Virus record (IMG/VR): IMGVR_UViG_3300032251_000001
Span: 71,789-135,788 of that record
From: a virus
Length of the DNA: 64,000 nucleotides
Reading direction: 5' to 3' (one strand)
Shown here one piece after another: positions 1-64,000 of this stretch (within the stretch, counting starts at the first letter, position 1; every line of letters starts with the position of its first letter). The notes under the pieces were generated by a model. It did no database searches and had not been told where the DNA came from. It was given only the letters and a program-made list of their open reading frames with translations. The translations under genes and the position numbers were made by a program.

Positions 1-1
1 A

Positions 2-502
2 GTTGAATATCTTAATACAGCTAAAAAATGCATTCATGAAGCATGTAACTTAAACTTAAAAGATATAGACTTATGGAATAATTTCATTAAACATAATGGA
101 GTTTTAAACCATTTAAATACAACATATTTACTTGCAGCATTTGAATATTTTAATGTAGGTAGCTATGATGAGTTTGCAGAAGAGTTTGATATAGCTGTAA
201 TATGTCAAACTTACAAAGATTTTATAAAGTATGATTTAATTGATTGTAATGAGAGTCTTACTATTAAAGAATTCATCTTGAAAGGATTTATTGTCGAATT
301 GATAACTGATATTAAAGATGGTAATTCATTATACTCTATAAAATATAAAGCACAATTAGATTATCTTATGGCAAGTGAAGACTTTGATTTAGGTAATCTA
401 ACTGAAGAAATGTGTATATCACGAGCTGTCTTTGAAGCTGCTAATGATTTCTTAGAGGATGCTTTTGTACATTATGCAAATGAGTTTTTCAGTGATTTTT
501 AA
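2..502 (+). CDS. hypothetical protein, 5'-truncated at the window edge
   Basis: Frame is open from position 2 through the ORF-track 278..502 call to TAA; acidic helical protein. Confidence 0.75.
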   Translation, partial: VEYLNTAKKCIHEACNLNLKDIDLWNNFIKHNGVLNHLNTTYLLAAFEYFNVGSYDEFAEEFDIAVICQTYKDFIKYDLIDCNESLTIKEFILKGFIVELITDIKDGNSLYSIKYKAQLDYLMASEDFDLGNLTEEMCISRAVFEAANDFLEDAFVHYANEFFSDF

Positions 503-634
503 GAATTAAAAAATTAAGTAACATCAATATAATACTGAAAATTATTTGGTATTATAGTAAAATTTACATTATTATAATAGTGTAAACTAAATGTATCTTC
601 TTACTAATTAGGTAAGGAAGAAAAGGAGGACTAT

Positions 635-1174
635 ATGTCTGAACAAATGCAAATTAATTTTGAAACACTTAAGGTAGAAGCAGTACCTACAACTAAGTTG
701 AGCGTTAAAGATGGATTTAACAATCAAGTAGTTGAATTATTTAATGACCTTCAAATTAAGATTGGTTATTTTCCAAATTTACCTTCAAAGTTTATTGACA
801 AGGTTACATTCTGTATAAGTGACAATCAGAAGGGATTGTTCTTTAAACTTATGAAAGACCGAATTATTAAAGCATTAGATAAAGATTTTATCACTAAAGG
901 TTATAGAACTGAGTTTGTAGACGAGAGAGAAGAGTATCTTAAATCTTCTTTATTTACATTAGTTACTCATGTAAAAGAAAATACTATAGGTATCGTATTT
1001 GATATTGGTTATTCTGATAGAAAAAATATATCTAGTACTCACTACAATGTAATAGTTGTAGATAATGATTTAAGTAAAATGTCTACTACAACATGGTCAA
1101 TAAAGAATACAAAAACTTTAGGAGTTCCATCTGTTAAAGAGTTGATTTATATTATGATGGATAAACAACAATAA
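635..1174 (+). CDS. hypothetical protein, paralog of 2995..3546
   Basis: SD aggagg; C-terminal VFDxGY...STTWS motif shared with 2995..3546. Confidence 0.8.
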   Translation: MSEQMQINFETLKVEAVPTTKLSVKDGFNNQVVELFNDLQIKIGYFPNLPSKFIDKVTFCISDNQKGLFFKLMKDRIIKALDKDFITKGYRTEFVDEREEYLKSSLFTLVTHVKENTIGIVFDIGYSDRKNISSTHYNVIVVDNDLSKMSTTTWSIKNTKTLGVPSVKELIYIMMDKQQ

Positions 1175-1189
1175 GGAGGAACACTATTT

Positions 1190-1402
1190 ATGGATTTAAA
1201 CACACCAGTTATATCCTTAAAGAAGTTCATGACCTTGAAAGAAGAATCAAAAGATAAAACAAAGCCACTAATATCCTCTGCGATATTAGTGGCTATTGAT
1301 ATTGATTCAGTCATGGCATTCTCAGATTGTTGCTTTAATGGAGTAATATCTAGTAATGGATTAGTTATTTGCAGTAAATGTAATAGTGAAGTGAAACTAT
1401 AA
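1190..1402 (+). CDS. small protein with C-terminal Cys (Zn-ribbon-like) motif
   Basis: SD taaggagg; DCC...CSKC. Confidence 0.65.
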   Translation: MDLNTPVISLKKFMTLKEESKDKTKPLISSAILVAIDIDSVMAFSDCCFNGVISSNGLVICSKCNSEVKL

Positions 1403-1412
1403 TGGAAAATAT

Positions 1413-2492
1413 TTGGAGGAAACTATAATGGAAAATAATATGAATTTAATGATAATGGATAAAAGCATGTCAGCAGAGCAATTAATTAAAATGATTAAAC
1501 CTTTGGATGATAGTGTAAATGATACTCTAGTTTCAGTAACACATGTATCTGACCTTGACGGTCTATTCAGTAGTATTTGTACTGTAGCTCATTTTAATGA
1601 GAACAGAGATAATACAACAAATGTCATTGTTATCCCTTTACATAATAATGACGATATGTATCTACGTACATGTCTTGGTATATTGCATGAATTTGAAATA
1701 AAAGTTTCAGAAATATATGTAACTGATATTGGTCTAAGTAAAGTCGGTCATGAAGCAATTCATGATATGAAAGCTGATTATAAAATGTACATTGACCATC
1801 ATGAATCTGCAATTGATATGTTAAAGGAAATGGACTACGTTTACAATCAAGTGGTTATTGATGTTGAAAAGTGTGCAGCAATGTTATGCTATGAAAATTT
1901 AGATGTAAACTCTAATCTTAAAAAGTATGTTGAGGTTACTAATGATAGAGACTTATGGTTAAAAGAAATTGAAGTATCAGATAGCTTTGCAAGTCTATTT
2001 AAACTAATGGGATTCAAAGACATGTATACTGATTTTATTAATGGTAAACATTATTTATCTGGTATGTTCCCAGCAACCTATGTTCTTTCACCAGAGTATG
2101 CTTTGGTAATTGAATTTCATAATAAAGTAGTTATGAATGAAGCTGTTAGATTTGTACAAGGTATGATGTACACTGAAATTGAAGGTATTAGTGTAGGATA
2201 CAATCTATATAATGGGTTGAACGCTTCAGATATGTCTGATATTGTATTTGAAAGTAGTCCCGAAATTAGTATTATTGCATACATCTTTACAGATGGAGTA
2301 TCTTTAAGAGTAAGAAAAGATTGCGATTTTAATGCATCAGAGTTTTCTAAAGAACGTGGTGGTGGAGGTCATATTAAAGCATCTGGATATCCATTAGTTA
2401 TGAATACTCTACTAATTCAAAACTTCTTAAGAGATTTCCTTCAAGATGATAGAGAATTATCAATACCAACTATGGAGCTAGGAAGAATCTAG
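1413..2492 (+). CDS. DHH/DHHA1 family phosphoesterase (NrnA/GdpP-like)
   Basis: Motifs THxxDLDG, TD, IDHH and C-terminal GGGGHxxASG. Confidence 0.88.
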   Translation: MEETIMENNMNLMIMDKSMSAEQLIKMIKPLDDSVNDTLVSVTHVSDLDGLFSSICTVAHFNENRDNTTNVIVIPLHNNDDMYLRTCLGILHEFEIKVSEIYVTDIGLSKVGHEAIHDMKADYKMYIDHHESAIDMLKEMDYVYNQVVIDVEKCAAMLCYENLDVNSNLKKYVEVTNDRDLWLKEIEVSDSFASLFKLMGFKDMYTDFINGKHYLSGMFPATYVLSPEYALVIEFHNKVVMNEAVRFVQGMMYTEIEGISVGYNLYNGLNASDMSDIVFESSPEISIIAYIFTDGVSLRVRKDCDFNASEFSKERGGGGHIKASGYPLVMNTLLIQNFLRDFLQDDRELSIPTMELGRI

Positions 2493-2500
2493 GAGGGTGT

Positions 2501-2848
2501 ATGGAATATTTATTTATTTTACTATGTGTATTATTAATTGTCATAATTAAAGTTGTTAAAACCTTTAGTGACAATATGAAAGATAGACTAATTAATGATG
2601 TTATTGAATCTGAATTGATTAACATTAGTTGTGACTTAGATGGTTTAGAATATTCAAGCTATGGTGAATTTGAAGACGAAGTTGCAAAACTAGTTTACTT
2701 AAAATGTCCAACAGCACAAAAGACGTTAGATGATTTACACTCAATGTTTCGCTCAGAACAATGGAGAAATTACCGAAATTTTATAAGAGAAAATGCTACT
2801 ATTACATTTAACGATATAGCTATGGCTGTACCTGATGACATCTTATAA
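2501..2848 (+). CDS. hypothetical protein with N-terminal membrane anchor
   Basis: Hydrophobic N-terminus; SD aggagg. Confidence 0.7.
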   Translation: MEYLFILLCVLLIVIIKVVKTFSDNMKDRLINDVIESELINISCDLDGLEYSSYGEFEDEVAKLVYLKCPTAQKTLDDLHSMFRSEQWRNYRNFIRENATITFNDIAMAVPDDIL

Positions 2849-2994
2849 ATTGTTTAAAATTGTATTAAAGTTAGATTAGGTGTATTATCATAATACCCTG
2901 TTTATAAATGTTACAAGAACATGGATGATGGATTCATGTTCAAAATTATTTAACTTATGAGTGTAGACTTATAAGTACAAGGAGAATAAAGCTT

Positions 2995-3546
2995 ATGAAC
3001 AAAAGAGTTAATGAACTTAGAACCATGATTCCACTTAGAGATTACACTGCTTTTGATAAATTTATCAAATTCATTATGGAAGTTGATTTATCAAATGTTC
3101 CTTTTGATAAGGATTTACCAGACTCATTTATTGGTAAATTAAAGCAGTGTATTGTGAATAACGATTACAATAAATTCCTCAAGGTATTGCATGATAGAAT
3201 TTACAAATCTCTTAACGCAGACTATACTGCTGATAATCACAAGTCTCATAAATCAAATCCGTATGATATGCATTTTCATATCCATATGCATGAAGAAATA
3301 CTTCCTAAATATTTAGGTAAGATTGTAGTGCATAGAAATAGAAAAGACTTAACTAAGTTAGAAGTTGGAGTGGTGTTTGATTGTGGATATAACTCACATG
3401 ATTATTTACACAACACTAATTTAGGAGTAATTGTATTTACGGAAAAGATTGAGGACTTGTATAGTACTACATGGTCTACTAATACAGTGATGGTTCATGA
3501 GAACAATAACAATTTAAACAGTATCTATTTAGACTATATTAAGTAG
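2995..3546 (+). CDS. hypothetical protein, paralog of 635..1174
   Basis: VGVVFDCGY...VIV...STTWS matches IGIVFDIGY...VIV...TTTWS. Confidence 0.8.
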   Translation: MNKRVNELRTMIPLRDYTAFDKFIKFIMEVDLSNVPFDKDLPDSFIGKLKQCIVNNDYNKFLKVLHDRIYKSLNADYTADNHKSHKSNPYDMHFHIHMHEEILPKYLGKIVVHRNRKDLTKLEVGVVFDCGYNSHDYLHNTNLGVIVFTEKIEDLYSTTWSTNTVMVHENNNNLNSIYLDYIK

Positions 3547-3643
3547 ATGCATGAGTGTGGAGATTAAATATGTCCACACTTTTTCCTTTTAATGTGTATA
3601 AAACATTATATTAAATAATTATATGTATTAAGGAGGATTAGAC

Positions 3644-4021
3644 ATGGAAGTAGTATTACTATATAATTTAAGACCAGGAGTAAGAAACTATAACGGAACT
3701 GTATACTCAGGTGCAGCAGTTCAAAAAGTAGTCGATTTACTTAGGGATAAGATTGCAAGAAAAGAAATAAAAATAGTTAACTTTGGTGGTGCTGAATTGA
3801 ATGGTATTGAGTTAGTTAGTGTGAATAGTAAACTGTTTACATTTAATGTACATACCCCAGAAGACTGGAACTTTGACAATATGAAAGTTACAGCTGAGAT
3901 TTTTACTGCTAATGGGTTCAAGAATGTTACAGATGCACATATACTTGATGTATCTGGTAAAATTGTATTAGTTACAAATTCAGAATATGCAAGACGAAAT
4001 GAGATATCTATTTCTCAATAA
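3644..4021 (+). CDS. hypothetical protein
   Basis: SD aggagg; AACA-N6-TA upstream at 3602-3613; terminator downstream. Confidence 0.75.
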   Translation: MEVVLLYNLRPGVRNYNGTVYSGAAVQKVVDLLRDKIARKEIKIVNFGGAELNGIELVSVNSKLFTFNVHTPEDWNFDNMKVTAEIFTANGFKNVTDAHILDVSGKIVLVTNSEYARRNEISISQ

Positions 4022-4034
4022 AGAAATAAAATCA

Positions 4035-4070
4035 TAAGAGTATAACCTATAATGGGTTATACTCTTATTT
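4035..4070 (+). terminator. intrinsic terminator
   Basis: 13-bp stem taagagtataacc/ggttatactctta followed by T residues. Confidence 0.75.
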
Positions 4071-4083
4071 ACATTTTCAAATA

Positions 4084-4091
4084 TATATTAT
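4084..4091 (+). promoter_or_regulatory. early-type phage promoter motif TATATTAT (representative)
   Basis: Also at +9309, +11444, +13283, +21715, +24879, +29226, +30226, +41263, +63736, +63759 and -21680, -39695. Confidence 0.55.
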
Positions 4092-4137
4092 ATATTTGAA
4101 ATAACAATAATAAAATATAACGGAGGGCTTAAAAATT

Positions 4138-6237
4138 ATGTCAGATTTTCAATTATTAAAGAGTAAAGTTCAAGAGAGATTTTTAGAATTAACTAAGGAA
4201 GCAACTCATCTATTTGAAGTAGAAGTAGATAAAGATGTAATGTGGAATGACATTTATCTTGGTAGTTTCCCAGAAGGTACTAATGAAATATTTAGAGAAA
4301 AGGGTGAGTATGATTGTTCTTGCTGCAAGCAATTCATTAGAGCAATTGGTAATGTTGTAGTTATCATTGATAATAAACTGCATACTATGTGGGATTTCGA
4401 AATTGATAGTACTAAATATCAACCTGTAGTAAATGCTCTTAGAGACTTTATCTTATCTAAAGCAGTTACAAATATCTACTTCTCTGAATCTAAAAAAGTA
4501 GGTACTGATAAGAATTACGAAGAAATGGAAGATGGACATATTCATACATGGGAACACTTTTTCTTAGAGATACCTAAGAGATTCGTTAATACATCTGAAC
4601 TTTCAAGAGGTACAGTTCAAAATGATTTTAGAACAGCTAAAACAGCGTTCAAACGTTCATTAGATGAAATAACTGATGAAGCTGTTACAGATGTACTTGA
4701 GTTAATTCAAGCTGGTGAACTACATAGAGGAGAAGAATTTGAAGAGAAACAAATGAAAATCTTCCTTGATTATAAAAAGAAGTATGCTGAAGTTCCAGAA
4801 GAAGATAAAGACAACTATGCATGGATTACTTCTATTGAAGTTGGTGGTGCTATGGCTAGACTTAGAAACAGTGCATTAGGAACTTTATTAGTTAACTTAT
4901 GTGGAACTGAAACTAAAGAAGCTATTAATTTACCAACAGCAGTTGCAAAGTATGATAGTATGGTAGCTGGTCCAAACTTCAAGAGAAGTAAAACTATTTA
5001 CACTCCAAGACAATTAGCTGCTTTCAAAGAAGACCTTGTAAAAGGCGGATACATGGAATCTCTTCAAAGAGAATACGGTTCTATTGATGATATTACTTAC
5101 GCTGATATTCTTTATGCAAATAAAGATACTGTTAGTAGAATGGAAAGTAGTGTATTTGAAGAAGCATTTGAAGACTTATCAAATGAGGTTAAACCATTAG
5201 TTAATCCAGACTCATTTGAAGATGTAGAGACTATTAACTATAAAGAATTTGTAGAAAATATTCTACCAAATTCTACATCAGTTGAAGCATTATTTGAAAA
5301 CAAGCACATGGGTAATATGGTATCACTTACTGCACCAGTGAACAAAGATGCTAAAAGCTTGTTCAATTGGAGTAATGGTATGGGTTATGCTTATACTGGT
5401 AACATGGCTGATAGTTCAATGAAGCAAAGAGTTAAAGCTGCTGGTGGTAAAGTAGATGGTGATTTAAGATTCTCTATTCAATGGAATGAAAAAGGTCGTG
5501 AAAACTTTAATGACTTTGATGCTCATTGTAACGAAGTAGCAAGTAACTTTAGAATCTATTACAGAAATAAAGGTAAACTTTCACCAAATGGTGGAATGCT
5601 AGATGTAGATATCATTGAACCAGAAAATGATGAAGTAGCTGTAGAAAACATTATCTATGGTAATAGAAAAGATATGAGAGATGGTGATTATACATTTATG
5701 ATACATTGCTTTACTCATAGAGGTGGTAAGAATGGTTTGGAAGCTGAACTAGAATTTGATGGTAAAATTCATAAGTTTGATATAGATATTGATATTCCAA
5801 ATAAGAAAGCTCTTGTTGTAGTTGTAGTTAATCTTAAAGATGGTGTATTCACTATAAAAGATTCAATTGAGAGCTCATCAAGAATTAAGTCTACAGAAAT
5901 GTGGAAGATTAAAACTAGTCAATTTATCCCAGTGACAGCTATTATGTACTCACCAAACTGTTGGGAAGAAGAAAACAAAGTAGGTCTTAGACATTTATTC
6001 TTCATGCTTAAAGATTGTGTGAATACAGAATCTCCAAATGGATTCTATAGTGAATTCTTACACAAGGATTTATCTAGAACTCATAGAAAGGCTGCTGAAG
6101 CTCTAGGTGCTAAGTTAGCAATAAAAGACAATCCAGACCAATTAAGTGGTGTAGGTTTCCCTGTTACTAAGCGTGCAGATATTATTGTAAAGCTTACTAA
6201 GCAAGGTAAGGATAAAGTGTACAGAGTAACATTTTAA
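4138..6237 (+). CDS. large conserved phage protein with C-terminal YfaP/DUF2135-like segment
   Basis: 699 aa; DFDAHC...GGMLDVD...AVENI motifs; N-terminal CSCC. Family call from memory, not searched. Confidence 0.55.
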   Translation: MSDFQLLKSKVQERFLELTKEATHLFEVEVDKDVMWNDIYLGSFPEGTNEIFREKGEYDCSCCKQFIRAIGNVVVIIDNKLHTMWDFEIDSTKYQPVVNALRDFILSKAVTNIYFSESKKVGTDKNYEEMEDGHIHTWEHFFLEIPKRFVNTSELSRGTVQNDFRTAKTAFKRSLDEITDEAVTDVLELIQAGELHRGEEFEEKQMKIFLDYKKKYAEVPEEDKDNYAWITSIEVGGAMARLRNSALGTLLVNLCGTETKEAINLPTAVAKYDSMVAGPNFKRSKTIYTPRQLAAFKEDLVKGGYMESLQREYGSIDDITYADILYANKDTVSRMESSVFEEAFEDLSNEVKPLVNPDSFEDVETINYKEFVENILPNSTSVEALFENKHMGNMVSLTAPVNKDAKSLFNWSNGMGYAYTGNMADSSMKQRVKAAGGKVDGDLRFSIQWNEKGRENFNDFDAHCNEVASNFRIYYRNKGKLSPNGGMLDVDIIEPENDEVAVENIIYGNRKDMRDGDYTFMIHCFTHRGGKNGLEAELEFDGKIHKFDIDIDIPNKKALVVVVVNLKDGVFTIKDSIESSSRIKSTEMWKIKTSQFIPVTAIMYSPNCWEEENKVGLRHLFFMLKDCVNTESPNGFYSEFLHKDLSRTHRKAAEALGAKLAIKDNPDQLSGVGFPVTKRADIIVKLTKQGKDKVYRVTF

Positions 6238-6286
6238 ACTGTTGATAATGTAATTAAACATAACTATGAAAAGGAGAACAACTATT

Positions 6287-6676
6287 ATGGAAAGAAATTT
6301 ATTTGAGTACGCATCAAGAACAAAATTAAGAATTGAAACACCAAAAGGTGTAGCTAGTACTGAAGAACTTTGGGGTATGGGTTTAATTGAATTGAATGAA
6401 CTCTTTAAAGTTTTAAACAAAGTAAAGAAAGAACAAGATGAAACTGAAAGCCTTCTTGACGAGGAAACTAAAGAAGATATCGATTTATTAGTTTCTATTG
6501 GTCTGTTAAAGCATATTGTAGGAGTTAAGAAAGCTGAAGTTAAAGCTACTCTTGACGCTCAAGCAAATGCTGCTAAGAAGCAAAAAATCATGGAAGCAAT
6601 TGCTAAGAAAGAAGAAGTTGACTATGATGATGCTGAACTTGATGACCTTAAGAAAATGTTAGATGAATTAAATTAA
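6287..6676 (+). CDS. conserved phage coiled-coil protein, likely partner of the upstream gene
   Basis: Start moved to ATG 6287 after SD aggag; NLFEYASRTKLR...EELW motif and K/E-rich helix. Confidence 0.75.
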   Translation: MERNLFEYASRTKLRIETPKGVASTEELWGMGLIELNELFKVLNKVKKEQDETESLLDEETKEDIDLLVSIGLLKHIVGVKKAEVKATLDAQANAAKKQKIMEAIAKKEEVDYDDAELDDLKKMLDELN

Positions 6677-6685
6677 GTTTAAACT

Positions 6686-6721
6686 AAATATAGGGTTTCT
6701 TTATGAGACCCTATATTTTTT
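6686..6721 (+). terminator. intrinsic terminator
   Basis: aaatatagggtttc/gagaccctatattt stem plus T tract. Confidence 0.75.
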
Positions 6722-6734
6722 ATAAGGAGGAATT

Positions 6735-7301
6735 ATGTACATACCATATGTAGCAGAAACATCAGAACAGCTTGAGAAGTACTTATTTCTTAGAAGGGGT
6801 GTTGAATATAAAGTATTAGATGGTTTTGAGTTTGAAGACATGGATACTGAAATGACTTTTCTACATGAAAAACCTCTTAAAAAAGGTTTGATGCATGAAT
6901 TCAGAGCAACACCTAACGAGATGTTAAATACATCTTTCCAATGTACAATATGTGATAAACATAATTTACAGCTAGGACTTAAAAAGATTAAAGATGATTT
7001 AAATGATTATGAAGGTTTAACTTTTGATGAAAATTCTTCTATAGACTTTGATGAAGAAGGATATGTAATTGATTATGATTTCTATGTTCCCGACTTTGAT
7101 TTATATATTATATACCTAAGCACTGGTAGATGTAATAATGTCATGACTAGAAGTGAAGATTATAAAATGATATCTAAACTTACAAATGATTATGATTTTA
7201 GATTACTTGAAATAATCCATGCTGATTTTGATAAGATAGAAGATATTATAGAAAAAGCTTTTCATGGAAAAGATTTAAAGAAGTTATATGGGGGTAAGTA
7301 A
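6735..7301 (+). CDS. hypothetical protein (CxxC; possible degenerate PD-(D/E)XK-like C-terminus)
   Basis: SD aaggagg; CTIC; DFYVPDFDLYI. Confidence 0.65.
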   Translation: MYIPYVAETSEQLEKYLFLRRGVEYKVLDGFEFEDMDTEMTFLHEKPLKKGLMHEFRATPNEMLNTSFQCTICDKHNLQLGLKKIKDDLNDYEGLTFDENSSIDFDEEGYVIDYDFYVPDFDLYIIYLSTGRCNNVMTRSEDYKMISKLTNDYDFRLLEIIHADFDKIEDIIEKAFHGKDLKKLYGGK

Positions 7302-7522
7302 TGGTTAAAAAATTAGAAAATTTTTCATTTGGCATAGTAGTAATAACCGTAATAGTATGGATACTAAAAGGATTTATTTATTTTTGGGATAAGCCTCAAA
7401 CTGTAAAAAATGTTTTAACTTTCTTTATTACAAACTGGTACATGGTAATAATATTAATAATAGTTGGATTTATTTCCTTTCAGCTTGAAGATTATAATAA
7501 AAGAATAAAAGGAGATAAGTAA
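7301..7522 (+). CDS. small two-TM membrane protein
   Basis: Two hydrophobic segments; TAATG coupling to the previous gene. Confidence 0.7.
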   Translation: MVKKLENFSFGIVVITVIVWILKGFIYFWDKPQTVKNVLTFFITNWYMVIILIIVGFISFQLEDYNKRIKGDK

Positions 7523-7770
7523 TGTCTAAGAAAGATAAAAAGAAATCAGCACTATTTATGAATCCTAATAATATTTTTGGTCGAGCTATAATATCTGACC
7601 CTAAAGATGATTTCAATAGGGATGATTATGAATGGGTTATAACAAAATTAGATTGGAGATATCAAGAGGTAGAACTATCTAATGATTGTATATCAATAAC
7701 TCGTAAACTAAAAGAAGTTGTAGTTAGAATGGATGTAACTAGTGATATAAAATGGATTGGGGGTCAATAA
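7522..7770 (+). CDS. hypothetical protein
   Basis: TAATG coupling; SD aggag. Confidence 0.7.
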   Translation: MSKKDKKKSALFMNPNNIFGRAIISDPKDDFNRDDYEWVITKLDWRYQEVELSNDCISITRKLKEVVVRMDVTSDIKWIGGQ

Positions 7771-8048
7771 TGAAAATAATAGATGAACAAGAACCATTTC
7801 AAGATTGGGAAAAAGAAGTAGAATGTAATGGTGTAGGTTGGAGACAAGGTGACAAAGTTCCATGTGGTTCTAAACTTATCATTGATAGGGATGATTTAAA
7901 ACTTAGAAAATGGTTTAAGTATCCAGATTCAGAAGGGGTTAATTATGGTTTCATTTGTCCTAATTGTAACTGCTTTACTGAAATTCCTACTGATGAACTA
8001 GATAAAAATTTAAGAAAACTCGCAGTAGAATGGAGGGATAATTGTTAG
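7770..8048 (+). CDS. Zn-ribbon-like hypothetical protein
   Basis: Start moved to coupled ATG 7770; C...CGS...CPNC. Confidence 0.7.
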   Translation: MKIIDEQEPFQDWEKEVECNGVGWRQGDKVPCGSKLIIDRDDLKLRKWFKYPDSEGVNYGFICPNCNCFTEIPTDELDKNLRKLAVEWRDNC

Positions 8049-8308
8049 ACAGTACATCAGATTTTTACATAATTCCCACAAGTCAGGGAACTTACGTCAT
8101 ATATAAGGCAAACTATTATAGTACACAATCTTACCAACCTTTTAAAAATCTTGAAGATGCTAAAGATTGGATTAAATGTGTATCTAAAAAAATTATACCG
8201 AAGCATATAAAAGGTATAGAGAACAAAGGAGAAAAAGGATTATTTAATGCAAAGACTTCTGAAGTAAGTATAGAAGGTCTAGTAATTAATCCGTGGGATT
8301 TAACCTAA
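8042..8308 (+). CDS. hypothetical protein
   Basis: TTG start after ggagg; 88 aa ORF in operon. Confidence 0.6.
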   Translation: MLDSTSDFYIIPTSQGTYVIYKANYYSTQSYQPFKNLEDAKDWIKCVSKKIIPKHIKGIENKGEKGLFNAKTSEVSIEGLVINPWDLT

Positions 8309-8325
8309 TTTAATATGGAGGGCTT

Positions 8326-8922
8326 ATGAACAACAAACCTTATGGTAAAGGATATACCGTTGAGGATAAATTAAGTATTATAGATGATTACTATATTAAT
8401 ACTATAGATAAAGATTTAGAATATAATTTATTTAGACAAAACCTTAGTAATCAATTAAGTACTAAAGGATATGTAGATTGTTTTGATAACATGTACACTG
8501 AAGAAAAATTTAATTATTTTGAAACTAAAATAAGTTCAATGATGGATGAATGTGATAAAGTAAATCAACAATATATAAAACAAAGATTAGTAAGAGCTTT
8601 AGCTAATGAGAAGTTAATTAATGGTAGTCATACCTTGATTACATATAAACGTCATATTAAACAAAACTTGTACCCTGAAAATTCATGGGTATATTGTGAT
8701 ACTGACATTGTTAAGTATAAAGCTAGACTTAAAGGATTACCTAATGAAGAACATAGAGATTTTATGCGTTCAAAGATAAGAACCAAACGTGCAGGAGTTA
8801 AATCTATTCCTAAAAAGAAGTCATTAGTTAATGCTAAAAGAAAAATAAATGCTAAAAAAATAAAATTTGCATATGATGTATTAGTTCCATTAGTTCAAAG
8901 ACCAACTCCTTTTGAGGGATAA
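8326..8922 (+). CDS. basic hypothetical protein
   Basis: SD ggagg; K/R-rich C-terminus. Confidence 0.75.
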   Translation: MNNKPYGKGYTVEDKLSIIDDYYINTIDKDLEYNLFRQNLSNQLSTKGYVDCFDNMYTEEKFNYFETKISSMMDECDKVNQQYIKQRLVRALANEKLINGSHTLITYKRHIKQNLYPENSWVYCDTDIVKYKARLKGLPNEEHRDFMRSKIRTKRAGVKSIPKKKSLVNAKRKINAKKIKFAYDVLVPLVQRPTPFEG

Positions 8923-8926
8923 AAAC

Positions 8927-8964
8927 AGAGTATATCCTTAAAGGATATACTCTTTATTTTTTTT
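8927..8964. terminator. bidirectional terminator between convergent genes
   Basis: agagtatatcc/ggatatactct stem flanked by A and T tracts. Confidence 0.75.
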
Positions 8965-9229
8965 AGTTATATATTTGCTTCATAGTAAGTATGTAAGAAC
9001 CTAACTTAGCTTTACAACATGTATCTCGTCTAACTCCATCTATAATAAATCTACCATCTTTAGGTAAATCATCCTCAATAATTATTATCCTTTTTCCTAT
9101 GTAATCTTCTAATACAGATAAATCTGTCATCTGTTTTACATTACAGAATCTAGCTATAACTAAATTATGCTCTCTTATTTTCTCAATCTTATATGTTCCT
9201 TGATTGGTTGTTGCTTCTAAATAAATCAT
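8963..9229 (-). CDS. hypothetical protein
   Basis: SD ggagg on the minus strand; 88 aa. Confidence 0.7.
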   Translation of the reverse strand: MIYLEATTNQGTYKIEKIREHNLVIARFCNVKQMTDLSVLEDYIGKRIIIIEDDLPKDGRFIIDGVRRDTCCKAKLGSYILTMKQIYN

Positions 9230-9362
9230 ATACCCTCCATCTCCCCTGCTGTCGTTATTAATATTTAATATAATGTTTTATAAATCGTATATACTTATAA
9301 TATAATTATATATTATAAACTTGATAATGATAATAAACTACTATATACTTAGGAGGTATAAC

Positions 9363-9674
9363 ATGTTAAAAGAATTATTAGGAATGGGAAGATTAATTAC
9401 AAGAGAAGAACTTAATGAAAAGTTGAATGAAGCTAAACTTGAGTATGGCATTAAGCGTGAAAGAGATAGAGCTGATTTTGAAGCAAAAATCAAAAGAATG
9501 AAATTTGATTTTGATACCGAAGAACAACGTGACCTTGAAGACTTTGAGAAATTCAATGATAGAATTCTTGAAGACTATGAAGCTGCTGTTGTTAAAAAAG
9601 AAATTAAATGTAGCTCATGTGATGAAGAAGATTGTGATTCAAGAGTAACATCAGAAGAAACACTTAAGAACTAA
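9363..9674 (+). CDS. charged coiled-coil protein with C-terminal CxxC-x4-C
   Basis: Start moved to ATG 9363 after taggagg; CSSCDEEDC. Confidence 0.7.
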   Translation: MLKELLGMGRLITREELNEKLNEAKLEYGIKRERDRADFEAKIKRMKFDFDTEEQRDLEDFEKFNDRILEDYEAAVVKKEIKCSSCDEEDCDSRVTSEETLKN

Positions 9675-9679
9675 GTTAT

Positions 9680-9862
9680 ATCACTCGCATAGAGTGTTTA
9701 TAATGTGAGATAGGAGAAGACGAATTTATGAGGTTCGTTTCAGTAGGGAGAAAGTTACATCATGCTTATAGCAGAGTTGATTTAATGATTCTCTTATCTT
9801 ACAGATAACATGTGGAAGTCTTGAGACCATTTTCTTAAGACTTCCTCTCTTTTATATTTTTT
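9680..9862 (+). ncRNA. candidate structured RNA or attenuator leader
   Basis: 15-bp helix 9704-9718/9789-9803 with 2 G-U pairs enclosing two small hairpins, then a 13-bp stem 9814-9845 plus pyrimidine/T tract. Confidence 0.5.
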
Positions 9863-9880
9863 GCAAGGAGGGCTTAATTA

Positions 9881-10180
9881 ATGGAAAGTAATCAACTATT
9901 ACGGACAAGTAAGCAACACTTTTTCTCATTTAGAAAAGAACTTATAAAGTGTCTAAATGATAAGAATGAAGAGGGTTTAAAAGAAATATTATGTAAAGCA
10001 TTTACTAAGTTTAATCCAGTTAATAAAGATAAACATCCTCTTATTCTGGATATTAACATGGCAATCATATTATTGGAAAATAATGGTTGGAAAGTAAATG
10101 TAACAACTGTAAAGAACAAGGGTAAACAAATTGTTCTAACAAAAGGTAATACTAATTATAACAGTAACTACAAACATTAA
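9881..10180 (+). CDS. hypothetical protein
   Basis: SD aggagg; 99 aa. Confidence 0.7.
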   Translation: MESNQLLRTSKQHFFSFRKELIKCLNDKNEEGLKEILCKAFTKFNPVNKDKHPLILDINMAIILLENNGWKVNVTTVKNKGKQIVLTKGNTNYNSNYKH

Positions 10181-10202
10181 ATCTTTATAGGGGGATATCA
10201 AG

Positions 10203-10352
10203 ATGAGTAATTTAACACCAATGGAAATGTTTAATCGAGTACAAGACTTTAAAACTAAAGCACAAAACTTTACAATGACTATATCACAGGAAGGTGATAT
10301 GAAGTCAACTATTGAAAGGATTTTTGGTCTAAAAGGACTACCTTCTAAATAG
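10203..10352 (+). CDS. 49-aa hypothetical protein (not in ORF track)
   Basis: ATG after ggggga; MSNLTPMEMF...GLPSK stop, read manually. Confidence 0.5.
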   Translation: MSNLTPMEMFNRVQDFKTKAQNFTMTISQEGDMKSTIERIFGLKGLPSK

Positions 10353-10396
10353 TAATTTCTATGTTCCATAACTAAATTAATTGGAGAGGTAAATAA

Positions 10397-10582
10397 ATGA
10401 GTAAATTAATTAAGTATTTAATTATAGATGCACTTGTATATGGATTAGTATATTGTGGTTATAGAATAATTCAAAATGTAACTATAGCATTTATATTTAC
10501 TGCATTATGCATGATGATTATGACATTTGTAACAGTATTTGCTAACTATGAAGAAATAAGAAATCTAATAGAAGACAAATAG
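10397..10582 (+). CDS. small two-TM membrane protein
   Basis: Two hydrophobic helices; SD ggagagg. Confidence 0.7.
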   Translation: MSKLIKYLIIDALVYGLVYCGYRIIQNVTIAFIFTALCMMIMTFVTVFANYEEIRNLIEDK

Positions 10583-10686
10583 GAGCATTACATAATAGAA
10601 TTGTAAATAAACTTAGGCGAACCATATAATCAAATTAATCATATCAAATAGTTGATATGACAATAAATTATCCAAGGAGGATTATC

Positions 10687-10836
10687 ATGGCAATTCCTAA
10701 GAAATCAGTACCATTTGGTAAGATTAAGAATGAAAAGACTAGAAAGTTTGTTAAGAACTCATTCTTTATAGTAACAGTTTTAGGTGCATTAGTTGGTGAA
10801 AGTATACCAATATTTGACCCTGATTTACTGAAATAA
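10687..10836 (+). CDS. 49-aa protein with a hydrophobic segment (not in ORF track)
   Basis: SD aaggagg; MAIPKKSVPFGK...FFIVTVLGALVG...LLK stop; terminator follows. Confidence 0.65.
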   Translation: MAIPKKSVPFGKIKNEKTRKFVKNSFFIVTVLGALVGESIPIFDPDLLK

Positions 10837-10888
10837 CTAAATAAGACTCATAGAGTCTTATTTTTTTCATAATAAAGGAGAAATAAAA

Positions 10889-11380
10889 ATGACAGGAAAT
10901 AAGAACTTAAACCCAACAGCACCATTTGATAGTAGTGAGTTATTGAAGAAGATAATTCTAAAAGAAATAAAAAATATAAACTCTAAAGCTACTATCTATG
11001 AAGGTAATGAAATACCTTTCACCGATAACAAAGGTAAACTAAAAGGTAAGAAAAACTCAGCATACATTGGCTTTAAACCTTCAATGTCTAAAGATATCAT
11101 TAGAATTCACTTCAGATATTTAGGTGCTACTAAAGGTACAGTTGTAGAGAAGTTCGATTACTTTGTAAATAACTTTATCAATGTTCCAGAGAAATGCCAC
11201 ATATTAATCTTTGAAGGTGATGGATTCCCACCAAACAGTATTGAGATGGATTGGTTGAAGAAAAAGACTGAAGAATTTAACGAAACTAGTGAGAAATATA
11301 ATGGAAATAAAAAGGTACATTTAATGACTCTTAAACAATTTTCAACATGGCTTAAAGCACACGGTCATTACAATATATAA
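10889..11380 (+). CDS. PD-(D/E)XK-superfamily-like protein, catalytic motif apparently altered
   Basis: GTVVEKFDYFVNN...LIFEGDGF...WLK resembles the GSVDEK-type PD-(D/E)XK family; the ExK position reads IHFR. Confidence 0.5.
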   Translation: MTGNKNLNPTAPFDSSELLKKIILKEIKNINSKATIYEGNEIPFTDNKGKLKGKKNSAYIGFKPSMSKDIIRIHFRYLGATKGTVVEKFDYFVNNFINVPEKCHILIFEGDGFPPNSIEMDWLKKKTEEFNETSEKYNGNKKVHLMTLKQFSTWLKAHGHYNI

Positions 11381-11517
11381 AAATAAAATAAGACTCTACA
11401 TGGGTCTTATTTTTTTAATTCGTATTTAGTAGATAAATAGATATATATTATAATATTGAATACATTCGATATAAATTTATTATATTGAAATCTAACATAT
11501 ATACTAGGAGGTATATT

Positions 11518-12042
11518 ATGACTGCAAGAAGAGAATTTACAGCAGAACAAGTTTTAGAAGCTTTCACAATCCAAGATAAAACAATTCAAGTTGTTTATGA
11601 TAAAACTTATCTTTATGAATTAGGATTGGAAGTAGCTGGTGCAACTGCAACTGAACAGGAAGATTTATATTTAATTATTGTAGATGATATTTTTAAAAAA
11701 TATATCTCTCCAGAATCTCAAGTATTTTTCTTACTACATGAATTATCACATATTCTTAATGGTGATGTTGAATTGAATCGTAATGATACTACATCAGAAT
11801 TAATTTCAAATAGAATGGAATTAATTGAGGTAGGAAAAGTACAACCATCTGAATTATTAGCTGATGAAGGAGCTTTTAATTTATGTGAGGATAAGAACCT
11901 TCCAGTTAAAGCTTTAACTGAGTTAAAAGATTTTTATGCTTCAGCACCTACTAAGTGGGAGCAAGTAACTGAAGAATTAGTTACATGCAGTATTAATGAA
12001 CTAAATCTAAGAATTAAACACATTGAATCTCTTAATGTATAA
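11518..12042 (+). CDS. HExxH metalloprotease-like protein (ImmA/IrrE- or M48-like)
   Basis: FFLLHELSH plus ELLADE; start moved to ATG 11518 after taggagg. Confidence 0.6.
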   Translation: MTARREFTAEQVLEAFTIQDKTIQVVYDKTYLYELGLEVAGATATEQEDLYLIIVDDIFKKYISPESQVFFLLHELSHILNGDVELNRNDTTSELISNRMELIEVGKVQPSELLADEGAFNLCEDKNLPVKALTELKDFYASAPTKWEQVTEELVTCSINELNLRIKHIESLNV

Positions 12043-12102
12043 GGGGTTCATCATTCGATATAAATCTATTATATTGAAATAATATTATAAGGAGGTACAC
12101 AT

Positions 12103-12495
12103 ATGAAAGAATTATTTACAGTAACAAAATTACAAGCATCACAATTATTTATGTTAATACTTACACCAGTATTCTTATTCTTAATGGGATTATCTGGAGT
12201 AGAGAGTTTACTATATTGGATGTCAGTTTTAACATTATTAGCATATAAAGTAAGATTATATTATTTACTTAGAGAAGATATGCAAGCCATCAGAATGTTA
12301 ATATTGTCAACTATCTTAATGATAATTGGATTGATAATAGCTGGAGATGGAATAACATTTGCTGAAGGACTAGCAATAGAAGGAACATCAGCATGGAAAT
12401 TAATGATGGGTATATCAATTGAATTTGCAGCATTAATAATTCTAACAAATATTAATCATTTCCATAAACATACAAGAAAAAGAAGTAGAGCCTAA
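12103..12495 (+). CDS. four-TM membrane protein
   Basis: Four hydrophobic segments; SD taaggagg. Confidence 0.75.
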   Translation: MKELFTVTKLQASQLFMLILTPVFLFLMGLSGVESLLYWMSVLTLLAYKVRLYYLLREDMQAIRMLILSTILMIIGLIIAGDGITFAEGLAIEGTSAWKLMMGISIEFAALIILTNINHFHKHTRKRSRA

Positions 12496-12499
12496 CAAC

Positions 12500-13340
12500 C
12501 TCTATTTTTTTTAGCCAGTGTCTTAATTCAGAGAAAATAAAAGGGCAGCACTAATCTTAAAGAAATATATTATTCACTACAGTGGTAAGTCCGTCCAAAA
12601 ATTTCAAAGTAAACTTTCATAGACTTTTATAATGAAGGTATAAACTAATTCTACAAACATTATTCTTTTAAGTATATATAGTCTTATTTCTTTCTAATCT
12701 TTATAAAGATAATATAAAGATTCATTCAACTACGTTATATCTACATCTCCACTCCTTACCTCTGGGGGAGGTCGGGAGCTACGATTTGCTATACTTCGTC
12801 TCATTCTTCTTTTTTTACTTGAATAAGGGATTCATATATAAGATACTGAATATTTACCATGTATATAAAAACTCGTGGGATATCGTGTCACTCTAAATTG
12901 AATATAATCCCTATATACCCACTCTCTAGAAATCGCCCTATAAGGAGTAAAAAAATTAAAAAATTTTTTTCGTGGTATAGAGCCTTATAAAAAAACCATT
13001 TTTATTTTTTTCGAACTTCTTAGATATAGTATATATCCGTTTATAAAAGTGAGGGCATTACAATTCTCAAAAATCATCCATACCACCTAGACGGCACTTT
13101 TCAAGATTAGAAAACAATATCTCTCTCAGGAAAATTCCAATTTTGGTTTCAAACGCATTTTTTCTAAGGATATATAGACCCCATTTCAAGTGACTCGCCT
13201 CCTCATATAAATATCCATTTATCACCTGTCAAATCCCTTATATATAACCTATAGGAGAGATAAATTAAAATGAATATAAGTATATATTATAACCATGATA
13301 AAGTGAAATGGATATTAACTATTATATATGAAAGGATTAT
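12500..13340. other. long non-coding block (origin-, terminus- or RNA-like)
   Basis: ~840 bp with no ORF >=60 aa in a gene-dense genome; shares motifs with 15972-16716. Confidence 0.5.
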
Positions 13341-13346
13341 TTACCT

Positions 13347-13697
13347 ATGAGCAGTCTATTAGGTTTAGACAGTGTAAGTCAAAAGATACTTGAAATGAAA
13401 AGGACTGAGTGTGAATATAAGTTAAACAGTAGAAATGAATTAGATTATATTAAAGATTATATTACTAATTTAATTGAAAGAGAAGCTGATGTGACACTTG
13501 GTAAGGTTATGATACTTAGGATTGGTACTGATAGGGTTAGATTTATATTTAGAGTTAAAGATGAATCATTATCTATGTGGAGAGGTACTGGTTATTTACC
13601 AGATGAATTTGAAGAGGTAATTGATATTACCGATATGGATACTATAGATAAAAGTTTAAAGTATACAATTATTAAATGTCAAATATCTAAATTATAA
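13347..13697 (+). CDS. hypothetical protein, paralog family A
   Basis: C-terminal DTIDKSLKYTIIKCQISKL; TATATTAT upstream at 13283. Confidence 0.7.
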   Translation: MSSLLGLDSVSQKILEMKRTECEYKLNSRNELDYIKDYITNLIEREADVTLGKVMILRIGTDRVRFIFRVKDESLSMWRGTGYLPDEFEEVIDITDMDTIDKSLKYTIIKCQISKL

Positions 13698-13714
13698 AAT
13701 AGAAAGGGTTATAT

Positions 13715-14086
13715 ATGACTAATTATGAGCAGCATTTATTTAATTTAGTATATCCTAAGAAAGAATTATGGGATAATAATTTTATACACCGTAGGAAGAT
13801 TAGTATGTTTATTACTAAGAATTTCATTCCAGATTTAGATATAGTTAAGGGTAGGACTATGCAAATGAGTTATGATATTAATTTATCTACAGGTAGGGTT
13901 GAGATATTAGTTATGTATTATCCTCCCTCTAAGTTCTATGACTATGTTTTTAATAAGGGTAATACTGATAAAGTGTTTACAAAAGGTAGAAAGATATATA
14001 AGAGTGAATTTAGTTTTAGAGACCCATATAAATTATTAACATCTCTAAAGTATTTCGCTACTAAAATTAATATAAATAATCTATAG
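13715..14086 (+). CDS. hypothetical protein, probably family A
   Basis: C-terminal FRDPYKLLTSLKYFATKININNL. Confidence 0.7.
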   Translation: MTNYEQHLFNLVYPKKELWDNNFIHRRKISMFITKNFIPDLDIVKGRTMQMSYDINLSTGRVEILVMYYPPSKFYDYVFNKGNTDKVFTKGRKIYKSEFSFRDPYKLLTSLKYFATKININNL

Positions 14087-14099
14087 GAAGGAAATAAAT

Positions 14100-14522
14100 A
14101 TGAGTGAAGAAATAGAACTATTACAAGCTAAGATAGATGAGATTAATGTTGAATTATCTAATGCTACAGATTATAAAGAACGTAAACGTTTATATTCTAA
14201 AAGAGCTTATTTAACTTTTAGAAATGATTTAAAGAATAATTTATATGACCCTAAGACTATTATTCGTTATATATCTTCAGTATTTGAATATGAGTGTAGT
14301 GCATCTCAAGTTAGAATTAATCCTTACGCTAAATGGAGTCATAAGAAACAGATAGTAAAGATTAGAGTAGGTGTTAATTATGACTATAAATATAAGAGAA
14401 GTAGTGTTCAATCATGTGAGTTTGATACTGGTTATACTCTTAAATATAATACTATAGAAGAGTTAGATGTAGCATTAAGAGTTCCTATCACCGAAACATT
14501 AATACTATCAGTAAGGAGTTAA
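14100..14522 (+). CDS. hypothetical protein, family A
   Basis: C-terminal YNTIEELDVALRVPITETLI. Confidence 0.7.
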   Translation: MSEEIELLQAKIDEINVELSNATDYKERKRLYSKRAYLTFRNDLKNNLYDPKTIIRYISSVFEYECSASQVRINPYAKWSHKKQIVKIRVGVNYDYKYKRSSVQSCEFDTGYTLKYNTIEELDVALRVPITETLILSVRS

Positions 14523-14526
14523 TCAT

Positions 14527-14877
14527 ATGCCAGTAAGACGTTCAGACCCTTATAAGAGAAAATTATATAACACAGCTAGAAGAGACCTTATTAAAATGAT
14601 AGATGAGAAAGATTTCTATTCGAGTAGTAAAGTAAAGACTTATGTGATGAGAAGATTAAGCTATGAGTTAGGTATGGAAAGTGAAGTTATAGTTAAATCT
14701 ATATATGGAGGTTATTATAATACATTTGATGTTAAAGTTGTGTTAGATTATAATACATATCATGGTGTATATGACCCAACTAATAAAGAGGTATATGAAC
14801 ACATATTTCAAACACTAGAAGGATTAGATGAATTCTTAAAGAAAGCTATAGTAGAAACTGAGTTAAGAAGACTGTAA
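14527..14877 (+). CDS. hypothetical protein, family A
   Basis: C-terminal FQTLEGLDEFLKKAIVETELRRL. Confidence 0.7.
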   Translation: MPVRRSDPYKRKLYNTARRDLIKMIDEKDFYSSSKVKTYVMRRLSYELGMESEVIVKSIYGGYYNTFDVKVVLDYNTYHGVYDPTNKEVYEHIFQTLEGLDEFLKKAIVETELRRL

Positions 14878-14880
14878 TAT

Positions 14881-14923
14881 AAAGCGTATTTACTATGTTC
14901 CTAAGTATATATCATAATATTGA
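14881..14923. repeat. 43-bp dispersed repeat, inverted copy of 33971-34013
   Basis: aaagcgtatttactatgttcctaagtatatatcataatattga matches the reverse complement of 33971-34013 at 41/43. Confidence 0.85.
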
Positions 14924-14993
14924 TAATAATAATTAAACACTTAATATAGACATACTATGTTAAGACTAAACCATATATACTAGGAGGTATATT

Positions 14994-15227
14994 ATGTCTA
15001 ACTTAACTGAAAGAGAACAAAAGGAAAAAATCATTAGAGCATATCTTACATATCATTATGCTCGTAAAATTGTATTCTTCAGTGATAGAGTTGAATATAC
15101 ATTTGATGAAGCATTTCCTAAGACTAGAGTAGAAACTTTAGATAAAGCTTATAGAGCTGCTACTACTTGCCCTAGCTTTAAAGAGAAGCTTAATGTTATG
15201 AAACTTAAAAGTTTTCCAACTAACTAA
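14994..15227 (+). CDS. hypothetical protein
   Basis: Preceded by ccatatatactaggaggtatattATG. Confidence 0.75.
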   Translation: MSNLTEREQKEKIIRAYLTYHYARKIVFFSDRVEYTFDEAFPKTRVETLDKAYRAATTCPSFKEKLNVMKLKSFPTN

Positions 15228-15282
15228 TTCCGTATATATCTAATATAGGGAAACCCTTACATAATACCATAGGAGGTATATT

Positions 15283-15789
15283 ATGACAAACTTAACTAAC
15301 AATGAAAAAGTAGAAAGACTTATTAATAGAGCTGACGTTAAATCAGTACTAGTAAGAACAGTAGTAGAGTACACAGGTAAAGCAATTGGATTCGTAGTAG
15401 GAGAATCTGATATTGAAAGAGTTTTAGATTTACATGTAAACCAAGAGTTTGGTTCTAACTGTTCGGATAGTATTACATTTGATTATAATAACTATTCAGG
15501 TTCAATTGAAAACATGGGACAAGTATCTCATACAAGAGGAACATTAGCTGAATTCGTATTCGGTAGTGGTTCTCAATGTTTAACAAGAAGTTCTAAATAT
15601 AAAGATATATTAAGAATCTTATCATCAAGAGTAAGTGAAAGATTAACATTACTAGGTTTAAATGAATCTCAAATTACAGAGATTACTAAAAGAATCTCAT
15701 GGGAAACTATATTATACTCTATCATGTTAATCAGAGGAACTAGAGTTGAGCTAAGAGTTTATGACTCATGGTTAGAATTCCTAGGATAA
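15283..15789 (+). CDS. hypothetical protein
   Basis: taggaggtatattATG; MTNLT start resembles MSNLT of the previous gene. Confidence 0.75.
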   Translation: MTNLTNNEKVERLINRADVKSVLVRTVVEYTGKAIGFVVGESDIERVLDLHVNQEFGSNCSDSITFDYNNYSGSIENMGQVSHTRGTLAEFVFGSGSQCLTRSSKYKDILRILSSRVSERLTLLGLNESQITEITKRISWETILYSIMLIRGTRVELRVYDSWLEFLG

Positions 15790-15809
15790 AAAATATAGGA
15801 GGAATGCAC

Positions 15810-15971
15810 ATGGCAATTAAAATAGTTAAGAGTACTAAGACTAGAGATAAAGTTATAAATAATCTAGTTTATACAGGTGCAGTTGTCTGTAAATGTATAT
15901 ATGCTCTAGGTCTATGGGTAGAAAGTGATAATGCTCTACGTTACTTAGGTAGCGATGTATCAAAGAAATAA
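15810..15971 (+). CDS. small hypothetical protein
   Basis: Start moved to ATG 15810 after taggagg; terminator follows. Confidence 0.55.
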   Translation: MAIKIVKSTKTRDKVINNLVYTGAVVCKCIYALGLWVESDNALRYLGSDVSKK

Positions 15972-16716
15972 ACTCTTCATGGGTTTATTTTTTTTATATG
16001 TATTTAATATATAGACATCCATTTTATCAAGTATAGAATCCCCTATATATAGGTGAGGGAGAGTTCTAGATGAAATTAATAGGGGTTTATATATGGGTCA
16101 CTCTAGATAGGGTTTAAGGTAAGAAGTCTATTTTTTTGTATGTTCCTGAATGAACCTGCATTGATGGGACAGTGTTTAAACGTTAAAAAATATAGCTAAT
16201 GTGAGTTATTTTGCACGAGTTGAGCCTTTGACCACTTCTTCCACACGCACACACCAAGCGACAGACGGAGGGTACAATAACAAATTCTAGTAGTATGAAC
16301 CTTCAATATAAAACAAACTATCAAATTTTCAAGTGACACGCCCAAACCATATAGACTATATATACTCCTTTTTCTATATTTTATATATTTTACTCTATTT
16401 ATCTCTATGATTTTTATATAGATATGATTAACCTAATGAATGGATAGTTATATATTAAATATACATTATGATTTTCTAGTATAGGTTATCTATCTTTTTA
16501 TCTATATTTACTCTTATCATTTAGTAGTTATGCTATTGATTTCTATATGTAGTATTACCTTTAGTAGTGAATAGAGAGGTTTATTTAGGTTAGTATGTTT
16601 CTAATTTGAAAGAGTGGTTAGATTTTTATGCTTAGAAATAAAAAAAATAATATACTGGGTATATTATTTCTCTTTAAATTCTTTTTTCCTTTAAAAATAG
16701 TGAGTTAGATTCTGAT
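15972..16716. other. long non-coding block at a convergent strand switch
   Basis: ~745 bp with no ORF; shares motifs with 12500-13340. Confidence 0.5.
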
Positions 16717-17142
16717 TTATTTATAACTGTTAGAATCATTTTTCAACATAGCATTCATAAACATGTCTCTAATAATGTTAAAAACTTCTTCTTCACTACA
16801 TTCATTTGAAATTTGTCTATTAAGTATTTCTACTGAAATTTCATTTGTATAACTATCTGGTATATTAATATCACTGAATGGATTATTAGTTAAGTGTGAA
16901 CTCTTCAGTATATCATTATTAAATGTATGATTATATACATTTGAATTCTCTGGTAAGATAGGTGTTATATAAATTACTCTATGGTGTCCAAAGAATTCAG
17001 ATTCACATGAGAACTTATATTTATCACTTACTAGAGTTGCTACTATTAATTCTTGTTCTTTAATACATATTGCTTCACTTCCTTCTGTTTCTTTTACAAA
17101 TCTAACAACTGCTCGTTTAAAGTTATCATTTAGCATATGCAC
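16717..17142 (-). CDS. hypothetical protein, paralog family B
   Basis: DNFKRAVVRFVKETE N-terminus. Confidence 0.75.
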   Translation of the reverse strand: MHMLNDNFKRAVVRFVKETEGSEAICIKEQELIVATLVSDKYKFSCESEFFGHHRVIYITPILPENSNVYNHTFNNDILKSSHLTNNPFSDINIPDSYTNEISVEILNRQISNECSEEEVFNIIRDMFMNAMLKNDSNSYK

Positions 17143-17319
17143 CTACTTTACTATAATCTTTTTCATATTCTTCATCTTGTTTAGTTCAAACTCTAATTCT
17201 TCTATGTGATGATTAATATTACATCCATATCTAACTGGTCTTGGGTCATCTTTATTTAACATACATAGGTTGTCATCACCTACATAGAAATAACTACAAT
17301 ATTCTTCTATACATTTCAT
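17143..17319 (-). CDS. 58-aa Cys-containing protein (not in ORF track)
   Basis: SD ggag; MKCIEEYC...LC...GC...KIIVK stop, read manually; fills the gap in the operon. Confidence 0.6.
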   Translation of the reverse strand: MKCIEEYCSYFYVGDDNLCMLNKDDPRPVRYGCNINHHIEELEFELNKMKNMKKIIVK

Positions 17320-17336
17320 TATTTATACTCCTTTAA

Positions 17337-17657
17337 TTAAATTATCATATTCATAATCATCCTTCTAACACTGTCATATAGAAATACTTCAGTAGTAATC
17401 ATTGGTATTGTCATTATTGACTGGTATGAGTTTAATATACCATATAAATCTTCATCATCTCTTGATGCAGGTATATCCATTATCATTATTACACATTCGT
17501 CACTGTTTGCTGCATTTATCTTATATGTAAAATGATAATTATTACTAACCATTATTATAACTTCATGTTTTTGATATACTAAAATTGATGGTATTCTTTC
17601 TTCCGTTTCTTTAACGAATCTTTCTACTGCTTGTTTAAAATTATCAATTAGTATCAT
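17337..17657 (-). CDS. hypothetical protein, family B
   Basis: DNFKQAVERFVKETE N-terminus. Confidence 0.75.
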   Translation of the reverse strand: MILIDNFKQAVERFVKETEERIPSILVYQKHEVIIMVSNNYHFTYKINAANSDECVIMIMDIPASRDDEDLYGILNSYQSIMTIPMITTEVFLYDSVRRMIMNMII

Positions 17658-18081
17658 ATTCTTTAATATCCTTAATACTTATTTGTGATATTGGTGGTAA
17701 GAACTCAGCATAATTTCTTCTAGTAGCCATGATTTTTGGTAAAGGTTGTATTAGATTACCTGGATTTAAATCTGCTGCCATAGTTAATTCTCTAATTTTA
17801 GTATATAGATAATCTACAGTATTATCTGTTAGATTATAATCAACTTCTAGATTATTGAAGTGAGCTACATCATTAGGGTCTAAGTTTCTACTTCTAACTA
17901 TTACATATGATTCATTGTAATGTCCAGTTTCATTATATGCGAACACATAACTATTACTTTGTAAAGTCACCCTATTATTATGTGTCATAAGAATATTTTG
18001 CATCTCTTCTATACATATTAATTTACCATCATCTATTTCTTTTATAAACCTTTCTAATGCTTTTACAAAGTTATCTATCAT
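17644..18081 (-). CDS. hypothetical protein, family B
   Basis: DNFVKALERFIKEID N-terminus. Confidence 0.75.
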   Translation of the reverse strand: MIDNFVKALERFIKEIDDGKLICIEEMQNILMTHNNRVTLQSNSYVFAYNETGHYNESYVIVRSRNLDPNDVAHFNNLEVDYNLTDNTVDYLYTKIRELTMAADLNPGNLIQPLPKIMATRRNYAEFLPPISQISIKDIKEYDTN

Positions 18082-18676
18082 ACTTTATCTTCAATTCTAT
18101 ATCTATATCATATGCTCTTGTGATGGCTGATAAGTCATTTTTAATAATGTATAAAGGATTAGACATCTTATTAATTTTGAATAAGAATAACGATACATAA
18201 TCACGTTCTAATATCAAAATATCTTCATCTGGATAATTCTTTAGCTCTTCCATTACCTTTCCAGCATCTTTATAGAATAATGTTACATTTATTTCCTTAT
18301 TGAAGAAATCTTTTAAATATTCAAGGTTATTTAACTTATTCAGTGTTGTTTTAGATATCTTAGACTCTCTACTAATGACAACATTTAACATGTTCTCTTC
18401 AAAATAATCTTCTGAGAAGTCATCTCCCATTCTTCTATTACATGTAGGACATTTGAATCCATAAATACCATCATCATCTAATTCTTCATCATCAAAGGTC
18501 ATGTTAGGATGTATCTTTAATAAACCATCACAGTCATTAAAGATACATTCAACATATGTTTCAATTAATTCACTAACTCTGTATGACTTATCAATCTTGT
18601 CTTCAGCTTTAATTAAATTATAACCTTTATTTACACCTGTACCTTCAAGTTTTCTTCTAACTATATATCTACTCAT
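18071..18676 (-). CDS. hypothetical protein with Zn-ribbon motif
   Basis: CIFNDC...CPTC. Confidence 0.7.
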   Translation of the reverse strand: MSRYIVRRKLEGTGVNKGYNLIKAEDKIDKSYRVSELIETYVECIFNDCDGLLKIHPNMTFDDEELDDDGIYGFKCPTCNRRMGDDFSEDYFEENMLNVVISRESKISKTTLNKLNNLEYLKDFFNKEINVTLFYKDAGKVMEELKNYPDEDILILERDYVSLFLFKINKMSNPLYIIKNDLSAITRAYDIDIELKIKYDR

Positions 18677-18687
18677 TCATAGTCTCC

Positions 18688-18909
18688 TTATTCTACATCA
18701 TCTCCATAGATTTCTAATATTCTATCAAATAGATTATTAACTTCCTCCAATGATTCTGGGTCACTTACTATATCTATGAAATCTTCTTCAGTTGGCTCAT
18801 CAGGAACAAACAAAATCCATAACATGTATGCATTTTCATCATTAACTTTTCTTATTACATCATGCTTACGCTTTAATTCTTCTACTGCTGCTTTAATTAC
18901 ATCTTTCAT
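18688..18909 (-). CDS. acidic hypothetical protein
   Basis: SD aggag; 73 aa. Confidence 0.7.
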   Translation of the reverse strand: MKDVIKAAVEELKRKHDVIRKVNDENAYMLWILFVPDEPTEEDFIDIVSDPESLEEVNNLFDRILEIYGDDVE

Positions 18910-18922
18910 AATATCTCCTTTT

Positions 18923-19522
18923 CTAGGTTATAGTTATCTTATGTGATATAGCTACTTGAGGGTCTATAAATGTACGTCTCTCCATCATGGTATTAAACTT
19001 AGGTTGAGGTATCATCTCTACAGGCGTTACAATTGCATGATTTTTCATCATATGTGATTTAAACTGTTTTCTCATTAAATTAAATGAATTTAATACAGAA
19101 TCAAATGATTTATCAGCAGTTAATTCTTGATTAAGTTCTAACTCCATTACAAATGCTTTTAGCTCGTTTATCAACTCTTTTTCAGAATTGAAATGTAAAT
19201 AAAATAGATGTACATCGTCATTATAAAATGGTGAGTACATATCAGATAATGTTACATTCATGATTATAGAGTTAGTACAATTAGCTAATGATGGGTAATA
19301 TTCAATAGTCTTAAATATAAAGCTTTCATAATTACGATAATAATCAACTAAAAAGTTAGTAATTACACTTAATAAATGGTCTAAAGGGTCTTCAGAACTT
19401 ACTGAAGGTGTAAAAGTTGGATAAGTTAATTCTTGTATCATTCCATCATCTGAACTCATATCTCTAACTTCTTTAACTTTTATATAGCGTCCTCTACCAC
19501 TATCTATCTTTCGATATTCCAT
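18923..19522 (-). CDS. hypothetical protein, paralog of 22656..23081
   Basis: FNSEKELINELKAFVMELELNQEL motif. Confidence 0.75.
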   Translation of the reverse strand: MEYRKIDSGRGRYIKVKEVRDMSSDDGMIQELTYPTFTPSVSSEDPLDHLLSVITNFLVDYYRNYESFIFKTIEYYPSLANCTNSIIMNVTLSDMYSPFYNDDVHLFYLHFNSEKELINELKAFVMELELNQELTADKSFDSVLNSFNLMRKQFKSHMMKNHAIVTPVEMIPQPKFNTMMERRTFIDPQVAISHKITIT

Positions 19523-19533
19523 TATACCTCCTA

Positions 19534-19728
19534 CTAATCAATTCCATTTTTTAATAGAATTTCTACTCTAGCTTGTTGTTCCCAAGTCTTAAAGTGAAGT
19601 TCACATCCACAGCCATCACATAGTAGTTTTTTAATACCATCATGACTAGCAGATACCATTGACATATCATCCTCACATAGAGGACATTGAATACATTTCT
19701 TTGTAACTGTTCGTTGATTTACCTTCAT
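19534..19728 (-). CDS. small Zn-ribbon protein
   Basis: CPLC...CDGC. Confidence 0.7.
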   Translation of the reverse strand: MKVNQRTVTKKCIQCPLCEDDMSMVSASHDGIKKLLCDGCGCELHFKTWEQQARVEILLKNGID

Positions 19729-19737
19729 TCAGTCCTC

Positions 19738-20016
19738 CTACTCAAATTCAAATCCAGCTATTGCTGATGCTAATCTACCTTGTGTTGTTTCTATTGTACC
19801 AAATCTATTGTGCTTAACAGTGTATTCAGCTGCTTTCTTAGTATTTATAAACTCCAACTTAGTACTGATTATAAGGGTATCACCTACTTTACATTCTTTA
19901 AGAAGTTTAGGTGTAAAGTTATTAAATCTACACTTATCTTTATCTATTGATTTAATAGTTAATACTCTACTTTCTAATGGTATTGATACTTCATACTTTG
20001 CAACATAATGACTCAT
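19738..20016 (-). CDS. hypothetical protein
   Basis: In-operon 92-aa ORF. Confidence 0.65.
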   Translation of the reverse strand: MSHYVAKYEVSIPLESRVLTIKSIDKDKCRFNNFTPKLLKECKVGDTLIISTKLEFINTKKAAEYTVKHNRFGTIETTQGRLASAIAGFEFE

Positions 20017-20018
20017 AA

Positions 20019-20438
20019 TTAATTTACCCTTTCTACTATCTTTGCGAATTCAGATATTATTGCACATATAATTTCTCCAGGCTTTTGGACTCTGGCTGAA
20101 TAATCATTGTACAATACCTCAATGTTAAAACCATTTATTCCTAACTTAACAACTCTACCTATAGTAGAATTTGGTTTTAGTACTGTAGGGTTATGATATG
20201 TATGCATATCCCTAACAGTGACTAAATCACCAACAATAATATCATTTCTACGACCTTCAATTATATTATCTATCATCATACATCTTACTTGTTCTGATAC
20301 GTAAGTTCTATTAGCATAATTGTGACCGTCCATATGTAATTTATGGTCTTTCCAACCTTTAATATCAGGTGTCATCTTAAGCTCTTCATAATCTTGAAGT
20401 TTATATGTTTTACCATTAAATTCAATAACTTTAAGCAT
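20019..20438 (-). CDS. hypothetical protein
   Basis: SD aggagag; IIVGDLVTV...IGRVV suggests an SH3-like beta barrel. Confidence 0.65.
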   Translation of the reverse strand: MLKVIEFNGKTYKLQDYEELKMTPDIKGWKDHKLHMDGHNYANRTYVSEQVRCMMIDNIIEGRRNDIIVGDLVTVRDMHTYHNPTVLKPNSTIGRVVKLGINGFNIEVLYNDYSARVQKPGEIICAIISEFAKIVERVN

Positions 20439-20440
20439 GT

Positions 20441-20758
20441 CTACTCTCCTCTTAAATAGTTTACTTTCTTATAGAATACATGGAATACTAACTCATGTAA
20501 GTGTGAATGTCCTTGTCTAATCTGAACTGTACCTAAAAATGTATAATCAGATATGTTATAATCTAATAAGTGTCCAGTTCCTACCATCTTAATACTAAAT
20601 CGATTAGGTCTTTCCATTGAATCATCATTGATAAAGTAAGCTTTTATTTCATCATTCTGATTGATTACGCTTAGGAATTCATTAGACTTACAATATACTT
20701 CTTGTTTACCTATAATATCTAATGACTCTTTAAATATTTTCTTCATAATAACCTCCAA
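20441..20758 (-). CDS. DUF7352-like small beta protein (hypothetical)
   Basis: GTGH...FLGTVQI...VFHVF pattern; family label uncertain. Confidence 0.5.
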   Translation of the reverse strand: MEVIMKKIFKESLDIIGKQEVYCKSNEFLSVINQNDEIKAYFINDDSMERPNRFSIKMVGTGHLLDYNISDYTFLGTVQIRQGHSHLHELVFHVFYKKVNYLRGE

Positions 20759-20760
20759 TG

Positions 20761-21651
20761 TTATATTACTTCAATTATTACATCATTTGTACGTGTGTAC
20801 AAATCATCATATTCATCAATAACAGTTATAATTTTAAATACCTGAATTCCATTAAGTTTTTCAATCTTAGTCAGTATTACTGAATAATCACCACTTTTTA
20901 CTTTAATGATAAGTGTTTCATTTATATCAACTGAATTGATTTTCTTTTGATGAATTCTAAACGTAGGAATAAATTTTTTCAGTATTGATGTCATACCAAT
21001 GTTTCGTAAAGTTAGTCTTTCAATTATTGCATGTTTCGTAAATTTAATAGTGTACTCTGTTGATTTAATACTAAATATTAGTGTATCATTACTCATCATG
21101 GCTGTTTGTTTATCTTTGTAACTATCAGGTTTAGGTTTACTTAACTTATCATTCATTACTGAACTTTTACTAAATGATAGTTCGTCAAACATAGATACTA
21201 TTTTAGTGTTACTTAATTTAATAAAAATCCCTAACGTAGTATTATTAAATTGCAATCTAAGATATTCATCCATAGCTAAAATTGTTAAAAGATTTATATC
21301 CATTTTATTTTTACTTAAAAATGGACGTCCATCTGATGTACGATTAGTCTTTGCAAGTTTAAATACATATGACGCAATTCTAGCATTAACTTCACCAACA
21401 GGTATGCCACAATTCTTTAGAATTTCATCACTAAATGTCTCATCAGTATTATATCTTTCTATAAATTCTCTATTGATATCTATATAAAATAATGTATACT
21501 CTTTAATGATATTAGATTTCTTTAATTCAATGTAATAATGTACTTTATTATTTTCAATATCCAACTTGTTGCGTAAATAACCTCTCTTATATTTTTTCCC
21601 CCAACTTGTTTTTAACCTATTATCTTTAAACTTTTTCTCTAAACTATTCAT
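20761..21651 (-). CDS. hypothetical protein with C-terminal DUF4258/RelE(BECR)-like segment
   Basis: FTKHAIIERLTLRNI...IITVI; TATATTAT upstream on the minus strand (21673-21680). Confidence 0.5.
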   Translation of the reverse strand: MNSLEKKFKDNRLKTSWGKKYKRGYLRNKLDIENNKVHYYIELKKSNIIKEYTLFYIDINREFIERYNTDETFSDEILKNCGIPVGEVNARIASYVFKLAKTNRTSDGRPFLSKNKMDINLLTILAMDEYLRLQFNNTTLGIFIKLSNTKIVSMFDELSFSKSSVMNDKLSKPKPDSYKDKQTAMMSNDTLIFSIKSTEYTIKFTKHAIIERLTLRNIGMTSILKKFIPTFRIHQKKINSVDINETLIIKVKSGDYSVILTKIEKLNGIQVFKIITVIDEYDDLYTRTNDVIIEVI

Positions 21652-21767
21652 AATACCCTCCTATTCACTATTATAATATATGTTTTATTTATATTTTGAA
21701 TCAATATATAGATATATATTATAGAACTAGACAAAGGATAAAACTATATTAATAAAAGGAGATTATT

Positions 21768-22301
21768 ATGACAACATTAAAGACAGAACAGATTCTACAA
21801 GAGAAATTAAAGAAATATTGGATGTTTAAAGAACTAAATCACCATATACCTGAACTACAAGGTAATACCTTAGATTATTTAAAGGGAGAAAAGACTAGAT
21901 TTTCATCTAAATATACTAACTGTTTAGCTATTAATCTAAGTGGGAAAGGTCATCATGATATTGGTATTATAAATTCATGCAATTTAAACAATGATAAGTC
22001 TACTCTTAGATTTGAAATTATTTATAAGATGGGTAAGAAGACAACTAATTGGAACTGTAGTAATACTTTAGTATTTCCTAATAAACATATAGCTATTATG
22101 GAATTACTAAACACTTTAGATGATGAGATGGAAGAAGTTGAAGAACCTTCTAAAACATTTATGTTATCTTGCATTAAGTGCTTCTATGGTGCTGATATTG
22201 ATTCATGCTTAGAGATTAGAGATGGAAAGATTATGGTAGTATGTGGAAATTGTGGAAACGTTCATGAAACTAATGTAGGATTAGCTTTTGTTCAGAAATA
22301 A
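21768..22301 (+). CDS. hypothetical protein with C-terminal Zn ribbon
   Basis: CIKC...CGNC; TATATTAT at 21715. Confidence 0.7.
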   Translation: MTTLKTEQILQEKLKKYWMFKELNHHIPELQGNTLDYLKGEKTRFSSKYTNCLAINLSGKGHHDIGIINSCNLNNDKSTLRFEIIYKMGKKTTNWNCSNTLVFPNKHIAIMELLNTLDDEMEEVEEPSKTFMLSCIKCFYGADIDSCLEIRDGKIMVVCGNCGNVHETNVGLAFVQK

Positions 22302-22318
22302 TTAAGAGGAGATTTAAT

Positions 22319-22654
22319 ATGTATGACATCCAAGTAAAGAATATGAAAGTATATAAGGGGAATGAACCTTATGACTTGAAAGTTGACAGAAGTAGTGTAC
22401 TCGGTAATAAATTCTTCATGAATAATGAGAGTGAACGTGACAGAGTGTGTGAGAAATACGCAGAATGGTTGGAAACTAAGATTATTAGTAAAGATGAAAA
22501 CATTATGAATGAACTGTATAAACTTTATGATACTTATCAAATGTACAATCAGCTGAACTTACTATGTTGGTGTAGTCCTAAAAGATGTCATGCAGATTAT
22601 ATCAAGAAAGTTATAATTAGAGCCTTAGAATGTGTAGATGGAGGAAAGATTTAA
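22319..22654 (+). CDS. DUF4326 domain protein
   Basis: VDRSSVLGNKF...LLCWCSPKRCHAD signature. Confidence 0.85.
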   Translation: MYDIQVKNMKVYKGNEPYDLKVDRSSVLGNKFFMNNESERDRVCEKYAEWLETKIISKDENIMNELYKLYDTYQMYNQLNLLCWCSPKRCHADYIKKVIIRALECVDGGKI

Positions 22655-22655
22655 C

Positions 22656-23081
22656 ATGGAATATAGAGTTATTAAAAATGTTGTAGATAAATTTGTAGAA
22701 GGTGGGTATACAAGAGATGAAGGAGATTCAATTGAAAACATATCTATACCTGATGACTATTTATTTAATGACTTAGAAGATGCTATGAATTACATTAATA
22801 ATTATTTAGAAATATATTTACATGAAAGTAATATATACGTGCATGAAATTCAAATATATCCTTTATCTAAACTAGGTAGAAATCCTTTAATGCTTAGAGT
22901 TATGCTTGATGAATATGAAGATGATTTAATGTTATTCTATATAACATTTAATAATCATGGAGAGTTAGTACAAGAACTAAGAGAGTGTATGATTCAGCTA
23001 GAGTTGAATAGAGAACTAAATGTACCTACTAAAAAAGAACAACATGATAAAGAATTGCATGATAGATTAATGAACCAATAG
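22656..23081 (+). CDS. hypothetical protein, paralog of 18923..19522
   Basis: FNNHGELVQELRECMIQLELNREL; start moved to ATG 22656. Confidence 0.75.
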   Translation: MEYRVIKNVVDKFVEGGYTRDEGDSIENISIPDDYLFNDLEDAMNYINNYLEIYLHESNIYVHEIQIYPLSKLGRNPLMLRVMLDEYEDDLMLFYITFNNHGELVQELRECMIQLELNRELNVPTKKEQHDKELHDRLMNQ

Positions 23082-23089
23082 GAGGAATT

Positions 23090-23395
23090 ATGAAGAAATT
23101 TAGAAGAAGTTTTGATGAAGTAAGATACTATATTAAGTTACTATCTGAAAATGGAACACCTGCATTAGATATATTGGAATACATTAAGAAAAAGACATCT
23201 GACATCAAGGTATCTAATCAAAGATTGCAGCAATATCTAATACTATCTCAATATTTATATGGTAAGATAGATGTTGCTGAAATAACACAAGATGATATCA
23301 GTGAACAGATAAATATTATCACTATTAATGATGCCATGTTCTATAAACTTTGCGATATACTTGAGAGCATGTGTGAAAATCTTAAATTAATCTAA
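23090..23395 (+). CDS. hypothetical protein
   Basis: SD taggagg. Confidence 0.7.
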   Translation: MKKFRRSFDEVRYYIKLLSENGTPALDILEYIKKKTSDIKVSNQRLQQYLILSQYLYGKIDVAEITQDDISEQINIITINDAMFYKLCDILESMCENLKLI

Positions 23396-23404
23396 GGAGA
23401 GTTT

Positions 23405-23665
23405 ATGAGAAAGAAATTAACATGGTTAGTTATAATACTAACAACATTATCAACTATTGAAGCTATAAAATATATTTATTTTAGAAAATATATAGATAGT
23501 TTTGAGTTGTGGACGATATTACTTACTGTACCTTATTTAATATCAATATTAATACTAAGAGCTAAATACAGTGACCCAGGATACATTAACCATAGGGTAT
23601 ATAAATTTAACTTTATATGTAGTATACTTATCATAGGTACAATTATATTTAGAAACTGTATATAA
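23405..23665 (+). CDS. three-TM membrane protein
   Basis: Three hydrophobic segments; SD taaggag. Confidence 0.7.
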   Translation: MRKKLTWLVIILTTLSTIEAIKYIYFRKYIDSFELWTILLTVPYLISILILRAKYSDPGYINHRVYKFNFICSILIIGTIIFRNCI

Positions 23666-23683
23666 CATATTATTAACTAAATA

Positions 23684-24070
23684 ATGAAAGAAGGGATAAT
23701 TATGATAGAACACTTATCTGAAGCTATGAGAGTTCCAGATGCTATTGAAGATGAAGCAACTAAAATTGTAAGAGAGATGGTTATTTTAGTTGAGAATAAT
23801 GACGAAAAGTATGCTGACTTTATTATTCACTTCAAAAACATTACTAAGAATAAGTTAATGTATGCTACACAATACATCATTGAAGTATATTTATATGGTG
23901 TTAAAGAAGGTTATGTTAGTGGAGTACCTTTCCACAATCAACAATCTGTTGTAGATAGACTGTATTCAGTTAATACTAAACCATCAATTAAATCATATAA
24001 TTCTTATTATCGTGATGCTATTAAAGCTGATGCTGTTATTGGAAAGTATATGGTAAAAACTATTATCTAA
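23684..24070 (+). CDS. hypothetical protein
   Basis: AACA-N6-TA at 23664-23675; true start may be ATG 23702. Confidence 0.7.
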   Translation: MKEGIIMIEHLSEAMRVPDAIEDEATKIVREMVILVENNDEKYADFIIHFKNITKNKLMYATQYIIEVYLYGVKEGYVSGVPFHNQQSVVDRLYSVNTKPSIKSYNSYYRDAIKADAVIGKYMVKTII

Positions 24071-24080
24071 GGAGATAATT

Positions 24081-24230
24081 ATGAAAGAATCAGTCAAGTT
24101 ATTTTTCAAACAGTTATTTTGTAAACACTCTTGGGACAATATGGGTACTCATATGATTCATGGGGGTATGAATAAAGCAACTGAATACCACTGTTCTAAG
24201 TGTAAGAAGGAAATACACGTACCTCACTAG
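24081..24230 (+). CDS. 49-aa DUF1660-like Cys/His protein (not in ORF track)
   Basis: SD taaggag; LFCKHSW...CSKC. Confidence 0.65.
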   Translation: MKESVKLFFKQLFCKHSWDNMGTHMIHGGMNKATEYHCSKCKKEIHVPH

Positions 24231-24245
24231 AAAGGAGTTACTTTC

Positions 24246-24437
24246 ATGTTAAATGATAATCAAGTATCGTTAAAAGAATCATCATTGTTTCTATCAGAAA
24301 AAGCTATGTCTAAAGCTCAAAAGGACGCTTTAGCTAAGGGTAGAGATAAGTTAGACAAGAAAGCTGATAAGAACAAAGATGGTAAAACATCTGTTAAAGA
24401 AAAAGCTATGTTGTTAAAGAAGAATGCAAAGAAATAA
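24246..24437 (+). CDS. small Lys-rich protein with an EF-hand-like loop
   Basis: DKNKDGKTSVKE fits DxNxDGxxSxxE. Confidence 0.65.
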   Translation: MLNDNQVSLKESSLFLSEKAMSKAQKDALAKGRDKLDKKADKNKDGKTSVKEKAMLLKKNAKK

Positions 24438-24573
24438 TACATTATAGTTTTACTAAATAGGAATAACCTTCATACAGGGTTATTCCTAATTTTTTTTGTT
24501 TCCTTGAACAAATTTATAACAACAAGAGCATGGTGATTGCTCAAGGAACATACAAAAAAGGAGAGGATATCTA

Positions 24574-24831
24574 ATGCTTAAAGAAAATCTTAGATTTAAA
24601 TCAGTTAGTGACGGACACTTAGTGTATACTAGACATGGACATACTCACATAGTCAATGACCATGTATGCAATTTGTTTATATCTCTATTGAAGAGAGGTA
24701 TCTTACCTAATTCCCCTTACTTGATTGAAAGTGCTAGAAGAGTGCTATCTAAAGAATCCTTTGAGAAATTAGTTCCACAAAAGAAGAAAGATAAATATTA
24801 TAATAAACCTAAACATAGTAAAAGAAAATGA
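24574..24831 (+). CDS. basic hypothetical protein
   Basis: SD ggagagg; AACA-N6-TA at 24507; terminator follows. Confidence 0.75.
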   Translation: MLKENLRFKSVSDGHLVYTRHGHTHIVNDHVCNLFISLLKRGILPNSPYLIESARRVLSKESFEKLVPQKKKDKYYNKPKHSKRK

Positions 24832-24920
24832 AGAATACCCTTGTGGGTATTCTTCTAATTTAAGTTATATAATAAACATATATTATACAAGTAGATGATA
24901 TTATATTAAAGGAGGAATAA

Positions 24921-26234
24921 ATGCCTAAAAAAAGAACACATGAAGAATTTATTAATAAACTCCACAATGAAAAAGGAGATATATTTACAGTTCTAAGTAA
25001 GTTTAATGGAAATAAAAATAAGATTAAAGTAAGACATAATAAATGTGGTAACGAATGGGATATATTTCCAAGTAATTTATTAAAGACTAATACTTGTCCT
25101 AAATGTAGTAGGAAAGCTAAATCAATGACTAAAGAAGAGTTTTTAAAAAGATTACATACTAAACATGGTAATGAATATAGTCTTATTTCTGAATTCATAT
25201 CTACACGTAATAAGGTTAAAATAAGACATAATGATTGTGGTCATGAATGGGAAGTTATGCCTTTAATTATAATTAAACATAAATGTCCTATATGTAGTAA
25301 CAAAGCTAGAGTACTAACTAATGAAGAATTTGTTGAAAGAATTAATAATAAGCATCATGGTACGATTGAAATATTGAGTGAATATGTAGGTATACATGAT
25401 AAGCTTACAGCAAAACATGTTACATGTGGTCATGAATGGGAAGTTACACCTGGAACTTTACTGAATATTGATAAACCTAGTGATAGTTGTCCAAATTGTT
25501 GTAGAGATAAAACTACTAAGACACATGAAGACTTTGTTAAACAAGCTTTTGAGAAGTATGGAGAAGAATATGTTATTCTATCTAAGTATAAATCAGCTCA
25601 TAAGAAGATTAAAGTAAAGCATACTACTTGTGGTACTGAGTATTCAACTATAGCTAGAAAAATGGGTAAATGTCCATTATGCACTGGTGCTGGACAACTT
25701 AGAACACATGAAGACTTTATTAAAAGATTACATATGAGATTTAGTGAAGATAAATTTACCATATTAGGTAAGTATATTAATTCTGAAACTAAAATATTGG
25801 TACGTCATAATAAGTGTGGTTATGAGTGGGAAGTTAAACCTAACTCTATGTTAAATATCAAATCATTTAGGACGTGTCCTAGATGTCATCTTAATAGGAT
25901 ATCTAAAGGTGAAGCTAAAATTGAAGAATATTTATTATTGAACAATATAAAACATGAAAGACAATTTTCATTTAAAGATTGCGTATATAAGAGACCTCTT
26001 AAGTTTGATTTCATTGTTTATTTGAAAGATACTTTATTTTTAATTGAATATGATGGAACTTTCCATTTTGAAACTAACAGAATGTTACATGAAAAAGATA
26101 TAGAAATTAATAAGACTAGAGACCAAATAAAAACTCAATATTGTTTAGATAATAATATAGCTTTACTTAGAATACATCATAAAGATAAAGAAAGAATATA
26201 TGAAATATTGGATGAATATACTAGATGTATATAA
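24921..26234 (+). CDS. free-standing endonuclease-like protein: five Zn-finger repeats plus C-terminal Vsr/DUF559-type PD-(D/E)XK domain
   Basis: Five repeats of T(H/K/N)E(E/D)F...HxxCGxE(W/Y)...CPxC; SKGE...FDF...IEYDG.FH...RD..K. Confidence 0.85.
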   Translation: MPKKRTHEEFINKLHNEKGDIFTVLSKFNGNKNKIKVRHNKCGNEWDIFPSNLLKTNTCPKCSRKAKSMTKEEFLKRLHTKHGNEYSLISEFISTRNKVKIRHNDCGHEWEVMPLIIIKHKCPICSNKARVLTNEEFVERINNKHHGTIEILSEYVGIHDKLTAKHVTCGHEWEVTPGTLLNIDKPSDSCPNCCRDKTTKTHEDFVKQAFEKYGEEYVILSKYKSAHKKIKVKHTTCGTEYSTIARKMGKCPLCTGAGQLRTHEDFIKRLHMRFSEDKFTILGKYINSETKILVRHNKCGYEWEVKPNSMLNIKSFRTCPRCHLNRISKGEAKIEEYLLLNNIKHERQFSFKDCVYKRPLKFDFIVYLKDTLFLIEYDGTFHFETNRMLHEKDIEINKTRDQIKTQYCLDNNIALLRIHHKDKERIYEILDEYTRCI

Positions 26235-26264
26235 TGAATAATGATAATATTAAGGAGAATAACT

Positions 26265-27128
26265 ATGAAAATGTTTAAGAGGAACTGTTGTGACGGAATT
26301 TATAACTCATTTGATGTACACTTTACTGATGCATGTGACAACAAATGTGAACACTGTATTGACATGAAGTATGATGGTCTAGGTATTAAGAAACCTAATC
26401 CTAAAGCTATAGCTGATACCATCTTAAAGAACCAAGAAGGATATGATGACGTATTATTCTTAGGTGGAGAACCATGTTTATATCTTGATGAATTAATAGA
26501 ATGTATTAGAATAATAAAGATACATACTGAATTAAAAGTATTTATAACTACAGCTATTCCTAAGACTTGCTTTGATGAAAGAGAGAAATTTGAAAAATTA
26601 CTTAGAATGGTTGATGGAATTAACTTATCAGTTCAACATTACAGAGAAAGTGAAGCTGACTTTATTAGAAATGTAGGTGAATCTAAATATGATAGACAAG
26701 AGTTCTATAATAGTTTACCACATAAGGATAAGATTAGAATCAATTTAAATATTGTAAAGCCTTTCCTTTACACTAAGCAAGACATCTTAAGTTGTTTACA
26801 ACACTATGATAAGATGGGATTCAACTCTATTAAAATATCTGAAATTCAACATGGTAAAGAGTACTTTGTATCATTTGAAGAAGTATTTGGTATTAAGTTA
26901 GGTTCACCATTCTATCATGGTTGTCAAACATATTTAGATATGGATACAATTACACAAGGTTTTAAAACTCCAGTATTACTTAAACGTTCATGCTTTATGT
27001 GTGAAGAAACACTTAAAGCTTCGTTTATGGATGGAGTTAAAGTTGTTCATCAATCTATATTTAAAAAGGTTGATAATAAATACTCTGTTATCTATGGTAA
27101 TGGGAAAAAAGAAGGAGGTTGGGTTTAA
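26265..27128 (+). CDS. radical SAM enzyme, putative peptide maturase
   Basis: CDNKCEHC (CxxxCxxC), FLGGEP; start moved to ATG 26265 after taaggag. Confidence 0.88.
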   Translation: MKMFKRNCCDGIYNSFDVHFTDACDNKCEHCIDMKYDGLGIKKPNPKAIADTILKNQEGYDDVLFLGGEPCLYLDELIECIRIIKIHTELKVFITTAIPKTCFDEREKFEKLLRMVDGINLSVQHYRESEADFIRNVGESKYDRQEFYNSLPHKDKIRINLNIVKPFLYTKQDILSCLQHYDKMGFNSIKISEIQHGKEYFVSFEEVFGIKLGSPFYHGCQTYLDMDTITQGFKTPVLLKRSCFMCEETLKASFMDGVKVVHQSIFKKVDNKYSVIYGNGKKEGGWV

Positions 27129-27211
27129 TGTTTACTAAAACACTAAGAAAGATTGTAGTTGCAACAAGAAATGCTAATGGTCATTGCAGTTCTACAGGAC
27201 ATTGTTCTTAA
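27128..27211 (+). CDS. 27-aa putative RiPP precursor MFTKTLRKIVVATRNANGHCSSTGHCS (not in ORF track)
   Basis: AGGAGG at 27113-27118; ATG overlaps the rSAM stop (TAATG); paralogous to the next peptide. Confidence 0.8.
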   Translation: MFTKTLRKIVVATRNANGHCSSTGHCS

Positions 27212-27221
27212 GGAGGATGTT

Positions 27222-27323
27222 ATGTTTACTAAATTAATGAGAAAGATTTTAACAAGACATAGTTATGGTAATGGTCACTGTGTTCCAGACAAGCCAGACA
27301 AGCCAGTAGGTCACTGTTATTAA
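27222..27323 (+). CDS. 33-aa putative RiPP precursor MFTKLMRKILTRHSYGNGHCVPDKPDKPVGHCY (not in ORF track)
   Basis: TAAGGAGG at 27209-27216; shared MFTKxxRKI leader and two GHC motifs. Confidence 0.8.
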   Translation: MFTKLMRKILTRHSYGNGHCVPDKPDKPVGHCY

Positions 27324-27329
27324 TTATTG

Positions 27330-27360
27330 AAAAAATAACCTCATAGGTTATTTTTTTTTT
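27330..27360 (+). terminator. intrinsic terminator closing the rSAM-peptide operon
   Basis: aaaaaataacc-tcata-ggttatttttt hairpin plus T tract. Confidence 0.75.
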
Positions 27361-27409
27361 ATAGGATTAACAAATTAATATAGTAAAATAATAAAGACTG
27401 GAGAATATT

Positions 27410-28630
27410 ATGGCTAAGAGAAAGATAACAGACCAAGAAAAAACTAGACTGTTAAGTTTAAAGACTGAAGACGTGACACTTGAGTTACTTAAAGAGTTAT
27501 TTGCAGCAACATCTAAGCGTAATGCTAAACATAATACAAATGATTACTTTATTATATCTGACCTAGATATGAAGACACATTTAGATATTAAAGCAGACAA
27601 GTCTACAATGACTACAACCGTAGGTAGATATATATTTAACCTTTTAGTATTAATGCCTAAAATAATTCAACATACAGGCTATGTTAATCATGCCCTAAAT
27701 GGTGGAGCAATAGGTGACTTAGATGATAAAGTATCTAAATTGTTATTAGAACAAAAGATAACTTCAAAGGATATGCATAATTACATTGATAAGACACAAT
27801 GGTTAGGATTTGCACCTAATAACTTTATTTGTTCATCAATGTCATATGAATTACTAAATCCTATCCCAGAAGTTGAAAAACGTAAGAAAGAATTAGTTAA
27901 AGAGAAAGCTAAAGAATTAGAAGCAGGTGATGTATATGCTGCTGGTGCTATGGAAGATGAATTATTAGGTATTGCTAAAGATAAGATGAAAGATATGGAA
28001 GCTTATGAAGTATATGCTAGTGGAGCTAGAGGTTCTTTTGGTAACAACTATAAGAATACTAGTGTTATGAGGGGTGCAATACGACATCCAGCAGACCCTA
28101 ATAGATATGATATCAGTACTCATAATCTTATTGAAGGAACACCAAAAGAAGAGTTTGAAGAGTATGCTAACATGACTGTAGCTGCATCTGCATCTAGAGC
28201 CTTATCTACACAACAAGGTGGATATATTGGTAAACAACTTCATGCAGCTTTCCAGACATTAGTATTGGATAAAGCTGGCAGTAACTGTGGTACTACTAAG
28301 ACTGTTAAGATACTCATTACTGATAATAATGCATCTAAATTAATGTATAGATATATAGTTAGTGGTAGTAAATTAATACTATTAGATGAAGCAACAATAT
28401 CTAAATATATTGGTAAAGTTGTTAATTTAAGAACACCAATGATGTGTATATCAGACCATATATGTAGTAAATGTGCTGGAGAATTATATTATCGTCTGGA
28501 TATTGAAAACGTTGGTCTTATAACTAACCGAGTTGGTACTAAACTAATGAACCTTGCATTAAAGTCATTCCATGATAGTACTGTAAAGGTTAAGAAGATT
28601 AATATTGATGATTTTATTCATTCAGTTTAG
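27410..28630 (+). CDS. rpoC: phage multisubunit RNA polymerase beta-prime, C-terminal part
   Basis: GARG, MRG, TQQGGYIGKQL (bridge helix region), CGT, CSKCAG, ALKSFH (trigger loop region). Confidence 0.85.
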   Translation: MAKRKITDQEKTRLLSLKTEDVTLELLKELFAATSKRNAKHNTNDYFIISDLDMKTHLDIKADKSTMTTTVGRYIFNLLVLMPKIIQHTGYVNHALNGGAIGDLDDKVSKLLLEQKITSKDMHNYIDKTQWLGFAPNNFICSSMSYELLNPIPEVEKRKKELVKEKAKELEAGDVYAAGAMEDELLGIAKDKMKDMEAYEVYASGARGSFGNNYKNTSVMRGAIRHPADPNRYDISTHNLIEGTPKEEFEEYANMTVAASASRALSTQQGGYIGKQLHAAFQTLVLDKAGSNCGTTKTVKILITDNNASKLMYRYIVSGSKLILLDEATISKYIGKVVNLRTPMMCISDHICSKCAGELYYRLDIENVGLITNRVGTKLMNLALKSFHDSTVKVKKINIDDFIHSV

Positions 28631-28639
28631 GAGGTATAT

Positions 28640-29173
28640 ATGTTTTTACATGAAACAATTATATTACCTAAAGAAGATACTTACTTCCAGTATGATTTAT
28701 GGGAAGATGGTAAATCAGATGTATTACTAATAACAGGATTAGTTGGTAGTGGTAAGAGTACTTTAGGTAGACAAATGGCAGAAGAAGAAGGATGTGAATT
28801 CTATGAATTGGACTGGATGGAGCATGCTATGAGAGAAACACTAGGTAAAGATGCTGATAAGCTTAGAGACTCTGAGTTCAGAAGGAAATATGCTACAGAT
28901 TTCTTCAAAACTAGAATACTTAATAAACGATTTAGAGGTAAAAGAGTTATAGTTGAAGGCGTTAAAGTAATGAGAATGGATAGAGATTATATGGCTACTT
29001 TTCCAATCATTATAAAAGAAACTTCAGCAGTTGTATCTTCTGTTAGAGCTATTAATAGGGAACGAAAACGTGATGAAGAAAATATATTTCAAAATGTACA
29101 TACTACATTGAAGTATAATAAACGATTCATAAAGTTAGTTAAAGAATTTAAAAAAGATTTAGGAATAAGATAA
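28640..29173 (+). CDS. P-loop kinase (nucleotide-kinase/AAA_17-like)
   Basis: Walker A GLVGSGKST, ELD, VIVEG. Confidence 0.75.
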   Translation: MFLHETIILPKEDTYFQYDLWEDGKSDVLLITGLVGSGKSTLGRQMAEEEGCEFYELDWMEHAMRETLGKDADKLRDSEFRRKYATDFFKTRILNKRFRGKRVIVEGVKVMRMDRDYMATFPIIIKETSAVVSSVRAINRERKRDEENIFQNVHTTLKYNKRFIKLVKEFKKDLGIR

Positions 29174-29274
29174 TAGTGTAAAGAGATTAATTTCTCTTTA
29201 CACTTCTTTATTTTGTTTTCAAGTATATATTATAGTATTGACAAAAAACAAACTATAAAAAGAAAGGAGAACAT

Positions 29275-29847
29275 ATGGGAGAATTAGTTTATGATGGCTT
29301 TAATAAAATTGAAATCATTGATTGTGAAGTAAAAGGTAAGATGGTTAAAAGAGAAAAACTTCATATAAATGATGCAGTTGCTGGATTAGTTTATGACTGT
29401 GAAGAAAGAATGTGTCTAGTAGAGCAGTTTAGACCTGTTCCTGGTAAGATGTCTTATGAAATACCTGCAGGTGTTATGGATAAAGGTAAAAATCCAAGAG
29501 ACACTCTTATGGAAGAATTAAGTGAGGAATGTGATTTACACATTAAAGATTTAGTAGATTTCTATTCAGGAGATATTGCAAAGTATAGAATGTTATCTGG
29601 AAGTTCAGATTCAGTAATGACTATCTATGAAATATGTGTTGTACCACAGTTTGACAAAAATGGTAAACTTTTAAAAGAAAAACCAGTAGATGATGTAGAT
29701 GTATCATCAGTTCATTGGTGTACTCTTGAAGAAGTTGAAAAATTGATTCATACTGGTAGTATAGCTGATGGGAAAACTATTATAGCATACTATCACTTTA
29801 AAGATATGATAATGAAACTTAGACGAGATGCAGCAGGAGTATATTAA
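29275..29847 (+). CDS. NUDIX hydrolase (ADP-ribose pyrophosphatase-like)
   Basis: EQFRP...EIPAGVMD...EELSEE Nudix box; IADGKT. Confidence 0.85.
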   Translation: MGELVYDGFNKIEIIDCEVKGKMVKREKLHINDAVAGLVYDCEERMCLVEQFRPVPGKMSYEIPAGVMDKGKNPRDTLMEELSEECDLHIKDLVDFYSGDIAKYRMLSGSSDSVMTIYEICVVPQFDKNGKLLKEKPVDDVDVSSVHWCTLEEVEKLIHTGSIADGKTIIAYYHFKDMIMKLRRDAAGVY

Positions 29848-29858
29848 AGGAGACCAGT

Positions 29859-30221
29859 ATGTGTAAAGAACGAGAAGATGTAGTAAGAAATTTAGCAGCG
29901 TTAATATCAGACATGTATAGACTAAAGGAAGATATTGAAAAGAAAACAATGAAAACTTCTATGTTCCTAGATAAACAACAATTCCAATTGAAGAAAACTT
30001 TATTTTCTATTGGTACTAATAATGGATTAAGAGGTTATGAGTATGGATTATTAGATTCAGATGAATTAATTTCTGAAAATTTAATACCTACCGTAGCTTA
30101 TCATGCTGGTGAGATATTTACTTATCACGCAGATAATAATCAGTTAGTAAATAGTAATGGTGAGATAGGTTTAGGTGATACTATTGACCTTTCACTATAC
30201 AGTCCTTTAATCTTTGGTTAA
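29859..30221 (+). CDS. hypothetical protein
   Basis: SD aggag; 120 aa. Confidence 0.7.
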   Translation: MCKEREDVVRNLAALISDMYRLKEDIEKKTMKTSMFLDKQQFQLKKTLFSIGTNNGLRGYEYGLLDSDELISENLIPTVAYHAGEIFTYHADNNQLVNSNGEIGLGDTIDLSLYSPLIFG

Positions 30222-30308
30222 AATATATATTATAATTTTGAAATTAAAGTTTTAAAAATAGCATCAACATAATATATATGACAACCATAAGATAAGGGAG
30301 GCATCTTA

Positions 30309-31679
30309 ATGAAATTGAAATTCGTTAGCTTTGACGACATGTATGATGAAAAATGCGTGGTGAACAATCATGAAGGAATAGATTCAAAAACAAAAAAGTT
30401 TAATGCAGATGGAATTTTCTCTGAGAGCATCTTCGGTAAGCTTGACAATGAAAGCGTAGCTTTTACTTGTTCATGTGGGAAGAAGAAGGGTAAATTTTAT
30501 GAAGGCACTTCATGTGAAGAATGTAACAGTGATGTTGTGTTCACAGAACCAATGGTAAATAGAAGAGCATGGATTTTACTAAATGACTTCTATATATTAA
30601 ATCCCAATTTCTATAAATTCTTAACAAAGATTTGTAAGAAAACAACGCTTAATAACATTATAGCGTATCAAGGGAAACTTGATAAAGATGGAGTTATCGT
30701 CGATAGTGAAACTGATGACTGTCCTTATAATAATATAGGATTAGTTGAATTCAGAGAAAGATTTGATGAGATATTAGATTACTTCCATAAAACATCTAAT
30801 AGTAAGATTAAAGATTCAATATATAATCTTATAAAGAAGAACAAAGAGCATGTATTTATTAATAAAGTTCCAGTGTATTCAACTACTCTAAGACCTGCTT
30901 TGATGATGAAAGAGAAATTGATATTTGATGAAGTAAACAATACTTACAACTCGATTATCCTTAACTCAAACATTATAAAGGAAGTAAATCAAATAGAGAG
31001 TGAAGATGGTAAACTTACTATATATCCATTGATGTACAACATTCAACTTCAAGCCAACCAAGTATTTGAAAAGATTGTTGATAACATTAAAGGTAAGAGT
31101 GGTTTCATTAGAAATAATATGATGGGAAGTAGAGTTAACTTCTCAGCAAGAACTGTAATTACACCATTACCTTCTGGTTATGGTATTGATTCTATTGTTG
31201 TTCCATATTTAGCATTTATGGAGTTGTACAAGTTCCAGATACTCAATATACTAAGTCGTGTTAAAGGTATCAGTATTGGGGAAGCTAATACTATATGGAA
31301 TAAAGGTACAACAACATTTAGTCAAGAATTATATGACATAATGAAAGAAATAATTAAAAAGGTAGATTGTAAAGTATTACTTAACAGACCACCTACTATT
31401 TCATATGGTTCTATTCTATGTTTAACAATAGTTGATATTAAGCATGACTATGATGATTTAACTTCAAGTATTCATAATTGTATATTAGATTTACTTGCAG
31501 GTGACTATGATGGTGATGTATTGTCTATTTTCCCATTGATAGATGAGTCATTAAAGAGAACATTCAGTAAGTCATTCAGTCCACGTAACATGCTTATCAG
31601 TAGTGATAACGGTATGTTTAATGGTAGATTGAATATAGATAGAGACCAAGCGTTAGGTATCTATAGTTTTAATTGTTAA
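30309..31679 (+). CDS. rpoC: phage multisubunit RNA polymerase beta-prime, N-terminal/catalytic part
   Basis: GIFSESIFG, Zn finger CSC...CEEC, LRP, KSGFIR, RVNFSARTVI, LNRPP, catalytic AGDYDGD. Confidence 0.92.
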   Translation: MKLKFVSFDDMYDEKCVVNNHEGIDSKTKKFNADGIFSESIFGKLDNESVAFTCSCGKKKGKFYEGTSCEECNSDVVFTEPMVNRRAWILLNDFYILNPNFYKFLTKICKKTTLNNIIAYQGKLDKDGVIVDSETDDCPYNNIGLVEFRERFDEILDYFHKTSNSKIKDSIYNLIKKNKEHVFINKVPVYSTTLRPALMMKEKLIFDEVNNTYNSIILNSNIIKEVNQIESEDGKLTIYPLMYNIQLQANQVFEKIVDNIKGKSGFIRNNMMGSRVNFSARTVITPLPSGYGIDSIVVPYLAFMELYKFQILNILSRVKGISIGEANTIWNKGTTTFSQELYDIMKEIIKKVDCKVLLNRPPTISYGSILCLTIVDIKHDYDDLTSSIHNCILDLLAGDYDGDVLSIFPLIDESLKRTFSKSFSPRNMLISSDNGMFNGRLNIDRDQALGIYSFNC

Positions 31680-31731
31680 AAATATAGCAGATAATCTTAA
31701 GGGATTATCTGCTTTTTATATTGGAGGTAAT

Positions 31732-32301
31732 ATGTCTAAAAGAAAATTAGTAGTATTTGAGAAAATACCTGATGAAGAAATAATAAATCATATACAAAGT
31801 ATTGGTTTTTGTTTTGGTCAGAAAAGTAAAGGTCAAAAGACTATAGCAGCATGTTGCACTTTTAAGAGAACTGTTAAGAGAACTACATATACTCATAATG
31901 TAGATTGTATGTTCCGACTAGAATTTACTGATGCTTTGAAAGAATTAGTTGGTATTAAATCTGGATATGGTAGAGTAAAGTTTGATAGATTCTTTGACAC
32001 TGAAGAAGGTAAACAATATTGTATTGACAATTGTTGGGAAATTAAACATGGAATTGAAAAACATAATAAGACAGTCGAAGATAACAATGCTAGAGAAGTT
32101 TTAATGCATAAACAAGGTTTAGATTATGATAAAAACCAAAGAAAACATCTTAGGTTGTTTAATATAGGTTATTCTTATGACAGATGTCTTAAAGATGGTG
32201 GCGATATGATGATGGGTCATGCTAATATGATTAAGAAATATGGTCTAACTAAAGCTCAAAAAGAGAGATTATCTTTTATGGGAACTTTGGAGGATTTATA
32301 A
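31732..32301 (+). CDS. hypothetical protein
   Basis: SD ggagg; 189 aa. Confidence 0.7.
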   Translation: MSKRKLVVFEKIPDEEIINHIQSIGFCFGQKSKGQKTIAACCTFKRTVKRTTYTHNVDCMFRLEFTDALKELVGIKSGYGRVKFDRFFDTEEGKQYCIDNCWEIKHGIEKHNKTVEDNNAREVLMHKQGLDYDKNQRKHLRLFNIGYSYDRCLKDGGDMMMGHANMIKKYGLTKAQKERLSFMGTLEDL

Positions 32302-32552
32302 TGGATAATGTAGTTGTTAAAAACTGGGAAGAATTAGCTGCTATAGAACCACAAGAGTCTGACACACATACATTAAGTGTTGATTTAGATATGGGTCTTG
32401 GTAGATTAAGACCTAAGAACGAAGATTGTAAGGTAGGACGTAGGTATTTAAGTACACATTCGTTTTATCAAAATTCACGTAAGGGTACTGAGTATATACT
32501 TCGTGAATGTGGATTCAATATAACTGTCACTGAAAATGAAAGAGAGGATTAA
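32301..32552 (+). CDS. hypothetical protein
   Basis: TAATG coupling. Confidence 0.7.
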   Translation: MDNVVVKNWEELAAIEPQESDTHTLSVDLDMGLGRLRPKNEDCKVGRRYLSTHSFYQNSRKGTEYILRECGFNITVTENERED

Positions 32553-32557
32553 TAAAA

Positions 32558-32962
32558 ATGGAAAAAGTAATTACTTTAAAAGATTATATGAAAGCTGCAA
32601 TGCAACAATTCATCAATGATAATGATGTATTAGATTTATCTGATAATAACTTAGATGACTTAATTGGAGAATCTTATACATTTGAAGGTGAAGAGTTTAT
32701 GGAAGCTGTTGATGTTAACTTTAGAGAAATGTTTGATGAAGAAACACAATATGAAGTATCTCTAGGTTCTATTTCAGTTGATAAAAATGATGATTGGACT
32801 ATTAATGCTATTACTGAAAGTCATTGGAAGGATGAAGATAATTATAATGCTAATCCAGTTGTATTATTGATATTCATTCAACAACCTGTTGAAAATGAAA
32901 TGATAAATAGAGCAACATATCTTGCTGGAGACTTAACTATTAAGGAGGAAACAAATGAGTAA
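32558..32962 (+). CDS. acidic hypothetical protein
   Basis: In operon; D/E rich. Confidence 0.7.
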   Translation: MEKVITLKDYMKAAMQQFINDNDVLDLSDNNLDDLIGESYTFEGEEFMEAVDVNFREMFDEETQYEVSLGSISVDKNDDWTINAITESHWKDEDNYNANPVVLLIFIQQPVENEMINRATYLAGDLTIKEETNE

Positions 32963-33440
32963 AGATATTAAATTAAGTGATGGTATTATTTTAAAACTAG
33001 ACCCTGACAATTCAAGACCTAGTCCAAAGAATTATATTGAGATTAAATGTGAGTTTGAACATGGTGATGCTGATGGAGAAAGTTCAAACCTTGAAACTTT
33101 ATCTCTTGATACTGAGGAAGATAGAGTTGTTGCTATTAAAACTTTAATAGGATTATATCTTAGAGAGTATCATGAAGATAGTGTAGAATGTTTTGAAGAA
33201 GAAGATAACTATGAAAATATTAAAGCAATGTTTAACTTCTTTGAAGATGAGGATGAATATATGGCATACCTTGAAGATGGATATAATTTTACTAGAACTG
33301 ATGACTTGTACTATACAGATACAATTATAGATAGTGAACCAGAAATTACAGTCTTCTATGATGGTAATATTTATGATTATAATTCTCTATTTGAGTTTAA
33401 TGGTGATGGATTAGATGTGTCTGGTGGAATAAAACTTTAA
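32955..33440 (+). CDS. acidic hypothetical protein
   Basis: SD aggagg; CEFEHGDAD motif. Confidence 0.7.
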   Translation: MSKDIKLSDGIILKLDPDNSRPSPKNYIEIKCEFEHGDADGESSNLETLSLDTEEDRVVAIKTLIGLYLREYHEDSVECFEEEDNYENIKAMFNFFEDEDEYMAYLEDGYNFTRTDDLYYTDTIIDSEPEITVFYDGNIYDYNSLFEFNGDGLDVSGGIKL

Positions 33441-33488
33441 ACAAAAAAAAATAGACAATGATGTTATGTCAAAGTCTATTTTTTTTTA

Positions 33489-33773
33489 TTAAAACATTGC
33501 TATGAATACTTCTACCATTATTTTTTGCTCATCTGTTAATACATAATCATCTTGTACTACTTCGGCAATAAGATTAATATTGTGTAATGCTTCTTCTTCA
33601 GTAATGTTTTCAGAAGCCATGTAATTCTTTATAAAAGTTTGCTGTGCTTCTAATGATTCTTTAAGAGCATCATACATTGTATAAATACTAATATCTTCAA
33701 TAATTGTTCCATCTGAATATCTGTGTGCGTTTGCTTCTTTTGACATTGACAATCTTCCTGATAAACTTAACAT
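33489..33773 (-). CDS. hypothetical protein with conserved upstream cassette
   Basis: ccatatatactaggaggtatattATG is identical (26 nt) to 14971-14996. Confidence 0.75.
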   Translation of the reverse strand: MLSLSGRLSMSKEANAHRYSDGTIIEDISIYTMYDALKESLEAQQTFIKNYMASENITEEEALHNINLIAEVVQDDYVLTDEQKIMVEVFIAMF

Positions 33774-33858
33774 AATATACCTCCTAGTATATATGGATTA
33801 TTGTTTAATATACTACATTGTATATTAAAAGTCTTATATAAATAACATTGAATAAAAT

Positions 33859-33902
33859 TATCGTAGCTTGGTCACATTGATACAACGCTTGCAAGTCAGA
33901 GT
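33859..33902 (-). repeat. 44-bp dispersed repeat (copy at 39702-39745) overlapping a sigma70-like promoter
   Basis: 43/44 identity; minus strand TTGTAT-N17-GATAAT (33885 to 33857). Confidence 0.85.
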
Positions 33903-34055
33903 TTTTTCCATTATAATATTATATAAGGAACGTAGATAATCAATTAAAGTAAAGTCTTTAATTGGTGTTATCAATAATATGATATATATTTAGGAACATA
34001 GTAAATACGCTTTTTCAAATGTAGTTAGAACATATTAATAATTGTTGAAAGGAGA

Positions 34056-35294
34056 ATGTTTATGCAACTAAATAACAATATAATGAGTTGCTTTATTTCA
34101 ACATCTGTTTCATCTGTGGTAGGCAATTTAACAACAGTTGCTAAAGATTATATAGAAAGTAAATTTCCTAGAAATTATTTTAAGGAAGTTCATGTAACTA
34201 CAGAGATAAGTTCTTCAGAAATGAAAGAAGATGCAGATGATGTTAAGAAGAAAAGACTCCCTATATTATCTATTAACCCAATATTTATGCCAAGTGCTAA
34301 TGATACATTAATGGAATCATATCCTAGATGGAGACGTGGTGGTAAGAGATATATGTTTAGAGACACTAAGAGTAGATACTATCCAGTATTCTTTGATGAT
34401 GTTAATGACATATATGTATGGGCAATACCTAATAGAATTAAGGTAAACTTTGAAATGAAAGTAAAAGTAGCATCAAGTATGAGACAGATGGATTTAATAT
34501 ACTATATCCGTCAGAGAATGGGTACAAGTGGTTATTCATTTTTGAACGAGCAGAGATTAGAGACAGAAATACCAAAATCTATAATTAAGGGGATGACCCA
34601 GCTAACAGGAGTAGATACTACCGATAATGACCAAGTTTTGGAATTCTTGAATTATCTACAGAGATATTCTAATGGATATGTGACTAGAAAGAATAATTTA
34701 TCATCTGGTAATCCAATGTATCAATTTGCTTATGGTTCTAATATACTTATTCATGGTGAAAGTGGAAGTGAAGGAGATAAAGAGAAGATTAATATGGTTG
34801 AAAAAGAAAGCAATGTATCATTTGCATTTTCTTTTGAGACATGGATACCTTCTACATTTATTTTAGAAAGTAAAAACGAAGTTACTTATGATAATGAAGA
34901 AGAATATGTATTTGATGATGAAAATATATCATTTGCACAATCATTCAATATTAAACCTAATAGAATTAGAGGACATAAGTCTGAATTAAGATGGGAAGGG
35001 TATGTTACTGACGTTAATAAGACCATAGATACTGTAGAACTTGAAAGTTTATTTACTGAAAAGCAGAAGAAGGTTATTAGATATTTAATAGATAACTCAT
35101 TAAATATTGATGAAGTATTTGAGATGGTTTCATTTAGAGATATGAAAGAATTAGTTAAAGATATAGACTATACTTTTGACTGGGATACTTTAACTTTAAC
35201 TTCAATTAACCCTCATCAAAACTATACACATTTTGTTGGTTTGTATGCAGACTTAAAGCTACTTGAAGAAAACTTCAAAAAAATAAAAGAGTAA
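34056..35294 (+). CDS. probable virion structural protein (tail-completion-like) of AR9-like phages
   Basis: 412 aa, beta-rich; AACA-N6-TA at 34029. Function inferred. Confidence 0.45.
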   Translation: MFMQLNNNIMSCFISTSVSSVVGNLTTVAKDYIESKFPRNYFKEVHVTTEISSSEMKEDADDVKKKRLPILSINPIFMPSANDTLMESYPRWRRGGKRYMFRDTKSRYYPVFFDDVNDIYVWAIPNRIKVNFEMKVKVASSMRQMDLIYYIRQRMGTSGYSFLNEQRLETEIPKSIIKGMTQLTGVDTTDNDQVLEFLNYLQRYSNGYVTRKNNLSSGNPMYQFAYGSNILIHGESGSEGDKEKINMVEKESNVSFAFSFETWIPSTFILESKNEVTYDNEEEYVFDDENISFAQSFNIKPNRIRGHKSELRWEGYVTDVNKTIDTVELESLFTEKQKKVIRYLIDNSLNIDEVFEMVSFRDMKELVKDIDYTFDWDTLTLTSINPHQNYTHFVGLYADLKLLEENFKKIKE

Positions 35295-35321
35295 TAGCCT
35301 AATAAGCTATTACTCTTCTTT

Positions 35322-37118
35322 TTAAACTTCTAATATCTTTGCTTTAACAGTTTTGAATTTAACATCATCCATCTTAATATTAGGTTTAAAGAAATCATTA
35401 AACCAATCAATAAATACTTCCTCTTTAGTTAATTCAACACCAAATCCAGCTACATCTTGTAAGAACTCAGACTTATTAATAGAAGAGCCTGGACAAGTCT
35501 TACTAGAATACTCATTATGGAATACACTCTTAATGTTAAATAATCCATTAAAGTACTTAGTGAATTCAAGCATAGATTCTTTTTGTGGACCACTAAATGT
35601 ATCATTACCTTTATCAAAGTTTGCAATCATTTCAATAGCAAATCCTAGGTAATTTCTACCTTTAATTGATGCAGGGTTACTGTTAAAGTCTCTACCAACA
35701 ATCCACTTACCATCTGGAGCTAATGATAGATGTTGACCTATATCTCTCCATTTAAGAGTATTTACATGGTAGTTCCACATACCTTGCTGTAGTGACTGAT
35801 GGTTAGTACCAGTAAAGTGTTTGTGAGAAGGACTCCAAGTATGATGAACATGTAACTCTCTAGGAGTTCTAGTCCATTTAAATTGTTGACAATACTTAAT
35901 TAATTCAGCAGTTGTCATTACTTTAAATCTTTCATCTTCACTACCAACTAACTTAATATACTTACCACTTGTCCATTTATCTTCACCAATTCTATACCAA
36001 CCATTCTTCTCTTCATAAACTTTAACAACTTCATTTCGGTCTAAACGGTCTACAATAGGACAGTCTTTATAATTTGAACTACTAACAACTTTACCACCAC
36101 GAATATTCAATACACTTGTGCCAGTAACTATACCTTTTTGTGTTTCTTCTTCTACAGGCTTTGGAATTACTTTAACGTAATCTCTAACATATGCCTTATT
36201 TGCAGATATAAATTGATTTTTATCAGTTCTATACCAACCATTAGCTACACCAGTTACAGTAACAATGTCTCCTTTAAAGTAATCTCCAACATCATCATAC
36301 TGGACACCAGAACCTTCTCTAATATTTAATCTTGTAGCAATAATTTGAACTTTCTTGTTAATTTTTTCCATGTGATTATCAACATAGTCAATCTTATATT
36401 CTTTAGCATAAATAACTAAGGCATTAGCAATATTTCTTTCAACTCCACCATTAAGATAGTTAACAACTTTACCATCAACTTCCATTTCAGATGAACCACC
36501 ACCATCAGCGTTAACTGAGTTGTGTGCCTGTAGTTCCATCATAACTTCAGCACTTTCTTCAGCTGTAAGTCCTTTATCATTAGTATTTCTACCTTCAGCA
36601 ACAACTAATAACATAGTGTTATCAAGTCTTTGACCAACTAATGTTCTTGGATGTCTTTCATTAGAATGTGTATGATGTTCAGCACCTTCTAAATTAATTT
36701 CACCATCTTTAGTAAGTCTATAAGATAATGATGCACCCCATTGTGCTTTTCGGTCATACTTAGCTTTGAATTCTGCAGTACTTATATCTTCAATAATAAG
36801 TTTATTATTCATAAAGATAGTTTCCATAAAACCTTTACCAATAGAATCTGGTGTACTGAATGTGAAACCACTATCAGTATAGTCTAATCCTACTGCTGCA
36901 ACCTTTTTTACCCATGCAAAGAAAGATAAGTTTACTGCTGCAACTTTCTTATAACCTCTGTCTTCAAACCATTTGTGTCTAATTTTAGTTAAAGGTTCTC
37001 TTTTCTTTCTATCTCCAGCACAGTTCATTACAATTAAGTCTTTACTAGGCATGAATTCTAAAACATGAATATCTGTACCAAATCTTCTCATAGTACTATA
37101 TTTAACCAACTGCTTCAT
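35322..37118 (-). CDS. modular endolysin: phosphodiester glycosidase (NAGPA/DUF2233) + 2x SH3b + Amidase_2
   Basis: HPRT...EGR...GLT...NADGGGSS; two LNIR...GWYR SH3b repeats; HVHHT...DIGQH...AIE...H...KTCPG; start moved to ATG 37118 (SD aggagg). Confidence 0.85.
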   Translation of the reverse strand: MKQLVKYSTMRRFGTDIHVLEFMPSKDLIVMNCAGDRKKREPLTKIRHKWFEDRGYKKVAAVNLSFFAWVKKVAAVGLDYTDSGFTFSTPDSIGKGFMETIFMNNKLIIEDISTAEFKAKYDRKAQWGASLSYRLTKDGEINLEGAEHHTHSNERHPRTLVGQRLDNTMLLVVAEGRNTNDKGLTAEESAEVMMELQAHNSVNADGGGSSEMEVDGKVVNYLNGGVERNIANALVIYAKEYKIDYVDNHMEKINKKVQIIATRLNIREGSGVQYDDVGDYFKGDIVTVTGVANGWYRTDKNQFISANKAYVRDYVKVIPKPVEEETQKGIVTGTSVLNIRGGKVVSSSNYKDCPIVDRLDRNEVVKVYEEKNGWYRIGEDKWTSGKYIKLVGSEDERFKVMTTAELIKYCQQFKWTRTPRELHVHHTWSPSHKHFTGTNHQSLQQGMWNYHVNTLKWRDIGQHLSLAPDGKWIVGRDFNSNPASIKGRNYLGFAIEMIANFDKGNDTFSGPQKESMLEFTKYFNGLFNIKSVFHNEYSSKTCPGSSINKSEFLQDVAGFGVELTKEEVFIDWFNDFFKPNIKMDDVKFKTVKAKILEV

Positions 37119-37485
37119 CATCGTCCTCCTCTTCTGAATCATAACCATAATCATTATAGTCACGATAATCTTCTTCATTGTTATTAGTTACCTTAACTCG
37201 GTTATCTTCTTTCTTGTTAAGTACTTTGTCATTTCGACTAACAAACTTGTTAACCATTTTAGTTCCAAAGTAACCACCCAATATAACCATAAGTGGATTT
37301 GACATAATTCTTAATGTGTCTACTACTGCATCTTGAATGTTACTTTCAAGAAATAGACCCTTCCATACAATCATACCTGATGCGGCTACAAATGCTATAA
37401 CAAATACCACACTTATAAAATCGGTGATTGATACTCCATCCGCATCATTAAGAAAAGTTCTAATTTTTCGTGCCATGATATGCAC
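37102..37485 (-). CDS. putative holin (two TM helices, charged C-terminal tail)
   Basis: Two TM segments; overlaps the endolysin start. Confidence 0.6.
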   Translation of the reverse strand: MHIMARKIRTFLNDADGVSITDFISVVFVIAFVAASGMIVWKGLFLESNIQDAVVDTLRIMSNPLMVILGGYFGTKMVNKFVSRNDKVLNKKEDNRVKVTNNNEEDYRDYNDYGYDSEEEDDDEAVG

Positions 37486-37678
37486 CTCCCTAGTTTATTA
37501 TACCTACTTACAATATTTAAATTTAGTGGTTATACCTTAAACATATAGATATAAATCATTTAAATATAATTAATTGTTAATGGAATAATGTAAAAATAAT
37601 GTATGATAATTATAGACCTTTCAAATTCATTTCTGTAACAAATTAATAAATATTATCTTAAAAATAAGGAGGATTTCC

Positions 37679-38716
37679 ATGAAAGAGAAGGAGAAAGATA
37701 ATAGCAAGGTTAACTTGGTACTTACGAAAGCACAAAATAAGAGAATTAAAATTCTTGGTACAGTTGCTTTATCTATTATGATATTATCAGTCTCTATTAT
37801 ATTTATTTTCATACAAAATATAGAAATAGAAGAGGGTAAGACTGAAGTTTATCTTAAGGAAATAGATGAGTTAGAATGGTCATTAGTTAATGCTATTATT
37901 GAAGAGAACATTGAAAAAGCAAACATGCAATCAAAAAGATTAAAAAGTGAAATTGAGCATAGAATTGTTGATGATTATGGAGACAATTTTGAATTACTAA
38001 AGAAAGATTTTGATTATCCCACTGAAGATGCTAAATTTACAATTCTAGTTAATGAAGTAATGGATAATGTATATCTTAATATTAATAATGATAACAACGA
38101 CCCTTTCTTAGCTTTTACTGAGTTGGGAGTGTTTTCAGATAAAAGTTTAAACTGTAGTTCTGATGGAGAGCAAAGAAGTTGGGAAGAAGAAATATTAAAA
38201 CATTCAAATGTTAAATTAGCTGAAGAAGCTGTTAAAGCCTTAATTAATATGGAGAACTCTAAAACAATTTTCTGGGAGTTTCTTCCTTCAACTAACACTA
38301 ATCATACACAAATAGATGAGATGAGAATTTCTCATTTAAAAGACATATTTTTTAAAGAAGGTTTAAGGGGTTTAGAAACATATGAGTTCTTGAGTCCGAG
38401 TTATATAACACCTGATGGTGATATATTCGGGACTGATGATGTTAATAGTTTTGGGTACAAGTTATCCAATTATAAAATTATTGTAGTACAGGGGTTCAAC
38501 ATTGTTGATGCTATAAATCAAACTAAGAGAGAAGAATTAAGACGATTTGAAGAGTCTAGAAATCTAATTATAAGAGAATGTGAGTATGAAATTAATCTTA
38601 CAAAGATTACATTATTCTTAATATTAGGTATAATCTTCTTAACATTCATTTCAGTTATATCTGTTTATAACAATGAATTGGATGCAATAGGGGATAAAAA
38701 TCAAGAGGCTTCATAA
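37679..38716 (+). CDS. membrane protein with two TM helices flanking a large extracytoplasmic domain
   Basis: TM near the N-terminus and near the C-terminus; AACA-N6-TA at 37637. Confidence 0.7.
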   Translation: MKEKEKDNSKVNLVLTKAQNKRIKILGTVALSIMILSVSIIFIFIQNIEIEEGKTEVYLKEIDELEWSLVNAIIEENIEKANMQSKRLKSEIEHRIVDDYGDNFELLKKDFDYPTEDAKFTILVNEVMDNVYLNINNDNNDPFLAFTELGVFSDKSLNCSSDGEQRSWEEEILKHSNVKLAEEAVKALINMENSKTIFWEFLPSTNTNHTQIDEMRISHLKDIFFKEGLRGLETYEFLSPSYITPDGDIFGTDDVNSFGYKLSNYKIIVVQGFNIVDAINQTKREELRRFEESRNLIIRECEYEINLTKITLFLILGIIFLTFISVISVYNNELDAIGDKNQEAS

Positions 38717-38752
38717 CTTTAAGAAGAATATTAAAGAAGGGAAGATAATCTA

Positions 38753-39121
38753 ATGGATATGGAAAGTATAAAAGTGATTGACTTCTTTGTAGAGTATTCT
38801 TTAACATTAGTAGTTATCTTTTTCCCTTCACTTATAGGTAGTTTTGGAAAAGAATATCTTGCTATTATGCAAGGCAAAGCTAGAAAAATTAGTATCCCTA
38901 AAATGATAATTGCATCATTGACATCAACAATCCTTCTGTTTGGCTTCTCAGACGTATTATTATCTAAGATAAGCTTTAAGATTTTGATGGTACTAGCTTT
39001 TGTCACTGGATTGGTAGGATTCCAATTGTTTGAACAACTATCTACACTTGAAGGAATTAAAAAGTTAGCTAACGATTTTAAAGAGTTTAGAGACTATAAA
39101 AAGAAGGATGATAAAAAATAA
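38753..39121 (+). CDS. three-TM membrane protein (holin-like)
   Basis: Three hydrophobic segments; basic C-terminus. Confidence 0.6.
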   Translation: MDMESIKVIDFFVEYSLTLVVIFFPSLIGSFGKEYLAIMQGKARKISIPKMIIASLTSTILLFGFSDVLLSKISFKILMVLAFVTGLVGFQLFEQLSTLEGIKKLANDFKEFRDYKKKDDKK

Positions 39122-39191
39122 CAATGGACATATATCTTAATTGATATATGTCCTGTTTTGTTTACAAAAAAAAATAAACCATGTTAATAGT

Positions 39192-39362
39192 TTATTTTTT
39201 AATTAGTGTTACATACTTCTCATCAATGTGTACGTTATTTAAGTCTAGTTTTACTTCTATAGCACTAGCAATTCCACATCTAGATGGATAGTAATCTACC
39301 ATTGATAAATTTTTAAAGTTTTTAATATCTTCTCTTTCTATAAATATTGTAATACTGTTCAT
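39192..39362 (-). CDS. 56-aa hypothetical protein (not in ORF track)
   Basis: SD aggagag; MNSITIFIER...TLIKK stop, read manually. Confidence 0.6.
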   Translation of the reverse strand: MNSITIFIEREDIKNFKNLSMVDYYPSRCGIASAIEVKLDLNNVHIDEKYVTLIKK

Positions 39363-39380
39363 AATCCACTCTCCTTTTTA

Positions 39381-39659
39381 TTATGCTGCCATTATAGTGT
39401 ATTGATTGAAAGAGTTAGTATATCTTAAGATTCCTAAACCTTTCATAATCATATTTAATGCTCTTATTGCTTGTTGAATAATGATTATATTGGCTGCAAT
39501 ATATTCATTATCTGAATATACTGCTAGTAGGTCTTCATAATCTTTTAACTCGGAACATAGATTATTTCTTGATGTAATCCAGTCAGAGTTAGTTCTTTTA
39601 GGTACATTATTTTTATTAGCTTCTTTTCTTTCCAATCTTACTTCTTCTAAAATCGTCAT
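39381..39659 (-). CDS. hypothetical protein with conserved upstream cassette
   Basis: ggaggtatattATG; 44-bp repeat and TATATTAT upstream. Confidence 0.75.
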   Translation of the reverse strand: MTILEEVRLERKEANKNNVPKRTNSDWITSRNNLCSELKDYEDLLAVYSDNEYIAANIIIIQQAIRALNMIMKGLGILRYTNSFNQYTIMAA

Positions 39660-39701
39660 AATATACCTCCATTAGTATATATGTTATATAATATATTTCT
39701 C

Positions 39702-39745
39702 TATCGTAGCTTGGTCACATTGATATAACGCTTGCAAGTCAGAGT
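39702..39745 (-). repeat. 44-bp dispersed repeat, copy 2
   Basis: tatcgtagcttggtcacattgatataacgcttgcaagtcagagt; one mismatch against 33859-33902. Confidence 0.85.
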
Positions 39746-40315
39746 GAATTACTCTATATTATAAATGAGTCTAGACATAATTTATTTATATCTAGGATAA
39801 TAACTATAAGTTCTTAAATTAGTATTATCAAGAATATGATATATACCCATAATATCAATAAATACGTTTTTTAAGAGTATAACCAATTAAGGTTATACTC
39901 TCTAGGAACATACAAAATAACAAAAAAATACTTTCAAAGAGAAAGATTTTTCTTATTATACAATGAAGTATAATATGAATAATATTAATGAAAATAATAT
40001 TCATTATTATTATATATGCTTGAAAGTTGAGTTAAATTTTGCGATTTAAAAAGCCATATACCTATGAGAGCTATCAAGGTATATGGCTGTTTAAATAATA
40101 ATGACAAACAAAGTAAGGACTAACATGACATATATAATAAAACGAAGACAAGAGCATCTTATCGTTATTAACGAACTAATGAGTGGTATTTTACTACCAC
40201 TCACTTTACATATAAAAAGAAGACTTAAAATGTATATAGATGTAAACATTTAAACTTAAGATTTAATTCAACTATATTAAATAATTGTTATACTATTAAT
40301 TTTAACTTCTTAAAA

Positions 40316-41140
40316 TTAGTATTTAATGTTTTTCTTAAATTTAATACCACTGTGACTATATTTATAGTAATTTAACTTTGAGCTACAATTATTACAAGGG
40401 AAAGCTTTTTTATTATCTATATTTGCGTAGTTTCTAAAACCCACAGCTTTACTAGAATTGAATATATGGTCTAGATTATTATCTTTCACATTACCTAGTA
40501 TAAAAACTTGGTGTAATTGATTATCTGTGTGAATCTGACAACATGGTGACACATTACCATTCAAATCAATACCTATATATTCTATAGGTTTAGTACAGTT
40601 ATTAGAATTTATATCACTATAGTCATCTGTGGATTTATCATTTTTAACTTCAAGTAATTCATTTTTAGTAAAATCTACAATATAAATTATTTGCATATTA
40701 TTTAATTTTCCTTCAATATAAGTATCATAAACTTGTACTATGTCAACACCTAATTCATACAATATATTATAACATTTTTCTCTACCCATGCAATCATAGT
40801 CTTTAATTACAAGTTTATCTAAGTTTAAGTCTTTTAAAGCATCCTTAGATAAATAATCTCCATTAGTAGAAGCTACTAAGGTAGCATTAGGTAATCTATC
40901 TTTAATAATATTTACTTTTCTTTTTAGTTCTTCAGTGTATAATAATACTTCATTATTTCTTGAAAAAGATATCATTTCAGAATATTTAACTTGTTCTAAG
41001 TCCTTAATTATCTTAAGATAAACTTCATCAGACATAACTTCATCAGTATTATATTTATCAAATCTTTTACAACAGAACGAACAACTTCTATTACACTTTC
41101 CATGAATTTCAAGTTCTATCAATTTAACACTATTTAACAT
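40316..41140 (-). CDS. radical SAM protein with SPASM/twitch domain
   Basis: CNRSCSFC, NEVLL; C...IDLNGNVSPCC...GN...CNNC. Confidence 0.88.
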   Translation of the reverse strand: MLNSVKLIELEIHGKCNRSCSFCCKRFDKYNTDEVMSDEVYLKIIKDLEQVKYSEMISFSRNNEVLLYTEELKRKVNIIKDRLPNATLVASTNGDYLSKDALKDLNLDKLVIKDYDCMGREKCYNILYELGVDIVQVYDTYIEGKLNNMQIIYIVDFTKNELLEVKNDKSTDDYSDINSNNCTKPIEYIGIDLNGNVSPCCQIHTDNQLHQVFILGNVKDNNLDHIFNSSKAVGFRNYANIDNKKAFPCNNCSSKLNYYKYSHSGIKFKKNIKY

Positions 41141-41349
41141 AAAATCATCTCCTATCTATTTATTTATTTTTAATATTATTAGTTATAGTAACATATTAAT
41201 TTAATATTATGTTACACCTTTTTTTATTAAGATAAAAACCGTATCTAATGACATTTCAAGTGTATATTATATTTTTGATAATAATAATTAAAGACCATAT
41301 ACATAATAGTTTGTATATGTAAACTAAAACAAATCCTAGGAGGATTATT

Positions 41350-42744
41350 ATGAAAAAGAGAAATTTATTACTAAACTTAACACTTGTAGTTTTATTAATG
41401 AGCATTTTATGTGTTCCAGCATTTGCATCTGAGGACGAATTGAATGTAGAACTTAATGGAGAACAAATTGAATTTGGTGAAACTGAACCTACAATTATTG
41501 ATGGTAGAACAGTATTACCTGCAAGAACAATCTTAGAAGCTTTAGGATTAGAAATTGGTTGGGATGCTAAAACCAAAACTGTAACTGGCACAAGAAAAGG
41601 ATTAGATATAGTACTTCAAATAAACTCAACTAAAGCTTGGGTTAACAATGTTGCACAAACATTAGACGTACCTGCAACAATTATTGATGGTAGAACTTAT
41701 TTACCAGTAAGATTTATTGCAGAATCAACTGGATGTACTGTTGGTTGGGATGCTGAAACTAAAACAGTTTCTATCACTAGTGAAGAAGCAGGATTCTACA
41801 CTGAAGAAGTAATGATTCAAAATACTAATGAAGGTTTATATTTAAAAGAAGATTTTAAATTTTATGAAAATGATTACACATCAGAAAACCTTTCTAAATT
41901 AATTGAAGCTACACCAGCTAGTGAAGAAGTTACTGAACTTAGAGCTAACAATGATAACAAATATCGTGATGGTTTAAATGTAATGAACTTTAAATACTTT
42001 GACCTTTATTATCCTAAAACTGAAGACGGTCAAGCAGCAGCTGAATCAATTGCTAAACATGCTGATAAAGCTTATATGTTCCTTACTGATATGTTTGATG
42101 GACAACAAGTACATGTTGAAGTTCACTTAATTCGTGAAGAAGATATGGGTGGTATTGATGAAGGTATTGCAAGAAAAGAAAACAAAGTTACTTTCGTATA
42201 TATTAATCCTGAGAAAATGGAAAAATACGAAGAAATGTTAATTCCATCTTTAGTACATGAAATGTTCCACAACTTCTTCTCAATTAACAATAATGTTTGG
42301 AATTTCGAAACAGAATTAAGAACGTTTACTGAAGAAGGTATTGCAAGAATAATTGGTGGTATCTATGTAGATTCTATTGCTAGAGAAACTAATGATTATA
42401 ACACTTACAACAACTTTATGGTAGGTACTTATCACTTTGATGTATCTTCTTTAAGAAAATTAACAAATGAATTAGATTACAATCCAACAGTTGAAGACGC
42501 TACTGATTCTGTTCTTACAAATCAATGGTGGACACCAACTAAAGAAGCTTTAGTTGATAGAAATATGGTTATATTATATTGGGCAAACTTATACAATACT
42601 AAAGGTATTGAAAGCTTTAAAACTATCTTAAACACTATGGGTAGTGATGCTGATAACAATATTAAATTAACAATTGAAAATGCTATCAATGATACATTAG
42701 AAAACTCATATGATGAGTTTGAAGCTTTAATCTTAAATGATTAG
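41350..42744 (+). CDS. secreted protein: signal peptide + copper-amine-oxidase N-terminal (stalk) domain + HExxH metallopeptidase-like domain
   Basis: MKKR...PAFA signal; two IIDGRTxLPxR repeats; VHEMFH...EEGIA. Confidence 0.8.
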   Translation: MKKRNLLLNLTLVVLLMSILCVPAFASEDELNVELNGEQIEFGETEPTIIDGRTVLPARTILEALGLEIGWDAKTKTVTGTRKGLDIVLQINSTKAWVNNVAQTLDVPATIIDGRTYLPVRFIAESTGCTVGWDAETKTVSITSEEAGFYTEEVMIQNTNEGLYLKEDFKFYENDYTSENLSKLIEATPASEEVTELRANNDNKYRDGLNVMNFKYFDLYYPKTEDGQAAAESIAKHADKAYMFLTDMFDGQQVHVEVHLIREEDMGGIDEGIARKENKVTFVYINPEKMEKYEEMLIPSLVHEMFHNFFSINNNVWNFETELRTFTEEGIARIIGGIYVDSIARETNDYNTYNNFMVGTYHFDVSSLRKLTNELDYNPTVEDATDSVLTNQWWTPTKEALVDRNMVILYWANLYNTKGIESFKTILNTMGSDADNNIKLTIENAINDTLENSYDEFEALILND

Positions 42745-42751
42745 TATTAAA

Positions 42752-42792
42752 AAGAGAATAGACTATAATAGTCTATTCTCTTATTTTTTTTT
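42752..42792. terminator. bidirectional terminator
   Basis: aagagaatagacta/tagtctattctctt stem with A and T tracts. Confidence 0.75.
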
Positions 42793-43705
42793 AGTTCTTT
42801 ACACCAATAGCCTCTTCTCTACTTTTTTTGTTTGCATTATAAGATGCATCTGTACCTTTAGTAAAATCTTGGAATTCACCTTCGAAATAAGTAGGTTTAA
42901 ATATCTTCCCACCATCAGTTCCAAAGTATCTGTACTCTTCATCAGTTTTAAGTGCTTCTTCTTTTTTTCTAGTAGAATAAGCTTCAACATCAGTAATAGG
43001 TTCACTGTATTCATTAATTTCAACTCTATTTAAATGACTAAATTCTTCTTCAAGTTGTTTAATAACTTCATAATATCTTTTAATATAATATGGTGTAGAT
43101 GGAGTATCACCTTTTAGAGCTTGTATGGTGAATGTTCTAACTCCGATACTTCTTAAGAACTTAACATTATTATAGAACTTATCAACATCAGTAATAACTA
43201 ATCTAATTACTGCAAATGGGAAGTACTTTAATAAGAATTTAACATTCTTAATAACTATATCATAAGAACCTCTACCATTATGGAATACTCTACAAGCATC
43301 ATGTGCTTCTTGGTCTCCATCTATACTAACATGAATGCTTAAAAAATCATGGAATTTAAATAATTCTTTAACTTTTCTTTCATTAAGAAGTGTTCCATTT
43401 GTAATGGTATTAAACATAATGTTTCTTCCTTTTAAGAAATATTCATTATAAGCATATTCAGTTATAGCATAAAATACTTCGTAATTTAAAAGAGGTTCTC
43501 CTCCAAATAACATTATTCTAGCAGTTACTTCGTTATCAACCATTTCCATTATTTCATCCACTATATTTTTAGCAGTCTCAAAATCTATTTTTTTTCTAGA
43601 TTTACCATCTTCATAGCAATATGTGCAATTAAGATTACAATATTCACACAGATATATCACATGTAGATGGTCATTACATTTTACAAACTCATTACTTTCG
43701 CTCAT
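42791..43705 (-). CDS. radical SAM protein without a SPASM domain
   Basis: CNLNCTYC, LFGGEPLL, TNGTLL, SIDG...HDACR; no C-terminal Cys cluster. Confidence 0.9.
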   Translation of the reverse strand: MSESNEFVKCNDHLHVIYLCEYCNLNCTYCYEDGKSRKKIDFETAKNIVDEIMEMVDNEVTARIMLFGGEPLLNYEVFYAITEYAYNEYFLKGRNIMFNTITNGTLLNERKVKELFKFHDFLSIHVSIDGDQEAHDACRVFHNGRGSYDIVIKNVKFLLKYFPFAVIRLVITDVDKFYNNVKFLRSIGVRTFTIQALKGDTPSTPYYIKRYYEVIKQLEEEFSHLNRVEINEYSEPITDVEAYSTRKKEEALKTDEEYRYFGTDGGKIFKPTYFEGEFQDFTKGTDASYNANKKSREEAIGVKN

Positions 43706-44564
43706 AATTTTCCCCCATATTTGTCCAAACTTTATTAGTTTGAATTATCATAGAATAATACATTTTTAAATCTGCACTAATTCTATCATCATCCAAAGAT
43801 GTTGCTTCTTCATAAACATCAACAATACTTGAATTATTGATATCGTTACCTTTTAATCGTGTCTGTATAGATATTGATTTTTGTTTTTCCATCATTGGGA
43901 ATAATTTTAAAGGTCTTTCTTGATTTAAAATGTATTCACAAATTTGTTTATGATGTTCTATAAATAATTTTACAAATCTATCATCAATATCAGTTTTATT
44001 AACTCCAATGTTTATTAAGTTAAATCCTAGGTTATATAATGATTTAATTCCACTGAACAACGAACCTATATTTAATTTATGAACAGTCATAGTTACTATA
44101 GGTTCAACTTTTAACTCTTTTAAAAATTTTTTAGAGTTCTCAGCAACTATACTGTATGTTCCTTTTCTTGTAGATTTAAAATGTCTACAACTATCATGCA
44201 TTATTTTGTTACCATCTATAGATATTCCTATTTCAAAAACTTTCTTAGAGTTTATAAAATCAACTATATCTTTTGAATATATAGTTCCATTAGTTGTAGC
44301 TATATATCTTGTAATTCTAAAATCAGAATATTTAGTTTCAATGTAGTTACATGCAAACTTAATTCCATCCATATTAAGAAATGTTTCTCCACCAATGAAT
44401 TCAAACTCAATATCATCTTTATTACTTGCATTAGAGAATATAAAATCAATATTCTTTTCAAGTTCAGAATTGGATAAGTTCTTAGAAGACTTATCCAATT
44501 CATAACAATATGAGCAATCAAGATTACATACTTTAGTTATATATAAAGTATATCTTTTTCTCAT
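43692..44564 (-). CDS. radical SAM protein without a SPASM domain
   Basis: CNLDCSYC, FIGGETF, TNGT, SIDG...HDSCR. Confidence 0.9.
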   Translation of the reverse strand: MRKRYTLYITKVCNLDCSYCYELDKSSKNLSNSELEKNIDFIFSNASNKDDIEFEFIGGETFLNMDGIKFACNYIETKYSDFRITRYIATTNGTIYSKDIVDFINSKKVFEIGISIDGNKIMHDSCRHFKSTRKGTYSIVAENSKKFLKELKVEPIVTMTVHKLNIGSLFSGIKSLYNLGFNLINIGVNKTDIDDRFVKLFIEHHKQICEYILNQERPLKLFPMMEKQKSISIQTRLKGNDINNSSIVDVYEEATSLDDDRISADLKMYYSMIIQTNKVWTNMGENYERK

Positions 44565-44566
44565 AA

Positions 44567-45706
44567 TTAACCTCCATATGATGCAGGGTCTATTGTTTTC
44601 TCCCAGTTAGGATTACCTTTAAGTTTTGCTTCAAGTTCTCTTGCAACTTTATAATTTATCTTATGAAGTTTACAAACATTTGAAATACATTTGAACTTAG
44701 TACCACTATCTTCCCACATTGAAGCTACACATTGACCTAAGCAATTGTAATCTTTAAATGTATCACATGTAGAACAACCATTAAAATTTTTAGCTGAATA
44801 ATTTTGGAAGAAAATACTCCATGAAGATTTAATATATAAACCTTTTTCTAAATCACCCATTTTGAATGGACTTCTATTGTTATAGAATCTTTGACATGGA
44901 TATATATCACCATCAGGTGAAATTCCCCATTGTCTTACTCCAGCACCACAGAATGTTCTAGATTGATAAGTAAAGTCTAATAATGGAATAGCAAATAAGT
45001 CACACCATAAGCCTAAATCTATGTTGTCAGCATACCAATTTGCTAACTCTCTAATAACTTCTTCATACTTAATAACATCTTCATCAGTCCATATAGCTTC
45101 TCTAACTAAAGCCATATCAATTTTAGTTACACCTATACTTAATAGATACTTTACATTTTTCATAACAAAATGTAAATTAGATGGAGCTATCATTGACTTT
45201 GTAGATATATGGGTTCTATCAACACCATATACTTCACAATATTTACGAATACCTTCATTTACTTCTTCAAAACTTCCAGAACCATCATGATGTATTCTAC
45301 CAAAATCATGTGCTTCCTTACAACCATCCATTGAGAAGTTATAATGAATACAACCTAAAGGTCTTGTAAAGTTAAGTATATCATAATCAAGTAATACTGA
45401 ATTAGTAAAAATAATTGCTCTCACTCTTCTAGGATACTTTTTTTCTAACTCAACTACTGCTTCTATCATTAATTTTAAATCACCATTCTTCCAAAGAAGT
45501 AATGGTTCTCCACCAAATAAATCTATATTAACATTAAAATTATCAAGTATTTTAAGTTCAGCTTGTTTAATAAGTAATCTAAACGTTTCAATACTCATCA
45601 TTTTAGGGTTATCTTTAACATAACAATATTTACATGCAAGATTACATTGTTCAGTTAATATTGGTGTAAATCTAAATATTTGTCTCTTATTGCCATTGTC
45701 ATTCAT
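44567..45706 (-). CDS. radical SAM/SPASM peptide maturase (anSME/ranthipeptide-type)
   Basis: CNLACKYC, LFGGEPLL; CGAG...PDGDIYPCQRF...CSTC...CLGQC...C. Confidence 0.92.
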   Translation of the reverse strand: MNDNGNKRQIFRFTPILTEQCNLACKYCYVKDNPKMMSIETFRLLIKQAELKILDNFNVNIDLFGGEPLLLWKNGDLKLMIEAVVELEKKYPRRVRAIIFTNSVLLDYDILNFTRPLGCIHYNFSMDGCKEAHDFGRIHHDGSGSFEEVNEGIRKYCEVYGVDRTHISTKSMIAPSNLHFVMKNVKYLLSIGVTKIDMALVREAIWTDEDVIKYEEVIRELANWYADNIDLGLWCDLFAIPLLDFTYQSRTFCGAGVRQWGISPDGDIYPCQRFYNNRSPFKMGDLEKGLYIKSSWSIFFQNYSAKNFNGCSTCDTFKDYNCLGQCVASMWEDSGTKFKCISNVCKLHKINYKVARELEAKLKGNPNWEKTIDPASYGG

Positions 45707-45724
45707 AATGTACCTCCAAGTCCA

Positions 45725-46786
45725 TTAATCTTTATCGTCTTCTCTTAAATAGAGAATAATATCTTCATGAGTTCTACATATTGCATCATTGTTAACATAT
45801 TCATTGTTCTTCATAAATGCTGAGAAATCACCTTTACATTGATATCTATGTCCACAATCTGCACATTTTATATTAGAATAGAATTCTAATCCCTTATCGA
45901 AATCTACACCTGTATGTATATTTCCTATTGGGTCATTGTTAAAGAACTTACTTCTAGTTGAAATGTGTACATCTCCACCTTTAAAGTAAGCAAATTGATG
46001 CAATCTGCCAGTTCTTTGTATCTTATCTACAGCCCAACCTTTAGTTGGTCTTTCAATAATTATACCTAAATTTCTCATTATATCAATTGAATTTCTAATC
46101 TTACTAGTGTAGTCTTTACTGTCAACTCTTGAAAGAACATTATAGTCTTGATATTCGAATAATGGTATAATTTTATTAGCAATACCTAAATCTGTGAAGT
46201 GCTTAAGTTCTTTAATGATACCTGTGTAATGCTCTTCAGGTTTCAAAGTTATTAAATATCCAAATACTTTAGGATAATTTTCACTCATCTTTATATATTT
46301 TTTAACATTTTCAAAACGTTGTTCGAATAATGGAGATTCCATCTTTGGTAAAGAAAGATTTAATTTGAAATTGTAATTGTTAAATAAATCTTCAGTATTT
46401 TCAAGCATATTTACTGCATTTGAAATCATTAATGAACTATAATATTTAAATCTTCTTTTCACTTCTTTCATAATATACATTACTAAGTCTATATTCATAC
46501 TAGGTTCTCCACCTGTAAGTATTAAATATGGTCCATAACCTTTATATTCTTTTTCTAAAAAATCAAAAAGAGCATCAACATCTTTTTCTTCCATGTCATC
46601 AGTCATCATATTAGTTTTATCTTTGTGCCAACAAAAACTGCATGTCTCATTACATCTGTCAGTTAATTGCATTATAACAGGTATTGGTGTCACAGAATTA
46701 TAGGTAGGGCAAGATGCCCTATCTATATTACATTCCTGTGAGTATCCACCGAGACTGCATGTATAACATTTACCTTCGTTATTCAT
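45725..46786 (-). CDS. radical SAM protein with an N-terminal Cys cluster and partial SPASM
   Basis: CYTC...C...C at the N-terminus; CNETCSFC, LTGGEP; CADC...C...C at the C-terminus. Confidence 0.85.
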   Translation of the reverse strand: MNNEGKCYTCSLGGYSQECNIDRASCPTYNSVTPIPVIMQLTDRCNETCSFCWHKDKTNMMTDDMEEKDVDALFDFLEKEYKGYGPYLILTGGEPSMNIDLVMYIMKEVKRRFKYYSSLMISNAVNMLENTEDLFNNYNFKLNLSLPKMESPLFEQRFENVKKYIKMSENYPKVFGYLITLKPEEHYTGIIKELKHFTDLGIANKIIPLFEYQDYNVLSRVDSKDYTSKIRNSIDIMRNLGIIIERPTKGWAVDKIQRTGRLHQFAYFKGGDVHISTRSKFFNNDPIGNIHTGVDFDKGLEFYSNIKCADCGHRYQCKGDFSAFMKNNEYVNNDAICRTHEDIILYLREDDKD

Positions 46787-46813
46787 ATAGTACCCAACTT
46801 TCTTTCGTTATTC

Positions 46814-47392
46814 TTACCATTCGTCTGCGAAACCTTCACATGTAGGAACTCCATCATTATTATGACAATCACAGTAACATCTTGCATCACAAGCACATCT
46901 TGAATCACAAGTACAAGCGTAGTTACAGTCACAAGTACAAACATTATGACAATCACAAGAACATCTAGCATCACAAGTACAAGCATAATCACAGTTACAA
47001 GAACATCTACCATTACAAGAACATCTAGCATCACAAGTACAAGCATAATCACAGTTACAAGTACAAGCATAATTACAGTTACATGAACATCTTGCATTAC
47101 AAGTACAATAATTAGTAATTTCAGTTGATAAAGATTTAAGTAGTTCAAGAATACTCACTCTTATAGGTTGACCTACAACAAAAGACGTTAATGAATTAAC
47201 ATCAGCTTCAGCACCAGACTCATCATTAGCTTCAATTACTCTATCTTTAAGATATTGAATGTCTGAAGCCTTTATTACTCCTGTAAATGTTTTTGATACA
47301 GTTCCTAATCCCCACTTCGTTCTAGCAGCATTAATCATAGATAAAGTTGATGCTGCATCAGACGATACTATTATAGTGTTTATCGAGGGCAT
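46814..47392 (-). CDS. Cys-repeat precursor-like protein 2 (95-aa N-domain + 97-aa core, 31 Cys)
   Basis: CxC(N/D)xR and CxCxCxYA repeats; C-terminus GFADEW; paralog of 47428..48036. Confidence 0.88.
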   Translation of the reverse strand: MPSINTIIVSSDAASTLSMINAARTKWGLGTVSKTFTGVIKASDIQYLKDRVIEANDESGAEADVNSLTSFVVGQPIRVSILELLKSLSTEITNYCTCNARCSCNCNYACTCNCDYACTCDARCSCNGRCSCNCDYACTCDARCSCDCHNVCTCDCNYACTCDSRCACDARCYCDCHNNDGVPTCEGFADEW

Positions 47393-47427
47393 TTCTTATA
47401 CCTACCTTCCTTATTTACATATGTTTT

Positions 47428-48036
47428 TTACCATTCATCTGCAAAACCACCACATCCAACATTACCATCATTATTATGACAGTCACAGTAACATCTAGAA
47501 TTACAAGCACATCTACCATTACAAGTACATGAATAGTTACAGTTACAAGTACAAGCATAGTTACAGTCACATGAACATCTTGCATTACAAGTACATGAAT
47601 AGTTACAGTTACAAGTACATGAATAGTTACAGTTACAAGTACAAGCATAGTTACAGTCACATGAACATCTACCATTACAAGTACAAGCATAGTTACAGTT
47701 ACAAGTACATGAATAATTACAATCACATGAACATCTTGCATTACAAGCACAATGATTAGTAATTGCAGTTGCTAAAGCTTTAAGTAATTCAATAATACTT
47801 GCTCTTATAGGTTGACCTACATCAAATCCTGTCACAGTCTCCATGTTTTGACCAGCTCCAGCTTGAGTGTTAGCTTCACTTACTCTATCTTTAAGATATT
47901 GAATGTCTGCTGATTGGATAGTTCCTGTAAATGTTTTTGATACAGTTCCTAATCCCCACTTCGTTCTAGCAGCATTAATCATAGATAAGGCTGATGATGA
48001 GTCAGATGATATTATTATAGCGTTTACTACTGGCAT
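47428..48036 (-). CDS. Cys-repeat precursor-like protein 1 (95-aa N-domain + 107-aa core, 35 Cys)
   Basis: Five CxCNxR and seven CxC(D/N)CNY(A/S) units; C-terminus GFADEW; AACA-N6-TA upstream at 48176-48187. Confidence 0.88.
   Translation of the reverse strand: MPVVNAIIISSDSSSALSMINAARTKWGLGTVSKTFTGTIQSADIQYLKDRVSEANTQAGAGQNMETVTGFDVGQPIRASIIELLKALATAITNHCACNARCSCDCNYSCTCNCNYACTCNGRCSCDCNYACTCNCNYSCTCNCNYSCTCNARCSCDCNYACTCNCNYSCTCNGRCACNSRCYCDCHNNDGNVGCGGFADEW
47521..47634. repeat. exact 24-nt coding repeats within precursor 1
   Basis: acaagtacatgaatagttacagtt at 47521, 47587 and 47611. Confidence 0.85.
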
Positions 48037-48175
48037 TTATTATACCTACCTTTCTTTTAAATAATTTTGATAATGATTTAAAGGAATTTTCATTATCTAC
48101 ATTTTTTCTATAGGTATGTATATACATACAATATAGCTTCCTTTAAATAAGATAATATTGCATATAATACCTTAT

Positions 48176-48187
48176 TAATAAAATGTT
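48176..48187 (-). promoter_or_regulatory. AR9-like late promoter motif AACA-N6-TA (representative)
   Basis: Same motif upstream of operon heads at +3602, +23664, +24507, +27369, +34029, +37637 and -41213, -52724, -54519, -63583. Confidence 0.6.
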
Positions 48188-48232
48188 TTAAGAATATATC
48201 TTAAATACATGTATTGATATACTAAAGTTTAA

Positions 48233-48547
48233 TTAGTATATATCAAATACTAATGTTAACAATTCCCTATCTCCTTTGTCATCATATTGTAATAGGAGAA
48301 AATTTGTATATGTTTTTGTACGTTTTCCAAAAGTTATAGTTAAACTTAGTATTTCTTCTTCACGTTTACACATAAGTTTATTTAATATTATTAAACCATT
48401 ATCTTTTATACTTGCATTTGTAATGTGCAATCTTTTGTATAAATGTTCACGTACAACTTCAAAGGATAGTTTATTATCAGTATCTTCATAAATTTGATGT
48501 ATCACACCTGATTTATATTCTAAATCATATTTAACCAAATATATCAC
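48233..48547 (-). CDS. small hypothetical protein in the rSAM cluster
   Basis: 104 aa between the SPASM gene block and the precursors. Confidence 0.65.
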   Translation of the reverse strand: MIYLVKYDLEYKSGVIHQIYEDTDNKLSFEVVREHLYKRLHITNASIKDNGLIILNKLMCKREEEILSLTITFGKRTKTYTNFLLLQYDDKGDRELLTLVFDIY

Positions 48548-48598
48548 TTCCTTTATAATTAGTCTAGGGTCAATAATTCAACCCTAGACTAATATTAA

Positions 48599-48931
48599 TT
48601 ATGACACTTTACAAGTTATTTTTTCAATTGTTTGCCCTGTATCATTGTCTGTTCCTAAATAATATTGCATATCATAAATAGTTCCTTCTTTAATGTTTTT
48701 CCCATCAAGTAAGAATTTAAACTTAACAGTTTCAGAAGATAATGTTAATTTAGTATCTATTAAATCTTCAATATTTAATTCAAATTCAGGATTTCTGATT
48801 TCAAGAATTTTAACTATTTCATCAGCTCCTTCTGGATGAGTGTGTATATATGTTGATTTGATAGCTGTATCTTTCTCATTAAATTCTATCTCTTTAGTTA
48901 CTTCATCATAACTAAATATAATTCTCATCAT
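48599..48931 (-). CDS. small acidic hypothetical protein in the rSAM cluster
   Basis: 110 aa directly after the 48934 rSAM. Confidence 0.7.
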   Translation of the reverse strand: MMRIIFSYDEVTKEIEFNEKDTAIKSTYIHTHPEGADEIVKILEIRNPEFELNIEDLIDTKLTLSSETVKFKFLLDGKNIKEGTIYDMQYYLGTDNDTGQTIEKITCKVS

Positions 48932-48933
48932 AA

Positions 48934-50340
48934 TTACACCTCTTCTTCAGATTCTTTATTAATAGATAATGCTATTAATTCAAGGATACCGAATATAGAA
49001 TCAATCTTATTTTCTAATACATCAATTCGGTTTACATGTTCTCCAATACTTTCTAAAGAAGTACCTAATGCTTCCATAACTGGTGTGATAGTTTCTAGAG
49101 TATATTTAGCAATTTCTTTAAAATCAATTTCAACTTTAGCATTGTCTTTATCTCCACAACTACAACCATCAACTCCACAAGTTCCAGATTTAGAATTATT
49201 AATAAGACCAGCTTCAGCCATTCTATCTCTTAAACTATAACGAATTTCTCTTTCAACTCTAGACAACTTACAGTATGCAGGGAAACCTACAAACATATTG
49301 TCATTAGCAGCATAATTTGTAGCGATACATGTATAACATTCAGTGTTATTACATTCTGCACAGTTCATATCGCCAAACATATTAGTTTTATCATATTGAA
49401 GGAATAAGTCACGTTTACCATCAACTTCTCCACCTTCTAAAACATTACCATAATCAAATTCATCAGAATCTATAAAGAAAAATTGATGACAAGGATAGAG
49501 TCTACCATCTGATGCAATAGAACAATAGTTCTTTCCAGCACCACAAGGAGCATCAGGTTTTGTTCCCTTACAATTAGCTAAAGAAGCATATCCTGTATAG
49601 TATCTTGATGTATCATTTTCAACACAATCATCATAAACTTTATCAGCAATAAGAGTAAGTTGTTCTCTGAATATTTCCTCATCACTATCTTCCCATTCAT
49701 CTTCATGTAATGGCATAAACCATATAGAATCTATACCTAGATTTCTCATATGCATGTAACTTTCAAATAATCTTGGAAGTGCTGGTTTATTTACAACACC
49801 ATGAATACTTAATGAGAATGGTGTTAAAGGAATTTCTTGCTCTTTAAATAAGTCTAAATACTTAACTAATGTAGCTTCAATTAAAGCTGATGAACCCTTA
49901 CCATCTGCAGTAATTCTAAATTGGTCATTAACTTCTGGAACTCCATCATATGAAATTTGAATTTGGATATCCTTAAGAGTATTCCACCATTTAATTAAAA
50001 ATAGTCTGTAATCTTCAGTGAATACTGTACCATTGGTAATAATCATACATCCAAATCTTAAATTTTCTTCCTCACATCTTTTAACAGCATAGTCAAAAGT
50101 ATGTTCCATTGTTGGAACGTTTAGTGCTGGCTCTCCACCAAAGAAAGTAATGTTAATACTGTCTTGTTTAGCAATCTTAGCATTTTCAATAAGATACTCA
50201 ACACCAGCTTCAGCTACTTCAAAGCTCATATGTTTGTTAGGATGTTTACCACCTTCGAAACAATATGTACATCTTAAATTACACGCTTCAGTTAGGATAA
50301 ATGAAGCGTTATTTGGGTGGTCTTGCAATTTCTTAGTCAT
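48934..50340 (-). CDS. radical SAM/SPASM peptide maturase with an extra C-terminal Cys motif and coiled coil
   Basis: CNLRCTYC, FFGGEP; CGAG...DGRLYPCHQF...CAEC...CYTC...C; TCGVDGCSC. Confidence 0.92.
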   Translation of the reverse strand: MTKKLQDHPNNASFILTEACNLRCTYCFEGGKHPNKHMSFEVAEAGVEYLIENAKIAKQDSINITFFGGEPALNVPTMEHTFDYAVKRCEEENLRFGCMIITNGTVFTEDYRLFLIKWWNTLKDIQIQISYDGVPEVNDQFRITADGKGSSALIEATLVKYLDLFKEQEIPLTPFSLSIHGVVNKPALPRLFESYMHMRNLGIDSIWFMPLHEDEWEDSDEEIFREQLTLIADKVYDDCVENDTSRYYTGYASLANCKGTKPDAPCGAGKNYCSIASDGRLYPCHQFFFIDSDEFDYGNVLEGGEVDGKRDLFLQYDKTNMFGDMNCAECNNTECYTCIATNYAANDNMFVGFPAYCKLSRVEREIRYSLRDRMAEAGLINNSKSGTCGVDGCSCGDKDNAKVEIDFKEIAKYTLETITPVMEALGTSLESIGEHVNRIDVLENKIDSIFGILELIALSINKESEEEV

Positions 50341-50395
50341 TAATATAGTCCTCCTATTTTACATATAATGTAAATTTATACATTATTTAGTTTCA

Positions 50396-50704
50396 TTACT
50401 TAGCTTCTACATCTTCAATTACTGGGTTAGTTAATACTTGAATTAGTTCAAGAATTCCACTAGCATAGTTAATACCTTTAGTTTTTAAAACTAAATCAAA
50501 ACATGAACTGAGAAGTTTAGACTGTTCATCATTTAATTCATAAATACTAAACTTACCATCTTCTAGAATCACATCAGGTTTACTAAAGTGAACTAAAAGA
50601 TTAAAGATTTGATGAATGTTATTTAGACCAGTTTCTCTTACAACTACGTCTAAACATCTCTTGATATTTTCTACTTGTGGCTTAGAAAGTTTAAATTTTG
50701 ACAT
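50396..50704 (-). CDS. hypothetical helical protein with an internal duplication
   Basis: Lx(K/D)xQxxxxxxCxDxVxxxxG occurs twice. Confidence 0.7.
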   Translation of the reverse strand: MSKFKLSKPQVENIKRCLDVVVRETGLNNIHQIFNLLVHFSKPDVILEDGKFSIYELNDEQSKLLSSCFDLVLKTKGINYASGILELIQVLTNPVIEDVEAK

Positions 50705-50823
50705 TGTATTTCTCCTTTATAATATAAGTTATACCTTAATTTTATAATGATTAGTTCCTGTTTATTTTAAGAGATAAAAAATATACGTTTAGACAAAGTC
50801 ATCTAAACGTACACTTAATTATA

Positions 50824-52683
50824 TTATAAATTTTTAATAAACATTTTAATTCTTTTAATTCCAGCACATCCATCATAATTTTCAACAGACATTCCAACAA
50901 TTGAACCTTTTGGGGTATCTTCAAACTCACCAAGAGCTCTTCCAACACCAGGAATATCTGAACTTACAATATATTGACCTCTCTTAACAGCACCAACTAC
51001 TTTAACTTTAACTCTTCCAGCCATGCCAATAGGAATAAAGTTATCCTTATCTTTATCATCACCATTTCCACCAATACATTGTGCAAATGTATCTGAATGA
51101 ACACCAACTACTTCTTCAGATTTTTCAGTAGTTACTTTTATATACTTTTCCTTATCAGAATTGACATCAATTATAACAATGTCACCAGGTTCAGTTTCAT
51201 TACCTTTTTCAAAGTACTCAGCATAATCATTCCATACTGCATTAAATACTTGAGATGCATAAAGAACACTATGGATATTTAATCTACTTGCAGTGTTTGT
51301 AGGTGCAACAAGTCCAGTATCACATGATATTCCTTGAATTTTTTCAGTATCAACAGCCTTAGAAGTGGCATCTAATTTACCAGAAAGTGACGTTTGAGTT
51401 GCAGGATTTAATGTAGTTGTAAGTGTTACATCTTGAGAACCATCAAAAGCAATTGTCCCTGTAACAGCTCCAATAACATTTATATCTCTAACAGTTTCTA
51501 ACTTTACTGCTTTAGCTGCTGAAGCTGTTAAAGGTAAATACTCATGAGTGTGACCATCTAATGCAAAGTCTGAAGCGTGTAAGCCATCAAGTTTATCTGC
51601 ATCGAATAATGATAAATGACCTCCATTACCTTCATGGAATAATTTAAATCCATTAACTCCATTATGGAAAACAGGTGCATTTAAATTTCTTGAGATTTCC
51701 ATTCCATACCAAGTACCTGTACTATCTAGAGGTTGCCCATCAGCAACATAAGCTTCAGACATTTTTAGTAAAATATTACCATTCTCTGAATCTAAAACTA
51801 ATGCTGCAGGGTAGTTAGATGTACCATTTGAAGTTACTCCATCCACAGTTCCAGCACCAAGTAACAATGCATCTGTAAGTAGACCTTCTCCATACGTATC
51901 TATTTGAGTTTTAGTTACTACAAAGTTAGTGTTATCACCTTCACCAAAGGTTATACCTTTATCACCTGTAAACTTAATATCAGTAGTTAATTCACCACCA
52001 ACACTAACTTTTTTAGATAATTCAGTCATTATAGTTGCAGCAAAGTCTGGGTCATTGTTTAGTGCATTACCAATTTCAACTAGAGTGTTTAATGCATCTG
52101 GAGCTGCACCAATTAATTCTTGCATTCTTGCATCTGATTCAACTTTAGTATAAACTAATGAAGAATCTACTTTATTATTCCAATTAGATTTTTCACCATC
52201 AGTTACAAATCTACTTGTAGAATTTTGAACTATAATACTAGCTGGATGAGTGCTAGGATGATTATAGTTATTAGCAAGACTTTCAATATTATCTAATTTA
52301 TTAAGTAATTCGTCAGTTATAAATCTATTTGTAGAATTTTGAACTATAATACTAGCTGGATGAGTACTAGGATGCATATAATTAGTAGCACCTTCAGATA
52401 TGCCATCCAATTTAATCTTATCATCAGCAGTAAGCAGTCCATCACCTAAATCAGATACTAATCCTATAAGATTTATTAAATCTTCTTTAGTAACCACTCC
52501 ATCAATCTTACCGTTTATTGTTAAATTACTTATTCCAAGCGAATCTAACTGACCTGAAGTTAACAATCCAATCTTATCTAGAATTACTTGAGAAGTAACT
52601 CCTTCTAAATTTTTAAGCTCAACATCTGTAGTTAAAACGGTATTTATGCTAAGGTGATTTAGTTGTTCAATACCTATAGCCAT
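50824..52683 (-). CDS. tail fibre/spike protein with C-terminal IMC autoproteolytic (Peptidase_G2/S74-like) chaperone domain
   Basis: HPSTHPASII repeats, GAAPDALNTL.EI..LNNDPDFAAT, DADKLDGLHAS, NDYAEYF...GRVKVKV. Confidence 0.8.
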   Translation of the reverse strand: MAIGIEQLNHLSINTVLTTDVELKNLEGVTSQVILDKIGLLTSGQLDSLGISNLTINGKIDGVVTKEDLINLIGLVSDLGDGLLTADDKIKLDGISEGATNYMHPSTHPASIIVQNSTNRFITDELLNKLDNIESLANNYNHPSTHPASIIVQNSTSRFVTDGEKSNWNNKVDSSLVYTKVESDARMQELIGAAPDALNTLVEIGNALNNDPDFAATIMTELSKKVSVGGELTTDIKFTGDKGITFGEGDNTNFVVTKTQIDTYGEGLLTDALLLGAGTVDGVTSNGTSNYPAALVLDSENGNILLKMSEAYVADGQPLDSTGTWYGMEISRNLNAPVFHNGVNGFKLFHEGNGGHLSLFDADKLDGLHASDFALDGHTHEYLPLTASAAKAVKLETVRDINVIGAVTGTIAFDGSQDVTLTTTLNPATQTSLSGKLDATSKAVDTEKIQGISCDTGLVAPTNTASRLNIHSVLYASQVFNAVWNDYAEYFEKGNETEPGDIVIIDVNSDKEKYIKVTTEKSEEVVGVHSDTFAQCIGGNGDDKDKDNFIPIGMAGRVKVKVVGAVKRGQYIVSSDIPGVGRALGEFEDTPKGSIVGMSVENYDGCAGIKRIKMFIKNL

Positions 52684-52770
52684 TACTTATTCCTCCTTTT
52701 CTAAATCAATTTTATAAATTTGTTCAAAAATAATGGAAAAGAGTCATTAGACTCTTTCCCATATATTAAT

Positions 52771-53007
52771 TTAATAGTTTCTCACTTGAATGATTCTAAC
52801 AATAGTATCATCATTAGTGTTAACAACTGCATTTCTACGAACATCAAATTTTTCATTAGATTTCATAGGATTGCATCTTAAAACATAGTGTTGGTGACCA
52901 CTAGGAAGTTCAGTAGTGTAACCTAAAGCTTTTTTAGCTTCAACATTTACATTTCTTACGTTCTCAATAGCCTTTCCATTCCACATTCTCTTATAATTTA
53001 CTGCCAT
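52771..53007 (-). CDS. small hypothetical protein between the fibre genes
   Basis: Start moved to ATG 53007 (SD aggag). Confidence 0.7.
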   Translation of the reverse strand: MAVNYKRMWNGKAIENVRNVNVEAKKALGYTTELPSGHQHYVLRCNPMKSNEKFDVRRNAVVNTNDDTIVRIIQVRNY

Positions 53008-53031
53008 AAGATAAATCTCCTTTCGCAAATA

Positions 53032-54447
53032 TTAAGCATTCATGATAAGCATTTTAATACGCTTAACGCCTTCAGAACCATCATAATTTTCCATAGCTTT
53101 ACCAATTACAGTACCAGCAACATATTCCTTAGAATCAATAGCTTTACCAACACCAGCAATATCTGAACTTACAATAAGTTGATTACGTTTAACAGCACCA
53201 ACTACTTTAACTTTAACTCTTCCAGCCATGCCAATAGGAGCATATTTCTTTTCTTGTTCTTCTGGATTTCCAGCATTCTCAAGGTCTCCACCAATACATT
53301 GGGCATAATCATCAGAATAAACACCAACTACAGCGTTTGATAAAGCTTCAGTAGATTTAGTATAAACTTCTTTATCTGAATCTACACGAACAACTATATC
53401 GCCAGCTTCCAATTCACCTTCTTTTAAGAAGTACTCAGCATAATCATTATAAACTGCATTAAATACTTGAGATGCAGTAATAGTTCCACCAAATACACCA
53501 TTACCTGTAATTGCAGCATTGCCTGATGCATTAAGAGTAACATGACCATGACTAACTTTAGCAAATTCTGAAGCATGTAAGCCATCAACAGTATCTGCAT
53601 CAGTTGCTTGGGCATTTAAACCTAAATACAATGTAGCATGAGTATGAGTATCTCTAGCAAAATCTGAAGCTTGTAAGCCATCAACAGTATCTGCATCTAA
53701 TCCAGAATCAGCTCCATCAACAGTCTTTACTTTAGCTAAAATATTAGCAGATGTAAAATCTGTAACATTAACTTTCTTAGCAAGTTCTGTAGTCATAGTT
53801 GCAGCAAAGTCTGGGTCATTATTTAATGATGCTCCAATTTCAATAAGAGTATTTAAAGCGTCAGGTGCTGCACCAACTAATTCTTGGAATCTAAGGTCAG
53901 TTTCTTCCTTAGTATAAGCATTGACTGCATCCATTTTGTCATTCCATGTAGCTTTTTCAATATCTGAAACGAATCTACGATTACTATCTTCATCTATCAT
54001 GTTTGCAGAATGAGTTGAAGGATGTAAATATTTGTTTGCTTCTGGAGAAATTCCTGCTAATTTTAATTCTTCAGCTAAACTTGTAAACTTCTTTTCATCA
54101 GTTTCAGTAATAATGCTTGCAGGGTGAACAATAGGATGAACGTAATTATTTGCATTTAAAGCTATAGCATCTAATTTAATTTTATCCTGTGCATCCATTA
54201 AGCCATTTGTAGTGTTTGAAGCATTTACTAATACAGATTGTAAATCTACGTTAGTTACTTCTCCATCAAATTTACCATTAATAGATAAATTTTCTAATCC
54301 TAAAGCAATCTTTTCAGCATTATCTAAGGTTGCTAATTTTGCAAGAATAGTAGCTTTTTCGACACCTATAAGACCTTTAAGTTGCTCGTCAGTTGCTAAC
54401 AAGCCATCTAGTGCTAATTGATTAAGTTGCTCTATACCAATTGCCAT
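53032..54447 (-). CDS. tail fibre protein paralog with IMC chaperone domain
   Basis: MAIGIEQLN start at 54447; same motifs as 50824..52683 but lacks the central beta region. Confidence 0.8.
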   Translation of the reverse strand: MAIGIEQLNQLALDGLLATDEQLKGLIGVEKATILAKLATLDNAEKIALGLENLSINGKFDGEVTNVDLQSVLVNASNTTNGLMDAQDKIKLDAIALNANNYVHPIVHPASIITETDEKKFTSLAEELKLAGISPEANKYLHPSTHSANMIDEDSNRRFVSDIEKATWNDKMDAVNAYTKEETDLRFQELVGAAPDALNTLIEIGASLNNDPDFAATMTTELAKKVNVTDFTSANILAKVKTVDGADSGLDADTVDGLQASDFARDTHTHATLYLGLNAQATDADTVDGLHASEFAKVSHGHVTLNASGNAAITGNGVFGGTITASQVFNAVYNDYAEYFLKEGELEAGDIVVRVDSDKEVYTKSTEALSNAVVGVYSDDYAQCIGGDLENAGNPEEQEKKYAPIGMAGRVKVKVVGAVKRNQLIVSSDIAGVGKAIDSKEYVAGTVIGKAMENYDGSEGVKRIKMLIMNA

Positions 54448-54518
54448 TCTTTTCACCTTCCTTTTCAATTTAAAAGAAAAGACCTCAAATAGTATGAAGT
54501 CCTTTCTTAATTTTTTGT

Positions 54519-55745
54519 TTAAGAGATACGGTTAAATATAACTACAACTTTATGAGTTGTCTTTAATCCAAATATACCATCCCATATTACTTCTTTAATA
54601 CCATTAACATATCCTGTATCCCAATGAGTAACACCATCAACAGAAATACCTAAAAGTTTAACCATTTTATCTGCTGGACATGCTAAACCTAAGTTAATTA
54701 ATCCATCAGATGCTATAGCTATAGTAGCAGTATCCGTATAAGTTGTTGGAAGAGTATCAATTACATTTGTAACATCTGTAATAGCAGATTCTCTTAAAGT
54801 TGCTTCATTTGAAATAGCTGTTTGAAGATTAAGAATAGCATCAGCTCTTGTGCTTGCTTCAGCATTAATAGCAGCTATTCTAGCAGTTTCTTCTGAAGAT
54901 ACAGCTGTTTGAAGTAATGCATCAGCAGCTATTCTAGCAGTTTCTTCTACTGTAATAGAATTATTTACAAACGTTTGTGATGCAATTGTTTCAAGATTTC
55001 CAGCCATACCAACTTGGAACATATCTTCAACTTCATCAAAAACTATAAGGTAATCTGGAGCATCTCCACGGTCTATTTTAAGACCAGCCTGTCCTGCAGT
55101 AACACCAGAACCTACTTGACCTTTGTTAAGTTCAATAATATTGTCAGCAGTAGTTACTGTAGTTGAATTAACTTCAGTAGTACTACCTAATACATTTAAA
55201 TTACCTCGGACTGTAAAGTCACCAGTAGCTAAAGAACCACTTACATCCATATCACCCATAATGTTAACTTCTGGAGCAGTAAACTTAATCTCAGCGTTAG
55301 CATCAATTAAGAATCTAGCACCAACACCTGATGCTTGTACTTCAATATCAGCGTTAATACCAGTAGTGTTTAATAATACACCACTTTCAGAATTAAGTGT
55401 AGTTCTACCTACACCTGTAGTTTTAATATTGATACTTTGGTCCAAATCAGATTCAATCATAATTGTATCAGCATCTGTACCTATAATTGGAGTATCTCCA
55501 ATGTAAAGTGTATTTGTAGATAAATAAGCTTCATCTACAAAGATAGCTTTAAATCTATTACTAGCACTACCAATGTTTTGAACTCCATTGGTATTAGGTA
55601 GAATATCTCCACTTAAGCTAATATCTTTTGCATTGTAATCCTTATCTAACCGACCTTCATCAGCTAAAAATTCTTCTCTTGAAGGTAGATTATCTAAGAA
55701 ACTGTTTTCGTCAATTTGTTTATATTTAAGAACACCTTTTGACAT
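54519..55745 (-). CDS. tail fibre/spike-like structural protein
   Basis: IGSASNRFK, FTVRGNLNV.G, DNIIELN...GL.IDRG, EETARIAA coiled-coil repeats. Confidence 0.7.
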   Translation of the reverse strand: MSKGVLKYKQIDENSFLDNLPSREEFLADEGRLDKDYNAKDISLSGDILPNTNGVQNIGSASNRFKAIFVDEAYLSTNTLYIGDTPIIGTDADTIMIESDLDQSINIKTTGVGRTTLNSESGVLLNTTGINADIEVQASGVGARFLIDANAEIKFTAPEVNIMGDMDVSGSLATGDFTVRGNLNVLGSTTEVNSTTVTTADNIIELNKGQVGSGVTAGQAGLKIDRGDAPDYLIVFDEVEDMFQVGMAGNLETIASQTFVNNSITVEETARIAADALLQTAVSSEETARIAAINAEASTRADAILNLQTAISNEATLRESAITDVTNVIDTLPTTYTDTATIAIASDGLINLGLACPADKMVKLLGISVDGVTHWDTGYVNGIKEVIWDGIFGLKTTHKVVVIFNRIS

Positions 55746-55764
55746 TTAATTTACCACCTTTCTG

Positions 55765-56337
55765 TTATTTTCGTCTATTAAACATTAAGCAAATATTATC
55801 ACTTGCTTCTAATTTTAATCCAGTAACAGTTAACATCTTGTTAGTAGGATTGTAGCTTACAGAGTCTGGATGACAATAAAAACCGATATTTAAACTAATA
55901 CCAATGAATTTATAAACATTCATTCCAGTTAAATCATAATATTCTTTATAATTATCTGGGTCATTCTCAAAGTCGCCCTCAGTTGTAACACTGTCTCCAT
56001 CCATTAAAACTGGGATTGATACAGTTGTTAAACTGTTACCGATACTACTTAGTTTATTAAATAGAACACTAACAACATCTGTAGACTCTATAATAAAGCC
56101 TGTTATCTTTAACTTGCCAGTATTTTTGTCATAATTTACGATAGTGTCTTGTAAATAAGTCATACCATTTACATTAAGACCAAGGAAATTATAAATACCG
56201 ATACCTAATAAGCTATACTCTTCAGTATACTCATCAGGATTTACTGCATAATCGCCATTAATGACTTTATTATGCAACACTTCTGAACGTAACGTTGTTA
56301 CCTCCAGAATAAGTCCAGTAGTATTAACTAAACTCAT
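55765..56337 (-). CDS. structural protein with two copies of a small beta module
   Basis: EY.L.G...Y.F.G...N...Y...L...G...E..D...FN occurs twice. Confidence 0.6.
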   Translation of the reverse strand: MSLVNTTGLILEVTTLRSEVLHNKVINGDYAVNPDEYTEEYSLLGIGIYNFLGLNVNGMTYLQDTIVNYDKNTGKLKITGFIIESTDVVSVLFNKLSSIGNSLTTVSIPVLMDGDSVTTEGDFENDPDNYKEYYDLTGMNVYKFIGISLNIGFYCHPDSVSYNPTNKMLTVTGLKLEASDNICLMFNRRK

Positions 56338-56351
56338 AATTTCACCATCCT

Positions 56352-56945
56352 TTATATTGTGTTTATGACTACTGCCATATGGTCATTTTCATCAATTACA
56401 ATTCCTGAAATAGTTAATTCCTTACTTGATGAGTTATAAGAAATTAAGTTAGGGTGTGAATAAAATGCACTATTTATATTAACTCCTAATAGTCCATCCA
56501 CTTCAATATTAGATAAGTCATAAATTTCAAAATATGAATCCATATCTGTAGGACTTCCTATAACATTTATTAAACGTTCACTAGGAATTATTTCTTTAAC
56601 TACAGTATTTTGAGGCACATCTGAACTTTCAGTATAATAGTAAGCACGCATGGTAACAACCATACCATCTTCCATATCAAAACCACCTTCTGAAGCAACT
56701 TTATTCCACTCAAATGTAAAGTGACTTCTTGAGAACTCACCATCCACTTCGTCAGTAGTTTCTTCATAAGGTATTCCATTTACTTCAAACTCAGTTTTAA
56801 CAATTCGAGTACCACCTTCTAATATTGTAAGGAGAAAATTAGTTTGTCCACTAAATGCTTCCACCCTTTGTTCAGCTAATTGCACTAAACCAGAAATCTT
56901 TGATATGTTAATGTCTCCAATCTGGGAATAATGAATTAATCTCAC
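56352..56945 (-). CDS. structural protein combining two reused beta modules
   Basis: GTG start; N-terminal module like the 57041 C-terminus, C-terminal module like 55765. Confidence 0.6.
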   Translation of the reverse strand: MRLIHYSQIGDINISKISGLVQLAEQRVEAFSGQTNFLLTILEGGTRIVKTEFEVNGIPYEETTDEVDGEFSRSHFTFEWNKVASEGGFDMEDGMVVTMRAYYYTESSDVPQNTVVKEIIPSERLINVIGSPTDMDSYFEIYDLSNIEVDGLLGVNINSAFYSHPNLISYNSSSKELTISGIVIDENDHMAVVINTI

Positions 56946-57040
56946 AAGGAAACCTCCTTTCTTGCATTAATAGCTTATAAATAAAGGGAATAAAGGAAAA
57001 GACCTTTATTCCCTCAGTTTAATTTAAAGAATCAAAGCTC

Positions 57041-58438
57041 TTATAGGTAAGAAGGTGCAGCAACAGACTCAGTATGTTTGTACTCAGCAGTAACAGCCAT
57101 TCCAGCTACCATATCGAAGCCATTTGATGCAGCAGTGAATGTCCATGTAGCAGTCTTAGCTCCACGGTCTACTGTAAAGTTAGTGCCTTCTTTATAAGAA
57201 ACACCATTAACAATAAGTTTAACTGCTGACATATTAGGAACATTTGTTAATGCAAATACAGTTTGTCCTACAGTTGCAGTAAAGTCATCAGTATCATCTT
57301 TAACAGAATTGATAGTTGCAATGTCAAAGATTCTGTCTTGGTCTTTATTGTATAACTCAGTATACTTGTTACCAAGGTCAGTGTTAGTAGCATCTACTTG
57401 TGCTTGTAAAGCATCAGAAGCATCTTTAACAGATTTAGCTACAGAACCAACTACAGTGTCATCACCTTCAAGAACGTCTAAACGACCATCAAGTGGAGTA
57501 ACAGCAGAGTTAATTTGGTCTTCAATTGAACCAGTACCTGAACCAGCAATAGTATCAATTTGAGCTTGTAAGTCATCTTTAGCTGTTTTAACTTTAAAGT
57601 CAACAGAACCAGCAGTTGTTTCATCAGCTTCTAACGTAGCAACTTTAGTTTCTAATACAGTAGTTCTAGCACCTAAAGCATCAGTAATTGCAGTGATTTG
57701 AGCCTGAACAGTTTCAGTACCAATTAAAGCAGCAACTTGGTCAATAAGTTCTTGGTTTTCAGATAAATCAACAACAATAGAATCAATTGCATTTGTATAA
57801 GCAACTAAGTTCATTTCTTCATTATCTAATAAGTAATTAACAGGTAATTGCTCAAATGTGAATTCTCCAACAGGGAATACTTTAATATTTGTTAAGTTAC
57901 CTACAACTGGAACATAACTAACACCATCAGATAAATCTGAATCATTAGGGTCAGCAATTGATGGAGTACCTGATAATAATCCATTAGCAAAGCTGTAAGT
58001 TAAGTTGTTACCAGTAGCGTCTAATACAGGTGTATTATCGTCATAGTAAACATTGTACTCAGTAGCATTATCAATATTTGGAACTGTAGAAGCAATATCT
58101 TGGTCAAATACAATAGCACTTACTGATTCAGAAATAGTACCTGTTACCTTTACTCTATCTTTTACAGCAGTAGCATTGATTGTGTCAATCTTTGCTTGTA
58201 AGTCATCTTTAGCAGCAGTAATTCTGTCATCAACAGAACCTTCTCCAACACCTACTAATTGTTCGTCTACAACAGTCTTTAATGAAGTTAAAAGTTCATT
58301 AACGTTATAGTTACCACCACCATCTTTGGCGATGTCTGTAAGCACTTTGTAAGCGTCATAAGATGCTTGTAAAACATCTACGTCACTTCTTAAATCTAAA
58401 GCACCTTGAATTTGCGATAGTGAAATTAATTTACTCAT
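57041..58438 (-). CDS. fibre/whisker-like structural protein with coiled coil
   Basis: AKDDLQA(K/Q)IDTI repeats, GSVAK, C-terminal FTATVGQT beta module. Confidence 0.65.
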   Translation of the reverse strand: MSKLISLSQIQGALDLRSDVDVLQASYDAYKVLTDIAKDGGGNYNVNELLTSLKTVVDEQLVGVGEGSVDDRITAAKDDLQAKIDTINATAVKDRVKVTGTISESVSAIVFDQDIASTVPNIDNATEYNVYYDDNTPVLDATGNNLTYSFANGLLSGTPSIADPNDSDLSDGVSYVPVVGNLTNIKVFPVGEFTFEQLPVNYLLDNEEMNLVAYTNAIDSIVVDLSENQELIDQVAALIGTETVQAQITAITDALGARTTVLETKVATLEADETTAGSVDFKVKTAKDDLQAQIDTIAGSGTGSIEDQINSAVTPLDGRLDVLEGDDTVVGSVAKSVKDASDALQAQVDATNTDLGNKYTELYNKDQDRIFDIATINSVKDDTDDFTATVGQTVFALTNVPNMSAVKLIVNGVSYKEGTNFTVDRGAKTATWTFTAASNGFDMVAGMAVTAEYKHTESVAAPSYL

Positions 58439-58489
58439 GTAAATTTTCCTCCTTTGAATTTTAGGGTTTTATTTTTATCATATAAAGTT

Positions 58490-59911
58490 TTATGAAACTG
58501 ATGGAACAGGACTTGGGTCAATGTAATAATCATATACAGCTAGTATCTCGAAATCGTTACTTAAATCAAATCCACCATTAGCTTCAGAAAACATCCAGAT
58601 TAATTTTTTGTTTTCATAATCTACAACAAAATCATCATCTTCATCGTAGTACATAGTATTTATATACAGTCTTGTACTTTCAATTTGTGGAATATGTTGT
58701 ATATCAAAAACATTAGGTTCATCAGGATTAAAAGTTAACAAGTCGTTAAAATCATCAACTATTATATCTTTAACCTGACTTAATTCATTAATATATATTG
58801 TATATTTACGTAATAACTCTTCATATGTTTCTATTAAATGGGCAGATGAAGAGCTAATTGGTGACTGGAAACTGCCCATCTCTAAGTCACCTGTGTAAAA
58901 ATTTACTGAATATATCTTTGCAGTGTCTATAACGTCTGATACATCATACATGCTATAAACTATTGATACTTCATCAGGATTAACGGTATATTCATGGTCT
59001 ATACCATTATACGTAATTAGAGAGTCACCTATATTTGCTGGGAATCTAACATTATTATCAATCTCATTATTGATACCTAGGTTGACCATCATTTTAAGTC
59101 CATCTGATTCGTCCATAGACATATCATATGCTTTAATTTTATCTAAATCAAAATAGTCAATAAGTTTTAAATCAATATTTGGAATTTGAACTCTTTTACT
59201 GTTATGCTTATTTACTGTTGGATAATATATTACTCCATTGTAAGTAATGATTGTTTCTGGAGTAATTTCTTCCTCAAATATAAACCATGAGTTTTCTCTT
59301 GATAACGGAGTTCTTGGTACTTGAGTTCTTTTAACATTATCCCATACATATGGAACTATTCTAGCACTCAAAGCATCATCTGGTAATGTGAAGCTATCAG
59401 TTGTCATATACAAAATTTCTGTAGGAGACACTAACACATAAGGTTCATACAGTCCATTGAATGATATAAACGCATTTGTAATATCTACATCAAAGTTAAC
59501 TCTAAGTTCACCACTCAAAGTCATTTCTCTTGAAATAGTATCTAAATCAATATGAACTTTTTGTATAATCTCAACACCTAAATCTAATCCATCTCTAGGA
59601 GATATATTAAACTTATATCCATTGATATCTACAAACTCTGTCTCTGGAATTTCTTCCAGAGTTTGTGAAAGTTTTAAATTAGCTAAACCTTTAATAATTC
59701 TTTCAACATAATTACCTACTTGTGTTTTAGAAGCTAACTTATAGTTAAACCAACTATCTCGATTAGGGTTAGCTTTATAATAAATTTCAGTAGTATCTTG
59801 AATTGTGGGACTTATTGTACCAAAATTGTTGTTTAAGTACTCTAGGTTAAATCCTTTAGAAAAATTTTCACCTATAAATAATATTGTAGAACCATCCATA
59901 GCTCTTCCCAT
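58490..59911 (-). CDS. probable baseplate structural protein
   Basis: Acidic and beta-rich; C-terminal FVVD...LIW.F....GGFDL module; structural context. Confidence 0.5.
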   Translation of the reverse strand: MGRAMDGSTILFIGENFSKGFNLEYLNNNFGTISPTIQDTTEIYYKANPNRDSWFNYKLASKTQVGNYVERIIKGLANLKLSQTLEEIPETEFVDINGYKFNISPRDGLDLGVEIIQKVHIDLDTISREMTLSGELRVNFDVDITNAFISFNGLYEPYVLVSPTEILYMTTDSFTLPDDALSARIVPYVWDNVKRTQVPRTPLSRENSWFIFEEEITPETIITYNGVIYYPTVNKHNSKRVQIPNIDLKLIDYFDLDKIKAYDMSMDESDGLKMMVNLGINNEIDNNVRFPANIGDSLITYNGIDHEYTVNPDEVSIVYSMYDVSDVIDTAKIYSVNFYTGDLEMGSFQSPISSSSAHLIETYEELLRKYTIYINELSQVKDIIVDDFNDLLTFNPDEPNVFDIQHIPQIESTRLYINTMYYDEDDDFVVDYENKKLIWMFSEANGGFDLSNDFEILAVYDYYIDPSPVPSVS

Positions 59912-60174
59912 TATAATGTACCTCCTTTCACAACTCTAATACCTTTTTCTTTTTTAACGAGTTTACCATTTTTGTACAACAAAAGGTCTAAAGGTAATCC
60001 TGCTTGGAATATACCAAATATGTTTTCGTTGATAGGTTTCAAACGAGTCAAACCATTAAATGCATCATCTATTGCCCAATGAGTGTAATCATCACGCTTA
60101 TACTTAAATGATAAATTTAACTGTGTTCCAACCTTTGAGGGATAGACTCTTATTAAGTAATCTTTAATAGCCAT
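59911..60174 (-). CDS. small hypothetical protein
   Basis: Coupled to both neighbours. Confidence 0.65.
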   Translation of the reverse strand: MAIKDYLIRVYPSKVGTQLNLSFKYKRDDYTHWAIDDAFNGLTRLKPINENIFGIFQAGLPLDLLLYKNGKLVKKEKGIRVVKGGTL

Positions 60175-62591
60175 TAGCTCACCTCTCCTTCACCATTTAG
60201 TGATTTCATAACATAAAGTAATTCATCAACCTTAACTTCAGAATCATTGTAGAATTCTACAATTGCAACACTATTAGGTTCAATAAAATCAAAATGAATA
60301 GCTTCATCATATACGTCAGTTAATCCAACGGTGTAATAAATACTTGTATCAGCATTTCTAACTTTATAAGTTAAATAATCTGAGTTGTAAGTATAGTCTT
60401 TAATAGTTATAATACCTTCATCATAATATGCATTACGTGCAGTATTTTCATCATTAAATAATTTTATATTCTTGACAAATTGGTAATTAGTTCCATCATT
60501 ATCAACAACGTCTATAGTTATTCTTTGAACTGTGTTTAAAGTAGGGTCAAAATCCGATACTGTTGCAAGATGTCCAATACTCTTGATAATTTTATCAGAG
60601 TAAGTTGCATATATATTCAACTCAACGTTCTCAACACCATCCGTAACGCTCTTACTAGGTATAATTTCTATACTTTCCATAACTCTAAATGTTTCTTCAA
60701 CAATTGATAACTGAGCTGTATCAGTGAATACTTCCTCAGTCCATTCATCCATATATTCGGCAGATATTGAAACTACACCATAATCTGCAGTTGATGGGAT
60801 AGACATAACTAAACCTCTATCAGTATGGTCAGTGATATTCTTCTCAGAGAAATCATTAAACTTAGCCCATACCGAATATTGAATTGCATCATTCTTGTCA
60901 ATAAAGTTATCAGTTAATTCAATTCTAATAGAAGTTGTTACTTTAGGTATAACCTCTATATACATAGAATCTCTTAGAACTAAACTTCCAAAACGATATT
61001 CTACAGTTACTTCTTGGATACCAATTTGATGCTTATTATATACTGAAATATCGCATAAGTCTGTGATTTCAGTAATATCACCTGAAGTGTAATGTCCTAA
61101 TACATGGAATTCTATATCAGATGTACCTTCTATAACTGAAGTTTTATTTGAATAAATCTCCACAGATTCAATTGTGCTTGCAAATACTTCTTCAAGTGCA
61201 TCAATATCATCATTAGTTAATAAATCATTATTGTTTCCATACATAGTCATAAAATCATCATACCCCATCATATCAACTAACTTAGCTTCAGATGATTTAT
61301 TTTCTTCATAACCTTCCAATAATTCTTTAAGTCTAGGTGTTGGTAGAACATTAGTTCTATATTCAAAAAGACCTAGAGTATGTTGATTGTCAATTTTAAC
61401 AATACTGTCTGCAATTATATATTTATCTATAGCAGCTACTCTTTTTCTACCTAGATAAACTTCAACATAATCATCAGATAATGGGAATTTAGCATCCCTT
61501 ACATCTAAAGCACCATCAAGTGTCATACTAGGTAATATGTGGTGAATATTTAAAGCAGTTTCATAAAATCTTGGTCTAACCTTTATATAAGATTTATTAA
61601 AAGGTATTCCTGAGAATTTAATTATTGGACTAGAACCAAATTCTGCACCAGACTCTAAATTATAATCTTGTCCACCAATAAGTTTTAAACCATTTAAGAA
61701 TACATCTAATTGATGTAAAGACTCAACAGGATATGGTAATTTTGTATTAAGAATTTCAATCTCTTTAACAAGATTAATTTGAAGCAGTGGTGAATTCATA
61801 TATTCATCATCAGTTAAATTTAAATCAGCTAAATCAATATTAATATCAAAATCACAAAGTATATTCATTAATAACAATACTTCATTAGCATAAACTTTTG
61901 TTAACATAGTAACTTGAACTCTATTTTCTATATCAAGTTCTTCTAAAACATAGTCAACATTTCTTTCTAATGAAACAAATTCGTTAGATAAAAGTCCTTT
62001 TTTAAATAAAGTTAAGAAATCTAAATTTGAATAAAATCTTCCTATATCATCAGTATCTACTAAGAATACAAAATTATCTTCATCCTCTTGAATTTGTGTA
62101 TATTTATATACACTTTCATTATTGTACTTCTTTCTAACAACAAAAGAAACAACATCATTCACCTCGACAAATTCAGATTTAATGTATATTCTTTTAGAAC
62201 CTAATGCAGTTTTAACATTATATGAATGTTTTGCTAGTTCTTTACCATTTACAAACACTTCTAGACTGAAGAGTTCATCTTTTGAGTAAAGAGAATAATC
62301 TTTAATATGGAATAATAATCTATCTTCTGGGAAAGATATCAATGTACCTGTATGACTAAATGAACTCTTAAATAAATATTCATCTTTATCAATTACTCTA
62401 AAATCTGTTGTAAAGTCAACATTGTCTTCAGCTCTAATAAGTTCTTTAATATAACTTGGCTGTTTTTCTTTAATACTTTGTAACGTTTCAAATAATACAT
62501 CTTTACTTGAAAGTGGACTTATTCCGTAAATATCTGACTCAATCCCTTGTCTATCTCTAAAGAATAAATCATACATATTTATATCAGACAT
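60174..62591 (-). CDS. large baseplate-like virion protein with three Ig-like (Big) repeats
   Basis: VFVNG/VFLNG repeats; three S(I)xI...V.(G/A).(Y/F)..G/F...IT segments of ~80 aa. Confidence 0.55.
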   Translation of the reverse strand: MSDINMYDLFFRDRQGIESDIYGISPLSSKDVLFETLQSIKEKQPSYIKELIRAEDNVDFTTDFRVIDKDEYLFKSSFSHTGTLISFPEDRLLFHIKDYSLYSKDELFSLEVFVNGKELAKHSYNVKTALGSKRIYIKSEFVEVNDVVSFVVRKKYNNESVYKYTQIQEDEDNFVFLVDTDDIGRFYSNLDFLTLFKKGLLSNEFVSLERNVDYVLEELDIENRVQVTMLTKVYANEVLLLMNILCDFDINIDLADLNLTDDEYMNSPLLQINLVKEIEILNTKLPYPVESLHQLDVFLNGLKLIGGQDYNLESGAEFGSSPIIKFSGIPFNKSYIKVRPRFYETALNIHHILPSMTLDGALDVRDAKFPLSDDYVEVYLGRKRVAAIDKYIIADSIVKIDNQHTLGLFEYRTNVLPTPRLKELLEGYEENKSSEAKLVDMMGYDDFMTMYGNNNDLLTNDDIDALEEVFASTIESVEIYSNKTSVIEGTSDIEFHVLGHYTSGDITEITDLCDISVYNKHQIGIQEVTVEYRFGSLVLRDSMYIEVIPKVTTSIRIELTDNFIDKNDAIQYSVWAKFNDFSEKNITDHTDRGLVMSIPSTADYGVVSISAEYMDEWTEEVFTDTAQLSIVEETFRVMESIEIIPSKSVTDGVENVELNIYATYSDKIIKSIGHLATVSDFDPTLNTVQRITIDVVDNDGTNYQFVKNIKLFNDENTARNAYYDEGIITIKDYTYNSDYLTYKVRNADTSIYYTVGLTDVYDEAIHFDFIEPNSVAIVEFYNDSEVKVDELLYVMKSLNGEGEVS

Positions 62592-62606
62592 AACTTATGT
62601 TCCTCC

Positions 62607-63551
62607 TTATCTTAATATTCTTGCCAATTCGTTGTATAGTTGTGTAGAATCTTTTGAAGCTACACTTTCTATTGCAAATTCTTTATTAACATGGGCATTA
62701 AGCATAGATGAGAATATCATAGCACAGAATAAAGGATAGTATTCAAGAGAAATAATAGTACTCTCTCCATATAAAATCATCCATTCTTGTAAGAATGTTC
62801 TCATGTTTAACTTACCTAAACCATCTAATGTAGATAATTCTTTAATAAATGATTTAAAATCTTTATATGCTTTGTCATCAAATGTCATGTCAGTATCCAT
62901 AATAGTTTTCTTAGTGCTGTCATTAAAACATGCTAAATAAGCCATATTATTGACAGTTTCACTTTCTGCTTTCTCCATAACATAAGTTAAAAAGAATTTA
63001 GCAATACAGTAATTAGCTTTATCTACATTAAGTTTATTTAAGCTAAGACCATACATTTTATCAAGAACTTTACTGAATAATTTAGTATAAACTAACATAG
63101 AAGATTTAAGAACCTCCGTATTCATACTAACTTTATTCCAGTTGTAATAACATTCTCTTAAAATTGTACCTGCTTGTAAATGAGCAAATAATGTTCTATT
63201 ATCAATCTCAATATTACCATCTTTAGTTTTTCTTGCATCTCTAGATAAATTAACTAAAGCTACTGGTGTTCCGTTTAAACTATATAACCATACAGGTATA
63301 GCTTTTGGAATCAAAGGTAATCTTTCAGTATTAAATAAAGGTATAACTTTACCATTACTTACTTCATTCATAACTTTGTTCTTCAGAGAGTAGTTAAAAC
63401 GTCTATTAATGATTCTAATATTATCATCTAAATCATCTAAACTAACTTTGTCTAAAGACATATTTACATCCAATAGTTTATGTTTAACGTCACTTTTTTT
63501 ATCCATCATCTCAAATGTGAAACAATCTGTCAACTTTTTCAATTTTATCAC
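62607..63551 (-). CDS. conserved jumbo-phage protein heading the late structural operon
   Basis: AACA-N6-TA upstream at 63572-63583; start may be TTG at 63542. Confidence 0.6.
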   Translation of the reverse strand: MIKLKKLTDCFTFEMMDKKSDVKHKLLDVNMSLDKVSLDDLDDNIRIINRRFNYSLKNKVMNEVSNGKVIPLFNTERLPLIPKAIPVWLYSLNGTPVALVNLSRDARKTKDGNIEIDNRTLFAHLQAGTILRECYYNWNKVSMNTEVLKSSMLVYTKLFSKVLDKMYGLSLNKLNVDKANYCIAKFFLTYVMEKAESETVNNMAYLACFNDSTKKTIMDTDMTFDDKAYKDFKSFIKELSTLDGLGKLNMRTFLQEWMILYGESTIISLEYYPLFCAMIFSSMLNAHVNKEFAIESVASKDSTQLYNELARILR

Positions 63552-63786
63552 CCTTTCTTATTATTTTTCATTATTATTTTGTTTACTGTTTATACCTATT
63601 AATAAATTTTTAGATATAAGTTTTATGAATAAAAATTAAAGAATATGGTATAATTTTAAGATAAAAATAATATTACTAATAAATATATAACTAACAAGAT
63701 TTTTATTTTATAGAAATTATAATAGAATTAAAGTATATATTATTACTATGACGAATTATATATTATATTAATATAGGAGGATTGAA

Positions 63787-64000
63787 ATGAGTAAAAAAAT
63801 AGTAAGGGGTTTAAATTTAGGTGATGTACATTTTGGACATCCTAAAACAAAACATATGGCAGAAGAAGAACTACCATTCTTTTTAGAATATACTAGGAAA
63901 CATGGGAAAGACATAGATTTTATTAATTTATTAGGAGATTTTTATGATAGAAAGATATCATTGAATGAAGAGTCTAGTAAACTCTCTAAAGAATTTATAG
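63787..64000 (+). CDS. sbcD: SbcD/Mre11-like metallophosphoesterase nuclease, 3'-truncated (not in ORF track)
   Basis: SD taggagg; GDVHFG and LLGDFYDR motifs; open to the window end; TATATTAT twice upstream. Confidence 0.8.
   Translation, partial: MSKKIVRGLNLGDVHFGHPKTKHMAEEELPFFLEYTRKHGKDIDFINLLGDFYDRKISLNEESSKLSKEFI

Follow-up and report, generated by a model that had tools for sequence, protein, structure and literature searches.

The 64-kb window, by which we mean the whole stretch of viral DNA analysed here, comes from a jumbo phage and is likely to carry a self-contained, phage-borne RiPP-like cassette, in which a minimal radical SAM (rSAM) maturase is encoded together with ribosomally made substrate peptides, the latter present here in two copies. 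The pairing of this enzyme with Cys-bearing peptides very probably constitutes an undescribed virus-borne system for the production of a chemically modified peptide, and a thioether crosslink on Cys is, by analogy, the best guess for the modification. The leader/core reading put forward in the original prediction for this DNA is strongly supported by comparative genomics, by natural fusions of enzyme and peptide, and by a controlled model of their complex.

Organization of the cassette

The cassette lies on the plus strand of the window. The rSAM gene (26265..27128), which encodes a 287-aa protein matching PF04055 and PF13353, is preceded by an SD sequence (AAGGAG, 26250..26256) that can be read directly 8 nt 5' of the ATG at 26265, and its homologs start at the equivalent Met. 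Its TAA stop codon (27126-27128) has one base in common with the ATG of the first peptide gene (TAATG), which is the overlap originally described. This gene, pepA (27128..27211), encodes a 27-aa peptide, MFTKTLRKIVVATRNANGHCSSTGHCS, with leader MFTKTLRKIVV... and core NGHC-SST-GHC-S, and its SD sequence, GAAGGAGG (27111..27118), lies 5' of the pepA ATG within the 3'-terminal codons of the rSAM gene; in most homolog loci, an equivalent SD is found inside the conserved C-terminal K-G-W codons. The second peptide gene, pepB (27222..27323), encodes 33 aa, MFTKLMRKILTRHSYGNGHCVPDKPDKPVGHCY, with leader MFTKLMRKILT... and core NGHC-VPDKPDKPV-GHC-Y, and follows an SD (AAGGAGG, 27210..27216) that is again read directly and overlaps the pepA stop codon. 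Both peptides hence have an SD of their own, the MFTKxxRKI leader and two GHC motifs, just as had been proposed from the first reading of the locus.

The terminator predicted after the second peptide is likewise present. An AU-rich hairpin and U-tract (27329..27360, plus strand) were identified by folding as the probable intrinsic terminator that closes the three-gene unit, the hairpin itself (27329-27357) comprising 13 bp with a folding energy of -10.8 kcal/mol (z = -3.3 against shuffles), with the U-tract following it. A simple consensus terminator scan did not call this structure, because its stem has fewer than three G-C pairs; the hairpin is real, but AU-rich. Among the two peptides, pepB is the ortholog of the single peptide found in relatives, and pepA is an additional, lineage-specific copy. 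The closest relative, L128, carries a pepB-type peptide only, and the duplicated precursor is the feature specific to this window.

Conservation of the partner peptides

In the six-frame translation of the window, HC-x(2-16)-HC-x(0-3)-stop is matched just twice, against 0.14 in shuffles, and the two matches are pepA and pepB; they are also the only two in the whole 135.8-kb genome. Across 360 kb of related loci, also translated in six frames, all 48 of 48 matches lie on the enzyme strand and directly 3' of the enzyme gene, with no match elsewhere. Codon use across loci is variable at positions where the residue is kept, with four codons for the motif Gly, two for His and two for Cys, and four for Thr3 of the leader. 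The peptide pattern is not due to chance, because all matches fall 3' of the enzyme and the motif codons vary synonymously, and the peptides are thus under selection at the protein level. Furthermore, a recognisable SD precedes 26 of 32 peptides.

Scanning downstream of rSAM homologs for short GHC ORFs, as the original prediction had suggested, gave a positive result in essentially all of the 50 loci whose enzyme homolog is at least 50% identical, in which a downstream peptide with an M[FYW]T[KR] leader carries two or four (G)HC motifs, the last of them 0-3 residues from the C-terminus. Of 79 distinct enzyme homologs, reaching down to ~30% identity and including Lak megaphages, about 74 are accompanied by a C-terminal Cys-repeat partner; no obvious partner was seen at homologs L102, L114, L120, and L121. 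At 30-47% enzyme identity the partners are varied (GCH x2, xCHG x4, GGHCG x4, YGCG...GRC) and include a long class of 89-111-aa proteins with 4-8 GGCG repeats, as in Lak phages. In the main clade, the motifs are always arranged as pairs or double pairs, and L119 has three. His stands beside Cys on either side (HC or CH), and it is missing from whole branches, namely L050 (NAC...SIC), the long class and the Lak phages with their GGCG repeats. A conserved acceptor residue in fixed register is lacking, and the spacers consist of between 2 and ~13 Gly, Ser, Asp or Pro residues. A Cys near the C-terminus is the only universal substrate feature. The specific crosslinks first envisaged are therefore not upheld: both Cys-Asn and His-Cys linkages are rejected family-wide, because neither Asn, which precedes GHC only in this phage and a few relatives, nor His is conserved, and Cys alone is universal.

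The class of partner follows the enzyme tree. Only 19 label changes are required, compared with a shuffled mean of 43.3 and none of 200 shuffles as low, with an automatic classification that mislabelled L059, L064, L074, and L075, which share contigs with L005, L012, L019, and L020, where GHC peptides are present. This pattern shows co-diversification of peptide and enzyme. In addition, two homologs are natural in-frame fusions, P0125 (47% identity) ending in a ...DCH...GHC tail and P0242 (31%) in a ...GCH...GCH tail. No other gene is co-conserved, since none recurs in more than 6 of 51 loci within 2.5 kb on either side, no protease or transporter among them, and the neighbours of the cassette differ even between close relatives. 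The cassette is hence autonomous and free of accessory genes. The family resides on phage contigs or MAG contigs, spans phages from ~55-kb genomes to 540-kb Lak megaphages, and comprises ~300 sequence clusters. The substrate peptides form a family that is still uncurated. Searches of NCBIfam, Pfam and PHROG with pepA, pepB and six distant partners gave no significant match, and the ESM Atlas yielded no usable match to pepB or to one long-class partner. Megablast of the locus against phage records gave no match.

The radical SAM enzyme

Pfam detects only Radical_SAM and Fer4_12 in the enzyme (PF04055, 43.3 bits with a cut-off of 29.5; PF13353, 31 bits). Its place in the radical SAM superfamily is borne out by a PF04055 match above the gathering score and by the C24-x3-C28-x2-C31 triad (encoded at 26334-26357, plus strand), which 56 of 56 homologs share; the SAM-binding motif GGEP (residues 67-70) is also invariant. 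Exactly three non-triad Cys, C9, C220, and C243, are retained in 56 of 56 diverse homologs, and C220 and C243 are the only invariant Cys in the C-terminal third. All the extra Cys singled out by the original prediction do exist, but C8 and C246 are variable and only these three are family-conserved. As had also been anticipated, the enzyme is devoid of a canonical SPASM domain: no SPASM (7-Cys) family was matched in Pfam or NCBIfam searches with E values up to 0.1 or 1. A twitch-like single-cluster site is possible on fold grounds. No RRE (PqqD-like) family was detected by Pfam, with only 23 residues preceding CX3CX2C, and the PapB model scores 13 bits against a cut-off of 340.

The AF2 model of the enzyme (pLDDT 96) was compared with solved structures, yielding Z scores of 17.1 for MoaA, 17.0 for SuiB, 16.6 for viperin, 16.1 for both CteB and PFL-AE, 14.6 for SkfB, 14.3 for anSME, and 11.8 for EpeE/YydG (profile E = 5e-8). 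The modelled fold thus places the enzyme among auxiliary-cluster and peptide-modifying rSAMs. By sequence profile, the best match among solved structures is to viperins (E ~1e-17), over core residues 16-188.

Several family assignments were considered and rejected. The viperin models NF038283 and TIGR04278 score 27.3 bits against a cut-off of 180 and 15.2 against 450, and those of the glycyl-radical activases PFL-AE/NrdG, TIGR02494, TIGR02495, and TIGR02826, reach 17.5/174, 21.7/131, and 19.9/152 (score/cut-off). TIGR04100 (rSAM_pair_X) is the best NCBIfam match at 39.6 bits, yet its cut-off is 262. A His-Xaa-Ser (Hxs) reading of the HCS in pepA was likewise set aside, pepB having HCV and HCY and HxsC scoring 16.8 against a cut-off of 268.

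Proposed mechanism and alternative explanations

The complex of enzyme and peptide was modelled from alignments of the enzyme and of pepB, and SAM and two 4Fe-4S clusters were included. The complex score was 0.67 (runs of 0.65, 0.70, and 0.67), compared with 0.01 for the best of three controls, with at least 52% of contacts in agreement between runs and a partner pLDDT of at least 57. In calibration, the mark for this score was attained with 58 of 80 solved complexes and with 2 of 110 mismatched pairs, counts that are only a rough guide here because our own alignments were used and small molecules were included. In the model, leader residues 2-13 contact enzyme residues 244-264, with the C-terminal helix 250-264 as the predicted leader dock, and core residues 14-21 contact residues 7-11, 32, and 195, supporting leader docking on the enzyme.

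In the mechanism that we propose, the N-terminal amphipathic M[FYW]T[KR]xLRK helix of the peptide would serve as leader, docking on the C-terminal helix of the enzyme (~244-264), which includes the family-invariant D256 and K259 and would dispense with a separate RRE domain. The flexible core would then thread toward the SAM cluster and the invariant N7-C9-D10 loop. A single auxiliary [4Fe-4S] cluster may be held by C9, C220, and C243, leaving one iron open that would bind the substrate Cys thiolate, as happens in the synthases of sactipeptides and ranthipeptides. The 5'-deoxyadenosyl radical would take a hydrogen from a nearby carbon, most likely a Gly or other C-alpha or a residue beside the C-terminus, and formation of an S-C thioether would give a small macrocycle per pair of Cys motifs. 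The scheme calls for no exporter or protease, and the product could act in the infected cell or be freed at lysis. Since the enzyme has no SPASM/twitch signature and no RRE, the analogy with thioether synthases draws on its fold and its three conserved Cys.

It is conceivable, if unlikely, that the chemistry itself is new, and that a 287-aa rSAM with a single three-Cys auxiliary site, without SPASM or RRE, turns His/Cys or Gly/Cys pairs into a metal- or cluster-binding macrocycle, that is, a phage metallophore or peptide cofactor in the infected anaerobic host instead of a bacteriocin-type antibiotic. Such a product might sequester or deliver metal, for example, or disable a host metalloenzyme or defence, and the fused forms would be self-modifying enzymes.

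A distinctly unlikely alternative retains the same enzyme-substrate pairing but has Cys or its neighbour altered with no thioether crosslink formed. Oxidation of Cys to formylglycine (anSME), C-alpha epimerisation (YydG/EpeE), other C-H functionalisation, or a new reaction are candidate chemistries of this kind. Cys being the only universal substrate residue, with no conserved acceptor position, would be in keeping with such a reaction, as would the proximity of anSME (Z 14.3) and EpeE/YydG (Z 11.8; E = 5e-8) to the enzyme and a motif number that is not always even (three in L119, 4-8 in the long class). The anSME substrate motif, C/S-x-P/A-x-R, is nonetheless absent from the peptides, and the strict pairing or double pairing of motifs in the main clade suggests that two Cys act together. 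Moreover, a three-Cys site with an open iron, as in CteB, is the hallmark of thiolate-binding thioether synthases, of which PapB is treated in PMC12373016.

That the Cys/His tail is a metal- or Fe-S-binding partner or small subunit of the enzyme, and not a departing substrate, seems very improbable. In that role the peptide might supply ligands, form an electron-transfer module, or act as a scaffold for a metal centre built or inserted by the rSAM, and either the true substrate of the enzyme would lie elsewhere or the metal-loaded peptide would be the product. A metal-binding role would account for His adjoining Cys in either order (GHC, GCH, xCHG) amid hypervariable, flexible Gly/Ser/Asp spacers, for the natural fusions to the enzyme C-terminus, for the absence of protease and exporter, and for there being just three enzyme Cys for the putative second cluster; the viperins, the nearest sequence relatives of solved structure (E ~1e-17, core), act on nucleotides. 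Nevertheless, a motif number of 2 to 8 and two different peptides in the same locus are not what one would expect of a stoichiometric ligand, His is entirely missing from the long class, a conserved leader helix followed by a variable core is the standard RiPP layout, and the viperin match is limited to the generic rSAM core (NF038283, 27.3 bits vs 180).

Lastly, the possibility of chance or untranslated ORFs beside an ordinary NrdG/PFL-AE-type activase or nucleotide-modifying rSAM, brought to mind by the JGI pipeline names of the homologs ('organic radical activating enzyme' or 'pyruvate formate-lyase activating enzyme') and by PFL-AE as a fold neighbour (Z 16.1), is next to negligible, the chance reading being effectively refuted by strand- and position-exclusive motif conservation, synonymous codon variation, conserved SD sites, co-diversification, and in-frame fusions, and the activase reading being opposed by scores far under the cut-offs (NrdG, 21.7 vs 131; PFL-AE, 17.5 vs 174).

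Significance and relationship to known systems

To our knowledge, rSAM RiPP systems come almost entirely from bacterial clusters in which the maturases bear SPASM and RRE domains and are accompanied by proteases and exporters. The phage cassette would reduce rSAM RiPP logic to two genes and ~1 kb. If confirmed, it would provide peptide engineering with an attractive rSAM scaffold, minimal yet able to recognise a leader, and would probably reveal how a three-Cys auxiliary site supports Cys chemistry. It would also imply that the production of modified peptides is routine among phages of anaerobic communities (gut, rumen, digester), raising the question of their role during infection. The literature search, with incomplete coverage that falls short of proving absence, yielded no description of a phage rSAM and Cys-peptide pair.

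Among known systems, viperin and the prokaryotic viperins (ddhNTP synthases) provide the best profile match over the rSAM core and a close fold (Z 16.6), but the C-terminal third of the phage enzyme is different, with its invariant C220 and C243, and its obligate peptide partner is without parallel among viperins. The phage enzyme also resembles TIGR04100 'rSAM_pair_X' and HxsC in being a short rSAM that is defined by the partner it occurs with; however, it scores well short of either model (39.6 vs 262 and 16.8 vs 268) and the partner peptides do not match. A literature search for TIGR04100/CCGSCS found no paper.

In borosins (OphMA-type), the precursor is fused to its modifying enzyme, an N-methyltransferase. 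P0125 and P0242, with a Cys-motif tail fused in-frame to the enzyme C-terminus, share this architecture, and the enzyme would therefore modify its own tail. In contrast to borosins, the phage enzyme is an rSAM, and its peptide is mostly encoded, as here, by a separate, translationally coupled gene.

Close parallels are also found in the sactipeptide and ranthipeptide systems. The phage enzyme differs from their synthases in having no SPASM, 7-Cys motif or N-terminal RRE, in its size (287 vs ~330-450 aa), and in having only three invariant extra Cys, with C9 at the extreme N-terminus. The precursors differ as well, matching no NCBIfam or Pfam model and having no conserved Asp/Glu or other acceptor, and the family is found on phage or MAG contigs without transporter or protease. 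On the other hand, as in CteB/CteA 'SCIFF', PapB/PapA, SkfB/SkfA, and AlbA/SboA, an rSAM maturase adjoins a short Cys-bearing precursor with leader and core, CteB, SkfB, and SuiB rank high in the fold comparison, and the conserved Cys could coordinate an auxiliary cluster to which the substrate thiolate binds. Furthermore, PapB can link Cys to the C-terminal residue (PMC12373016), which recalls the near-terminal position of the last Cys in the phage peptides.

Results

The enzyme gene, which encodes a radical SAM (rSAM) protein of 287 codons (26265-27128, plus strand), is preceded by AAGGAG 8 nt before its start, and its TAA (27126-27128) shares its last A with the ATG of the 27-codon pepA (27128-27211, plus strand), which has GAAGGAGG 10 nt before that ATG. 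The 33-codon pepB follows (27222-27323, plus strand), with an AAGGAGG 5 nt before its start that overlaps the pepA stop codon. Downstream on the same strand lies a 13-bp AU-rich hairpin and a U-tract (27329-27360; -10.8 kcal/mol, z = -3.3), not called by a consensus terminator scan because it contains fewer than three G-C pairs. The layout is thus that of the original prediction: an rSAM gene, two GHC peptides with their own Shine-Dalgarno (SD) sequences, and a terminator. Both peptides start with MFTKxxRKI and contain a pair of GHC motifs, the second of them one residue from the C-terminus. In the window, HC-x(2-16)-HC-x(0-3)-stop is matched at these two sites only, against 0.14 expected from shuffles, and the rest of the 135.8-kb genome sequence contains no further match. 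The description of the peptides as unannotated holds in that they are unnamed, but 32-37-aa peptides at three homolog loci (L128, L129, L131) are called as genes in some public assemblies.

Pfam matches to the enzyme comprise Radical_SAM and Fer4_12 only, and scores against NCBIfam models all fall far short of the cut-offs, the highest being 39.6 for TIGR04100 'rSAM_pair_X' (cut-off 262) and 39.4 for a TatD-linked rSAM (cut-off 130), with 27.3 for prokaryotic viperin (cut-off 180). No SPASM domain was found with either library, as anticipated, and the enzyme shows no RRE domain, with 23 residues preceding its CX3CX2C motif. When 1.84 billion representatives were searched exhaustively without a profile, 297 homolog clusters were recovered at E ≤1e-3 and 64 at E ≤1e-30; a word-indexed search yielded 940 homologous proteins, of which many lie on contigs between 100 and 285 kb long. 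One family member, P0172 (695 aa), is extended at the N-terminus by a domain of ~385 aa in which a second CX3CX2C-like motif (CPCGCKFC) occurs; Pfam finds Radical_SAM twice in P0172, which may be a double radical SAM protein. In an alignment of 56 members, with identity down to 27%, the invariant residues are N7, C9, D10, C24/C28/C31, GGEP 67-70, P99, S122, E193, C220, C243, and K259. Exactly three cysteines outside the triad are hence universal (C9, C220, and C243), whereas C8 and C246, also among the extra cysteines first singled out, vary, as do C71, C102, and C177; the family probably has one three-Cys auxiliary site. The AF2 model of the enzyme (pLDDT 96, pTM 0.92) has effectively tied nearest folds in MoaA (Z 17.1), SuiB (17.0), GDGT-MAS (16.7), viperin (16.6), PFL-AE and CteB (both 16.1), ChlB (15.1), SkfB (14.6), and anSME (14.3). 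Foldseek puts CteB first, and a sequence-profile comparison with solved chains comes closest to viperin-like enzymes, though only across the generic core (16-188). We read the enzyme as belonging to an unclassified small rSAM family near auxiliary-cluster and peptide-modifying enzymes.

Among 132 loci gathered from IMG/VR, GTDB genome contigs, public assemblies, and GenBank Lak phages, virtually every one with an enzyme homolog of at least 50% identity bears out the expected short downstream GHC ORF: 27-62 aa, -9 to +72 nt from the enzyme stop, with a M[FYW]T[KR]xLRK start and two or four (G)HC motifs, the last 0-3 residues from the end. Of the 48 matches to the HC pattern in a six-frame translation of 360 kb, all lie just downstream of the enzyme gene and on its strand. 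Codons vary synonymously across loci at the motif Gly, His, and Cys and at leader Thr3, and most partner peptides have an SD, often inside the codons of the enzyme's conserved C-terminal K-G-W. At 30-47% identity the partner is kept in altered form: MFTKFIKWICGHCCGGGGCS at L057, an ending ...SGCHEGPHDHCHAW at L056, GCH...GCH at L110-113, four xCHG at L122, four GGHCG at L106, NAC...SICGN without His at L050, and YGCG...YRCG...GGRC at L119. A long class (L090-L104 and L123; 89-111 aa) combines a helical N-domain with 4-8 GGCG repeats and ends in ...GRC or ...GGC; its members include the partner ORFs of the Lak megaphages, which end in ...SGGC-x-SGGC, and long class and Lak form one well-supported clade of the enzyme tree. 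In Lak phages TAG has to be read as a sense codon, and compared with Lak-C1 and Lak-B phages, the long partner ORF of Lak-A2 carries a frameshift ahead of its ...SGGC...SGGC tail. Partner class follows enzyme clade: a quick tree of 79 distinct enzymes, in which the heuristic classification mislabelled four loci, has 19 label changes, where shuffles average 43.3 (0/200 shuffles as low). Since His, Asn, and motif number are clade-specific, the only universal substrate feature is a set of cysteines in small-residue context at the extreme C-terminus.

Two family members are in-frame enzyme-peptide fusions: P0125 (346 aa, 47% identity), ending ...SHDCHSGRGSRTGHC (...DCH...GHC) and followed on its contig by opposite-strand genes only, and P0242 (361 aa), ending ...FGCHAKLPVSRGCH (...GCH...GCH). 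At L020/L075 (IMGVR_UViG_3300029706_000244) the enzyme frame runs into the peptide frame, the enzyme alignment ending at residue 277; this could be one more natural fusion or the product of a 1-nt error in the assembly. A further member, P0157, grouped with P0125 and P0242 as a fusion, shows a weak HTH_17 match and one QCHG near its end. The closest relative, L128 (73% identity, 162-kb scaffold), encodes a single peptide, MYTKFLRKLLTRRAYGNGHCVPESPKPSGHCY, which is clearly the pepB ortholog, so that pepA, which occupies the translationally coupled position in the window, is a lineage-specific extra copy. Two separate precursors occur in none of the 132 other loci; six have a single peptide with HC x4 and a vestigial ETLYRK leader remnant between its halves, which looks like two fused precursor modules. 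Such four-HC peptides at L024, L029, L032, and L041, with duplicates, are 58-62 aa long with the remnant ETLYRK[IV]G mid-way, and start 25-33 nt past the enzyme gene with no recognisable SD.

The phage record has a GC content of 29%, and no tRNA genes were found. Downstream of the cassette are two beta-type genes (27410-28630, phrog_2962, and 30309-31679, phrog_2987; both plus strand) for a split multisubunit RNA polymerase like that of phiKZ/AR9 jumbo phages, with genes for a P-loop kinase-like protein (28640-29173) and a NUDIX hydrolase (29275-29847) between them. On the minus strand at 35322-37178, a protein of 618 aa matches amidase/endolysin and repeat-domain PHROGs and is probably a lysin fit for a Gram-positive host. 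Directly upstream of the cassette lies a 437-aa HNH/homing-endonuclease-like protein (24921-26234, plus strand; phrog_559, E = 2.5e-115) with repeated treble-clef zinc-ribbon modules (DUF4379, CapR), a gene that does not adjoin the cassette in other loci. Neighbours vary even among relatives of 70-73% identity (UvdE, PemK, PHP), and clustering of the ORFs (60 aa or longer) found up to 2.5 kb away on each side gave no family shared by more than 6 of 51 loci, so the cassette comes with no protease, exporter, RRE protein, or immunity gene of its own. With no exporter, the product could either act inside the cell or be set free at lysis.

Modelled from enzyme and pepB alignments with SAM and two 4Fe-4S clusters, the complex scored 0.67 (runs 0.65, 0.70, and 0.67), and the best of three controls scored 0.01. 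In calibration, 58/80 solved complexes and 2/110 mismatched pairs reached the mark of the enzyme-pepB complex, although with custom alignments and ligands this calibration is only roughly valid. At least 52% of contacts were common to the runs, and partner pLDDT was at least 57. Leader residues 2-13 of pepB are placed on enzyme residues 244-264, beside the invariant C243, D256, and K259, and the stretch 14-21, which holds the first GHC, extends to I32, which adjoins the SAM cluster, to Q195, and to the invariant N-C-D loop (7-11). The model supports binding of pepB by the enzyme.

Discussion

The cassette is quite probably a minimal RiPP-like pairing of maturase and precursors, in which the rSAM enzyme would act on the Cys motifs. 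Somewhat under half of the overall weight goes to S-C thioether macrocyclisation, in which a putative three-Cys auxiliary cluster would bind a substrate thiolate. This chemistry is favoured because Cys is the conserved residue, because the motifs are paired in the main clade, because CteB, SkfB, and SuiB are structural neighbours, and because PapB can take the C-terminal residue as acceptor (PMC12373016). The enzyme might introduce a different Cys-centred modification, which we consider improbable. There is a slimmer chance that the Cys/His tail binds a metal or cluster and is not a released product, as the adjacency of Cys and His (HC or CH), the flexible spacers, and the enzyme-peptide fusions could suggest; a number of motifs that varies and the presence of two distinct peptides in the window speak against such a tail. 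Chance ORFs beside the enzyme, or an ordinary activase, are effectively excluded.

The enzyme falls outside the viperins, GRE activases, TIGR04100, and HxsC in membership tests, and a literature search of incomplete coverage found no published description of the enzyme-peptide pair. The maturase-precursor cassette resembles sacti- and ranthipeptide systems in its working logic, but differs from them in having no SPASM, no RRE, and precursors in no curated family. It is best described as a form of rSAM-modified ribosomal peptide system whose chemistry is possibly new.

Follow-up and report, generated by a model that had tools for sequence, protein, structure and literature searches.

Radical SAM enzymes and cysteine-repeat proteins in a recurrent phage module that probably matures a fibre-like virion protein

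The window, by which we mean the whole stretch of 64,000 nucleotides analysed here (positions 71,789 to 135,788 of IMG/VR virus record IMGVR_UViG_3300032251_000001), contains a minus-strand unit at 50704-42791 with five radical SAM (rSAM) genes and two paralogous cysteine-repeat proteins of 202 and 192 amino acids. Comparison with other phages supports the view that the rSAM genes and the cysteine-repeat genes form one conserved functional module, and profile matches indicate that the enzymes are distant relatives of the PapB, CXXX-repeat and SCIFF maturases. We consider it probable that the module matures a fibre-like virion protein of the phage and is not a peptide natural-product cluster. 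The source record is a giant-phage contig of 135.8 kb, estimated to be 53% complete, and a near-identical contig of 233 kb was also found. The features of the region are as follows.

53032-54468 and 50824-52683, minus strand: two tail-fibre genes (PHROG tail-fibre families, E-values 1e-19 to 1e-32), directly upstream of the unit
50779..50816, minus strand: terminator-like hairpin with a 17-pair stem and then a T run, just past the tail-fibre gene; upstream edge of the unit
50396..50704, minus strand: first ORF of the unit, 102 aa, without family match, conserved in the 233-kb relative
48934..50340, minus strand: rSAM1, 468 aa, radical SAM/SPASM enzyme of lineage B
48599..48931, minus strand: orfA, 110 aa, without family match
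48233..48547, minus strand: orfB, 104 aa, without family match
47428..48036, minus strand: pre1, cysteine-repeat protein, 202 aa, 35 Cys
46814..47392, minus strand: pre2, paralogue of pre1, 192 aa, 31 Cys
45725..46786, minus strand: rSAM2, divergent radical SAM enzyme
44567..45706, minus strand: rSAM3, radical SAM/SPASM enzyme of lineage A
43692..44564, minus strand: rSAM4, short radical SAM enzyme, no auxiliary-cluster cysteines
42791..43705, minus strand: rSAM5, short radical SAM enzyme, no auxiliary-cluster cysteines
42752..42782, no strand assigned: inverted repeat of 14 pairs that separates rSAM5 from the convergent gene
41350-42744, convergent: secreted protein with an HExxH motif, adjoining the unit
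40316..41140, minus strand: rSAM6, radical SAM/SPASM enzyme, past the convergent secreted-protein gene
26241-27128: a seventh rSAM gene

The arrangement described in the original prediction, with five rSAM genes around two cysteine-repeat proteins on the minus strand, was thus recovered in full. Two tail-fibre genes precede the unit on its own strand, as expected for a gene of a tail-fibre or late structural block, and the inverted repeat at its other end probably terminates transcription on both strands and forms its downstream edge. Neither orfA nor orfB matched Pfam, NCBIfam or PHROG; orfA is unrelated to the A3 small-ORF family of the relatives and finds only viral hypothetical-protein clusters in the Atlas, and orfB is unrelated to both orfA and A3. 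The ORFs and family searches of the unit revealed no protease or exporter gene.

The CxxxCxxC motif noted at the outset for all five enzymes is present in each, and all five pass the Pfam Radical_SAM cutoff (45.8 bits for rSAM1 and 79 bits for rSAM5). Profile searches detected SPASM in rSAM3 (22.2 bits) and, below the Pfam cutoff, in rSAM1 (17.4 bits), and an RRE domain in none of rSAM1 to rSAM5. Five maturases had been proposed; the five rSAM enzymes stand, but the full SPASM-type cysteine set is confined to rSAM1 (cysteines at 266/273/284 and 327/330/335/338/357) and rSAM3. Four N-terminal and four C-terminal cysteines are found in rSAM2, and rSAM4 has cysteines at 13/17/20, 72, 126 and 209 only. 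Known thioether-forming enzymes make use of auxiliary clusters, and these are missing from both rSAM4 and rSAM5, which are extra copies particular to the window; this counts against the fibre-maturation reading.

Phylogenetic analysis placed rSAM1 in clade B (SH-aLRT 90) and rSAM3 in clade A (SH-aLRT 98), the latter also matching the first rSAM of the relatives in BLAST with E-values of 1e-30 to 1e-38. In these relatives the cassette opens with the lineage A gene, and the lineage B gene lies directly upstream of the repeat gene. The sister enzymes rSAM4 and rSAM5 adjoin the short clade C. The best BLAST matches of rSAM2 are likewise the short lineage-C enzymes of the relatives, its placement in the tree being unsure because of a long branch. 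Outside the unit, rSAM6 (SPASM 43 bits; Radical_SAM 29.0 bits, slightly under the cutoff) clusters, on long branches, with rSAMs located downstream of the repeat gene in the relatives.

The proposed kinship with thioether-forming peptide enzymes was borne out, as PapB, CXXX-repeat and SCIFF (CteB) maturases head the NCBIfam matches, all far under their curated cutoffs. The PapB model NF047865 is the best match for all five enzymes, at 183 (rSAM1), 50 (rSAM2), 160 (rSAM3), 120 (rSAM4) and 144 bits (rSAM5), where the cutoff is 340 bits; the match covers only profile positions 6-213 in rSAM4 and positions 8-234 in rSAM5. TIGR04115 is the second-best match (146 bits for rSAM1 and 121 bits for rSAM3; cutoff 350), and there are further sub-cutoff scores for TIGR04119 (68 and 60 bits, respectively; cutoff 150), the SCIFF model TIGR03974 (134 bits; cutoff 425; profile alignment starting at position 104) and the CrpC model TIGR04463 (60-76 bits; cutoff 525). 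The nearest solved structure is CteB (5WGG), residues 103-440 of which align with residues 16-362 of rSAM1 (E-value 4e-24) over the rSAM core and the SPASM domain, whereas rSAM5 aligns with the CteB core alone (residues 101-287). Since the alignment begins at residue 103, the RRE domain of CteB has no counterpart in rSAM1.

The two cysteine-repeat proteins had been described as paralogues of about 200 residues with 31 to 35 cysteines, and this was confirmed. They are 71% identical, with near-identical N-domains of about 95 residues that are free of cysteine, so that all cysteines lie beyond residue 95. In pre1, residues 1-95 form a three-helix N-domain and residues 96-186 comprise 12 repeat units, namely octads (C-S/T-C-D/N-C-N-Y-A/S) and hexads (C-x-C-N-x-R), whereas pre2 has 11 such units. 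In general form the units read C-x-C-D/N-C-N-Y-x and C-x-C-N/D-x-R, and regular spacings of the types C-x2-D/N and N/D-x2-C run through the repeats. The DNA of pre1 shows a periodicity of 24/66/90 bp. AF2 modelling gave pLDDT values of about 85 across the N-domain of pre1 and below 50 across its repeat part. Neither protein matched a target model in NCBIfam or in the Pfam set searched, which does not contain PF27846. The three-helix N-domain itself is common and occurs also in RHS, FG-GAP and Ig-domain proteins, and for that reason it is by itself no sign of a virion anchor.

Set against known systems, the module shows likenesses of several kinds. PapB and its substrate PapA (freyrasin) share with it a repeated substrate and a compact RRE-less enzyme, but PapA is a short peptide and not a protein of about 200 residues with a folded domain. 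Enzymes of the PapB family combine the CxxxCxxC cluster with a SPASM domain holding two auxiliary clusters, for which only rSAM1 and rSAM3 have a full set of cysteines. The freyrasin motif is Cys-X3-Asp, whereas pre1 and pre2 carry C-x-C-x-C-N-Y-x and N/D-x-x-C, and their repeat units do not follow the Cys-X3-Asp/Glu substrate pattern taken from freyrasin. In the CXXX-repeat system an RRE-less rSAM/SPASM enzyme adjoins a target whose cysteines recur in tandem at regular intervals. There are 20 C-x3-C pairs in pre1, and its octad can be read as two CXXX units; the differences are an extra cysteine at position 3, in every second unit, hexads that shift the register, seven-residue units in the relatives, and the presence here of three to five rSAM enzymes instead of one, in a phage tail-fibre block. 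The SCIFF system (CteB/CteA, thermocellin; 5WGG/5WHY) differs in the N-terminal RRE of its enzyme. Thioethers on a protein-sized cysteine-repeat substrate were shown in 2026 for CrpA/CrpC of Methanococcus voltae (PMC13692751). Like pre1 and pre2, CrpA has C-terminal cysteines behind an N-terminal part that it shares with a paralogous partner, but CrpC contains an RRE, the CrpA repeat has 17 residues with C-x-x-Q/D, and the system is cellular, without viral or fibre context.

Calling the system undescribed, as the original prediction did, was therefore too strong, given these protein-sized CrpA substrates and the existing database families: the CXXX-repeat maturases TIGR04115 and TIGR04119, the 'Cys-Xaa-Xaa-Xaa repeat radical SAM target' TIGR04117, and Pfam PF27846 ('modification target Cys-rich repeat'), which occurs in a viral Atlas cluster near the N-domain and is a lead only. 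As far as we found, the CXXX-repeat family is defined in databases only, with no published biochemistry, and our literature search returned no paper describing the present phage system.

Searches with the N-domain, proposed at the outset as a synteny test, identified proteins with N-domain and repeats at 10 and then 30 IMG/VR loci, plus further assemblies, which gave about 23 distinct loci after near-identical ones had been merged. In these other phages the repeat consensus C-T-C-D/N-C-N-Y-x is paired with the same three rSAM lineages. Most loci have 2-5 rSAM genes directly beside the gene for the N-domain and repeat, at least two lie directly upstream in 16 of them, and nearly all loci have at least one within 8 kb. 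The reading frames of the repeat gene and the rSAM genes often abut or overlap, and the order of lineages A, B and C and their adjacency to the repeat gene are kept although the phage proteins are only 25-40% identical. Exceptions are L029, which has no rSAM gene upstream (its relative L052 has two located 3 kb downstream), and L003, where a repeat protein is encoded on a 43.8-kb fragment devoid of rSAM genes. A search of the genomes of 185,579 species returned only 6 loci, four of them on MAG contigs with the same rSAM neighbours and two being weak matches without those neighbours. The proteins with N-domain and repeats are therefore mostly viral. Phages of this group carry 7-16 Fe-S-dependent rSAM enzymes each, and further downstream rSAM genes of the relatives stand beside genes for a DegT aminotransferase and a carbamoyltransferase.

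The relatives also link the module to tail fibres. In L003, L008 and L016 it likewise follows tail-fibre genes, and 12 relatives have a repeat ORF with the C-terminal sequence S-D-x-R/N-L-K-x-x-I-x-Y, which represents the opening strand of a split Peptidase_S74 tail-fibre chaperone; the ORF after it matches the Peptidase_S74 profile from position 15 or 20 to 57 with 22-43 bits. An S74 start of the type S-D-x-R-L-K and a tail-fibre neighbourhood are shared with fibres and spikes that fold with the help of a C-terminal, intramolecular S74 chaperone for trimerisation; unlike in these, the domain is split in the relatives, with one strand carried by the fibre protein and the remainder by a separate ORF. 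We know of no S74 fibre that has rSAM enzymes of its own or a shaft made of cysteine repeats. The window itself differs in this respect: both pre1 and pre2 end in GFADEW without the S74 strand seen in the relatives, have no Pfam match to Peptidase_S74 and are not followed by an S74 ORF, an observation that counts against a fibre role. In Campylobacter phages of the CP220 group, six CTCDCNY units occur in a protein of 534 aa, whose gene lies 2-3 kb from that of a clade-B rSAM. The copy of this protein in phage IBB_35, the product of gene 3-9, was among those identified in purified virions, with only 2.6% coverage (PMC3322345 Table S2); it has the repeat module alone in common with pre1, not the three-helix N-domain. 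CP220, CPt10 and IBB_35 resemble the window in their many rSAM genes (11-12, read by the authors as metabolic; PMC2853527), in the CTCDCNY repeat protein and in the nearby lineage-B rSAM, but their repeat lies inside a 534-aa protein, which was reported as hypothetical with 'no homologs' (PMC2853527, PMC3322345).

The position after tail-fibre genes, the split S74 in relatives, the virion detection of a repeat-bearing protein in IBB_35 and the lack of a protease or exporter point to a retained, fibre-like virion protein, and not to the cut leader and released peptide that the term 'precursor' implies. Since the module recurs in many phages, it probably cross-links a fibre part chemically and yields no antibiotic-like peptide. 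We infer that pre1 and pre2 are modified by the enzymes, with thioethers as the product, and that they become part of the virion. In both proteins a folded N-domain of three helices would be followed by an array of cysteine-repeat units that forms a rod, and this array would be acted on by lineages A (rSAM3), B (rSAM1) and the C-like rSAM2 in the infected cell. Most probably, rSAM1 and rSAM3 would join cysteine sulfur to carbons of neighbouring Asn, Asp, Thr or Tyr residues, giving many thioether bridges per protein, and the modified proteins would stay whole and be built into the tail-fibre apparatus.

A classical RiPP pathway would use the same genes differently, with the 95-residue N-domain as leader, a cysteine core crosslinked by the rSAM enzymes, trimming by a protease from the host or by the secreted HExxH protein, and a polycyclic peptide that is freed at lysis and serves as antimicrobial, signal or metal binder. 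In favour of it, the enzymes belong to families known from ranthipeptide and sactipeptide pathways, the two targets with near-identical N-domains recall multi-precursor RiPP clusters, the HExxH gene adjoins the unit, and pre1 and pre2 lack the S74 piece. We nevertheless regard such a pathway as unlikely, because RRE, dedicated protease and exporter are all absent from the unit, the N-domain is a folded module common to large surface proteins, the relatives are tied to a tail-fibre chaperone inside tail-fibre modules, and a repeat-bearing protein is found in virions.

The cysteines could also remain unmodified and ligate Zn, Cu, Fe or Fe-S through their CxCxC arrays, along the lines of a metallothionein, of the His-x-His iron sites at the tip of the T4 long tail fibre, or of a store for Fe-S enzymes. 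CxC motifs at about 33% Cys are metallothionein-like, these phages have 7-16 Fe-S-dependent rSAM enzymes to supply, L003 keeps a repeat protein on a fragment without any rSAM gene, and metal binding has been considered for CrpA as well (PMC13692751). We hold pure metal binding to be rather improbable, as it leaves unexplained why three peptide-maturase-type rSAM lineages accompany the repeat gene; metal binding and crosslinking may, however, coexist. It is very unlikely that the enzymes act on sugars, nucleotides or cofactors and that the cysteine-repeat neighbourhood is incidental. The DegT and carbamoyltransferase neighbours of downstream rSAMs in the relatives, the metabolic reading by the CP220 authors (PMC2853527) and the missing auxiliary clusters of rSAM4 and rSAM5 would fit that explanation, but the conserved A/B/C order and adjacency across such divergent phages and the fact that the nearest families all modify Cys-rich peptides argue against it.

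Beyond maturation of a fibre-like protein in the present phage, we tentatively suggest, at somewhat less than even likelihood, that several unrelated phage lineages share a C-x-C-x-C-N-Y fibre shaft stapled by thioethers, with three co-evolving rSAM lineages, one per cysteine position. If true, this would be the first virion protein with enzymatic carbon-sulfur cross-links, and it would give a function to the unexplained rSAM sets of Campylobacter CP220-type and marine T4-like phages. A cross-linked fibre would also provide a reason for the 7-16 radical SAM genes of some phages, which the literature has described as 'highly unusual' from 2010 onwards (PMC2853527). The idea can be tested directly, since cultured Campylobacter phages have this repeat together with a lineage-B enzyme. 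If our reading holds, compact RRE-less maturases would serve dozens of sites per protein, the fibre could withstand proteases, heat and reducing conditions, and RiPP-type radical chemistry would act on a structural part of a virus and not on small secreted peptides alone.

The source record is an IMG/VR virus contig of 135.8 kb, estimated to be 53% complete, of which the window is the final 64 kb; a near-identical contig of 233 kb is present in an ENA assembly. One virion protein is 36% identical to its counterpart in the Bacillus jumbo phages AR9 and PBS1, and a split RNA polymerase beta-prime piece is encoded in the window. Judged by sequence, the phage is a distant relative of AR9 and PBS1. 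The G+C content of the DNA is 28%, and the host is likely a member of the Bacillota. The radical SAM/Cys-repeat unit is delimited as follows.

50816-50779, minus strand: terminator-like hairpin directly after a tail-fibre gene; upstream edge of the unit
50704-42791, minus strand: the unit, in the order 102-aa ORF (50396-50704), rSAM1, orfA (48599-48931), orfB (48233-48547), pre1, pre2, rSAM2, rSAM3, rSAM4, rSAM5
42752-42782: inverted repeat; downstream edge of the unit

The distances between consecutive genes range from a 14-nt overlap to a 55-nt gap, with the exception of the 196 nt ahead of pre1. A scan for sigma-70 promoters returned no more sites than shuffled controls. The small ORFs orfA and orfB matched no family and are mutually unrelated. 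Directly upstream of the unit and on the same strand lie two tail-fibre genes (PHROG E-values 1e-19 to 1e-32) and more structural genes. Convergent with the unit is a gene for a secreted protein with a signal-peptide-like start (41350-42744, plus strand), which is kept in the 233-kb relative and contains a Cu_amine_oxidN1 domain (121 bits) as well as an HExxH motif in its C-terminal part; its product could be a moron or a peptidase. Elsewhere in the window, a gene on the minus strand (35322-37178) encodes a lysis protein of 618 aa that is composed of several domains and matches amidase and endolysin families of PHROG.

All five enzymes of the unit (rSAM1 to rSAM5) passed the Pfam Radical_SAM cutoff, which together with the gene order confirmed that five radical SAM genes and two Cys-repeat proteins share one minus-strand block, as stated in the original prediction. 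The top NCBIfam match was the PapB ranthipeptide maturase, followed by the maturase of CXXX-repeat targets and then, in varying order, by others such as the SCIFF maturase, with scores for all five enzymes far under the curated cutoffs. A full SPASM-type cysteine set is present in rSAM1 and rSAM3 only, rSAM2 has four cysteines at either end, and rSAM4 and rSAM5 have no cluster cysteines besides the radical SAM motif. The alignment of rSAM1 to the solved SCIFF maturase CteB begins only at CteB residue 103, so that rSAM1 lacks the N-terminal RRE domain for peptide recognition; no RRE domain was found in any of rSAM1 to rSAM5. A seventh radical SAM gene (26241-27128, plus strand, 295 aa) is distant from the cluster and adjoins a gene for a protein with zinc-ribbon, CapR and Myb-like domains (24921-26234, plus strand).

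The two Cys-repeat proteins, pre1 (202 aa) and pre2 (192 aa), share 71% identity. Their N-domain (residues 1-95) is free of cysteine and was predicted by AlphaFold to form three helices (pLDDT about 85), while 35 cysteines in pre1 and 31 in pre2 follow it; the repeat half of pre1 was modelled with a pLDDT below 50. The array is built from octads (C-S/T-C-D/N-C-N-Y-A/S) and hexads (C-x-C-N/D-x-R), and both proteins end in GFADEW. One octad is equivalent to two CXXX units plus one additional cysteine, and an N/D-x-x-C motif arises at every spacer of the array. In the near-identical 233-kb phage, the array of pre1 lacks exactly 30 residues (L013:10001-10519 compared to window 47428-48036) and pre2 is unchanged in length, which reflects either strain-to-strain variation in repeat number or an assembly collapse of the repeats. 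The alternative-frame ORFs with Val/Leu/Thr repeats at 46783-47148 and 47415-47750 (both minus strand) are by-products of the Cys-repeat DNA and not genes. Foldseek searches of PDB and BFVD and a wide VIA-align search with the pre1 AF2 model gave only generic helical-bundle matches (Z up to 6.2), the sole BFVD match being an uncharacterised myovirus protein. A predicted complex of three pre1 copies scored 0.02 and is uninformative on trimerisation either way.

IMG/VR was scanned with pre1 as query (10 loci) and with an alignment of its relatives (30 loci), and exact-protein look-ups provided three further contexts; about 23 distinct loci remained once near-identical ones had been merged. The relatives are designed like pre1, with an N-domain 30-45% identical to that of pre1 ahead of an array of 5 to about 40 units of the consensus C-T-C-D/N-C-N-Y(-x), reaching a maximum of 90 cysteines in 346 aa. 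At least two radical SAM genes lie directly upstream of the repeat gene in 16 of these loci, often in abutting or overlapping frames, and at least one lies within 8 kb in nearly all. Homologues with the N-domain and the repeats thus occur mostly beside radical SAM genes, as the original prediction presupposed. The exceptions are a 43.8-kb fragment with none (L003) and contigs that end at the repeat gene; for one apparent exception (L029), two radical SAM genes were located 3 kb downstream in a 60%-identical relative. In a set of 5.8 billion proteins, 831 were detected with a whole-protein profile; the best 120 of these had no Pfam match, and the only name from any source was 'hypothetical protein'. 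A search of one genome per species (185,579 species) yielded only six loci, five of them in MAG contigs, four of which have matching radical SAM neighbours; no such neighbours accompany the sixth, a weak match on a Campylobacter concisus chromosome. Megablast and tblastn searches with the region and with pre1 against GenBank phages returned no match, and the tie to cultured phages was reached only via the protein of a relative. Many relatives carry an extra N-terminal extension with up to six C-x-G/A/S-H motifs (L004:9854-10270, L016:8001-8444, L020:7884-8366 and others), which pre1 and pre2 do not have and which may be another place of modification or a metal site.

The radical SAM proteins from these loci were placed in a quick maximum-likelihood tree of 73 sequences (redundant loci and ORFs below 240 aa left out; SH-aLRT support only), which allowed us to distinguish three lineages associated with the repeat gene. 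Clade A, to which rSAM3 belongs (SH-aLRT 98), opens the cassette. Clade B is located immediately ahead of the repeat gene and contains rSAM1 (SH-aLRT 90). Clade C consists of short enzymes with a C-terminal C-x3-C-x2-C-x2-C motif, beside which rSAM4 and rSAM5 attach (support 81 for the whole group). rSAM2 forms a long branch, but its top BLAST matches are members of clade C. Based on the tree and these matches, the window therefore holds the conserved triad and two extra copies, rSAM4 and rSAM5, in which the auxiliary-cluster cysteines have been lost. In the relatives, the lineage A gene is always followed by a small ORF, A3, whose product has 100-160 aa and 3-7 cysteines (L004:7565-7921 and others). 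A3 has no counterpart in the window, orfA and orfB being unrelated to it, and one weak NCBIfam match among its members to a CXXX-target model (E 2.5e-4) is a lead only. Some module-bearing phages have 11-16 radical SAM genes (IMGVR_UViG_3300033146_002768, 207 kb; CP220; CPt10), with more radical SAM genes and genes for a DegT aminotransferase and a carbamoyltransferase downstream of the module.

The N-domain is a widespread three-helix module with 1,489 cluster representatives and appears to be a domain without a name. It also occurs at N-terminal, internal or C-terminal positions in large RHS-repeat, FG-GAP and Ig/fn3 (Big/fn3) proteins (P0186-P0248); one protein that contains it also has a gp37 trimerisation region. 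Because of this wide occurrence, it is not diagnostic of virions; its presence in the Atlas at the N-termini of viral S74-bearing proteins is only a lead.

Both in the window and in the relatives, the module is located within or next to tail-fibre genes; in L003, tail-fibre proteins flank the repeat gene. The repeat ORF of 12 relatives terminates in S-D-x-R/N-L-K-x-x-I-x-Y, which is the start of the Peptidase_S74 intramolecular chaperone, and the next ORF (84-103 aa) covers the remainder of this model (profile positions 15/20-57, 22-43 bits, cutoff 22). S74 chaperones, found on tail fibres and spikes, trimerise fibres and then cleave themselves off at this serine. The split chaperone implies that the repeat protein of these relatives is a trimeric fibre. 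At L008:9938-10842, L014:8001-8853, L016:8001-8994 and L017:8001-8934, one part of the chaperone is encoded by the final 12 residues of the Cys-repeat ORF and the other by a separate downstream ORF in a different frame, with an offset of -1 in L008 and +1 in the other three. A programmed frameshift fusing the two ORFs is less likely than a true split, since a separate start and a Shine-Dalgarno-like site are present for each downstream S74 ORF. The cultured Campylobacter phages CP220, CPt10, CP21 and IBB_35 also encode the seven-residue repeat, in six copies within a protein of 534 aa. Its gene is flanked by tail-tube/gp32 genes on one side and by RnlA, the 'tail fibre attachment catalyst', on the other, with a clade B radical SAM gene 2-3 kb downstream. 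The IBB_35 copy, gene 3-9 (60,318 Da, 'no homologs'), was detected by MS/MS in purified virions with 2.6% coverage (PMC3322345). Full-length homology between the pre1-type and Campylobacter proteins was dropped as an idea because the N-domain profile finds no similarity in the latter. The fibre reading is weakened by the fact that this protein has only the repeat in common with pre1 and pre2, by the lack of an S74 piece in pre1 and pre2 themselves, and by the wide occurrence of the N-domain. The tail-fibre setting, the split S74 chaperone, the virion detection of the IBB_35 protein and the absence of any protease or exporter gene from the unit point away from a leader-plus-core peptide. The RiPP-like proposal is thus supported in part: in the conserved pairing of enzymes and repeats, but not in its peptide precursor. 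The best reading, which we favour with moderate confidence, is that the module serves the radical-SAM maturation of a Cys-repeat fibre-like protein.

For CteB and PapB, the linking of a carbon to a cysteine sulfur is established. The same linking has been described for CrpC on a protein-sized substrate (PMC13692751). By analogy we infer that the lineage A and B enzymes, which would each carry the radical SAM cluster and two SPASM clusters, probably abstract hydrogen from the carbon of an acceptor residue in each unit in the infected cell and join a cysteine sulfur there. Each unit offers three cysteines, and its candidate acceptors are Thr/Ser, Asp/Asn, Asn and Tyr, so that a densely bridged rod would result. 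Another link or a different change may be introduced by the clade C enzyme, which has one auxiliary cluster.

Among described systems, the closest is the CXXX-repeat radical SAM system, which is defined in databases; PapB, CteB and CrpC come next, and none of the enzymes belongs by score to any of these families. Several features are new compared to these systems: the occurrence in a virus and in a tail-fibre context, the three enzymes that travel together, the C-x-C-x-C-N-Y unit and, in relatives, the split S74 chaperone. We found no paper on phage radical SAM enzymes and Cys-repeat fibres; the label 'undescribed' nevertheless goes too far, the CXXX-repeat system being already defined in databases. 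In the CP220 paper, the presence of 11-12 radical SAM genes was called highly unusual, and their role was guessed to be metabolic (PMC2853527). Since cultured Campylobacter phages allow it to be tested, the module is of high interest.

Follow-up and report, generated by a model that had tools for sequence, protein, structure and literature searches.

Two cysteine-repeat proteins encoded with five radical-SAM enzymes next to phage tail-fibre genes: candidate thioether-cross-linked fibre components

Introduction

To our knowledge, radical-SAM thioether chemistry has been described for small bacterial peptides and for one enzyme subunit, QhpC. QhpD installs several Cys-Asp/Glu thioethers in QhpC, which is a lasting structural part of a protein complex. 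The SCIFF/ScfB system and the CXXX-repeat, CcpM and CefB systems, which were defined by computation, combine Cys-rich substrates with SPASM maturases. Their substrates are short bacterial peptides, and the SCIFF precursor has 45 residues with six Cys. On the structural side, the fibres of phage T4 contain HxH iron sites, and other phage fibres are chaperoned by a Peptidase_S74 domain. We know of no S74 fibre with a Cys-repeat shaft or with dedicated radical-SAM enzymes. A first-pass annotation of the DNA studied here had invoked NxxcB and PapB as precedents, and both are real: NxxcB, for which Asn, Asp, Gln and Ala are acceptable, makes a Cys-Asn beta-thioether (PMC9389541), and the thioethers made by PapB join Cys to Asp/Glu, with an acceptor that must lie C-terminal to the Cys and at any spacing (PMC12373016).

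Here we describe a phage operon that encodes two Cys-repeat proteins, A and B, together with five radical-SAM enzymes. It resembles the PapB/freyrasin system in having SPASM enzymes, repeated Cys...acid/amide motifs within one substrate and potential acceptors C-terminal to the Cys. It differs in having five enzymes instead of one, and presumed substrates of about 200 residues with a folded N-terminal domain, 31–35 Cys, mostly Asn at the presumed acceptor position and a location in a tail-fibre module. NxxC also occurs at many unit junctions of A and B. NxxcA, a short streptococcal peptide under quorum control, has it only once, and the phage family does not conserve this spacing. QhpC receives 3 links, compared with the dozens that A and B could carry, and is a bacterial, periplasmic protein. 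The repeat grammar of A and B also differs from that of the short bacterial substrates, being CxCxCxYx instead of the CXXX of TIGR04115 substrates. Many homologs of A share the S74 motif and His-containing repeats with S74-chaperoned fibres and with the HxH sites of T4 gp37/gp12, but A and B have neither.

Gene organization of the locus

The window, the whole 64,000-nucleotide stretch of DNA that was analysed, is part of the 135.8-kb IMG/VR virus record IMGVR_UViG_3300032251_000001 (positions 71,789 to 135,788), for which the estimated completeness is 53%. Its GC content is about 29%. It carries genes for a split multisubunit RNA-polymerase beta, an HNH endonuclease, tail fibres and a virion structural protein, and therefore comes from a jumbo-type phage. 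A protein near the operon contains a Cu_amine_oxidN1 domain, which is common among secreted proteins of Bacillota, so the host may belong to this phylum. In a collection of cultured phages, neither the window region nor protein A had a match in nucleotide and protein searches.

The operon extends over about 8 kb of the minus strand, with terminator-like hairpins at both bounds. In the order of transcription the features are as follows.

50824..54468, minus strand: two paralogous tail-fibre genes (619 and 478 aa), directly upstream of the operon
50779..50816, minus strand: terminator-like hairpin between tail-fibre gene and operon
50396..50704, minus strand: first operon gene, 102 aa, just downstream of the hairpin
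48934..50340, minus strand: r468, radical SAM/SPASM, CNLRCTYC at residue 20, 13 C-terminal Cys
48599..48931, minus strand: small protein of 110 aa, between r468 and A
48233..48547, minus strand: small protein of 104 aa, between r468 and A
47428..48036, minus strand: Cys-repeat protein A, 202 aa, 35 Cys, five hexads and seven octads, ending in a GFADEW tail
46814..47392, minus strand: Cys-repeat protein B, 192 aa, 31 Cys, six hexads, five octads and tail
45725..46786, minus strand: r353, radical SAM, N-terminal Cys-rich extension, CNETCSFC at residue 45
44567..45706, minus strand: r379, radical SAM/SPASM, from an orthogroup found across almost all related loci
43692..44564, minus strand: r290, short radical SAM without auxiliary-cluster Cys, PapB match over the core only
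42791..43705, minus strand: r304, short radical SAM without auxiliary-cluster Cys
42752..42782, no strand assigned: hairpin flanked on either side by T-runs, at the operon's downstream end and convergent with the gene at 41350-42744

In nine other loci, too, homologs of the tail-fibre genes lie upstream of a Cys-repeat/radical-SAM module. The three small operon proteins show no family match and no detected homologs in the related loci, and their Atlas matches are uninformative.

Cysteine-repeat proteins A and B

A and B are paralogs with an identity of about 70%. Both start with an N-terminal part of 95 residues that is free of Cys, and their first Cys is residue 96. The AlphaFold2 model of A, built from an 81-row alignment, shows a three-helix bundle at residues 10–95 with pLDDT >90. 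The Cys-rich repeat of A occupies residues 96–202, and it is modelled with pLDDT of about 40 and no confident fold. Fold searches with this model returned generic helical bundles only (Z ≤ 7 in the PDB, one weak viral match). Both proteins would thus consist of a folded three-helix N-domain followed by a presumed rod of about 100 residues, built of C-x-C-[N/D]-(C-N-Y-x / x-R) units. About 33% of the residues in the C-terminal part of each protein are Cys, in CxC and CxCxC patterns. The hexad units of A and B retain the Cys and Asn/Asp residues and lack Tyr. Neither protein contains a Peptidase_S74 domain, an SDxRLK cleavage motif or the Hint and discoidin ends seen in some homologs. No Pfam metallothionein family matches A or B, and their Cys content and CxC spacing are compatible with a metallothionein.

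The parsing of the two repeats proposed in the first-pass annotation was reproduced exactly. A recount of A gives five CxCNxR and seven CxC[DN]CNY[AS] units, followed by a tail, and finds 13 NxxC motifs (NARC, NYSC, NYAC, NGRC, NSRC and NVGC). B contains 10 [ND]xxC motifs, with HNVC and VPTC as exceptions, and the ending CYCDCHNNDG..C.GFADEW is common to both proteins. The description of the pair as an Asn version and an Asp-rich version agrees with the composition: A has 19 N and 6 D, B has 10 N and 11 D.

The repeat DNA is a young tandem array, which in A has a period of 90 nt, 2.3 copies and 95% identity. A near-identical phage carries an allele of 172 aa, exactly 30 residues shorter. Since the tandem duplication is recent, the unit junctions within A and B are copies and not independent events. 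The ORFs at 46783-47148 and 47415-47750, which are out of frame, arise as a by-product of the repeat.

The five radical-SAM enzymes

All five enzymes pass the cut-off of PF04055 (37.7–79.3 bits, cut-off 29.5), with the CxxxCxxC motif located at residues 13–45. For the SPASM domain PF13186 (cut-off 21.5), r379 scores 22.2 bits and lies above the cut-off; r468 scores 17.4 bits, carries CxxCx4CxxC and has a helical C-terminal extension. A partial C-terminal Cys motif, CxxCx5C...C, is found in r353, whose ortholog occurs in L032 only. No C-terminal Cys motif is present in r290 and r304, and because the auxiliary-cluster Cys are absent, these two may not be thioether synthases. Orthologs of r304 occur in L005, L032 and L034.

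The best NCBIfam match of all five enzymes is PapB, NF047865, with 183 bits for r468 and 160, 144, 120 and 50 bits for the others, compared with a cut-off of 340. The CXXX-repeat, SCIFF, QhpD, CcpM and CefB maturases follow. By the curated cut-offs, none of the five belongs to any characterised maturase family: the best score is 146 bits for the CXXX-repeat maturase TIGR04115 (cut-off 350) and 134 bits for ScfB, TIGR03974 (cut-off 425), and QhpD, TIGR03906, matches with E-values of 1e-22 to 1e-36 and all scores under the cut-off of 453. Among named proteins, r379 is closest to SCIFF thioether maturases, with an identity of about 28%. NxxcB is not among the matches listed for the five enzymes.

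A quick tree of 67 radical-SAM enzymes from related loci, in which deep branches are unresolved, places the five in at least four clades. The r379 orthogroup spans the whole family (SH-aLRT 98), and the r468 clade and the short-enzyme clades lie within the sub-family of the window.

Register of the repeat units

The first-pass annotation had proposed a ladder of thioether rings in the N/D-x-x-C register, a motif it placed at almost every unit junction. We compared the repeat cores with 20000 composition-preserving shuffles. The enrichment of [ND]xxC is modest. Shuffled cores of A give 8.0 ± 2.1 motifs, and 305 of the 20000 come up to the observed 13; those of B give 6.6 ± 1.9, and 1200 of the 20000 come up to the observed 10. 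For the reverse motif, Cxx[ND], not one of the 20000 shuffles attained the 21 copies of A or the 17 of B.

The homologs define the unit more clearly. Their repeat consensus is C-T-C-[NDQ]-C-[ND]-Y-(x). Position 4 is N/D/Q in 97% of units and position 6 is N/D in 97%; these are the residue types that PapB, QhpD and NxxcB use as acceptors. Thr, which fills position 2 in 78% of units, and Tyr, which fills position 7 in 95%, are rated as conserved as Asn. At 785 unit junctions in 122 homologs, 439 units are octads, 277 (35%) are heptads and 16 are hexads, the latter all from the lineage of the window phage. Close relatives of this clade also carry CSCDCNR heptads. Conservation of N/D three residues before the next Cys had been set beforehand as the test of the junction register, and it is largely lacking: N/D is at -3 in 429 of the 785 junctions and at -2 in 286. 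Octads place Asn at -3 (NxxC), and Asn falls at -2 in many junctions because heptad units end in N-x-C. Looking from the Asn/Asp side, 99% of the 1385 Asn/Asp residues in the repeat regions of the 122 homologs have a Cys at -3 and 98% have one at -1, and only 31% have one at +3. Across these homologs, the family-wide invariant is C-x-x-[N/D], which holds in hexads, heptads and octads alike. The N/D-x-x-C junction register is barely above shuffles, is copied by tandem duplication in A and B and is not conserved among the homologs; it is not supported here. The conserved Asn-x-x-Cys cross-link site of the NxxC RaS-RiPPs is accordingly not a feature of this family. Because the invariant is a Cys at -3, in the PapB orientation, a Cxx[N/D] ring register appears more likely than NxxC. 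Two further registers were considered. Judging from the unit consensus, neither the anSME motif C-x-P/A-x-R nor a three-residue cyclophane motif (aromatic-x-N) would accommodate both heptads and octads.

A and B could be radical-SAM substrates for some other chemistry, such as a sactionine link to an alpha-carbon, a SCIFF-type Cys-Thr gamma-thioether, a Cys-Tyr link, epimerisation or formylglycine made from Cys by an anSME-like enzyme, and the different enzymes might install several of these. The spread of the five enzymes over several clades, the two members without auxiliary cluster and the significant sub-threshold matches to SCIFF, anSME and sactipeptide families are consistent with this, as is the conservation of positions 2 and 7. 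None of these options is favoured over an Asn/Asp acceptor, however, and the hexads of A and B hold Cys and Asn/Asp yet drop Tyr. We consider a different chemistry in place of Asn/Asp thioethers unlikely, though it is the likeliest of the alternatives. Considering the family resemblance of the enzymes and the conserved neighbourhood, the most likely products are thioethers between Cys sulfur and the Asn/Asp beta-carbon.

Distribution, architecture and gene pairing of the family

Among 5.8 billion proteins searched, 198 relatives were found, which have in common the three conserved helices of the N-domain and the Cys repeat. When the N-domain alone was compared with 1.84 billion representatives, every match also carried Cys repeats. 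The C-terminal parts are quite variable. Many homologs end right after SDxRLKxxIxY, which makes up the first strand of the intramolecular chaperone Peptidase_S74; some continue into a full S74 domain, some into discoidin and one into Hint. N-terminal CxxH/HxH-like repeats are present in many homologs. When the cultured-phage collection was searched with an S74-fused homolog, the S74 domain was the sole matching part.

Among 185,579 bacterial and archaeal genomes the family is all but missing. Just one match came up, in an Erysipelotrichaceae MAG, on a phage-like contig with the same gene arrangement. A scan of prokaryote genome contigs with the S74 motif alone gave nothing that could be confirmed.

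Gene pairing was surveyed in 25 IMG/VR loci, three homolog-derived contigs, three loci reached through r379 homologs and the MAG contig. In about 20 of 23 non-redundant loci, the Cys-repeat gene has two to eight radical-SAM genes as neighbours or elsewhere on its contig. The typical order is an r379-type gene, a small ORF, a short radical-SAM gene, a SPASM radical-SAM gene and the Cys-repeat gene. Three fragmentary records (13–33% complete) contain a Cys-repeat gene and no radical-SAM gene. The operon and this conserved pairing make it very likely that A and B are substrates of the co-encoded radical-SAM maturases. Of the thioether ladder proposed in the first-pass annotation, this substrate role is supported, with five radical-SAM genes in the operon and the pairing conserved, and the N/D-x-x-C register is not. 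The open-access papers and preprints searched contain no description of Cys-repeat phage proteins paired with radical-SAM maturases, and the pairing in uncultured phages appears to be undescribed so far. A cyanophage paper that names a radical-SAM 'maturase' is unrelated.

Relatives in Campylobacter group II phages

Two of the surveyed IMG/VR loci are Campylobacter group II phages. In CP220, gp140 (equivalent to gene 3-9 of IBB_35) has 534 aa and contains seven CTC[DN]CNY heptads, followed by spaced CxC[NDQ] motifs. The helix ahead of the heptads resembles that of A, and a radical-SAM gene of the r468 type lies 2 kb downstream. The likeness of gp140 / gene 3-9 to A is mainly in the repeat and this helix; the Campylobacter protein differs from A in its larger, different N-terminal part and its long C-terminal region of spaced CxC motifs. 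Gene 3-9 of IBB_35, with a mass of 60,318 Da, is among 38 virion proteins detected by MS/MS in purified particles, with 2.6% coverage (PMC3322345 Table S2). The mass computed for the homolog corresponding to gene 3-9 is 60,317 Da. This distant relative in virions suggests that A and B may also be incorporated into the particle. CP220 and CPt10 contain 11 and 12 radical-SAM genes, an abundance that was termed highly unusual and was tentatively attributed to host metabolism (PMC2853527).

Fibre component or released peptide

The first-pass annotation had called the Cys-rich parts of A and B precursor cores. This is doubtful, given the folded N-terminal bundle, the lack of a recognisable protease or exporter, the fibre-type architectures of the homologs and the synteny with tail-fibre genes. 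In a classical RiPP pathway, the 95-residue leader would recruit the maturases and be cut off, and a free poly-thioether ranthipeptide or sactipeptide would act on competitors or the host at lysis. Several features of the locus agree with such a pathway: PapB/SCIFF-like maturases adjoin A and B, the two paralogous 'precursors' are in tandem as in many RiPP clusters, and the N-domain always accompanies the Cys repeats. Long folded leaders are also familiar from the Nif11 and NHLP classes. However, the operon encodes no protease, exporter/transporter or RRE/PqqD-type protein detectable with Pfam or NCBIfam at E ≤ 0.01, and the enzymes and the three small proteins show no match to PF05402 or any other such family at this level. 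The only nearby HExxH protein, a secreted one that was considered as leader protease, is encoded on the opposite strand (41350-42744) and is not conserved in related loci. Moreover, homologs with fibre-type C-terminal domains reside in tail-fibre modules, a distant relative is virion-associated and the family is missing from bacterial genomes. A released peptide is therefore improbable, and the pairing probably marks a chemically cross-linked virion protein rather than a small secreted one. A metal- or Fe-S-binding or disulfide-only protein, with CxCxC faces that hold metal or form disulfides along a (trimeric) fibre, in analogy to the HxH iron sites of T4 fibres, and the radical-SAM target elsewhere, would fit the metallothionein-like Cys content, the CxxH/HxH-like repeats of many homologs and the three fragmentary records, but it is quite improbable, since radical-SAM genes of the maturase clades that stay adjacent across very divergent phages would hardly do so unless enzyme and substrate were related, strict Asn/Asp/Gln and Tyr between the Cys are not a metallothionein feature and no metallothionein family matches.

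Proposed maturation and role

The reading we prefer, to which we give about an even chance, is that A and B are proteins of the tail-fibre module with a Cys-repeat rod cross-linked by the co-encoded radical-SAM enzymes. The co-transcribed enzymes would act on the rod during infection. The SPASM-type enzymes r468 and r379 are the most likely to abstract hydrogen from the beta-carbon of Asn or Asp. This carbon would then be joined to a Cys sulfur held on an auxiliary Fe-S cluster, as in PapB, QhpD and NxxcB. The rings would run from C(i) to N/D(i+3), that is from C1 to N4 and from C3 to N6 in the PapB orientation, giving many small thioether rings per chain. The product could be a rigid, heavily cross-linked element of a fibre or whisker. 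A broader proposal is more tentative, and we hold it to be possible rather than probable: the family may form a widespread, undescribed class of virion fibre, in which the shaft is a radical-SAM thioether ladder of C-T-C-N-C-N-Y units made by about three conserved maturases.

What is new here is the proposed thioether maturation, by multiple dedicated radical-SAM enzymes, of structural repeat proteins of a phage. The chemistry appears to be wired into a tail-fibre module, and its targets are 200–500 residues long with dozens of sites. If this is true, a structural protein of the virion would for the first time be known to be built by radical chemistry, with covalent side-chain ladders, not folding or disulfides, building a component of the virus particle. 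The enzymes would be compact maturases for highly repetitive substrates, of interest for the stapling of peptides and proteins. The long-unexplained wealth of radical-SAM genes would also be accounted for in the Campylobacter group II phages CP220 and CPt10 (PMC2853527) and in many jumbo phages. The idea is directly testable in the Campylobacter phages, which are cultured and in which the relevant protein has already been found in the virion (PMC3322345).

The proposed rings leave one Cys per octad or heptad unpaired, and they leave three enzymes over, r353, r290 and r304, two of which have no auxiliary clusters. Added or different chemistry is therefore likely, and the leftover Cys and these three enzymes may take part in further links or in a different modification of the rod.

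Alternative C-terminal and N-terminal segments in the homologs

The C-termini of the Cys-repeat family vary beyond the intact Peptidase_S74 chaperone domain. The related phage locus L004 contains a tandem pair of Cys-repeat genes (10001-11808), both stopping right after SDKNLKKDI(R/V)FI, which is the opening strand of the Peptidase_S74 chaperone domain. The remainder of the domain lies on a separate 102-aa ORF, 9 nt downstream. The arrangement points either to an "intramolecular" chaperone that is split and may act in trans, or to a site of read-through. In locus L032, the Cys-repeat protein (2390-3781) carries a C-terminal Hint (intein/hedgehog-type) fusion beginning CIAPGT, immediately past the Cys repeats. 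Hint is a predicted second type of self-cleaving C-terminus in this family.

At the other end, homologs including P0040, P0011, P0020 and P0006 show C-x-x-H / GGCHSH repeat arrays N-terminal to the helical domain, and these arrays may form a second modified segment. Loci encoding such homologs (L003, L004 and L031) have additional radical-SAM genes, up to 8, together with a methyltransferase and genes resembling glycosyltransferases.

Annotation of the repeat genes

A heptad-repeat protein is also found in Campylobacter phages:

L035 9001-10605, CP220 gp140 (CP21 counterpart CP21_105)

Existing annotation marks these heptad repeats only at the DNA level, under the name "Repetitive region x.1-x.6". 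The CP21 and vB_CjeM_WX1 annotations call the gene a "putative N-acetylneuraminate pyruvate lyase", a label without support from the sequence.

In the window, long open frames overlap the paralogous Cys-repeat genes A and B in other frames:

46783-47148 and 47415-47750, minus strand
46946-47086 and 47529-47759, plus strand

Their translations are low-complexity (V/L/T or Y/K/S/H), and all four were rejected as genes, being by-products of the TGT/TGC-rich repeat.

Other genes of the window

40316-41140, minus strand, radical SAM/SPASM gene of 274 aa, the sixth, lying just beyond the operon
41350-42744, plus strand, secreted-looking protein with an N-terminal hydrophobic signal, Cu_amine_oxidN1 and a C-terminal HEMFH (HExxH)
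35322-37178, minus strand, 618-aa protein with amidase/endolysin-type matches
50824-52683 and 53032-54468, minus strand, two tail-fibre genes
27410-28630 and 30309-31679, plus strand, split multisubunit RNA polymerase beta-subunit genes
24921-26234, plus strand, HNH homing endonuclease

The sixth radical-SAM gene matches the tungsten-cofactor oxidoreductase maturase family best, at 45.6 bits and thus far under the cut-off, and not PapB; no Cys-rich ORF adjoins it. The HExxH protein gene is convergent with the radical-SAM operon. Its Cu_amine_oxidN1 match has E = 3.7e-35. The protein is not conserved across the related loci, and it may be a clue that the host belongs to the Bacillota. The 618-aa product is probably the lysin or a virion-associated peptidoglycan hydrolase. 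The tail-fibre genes are paralogs (phmmer E = 7e-117), and the one at 50824-52683 weakly matches the Peptidase_G2 autoproteolytic domain (24.4 bits versus a cut-off of 25). Split RNA polymerase beta genes with an HNH homing endonuclease are typical for jumbo phages that bring their own RNA polymerase.
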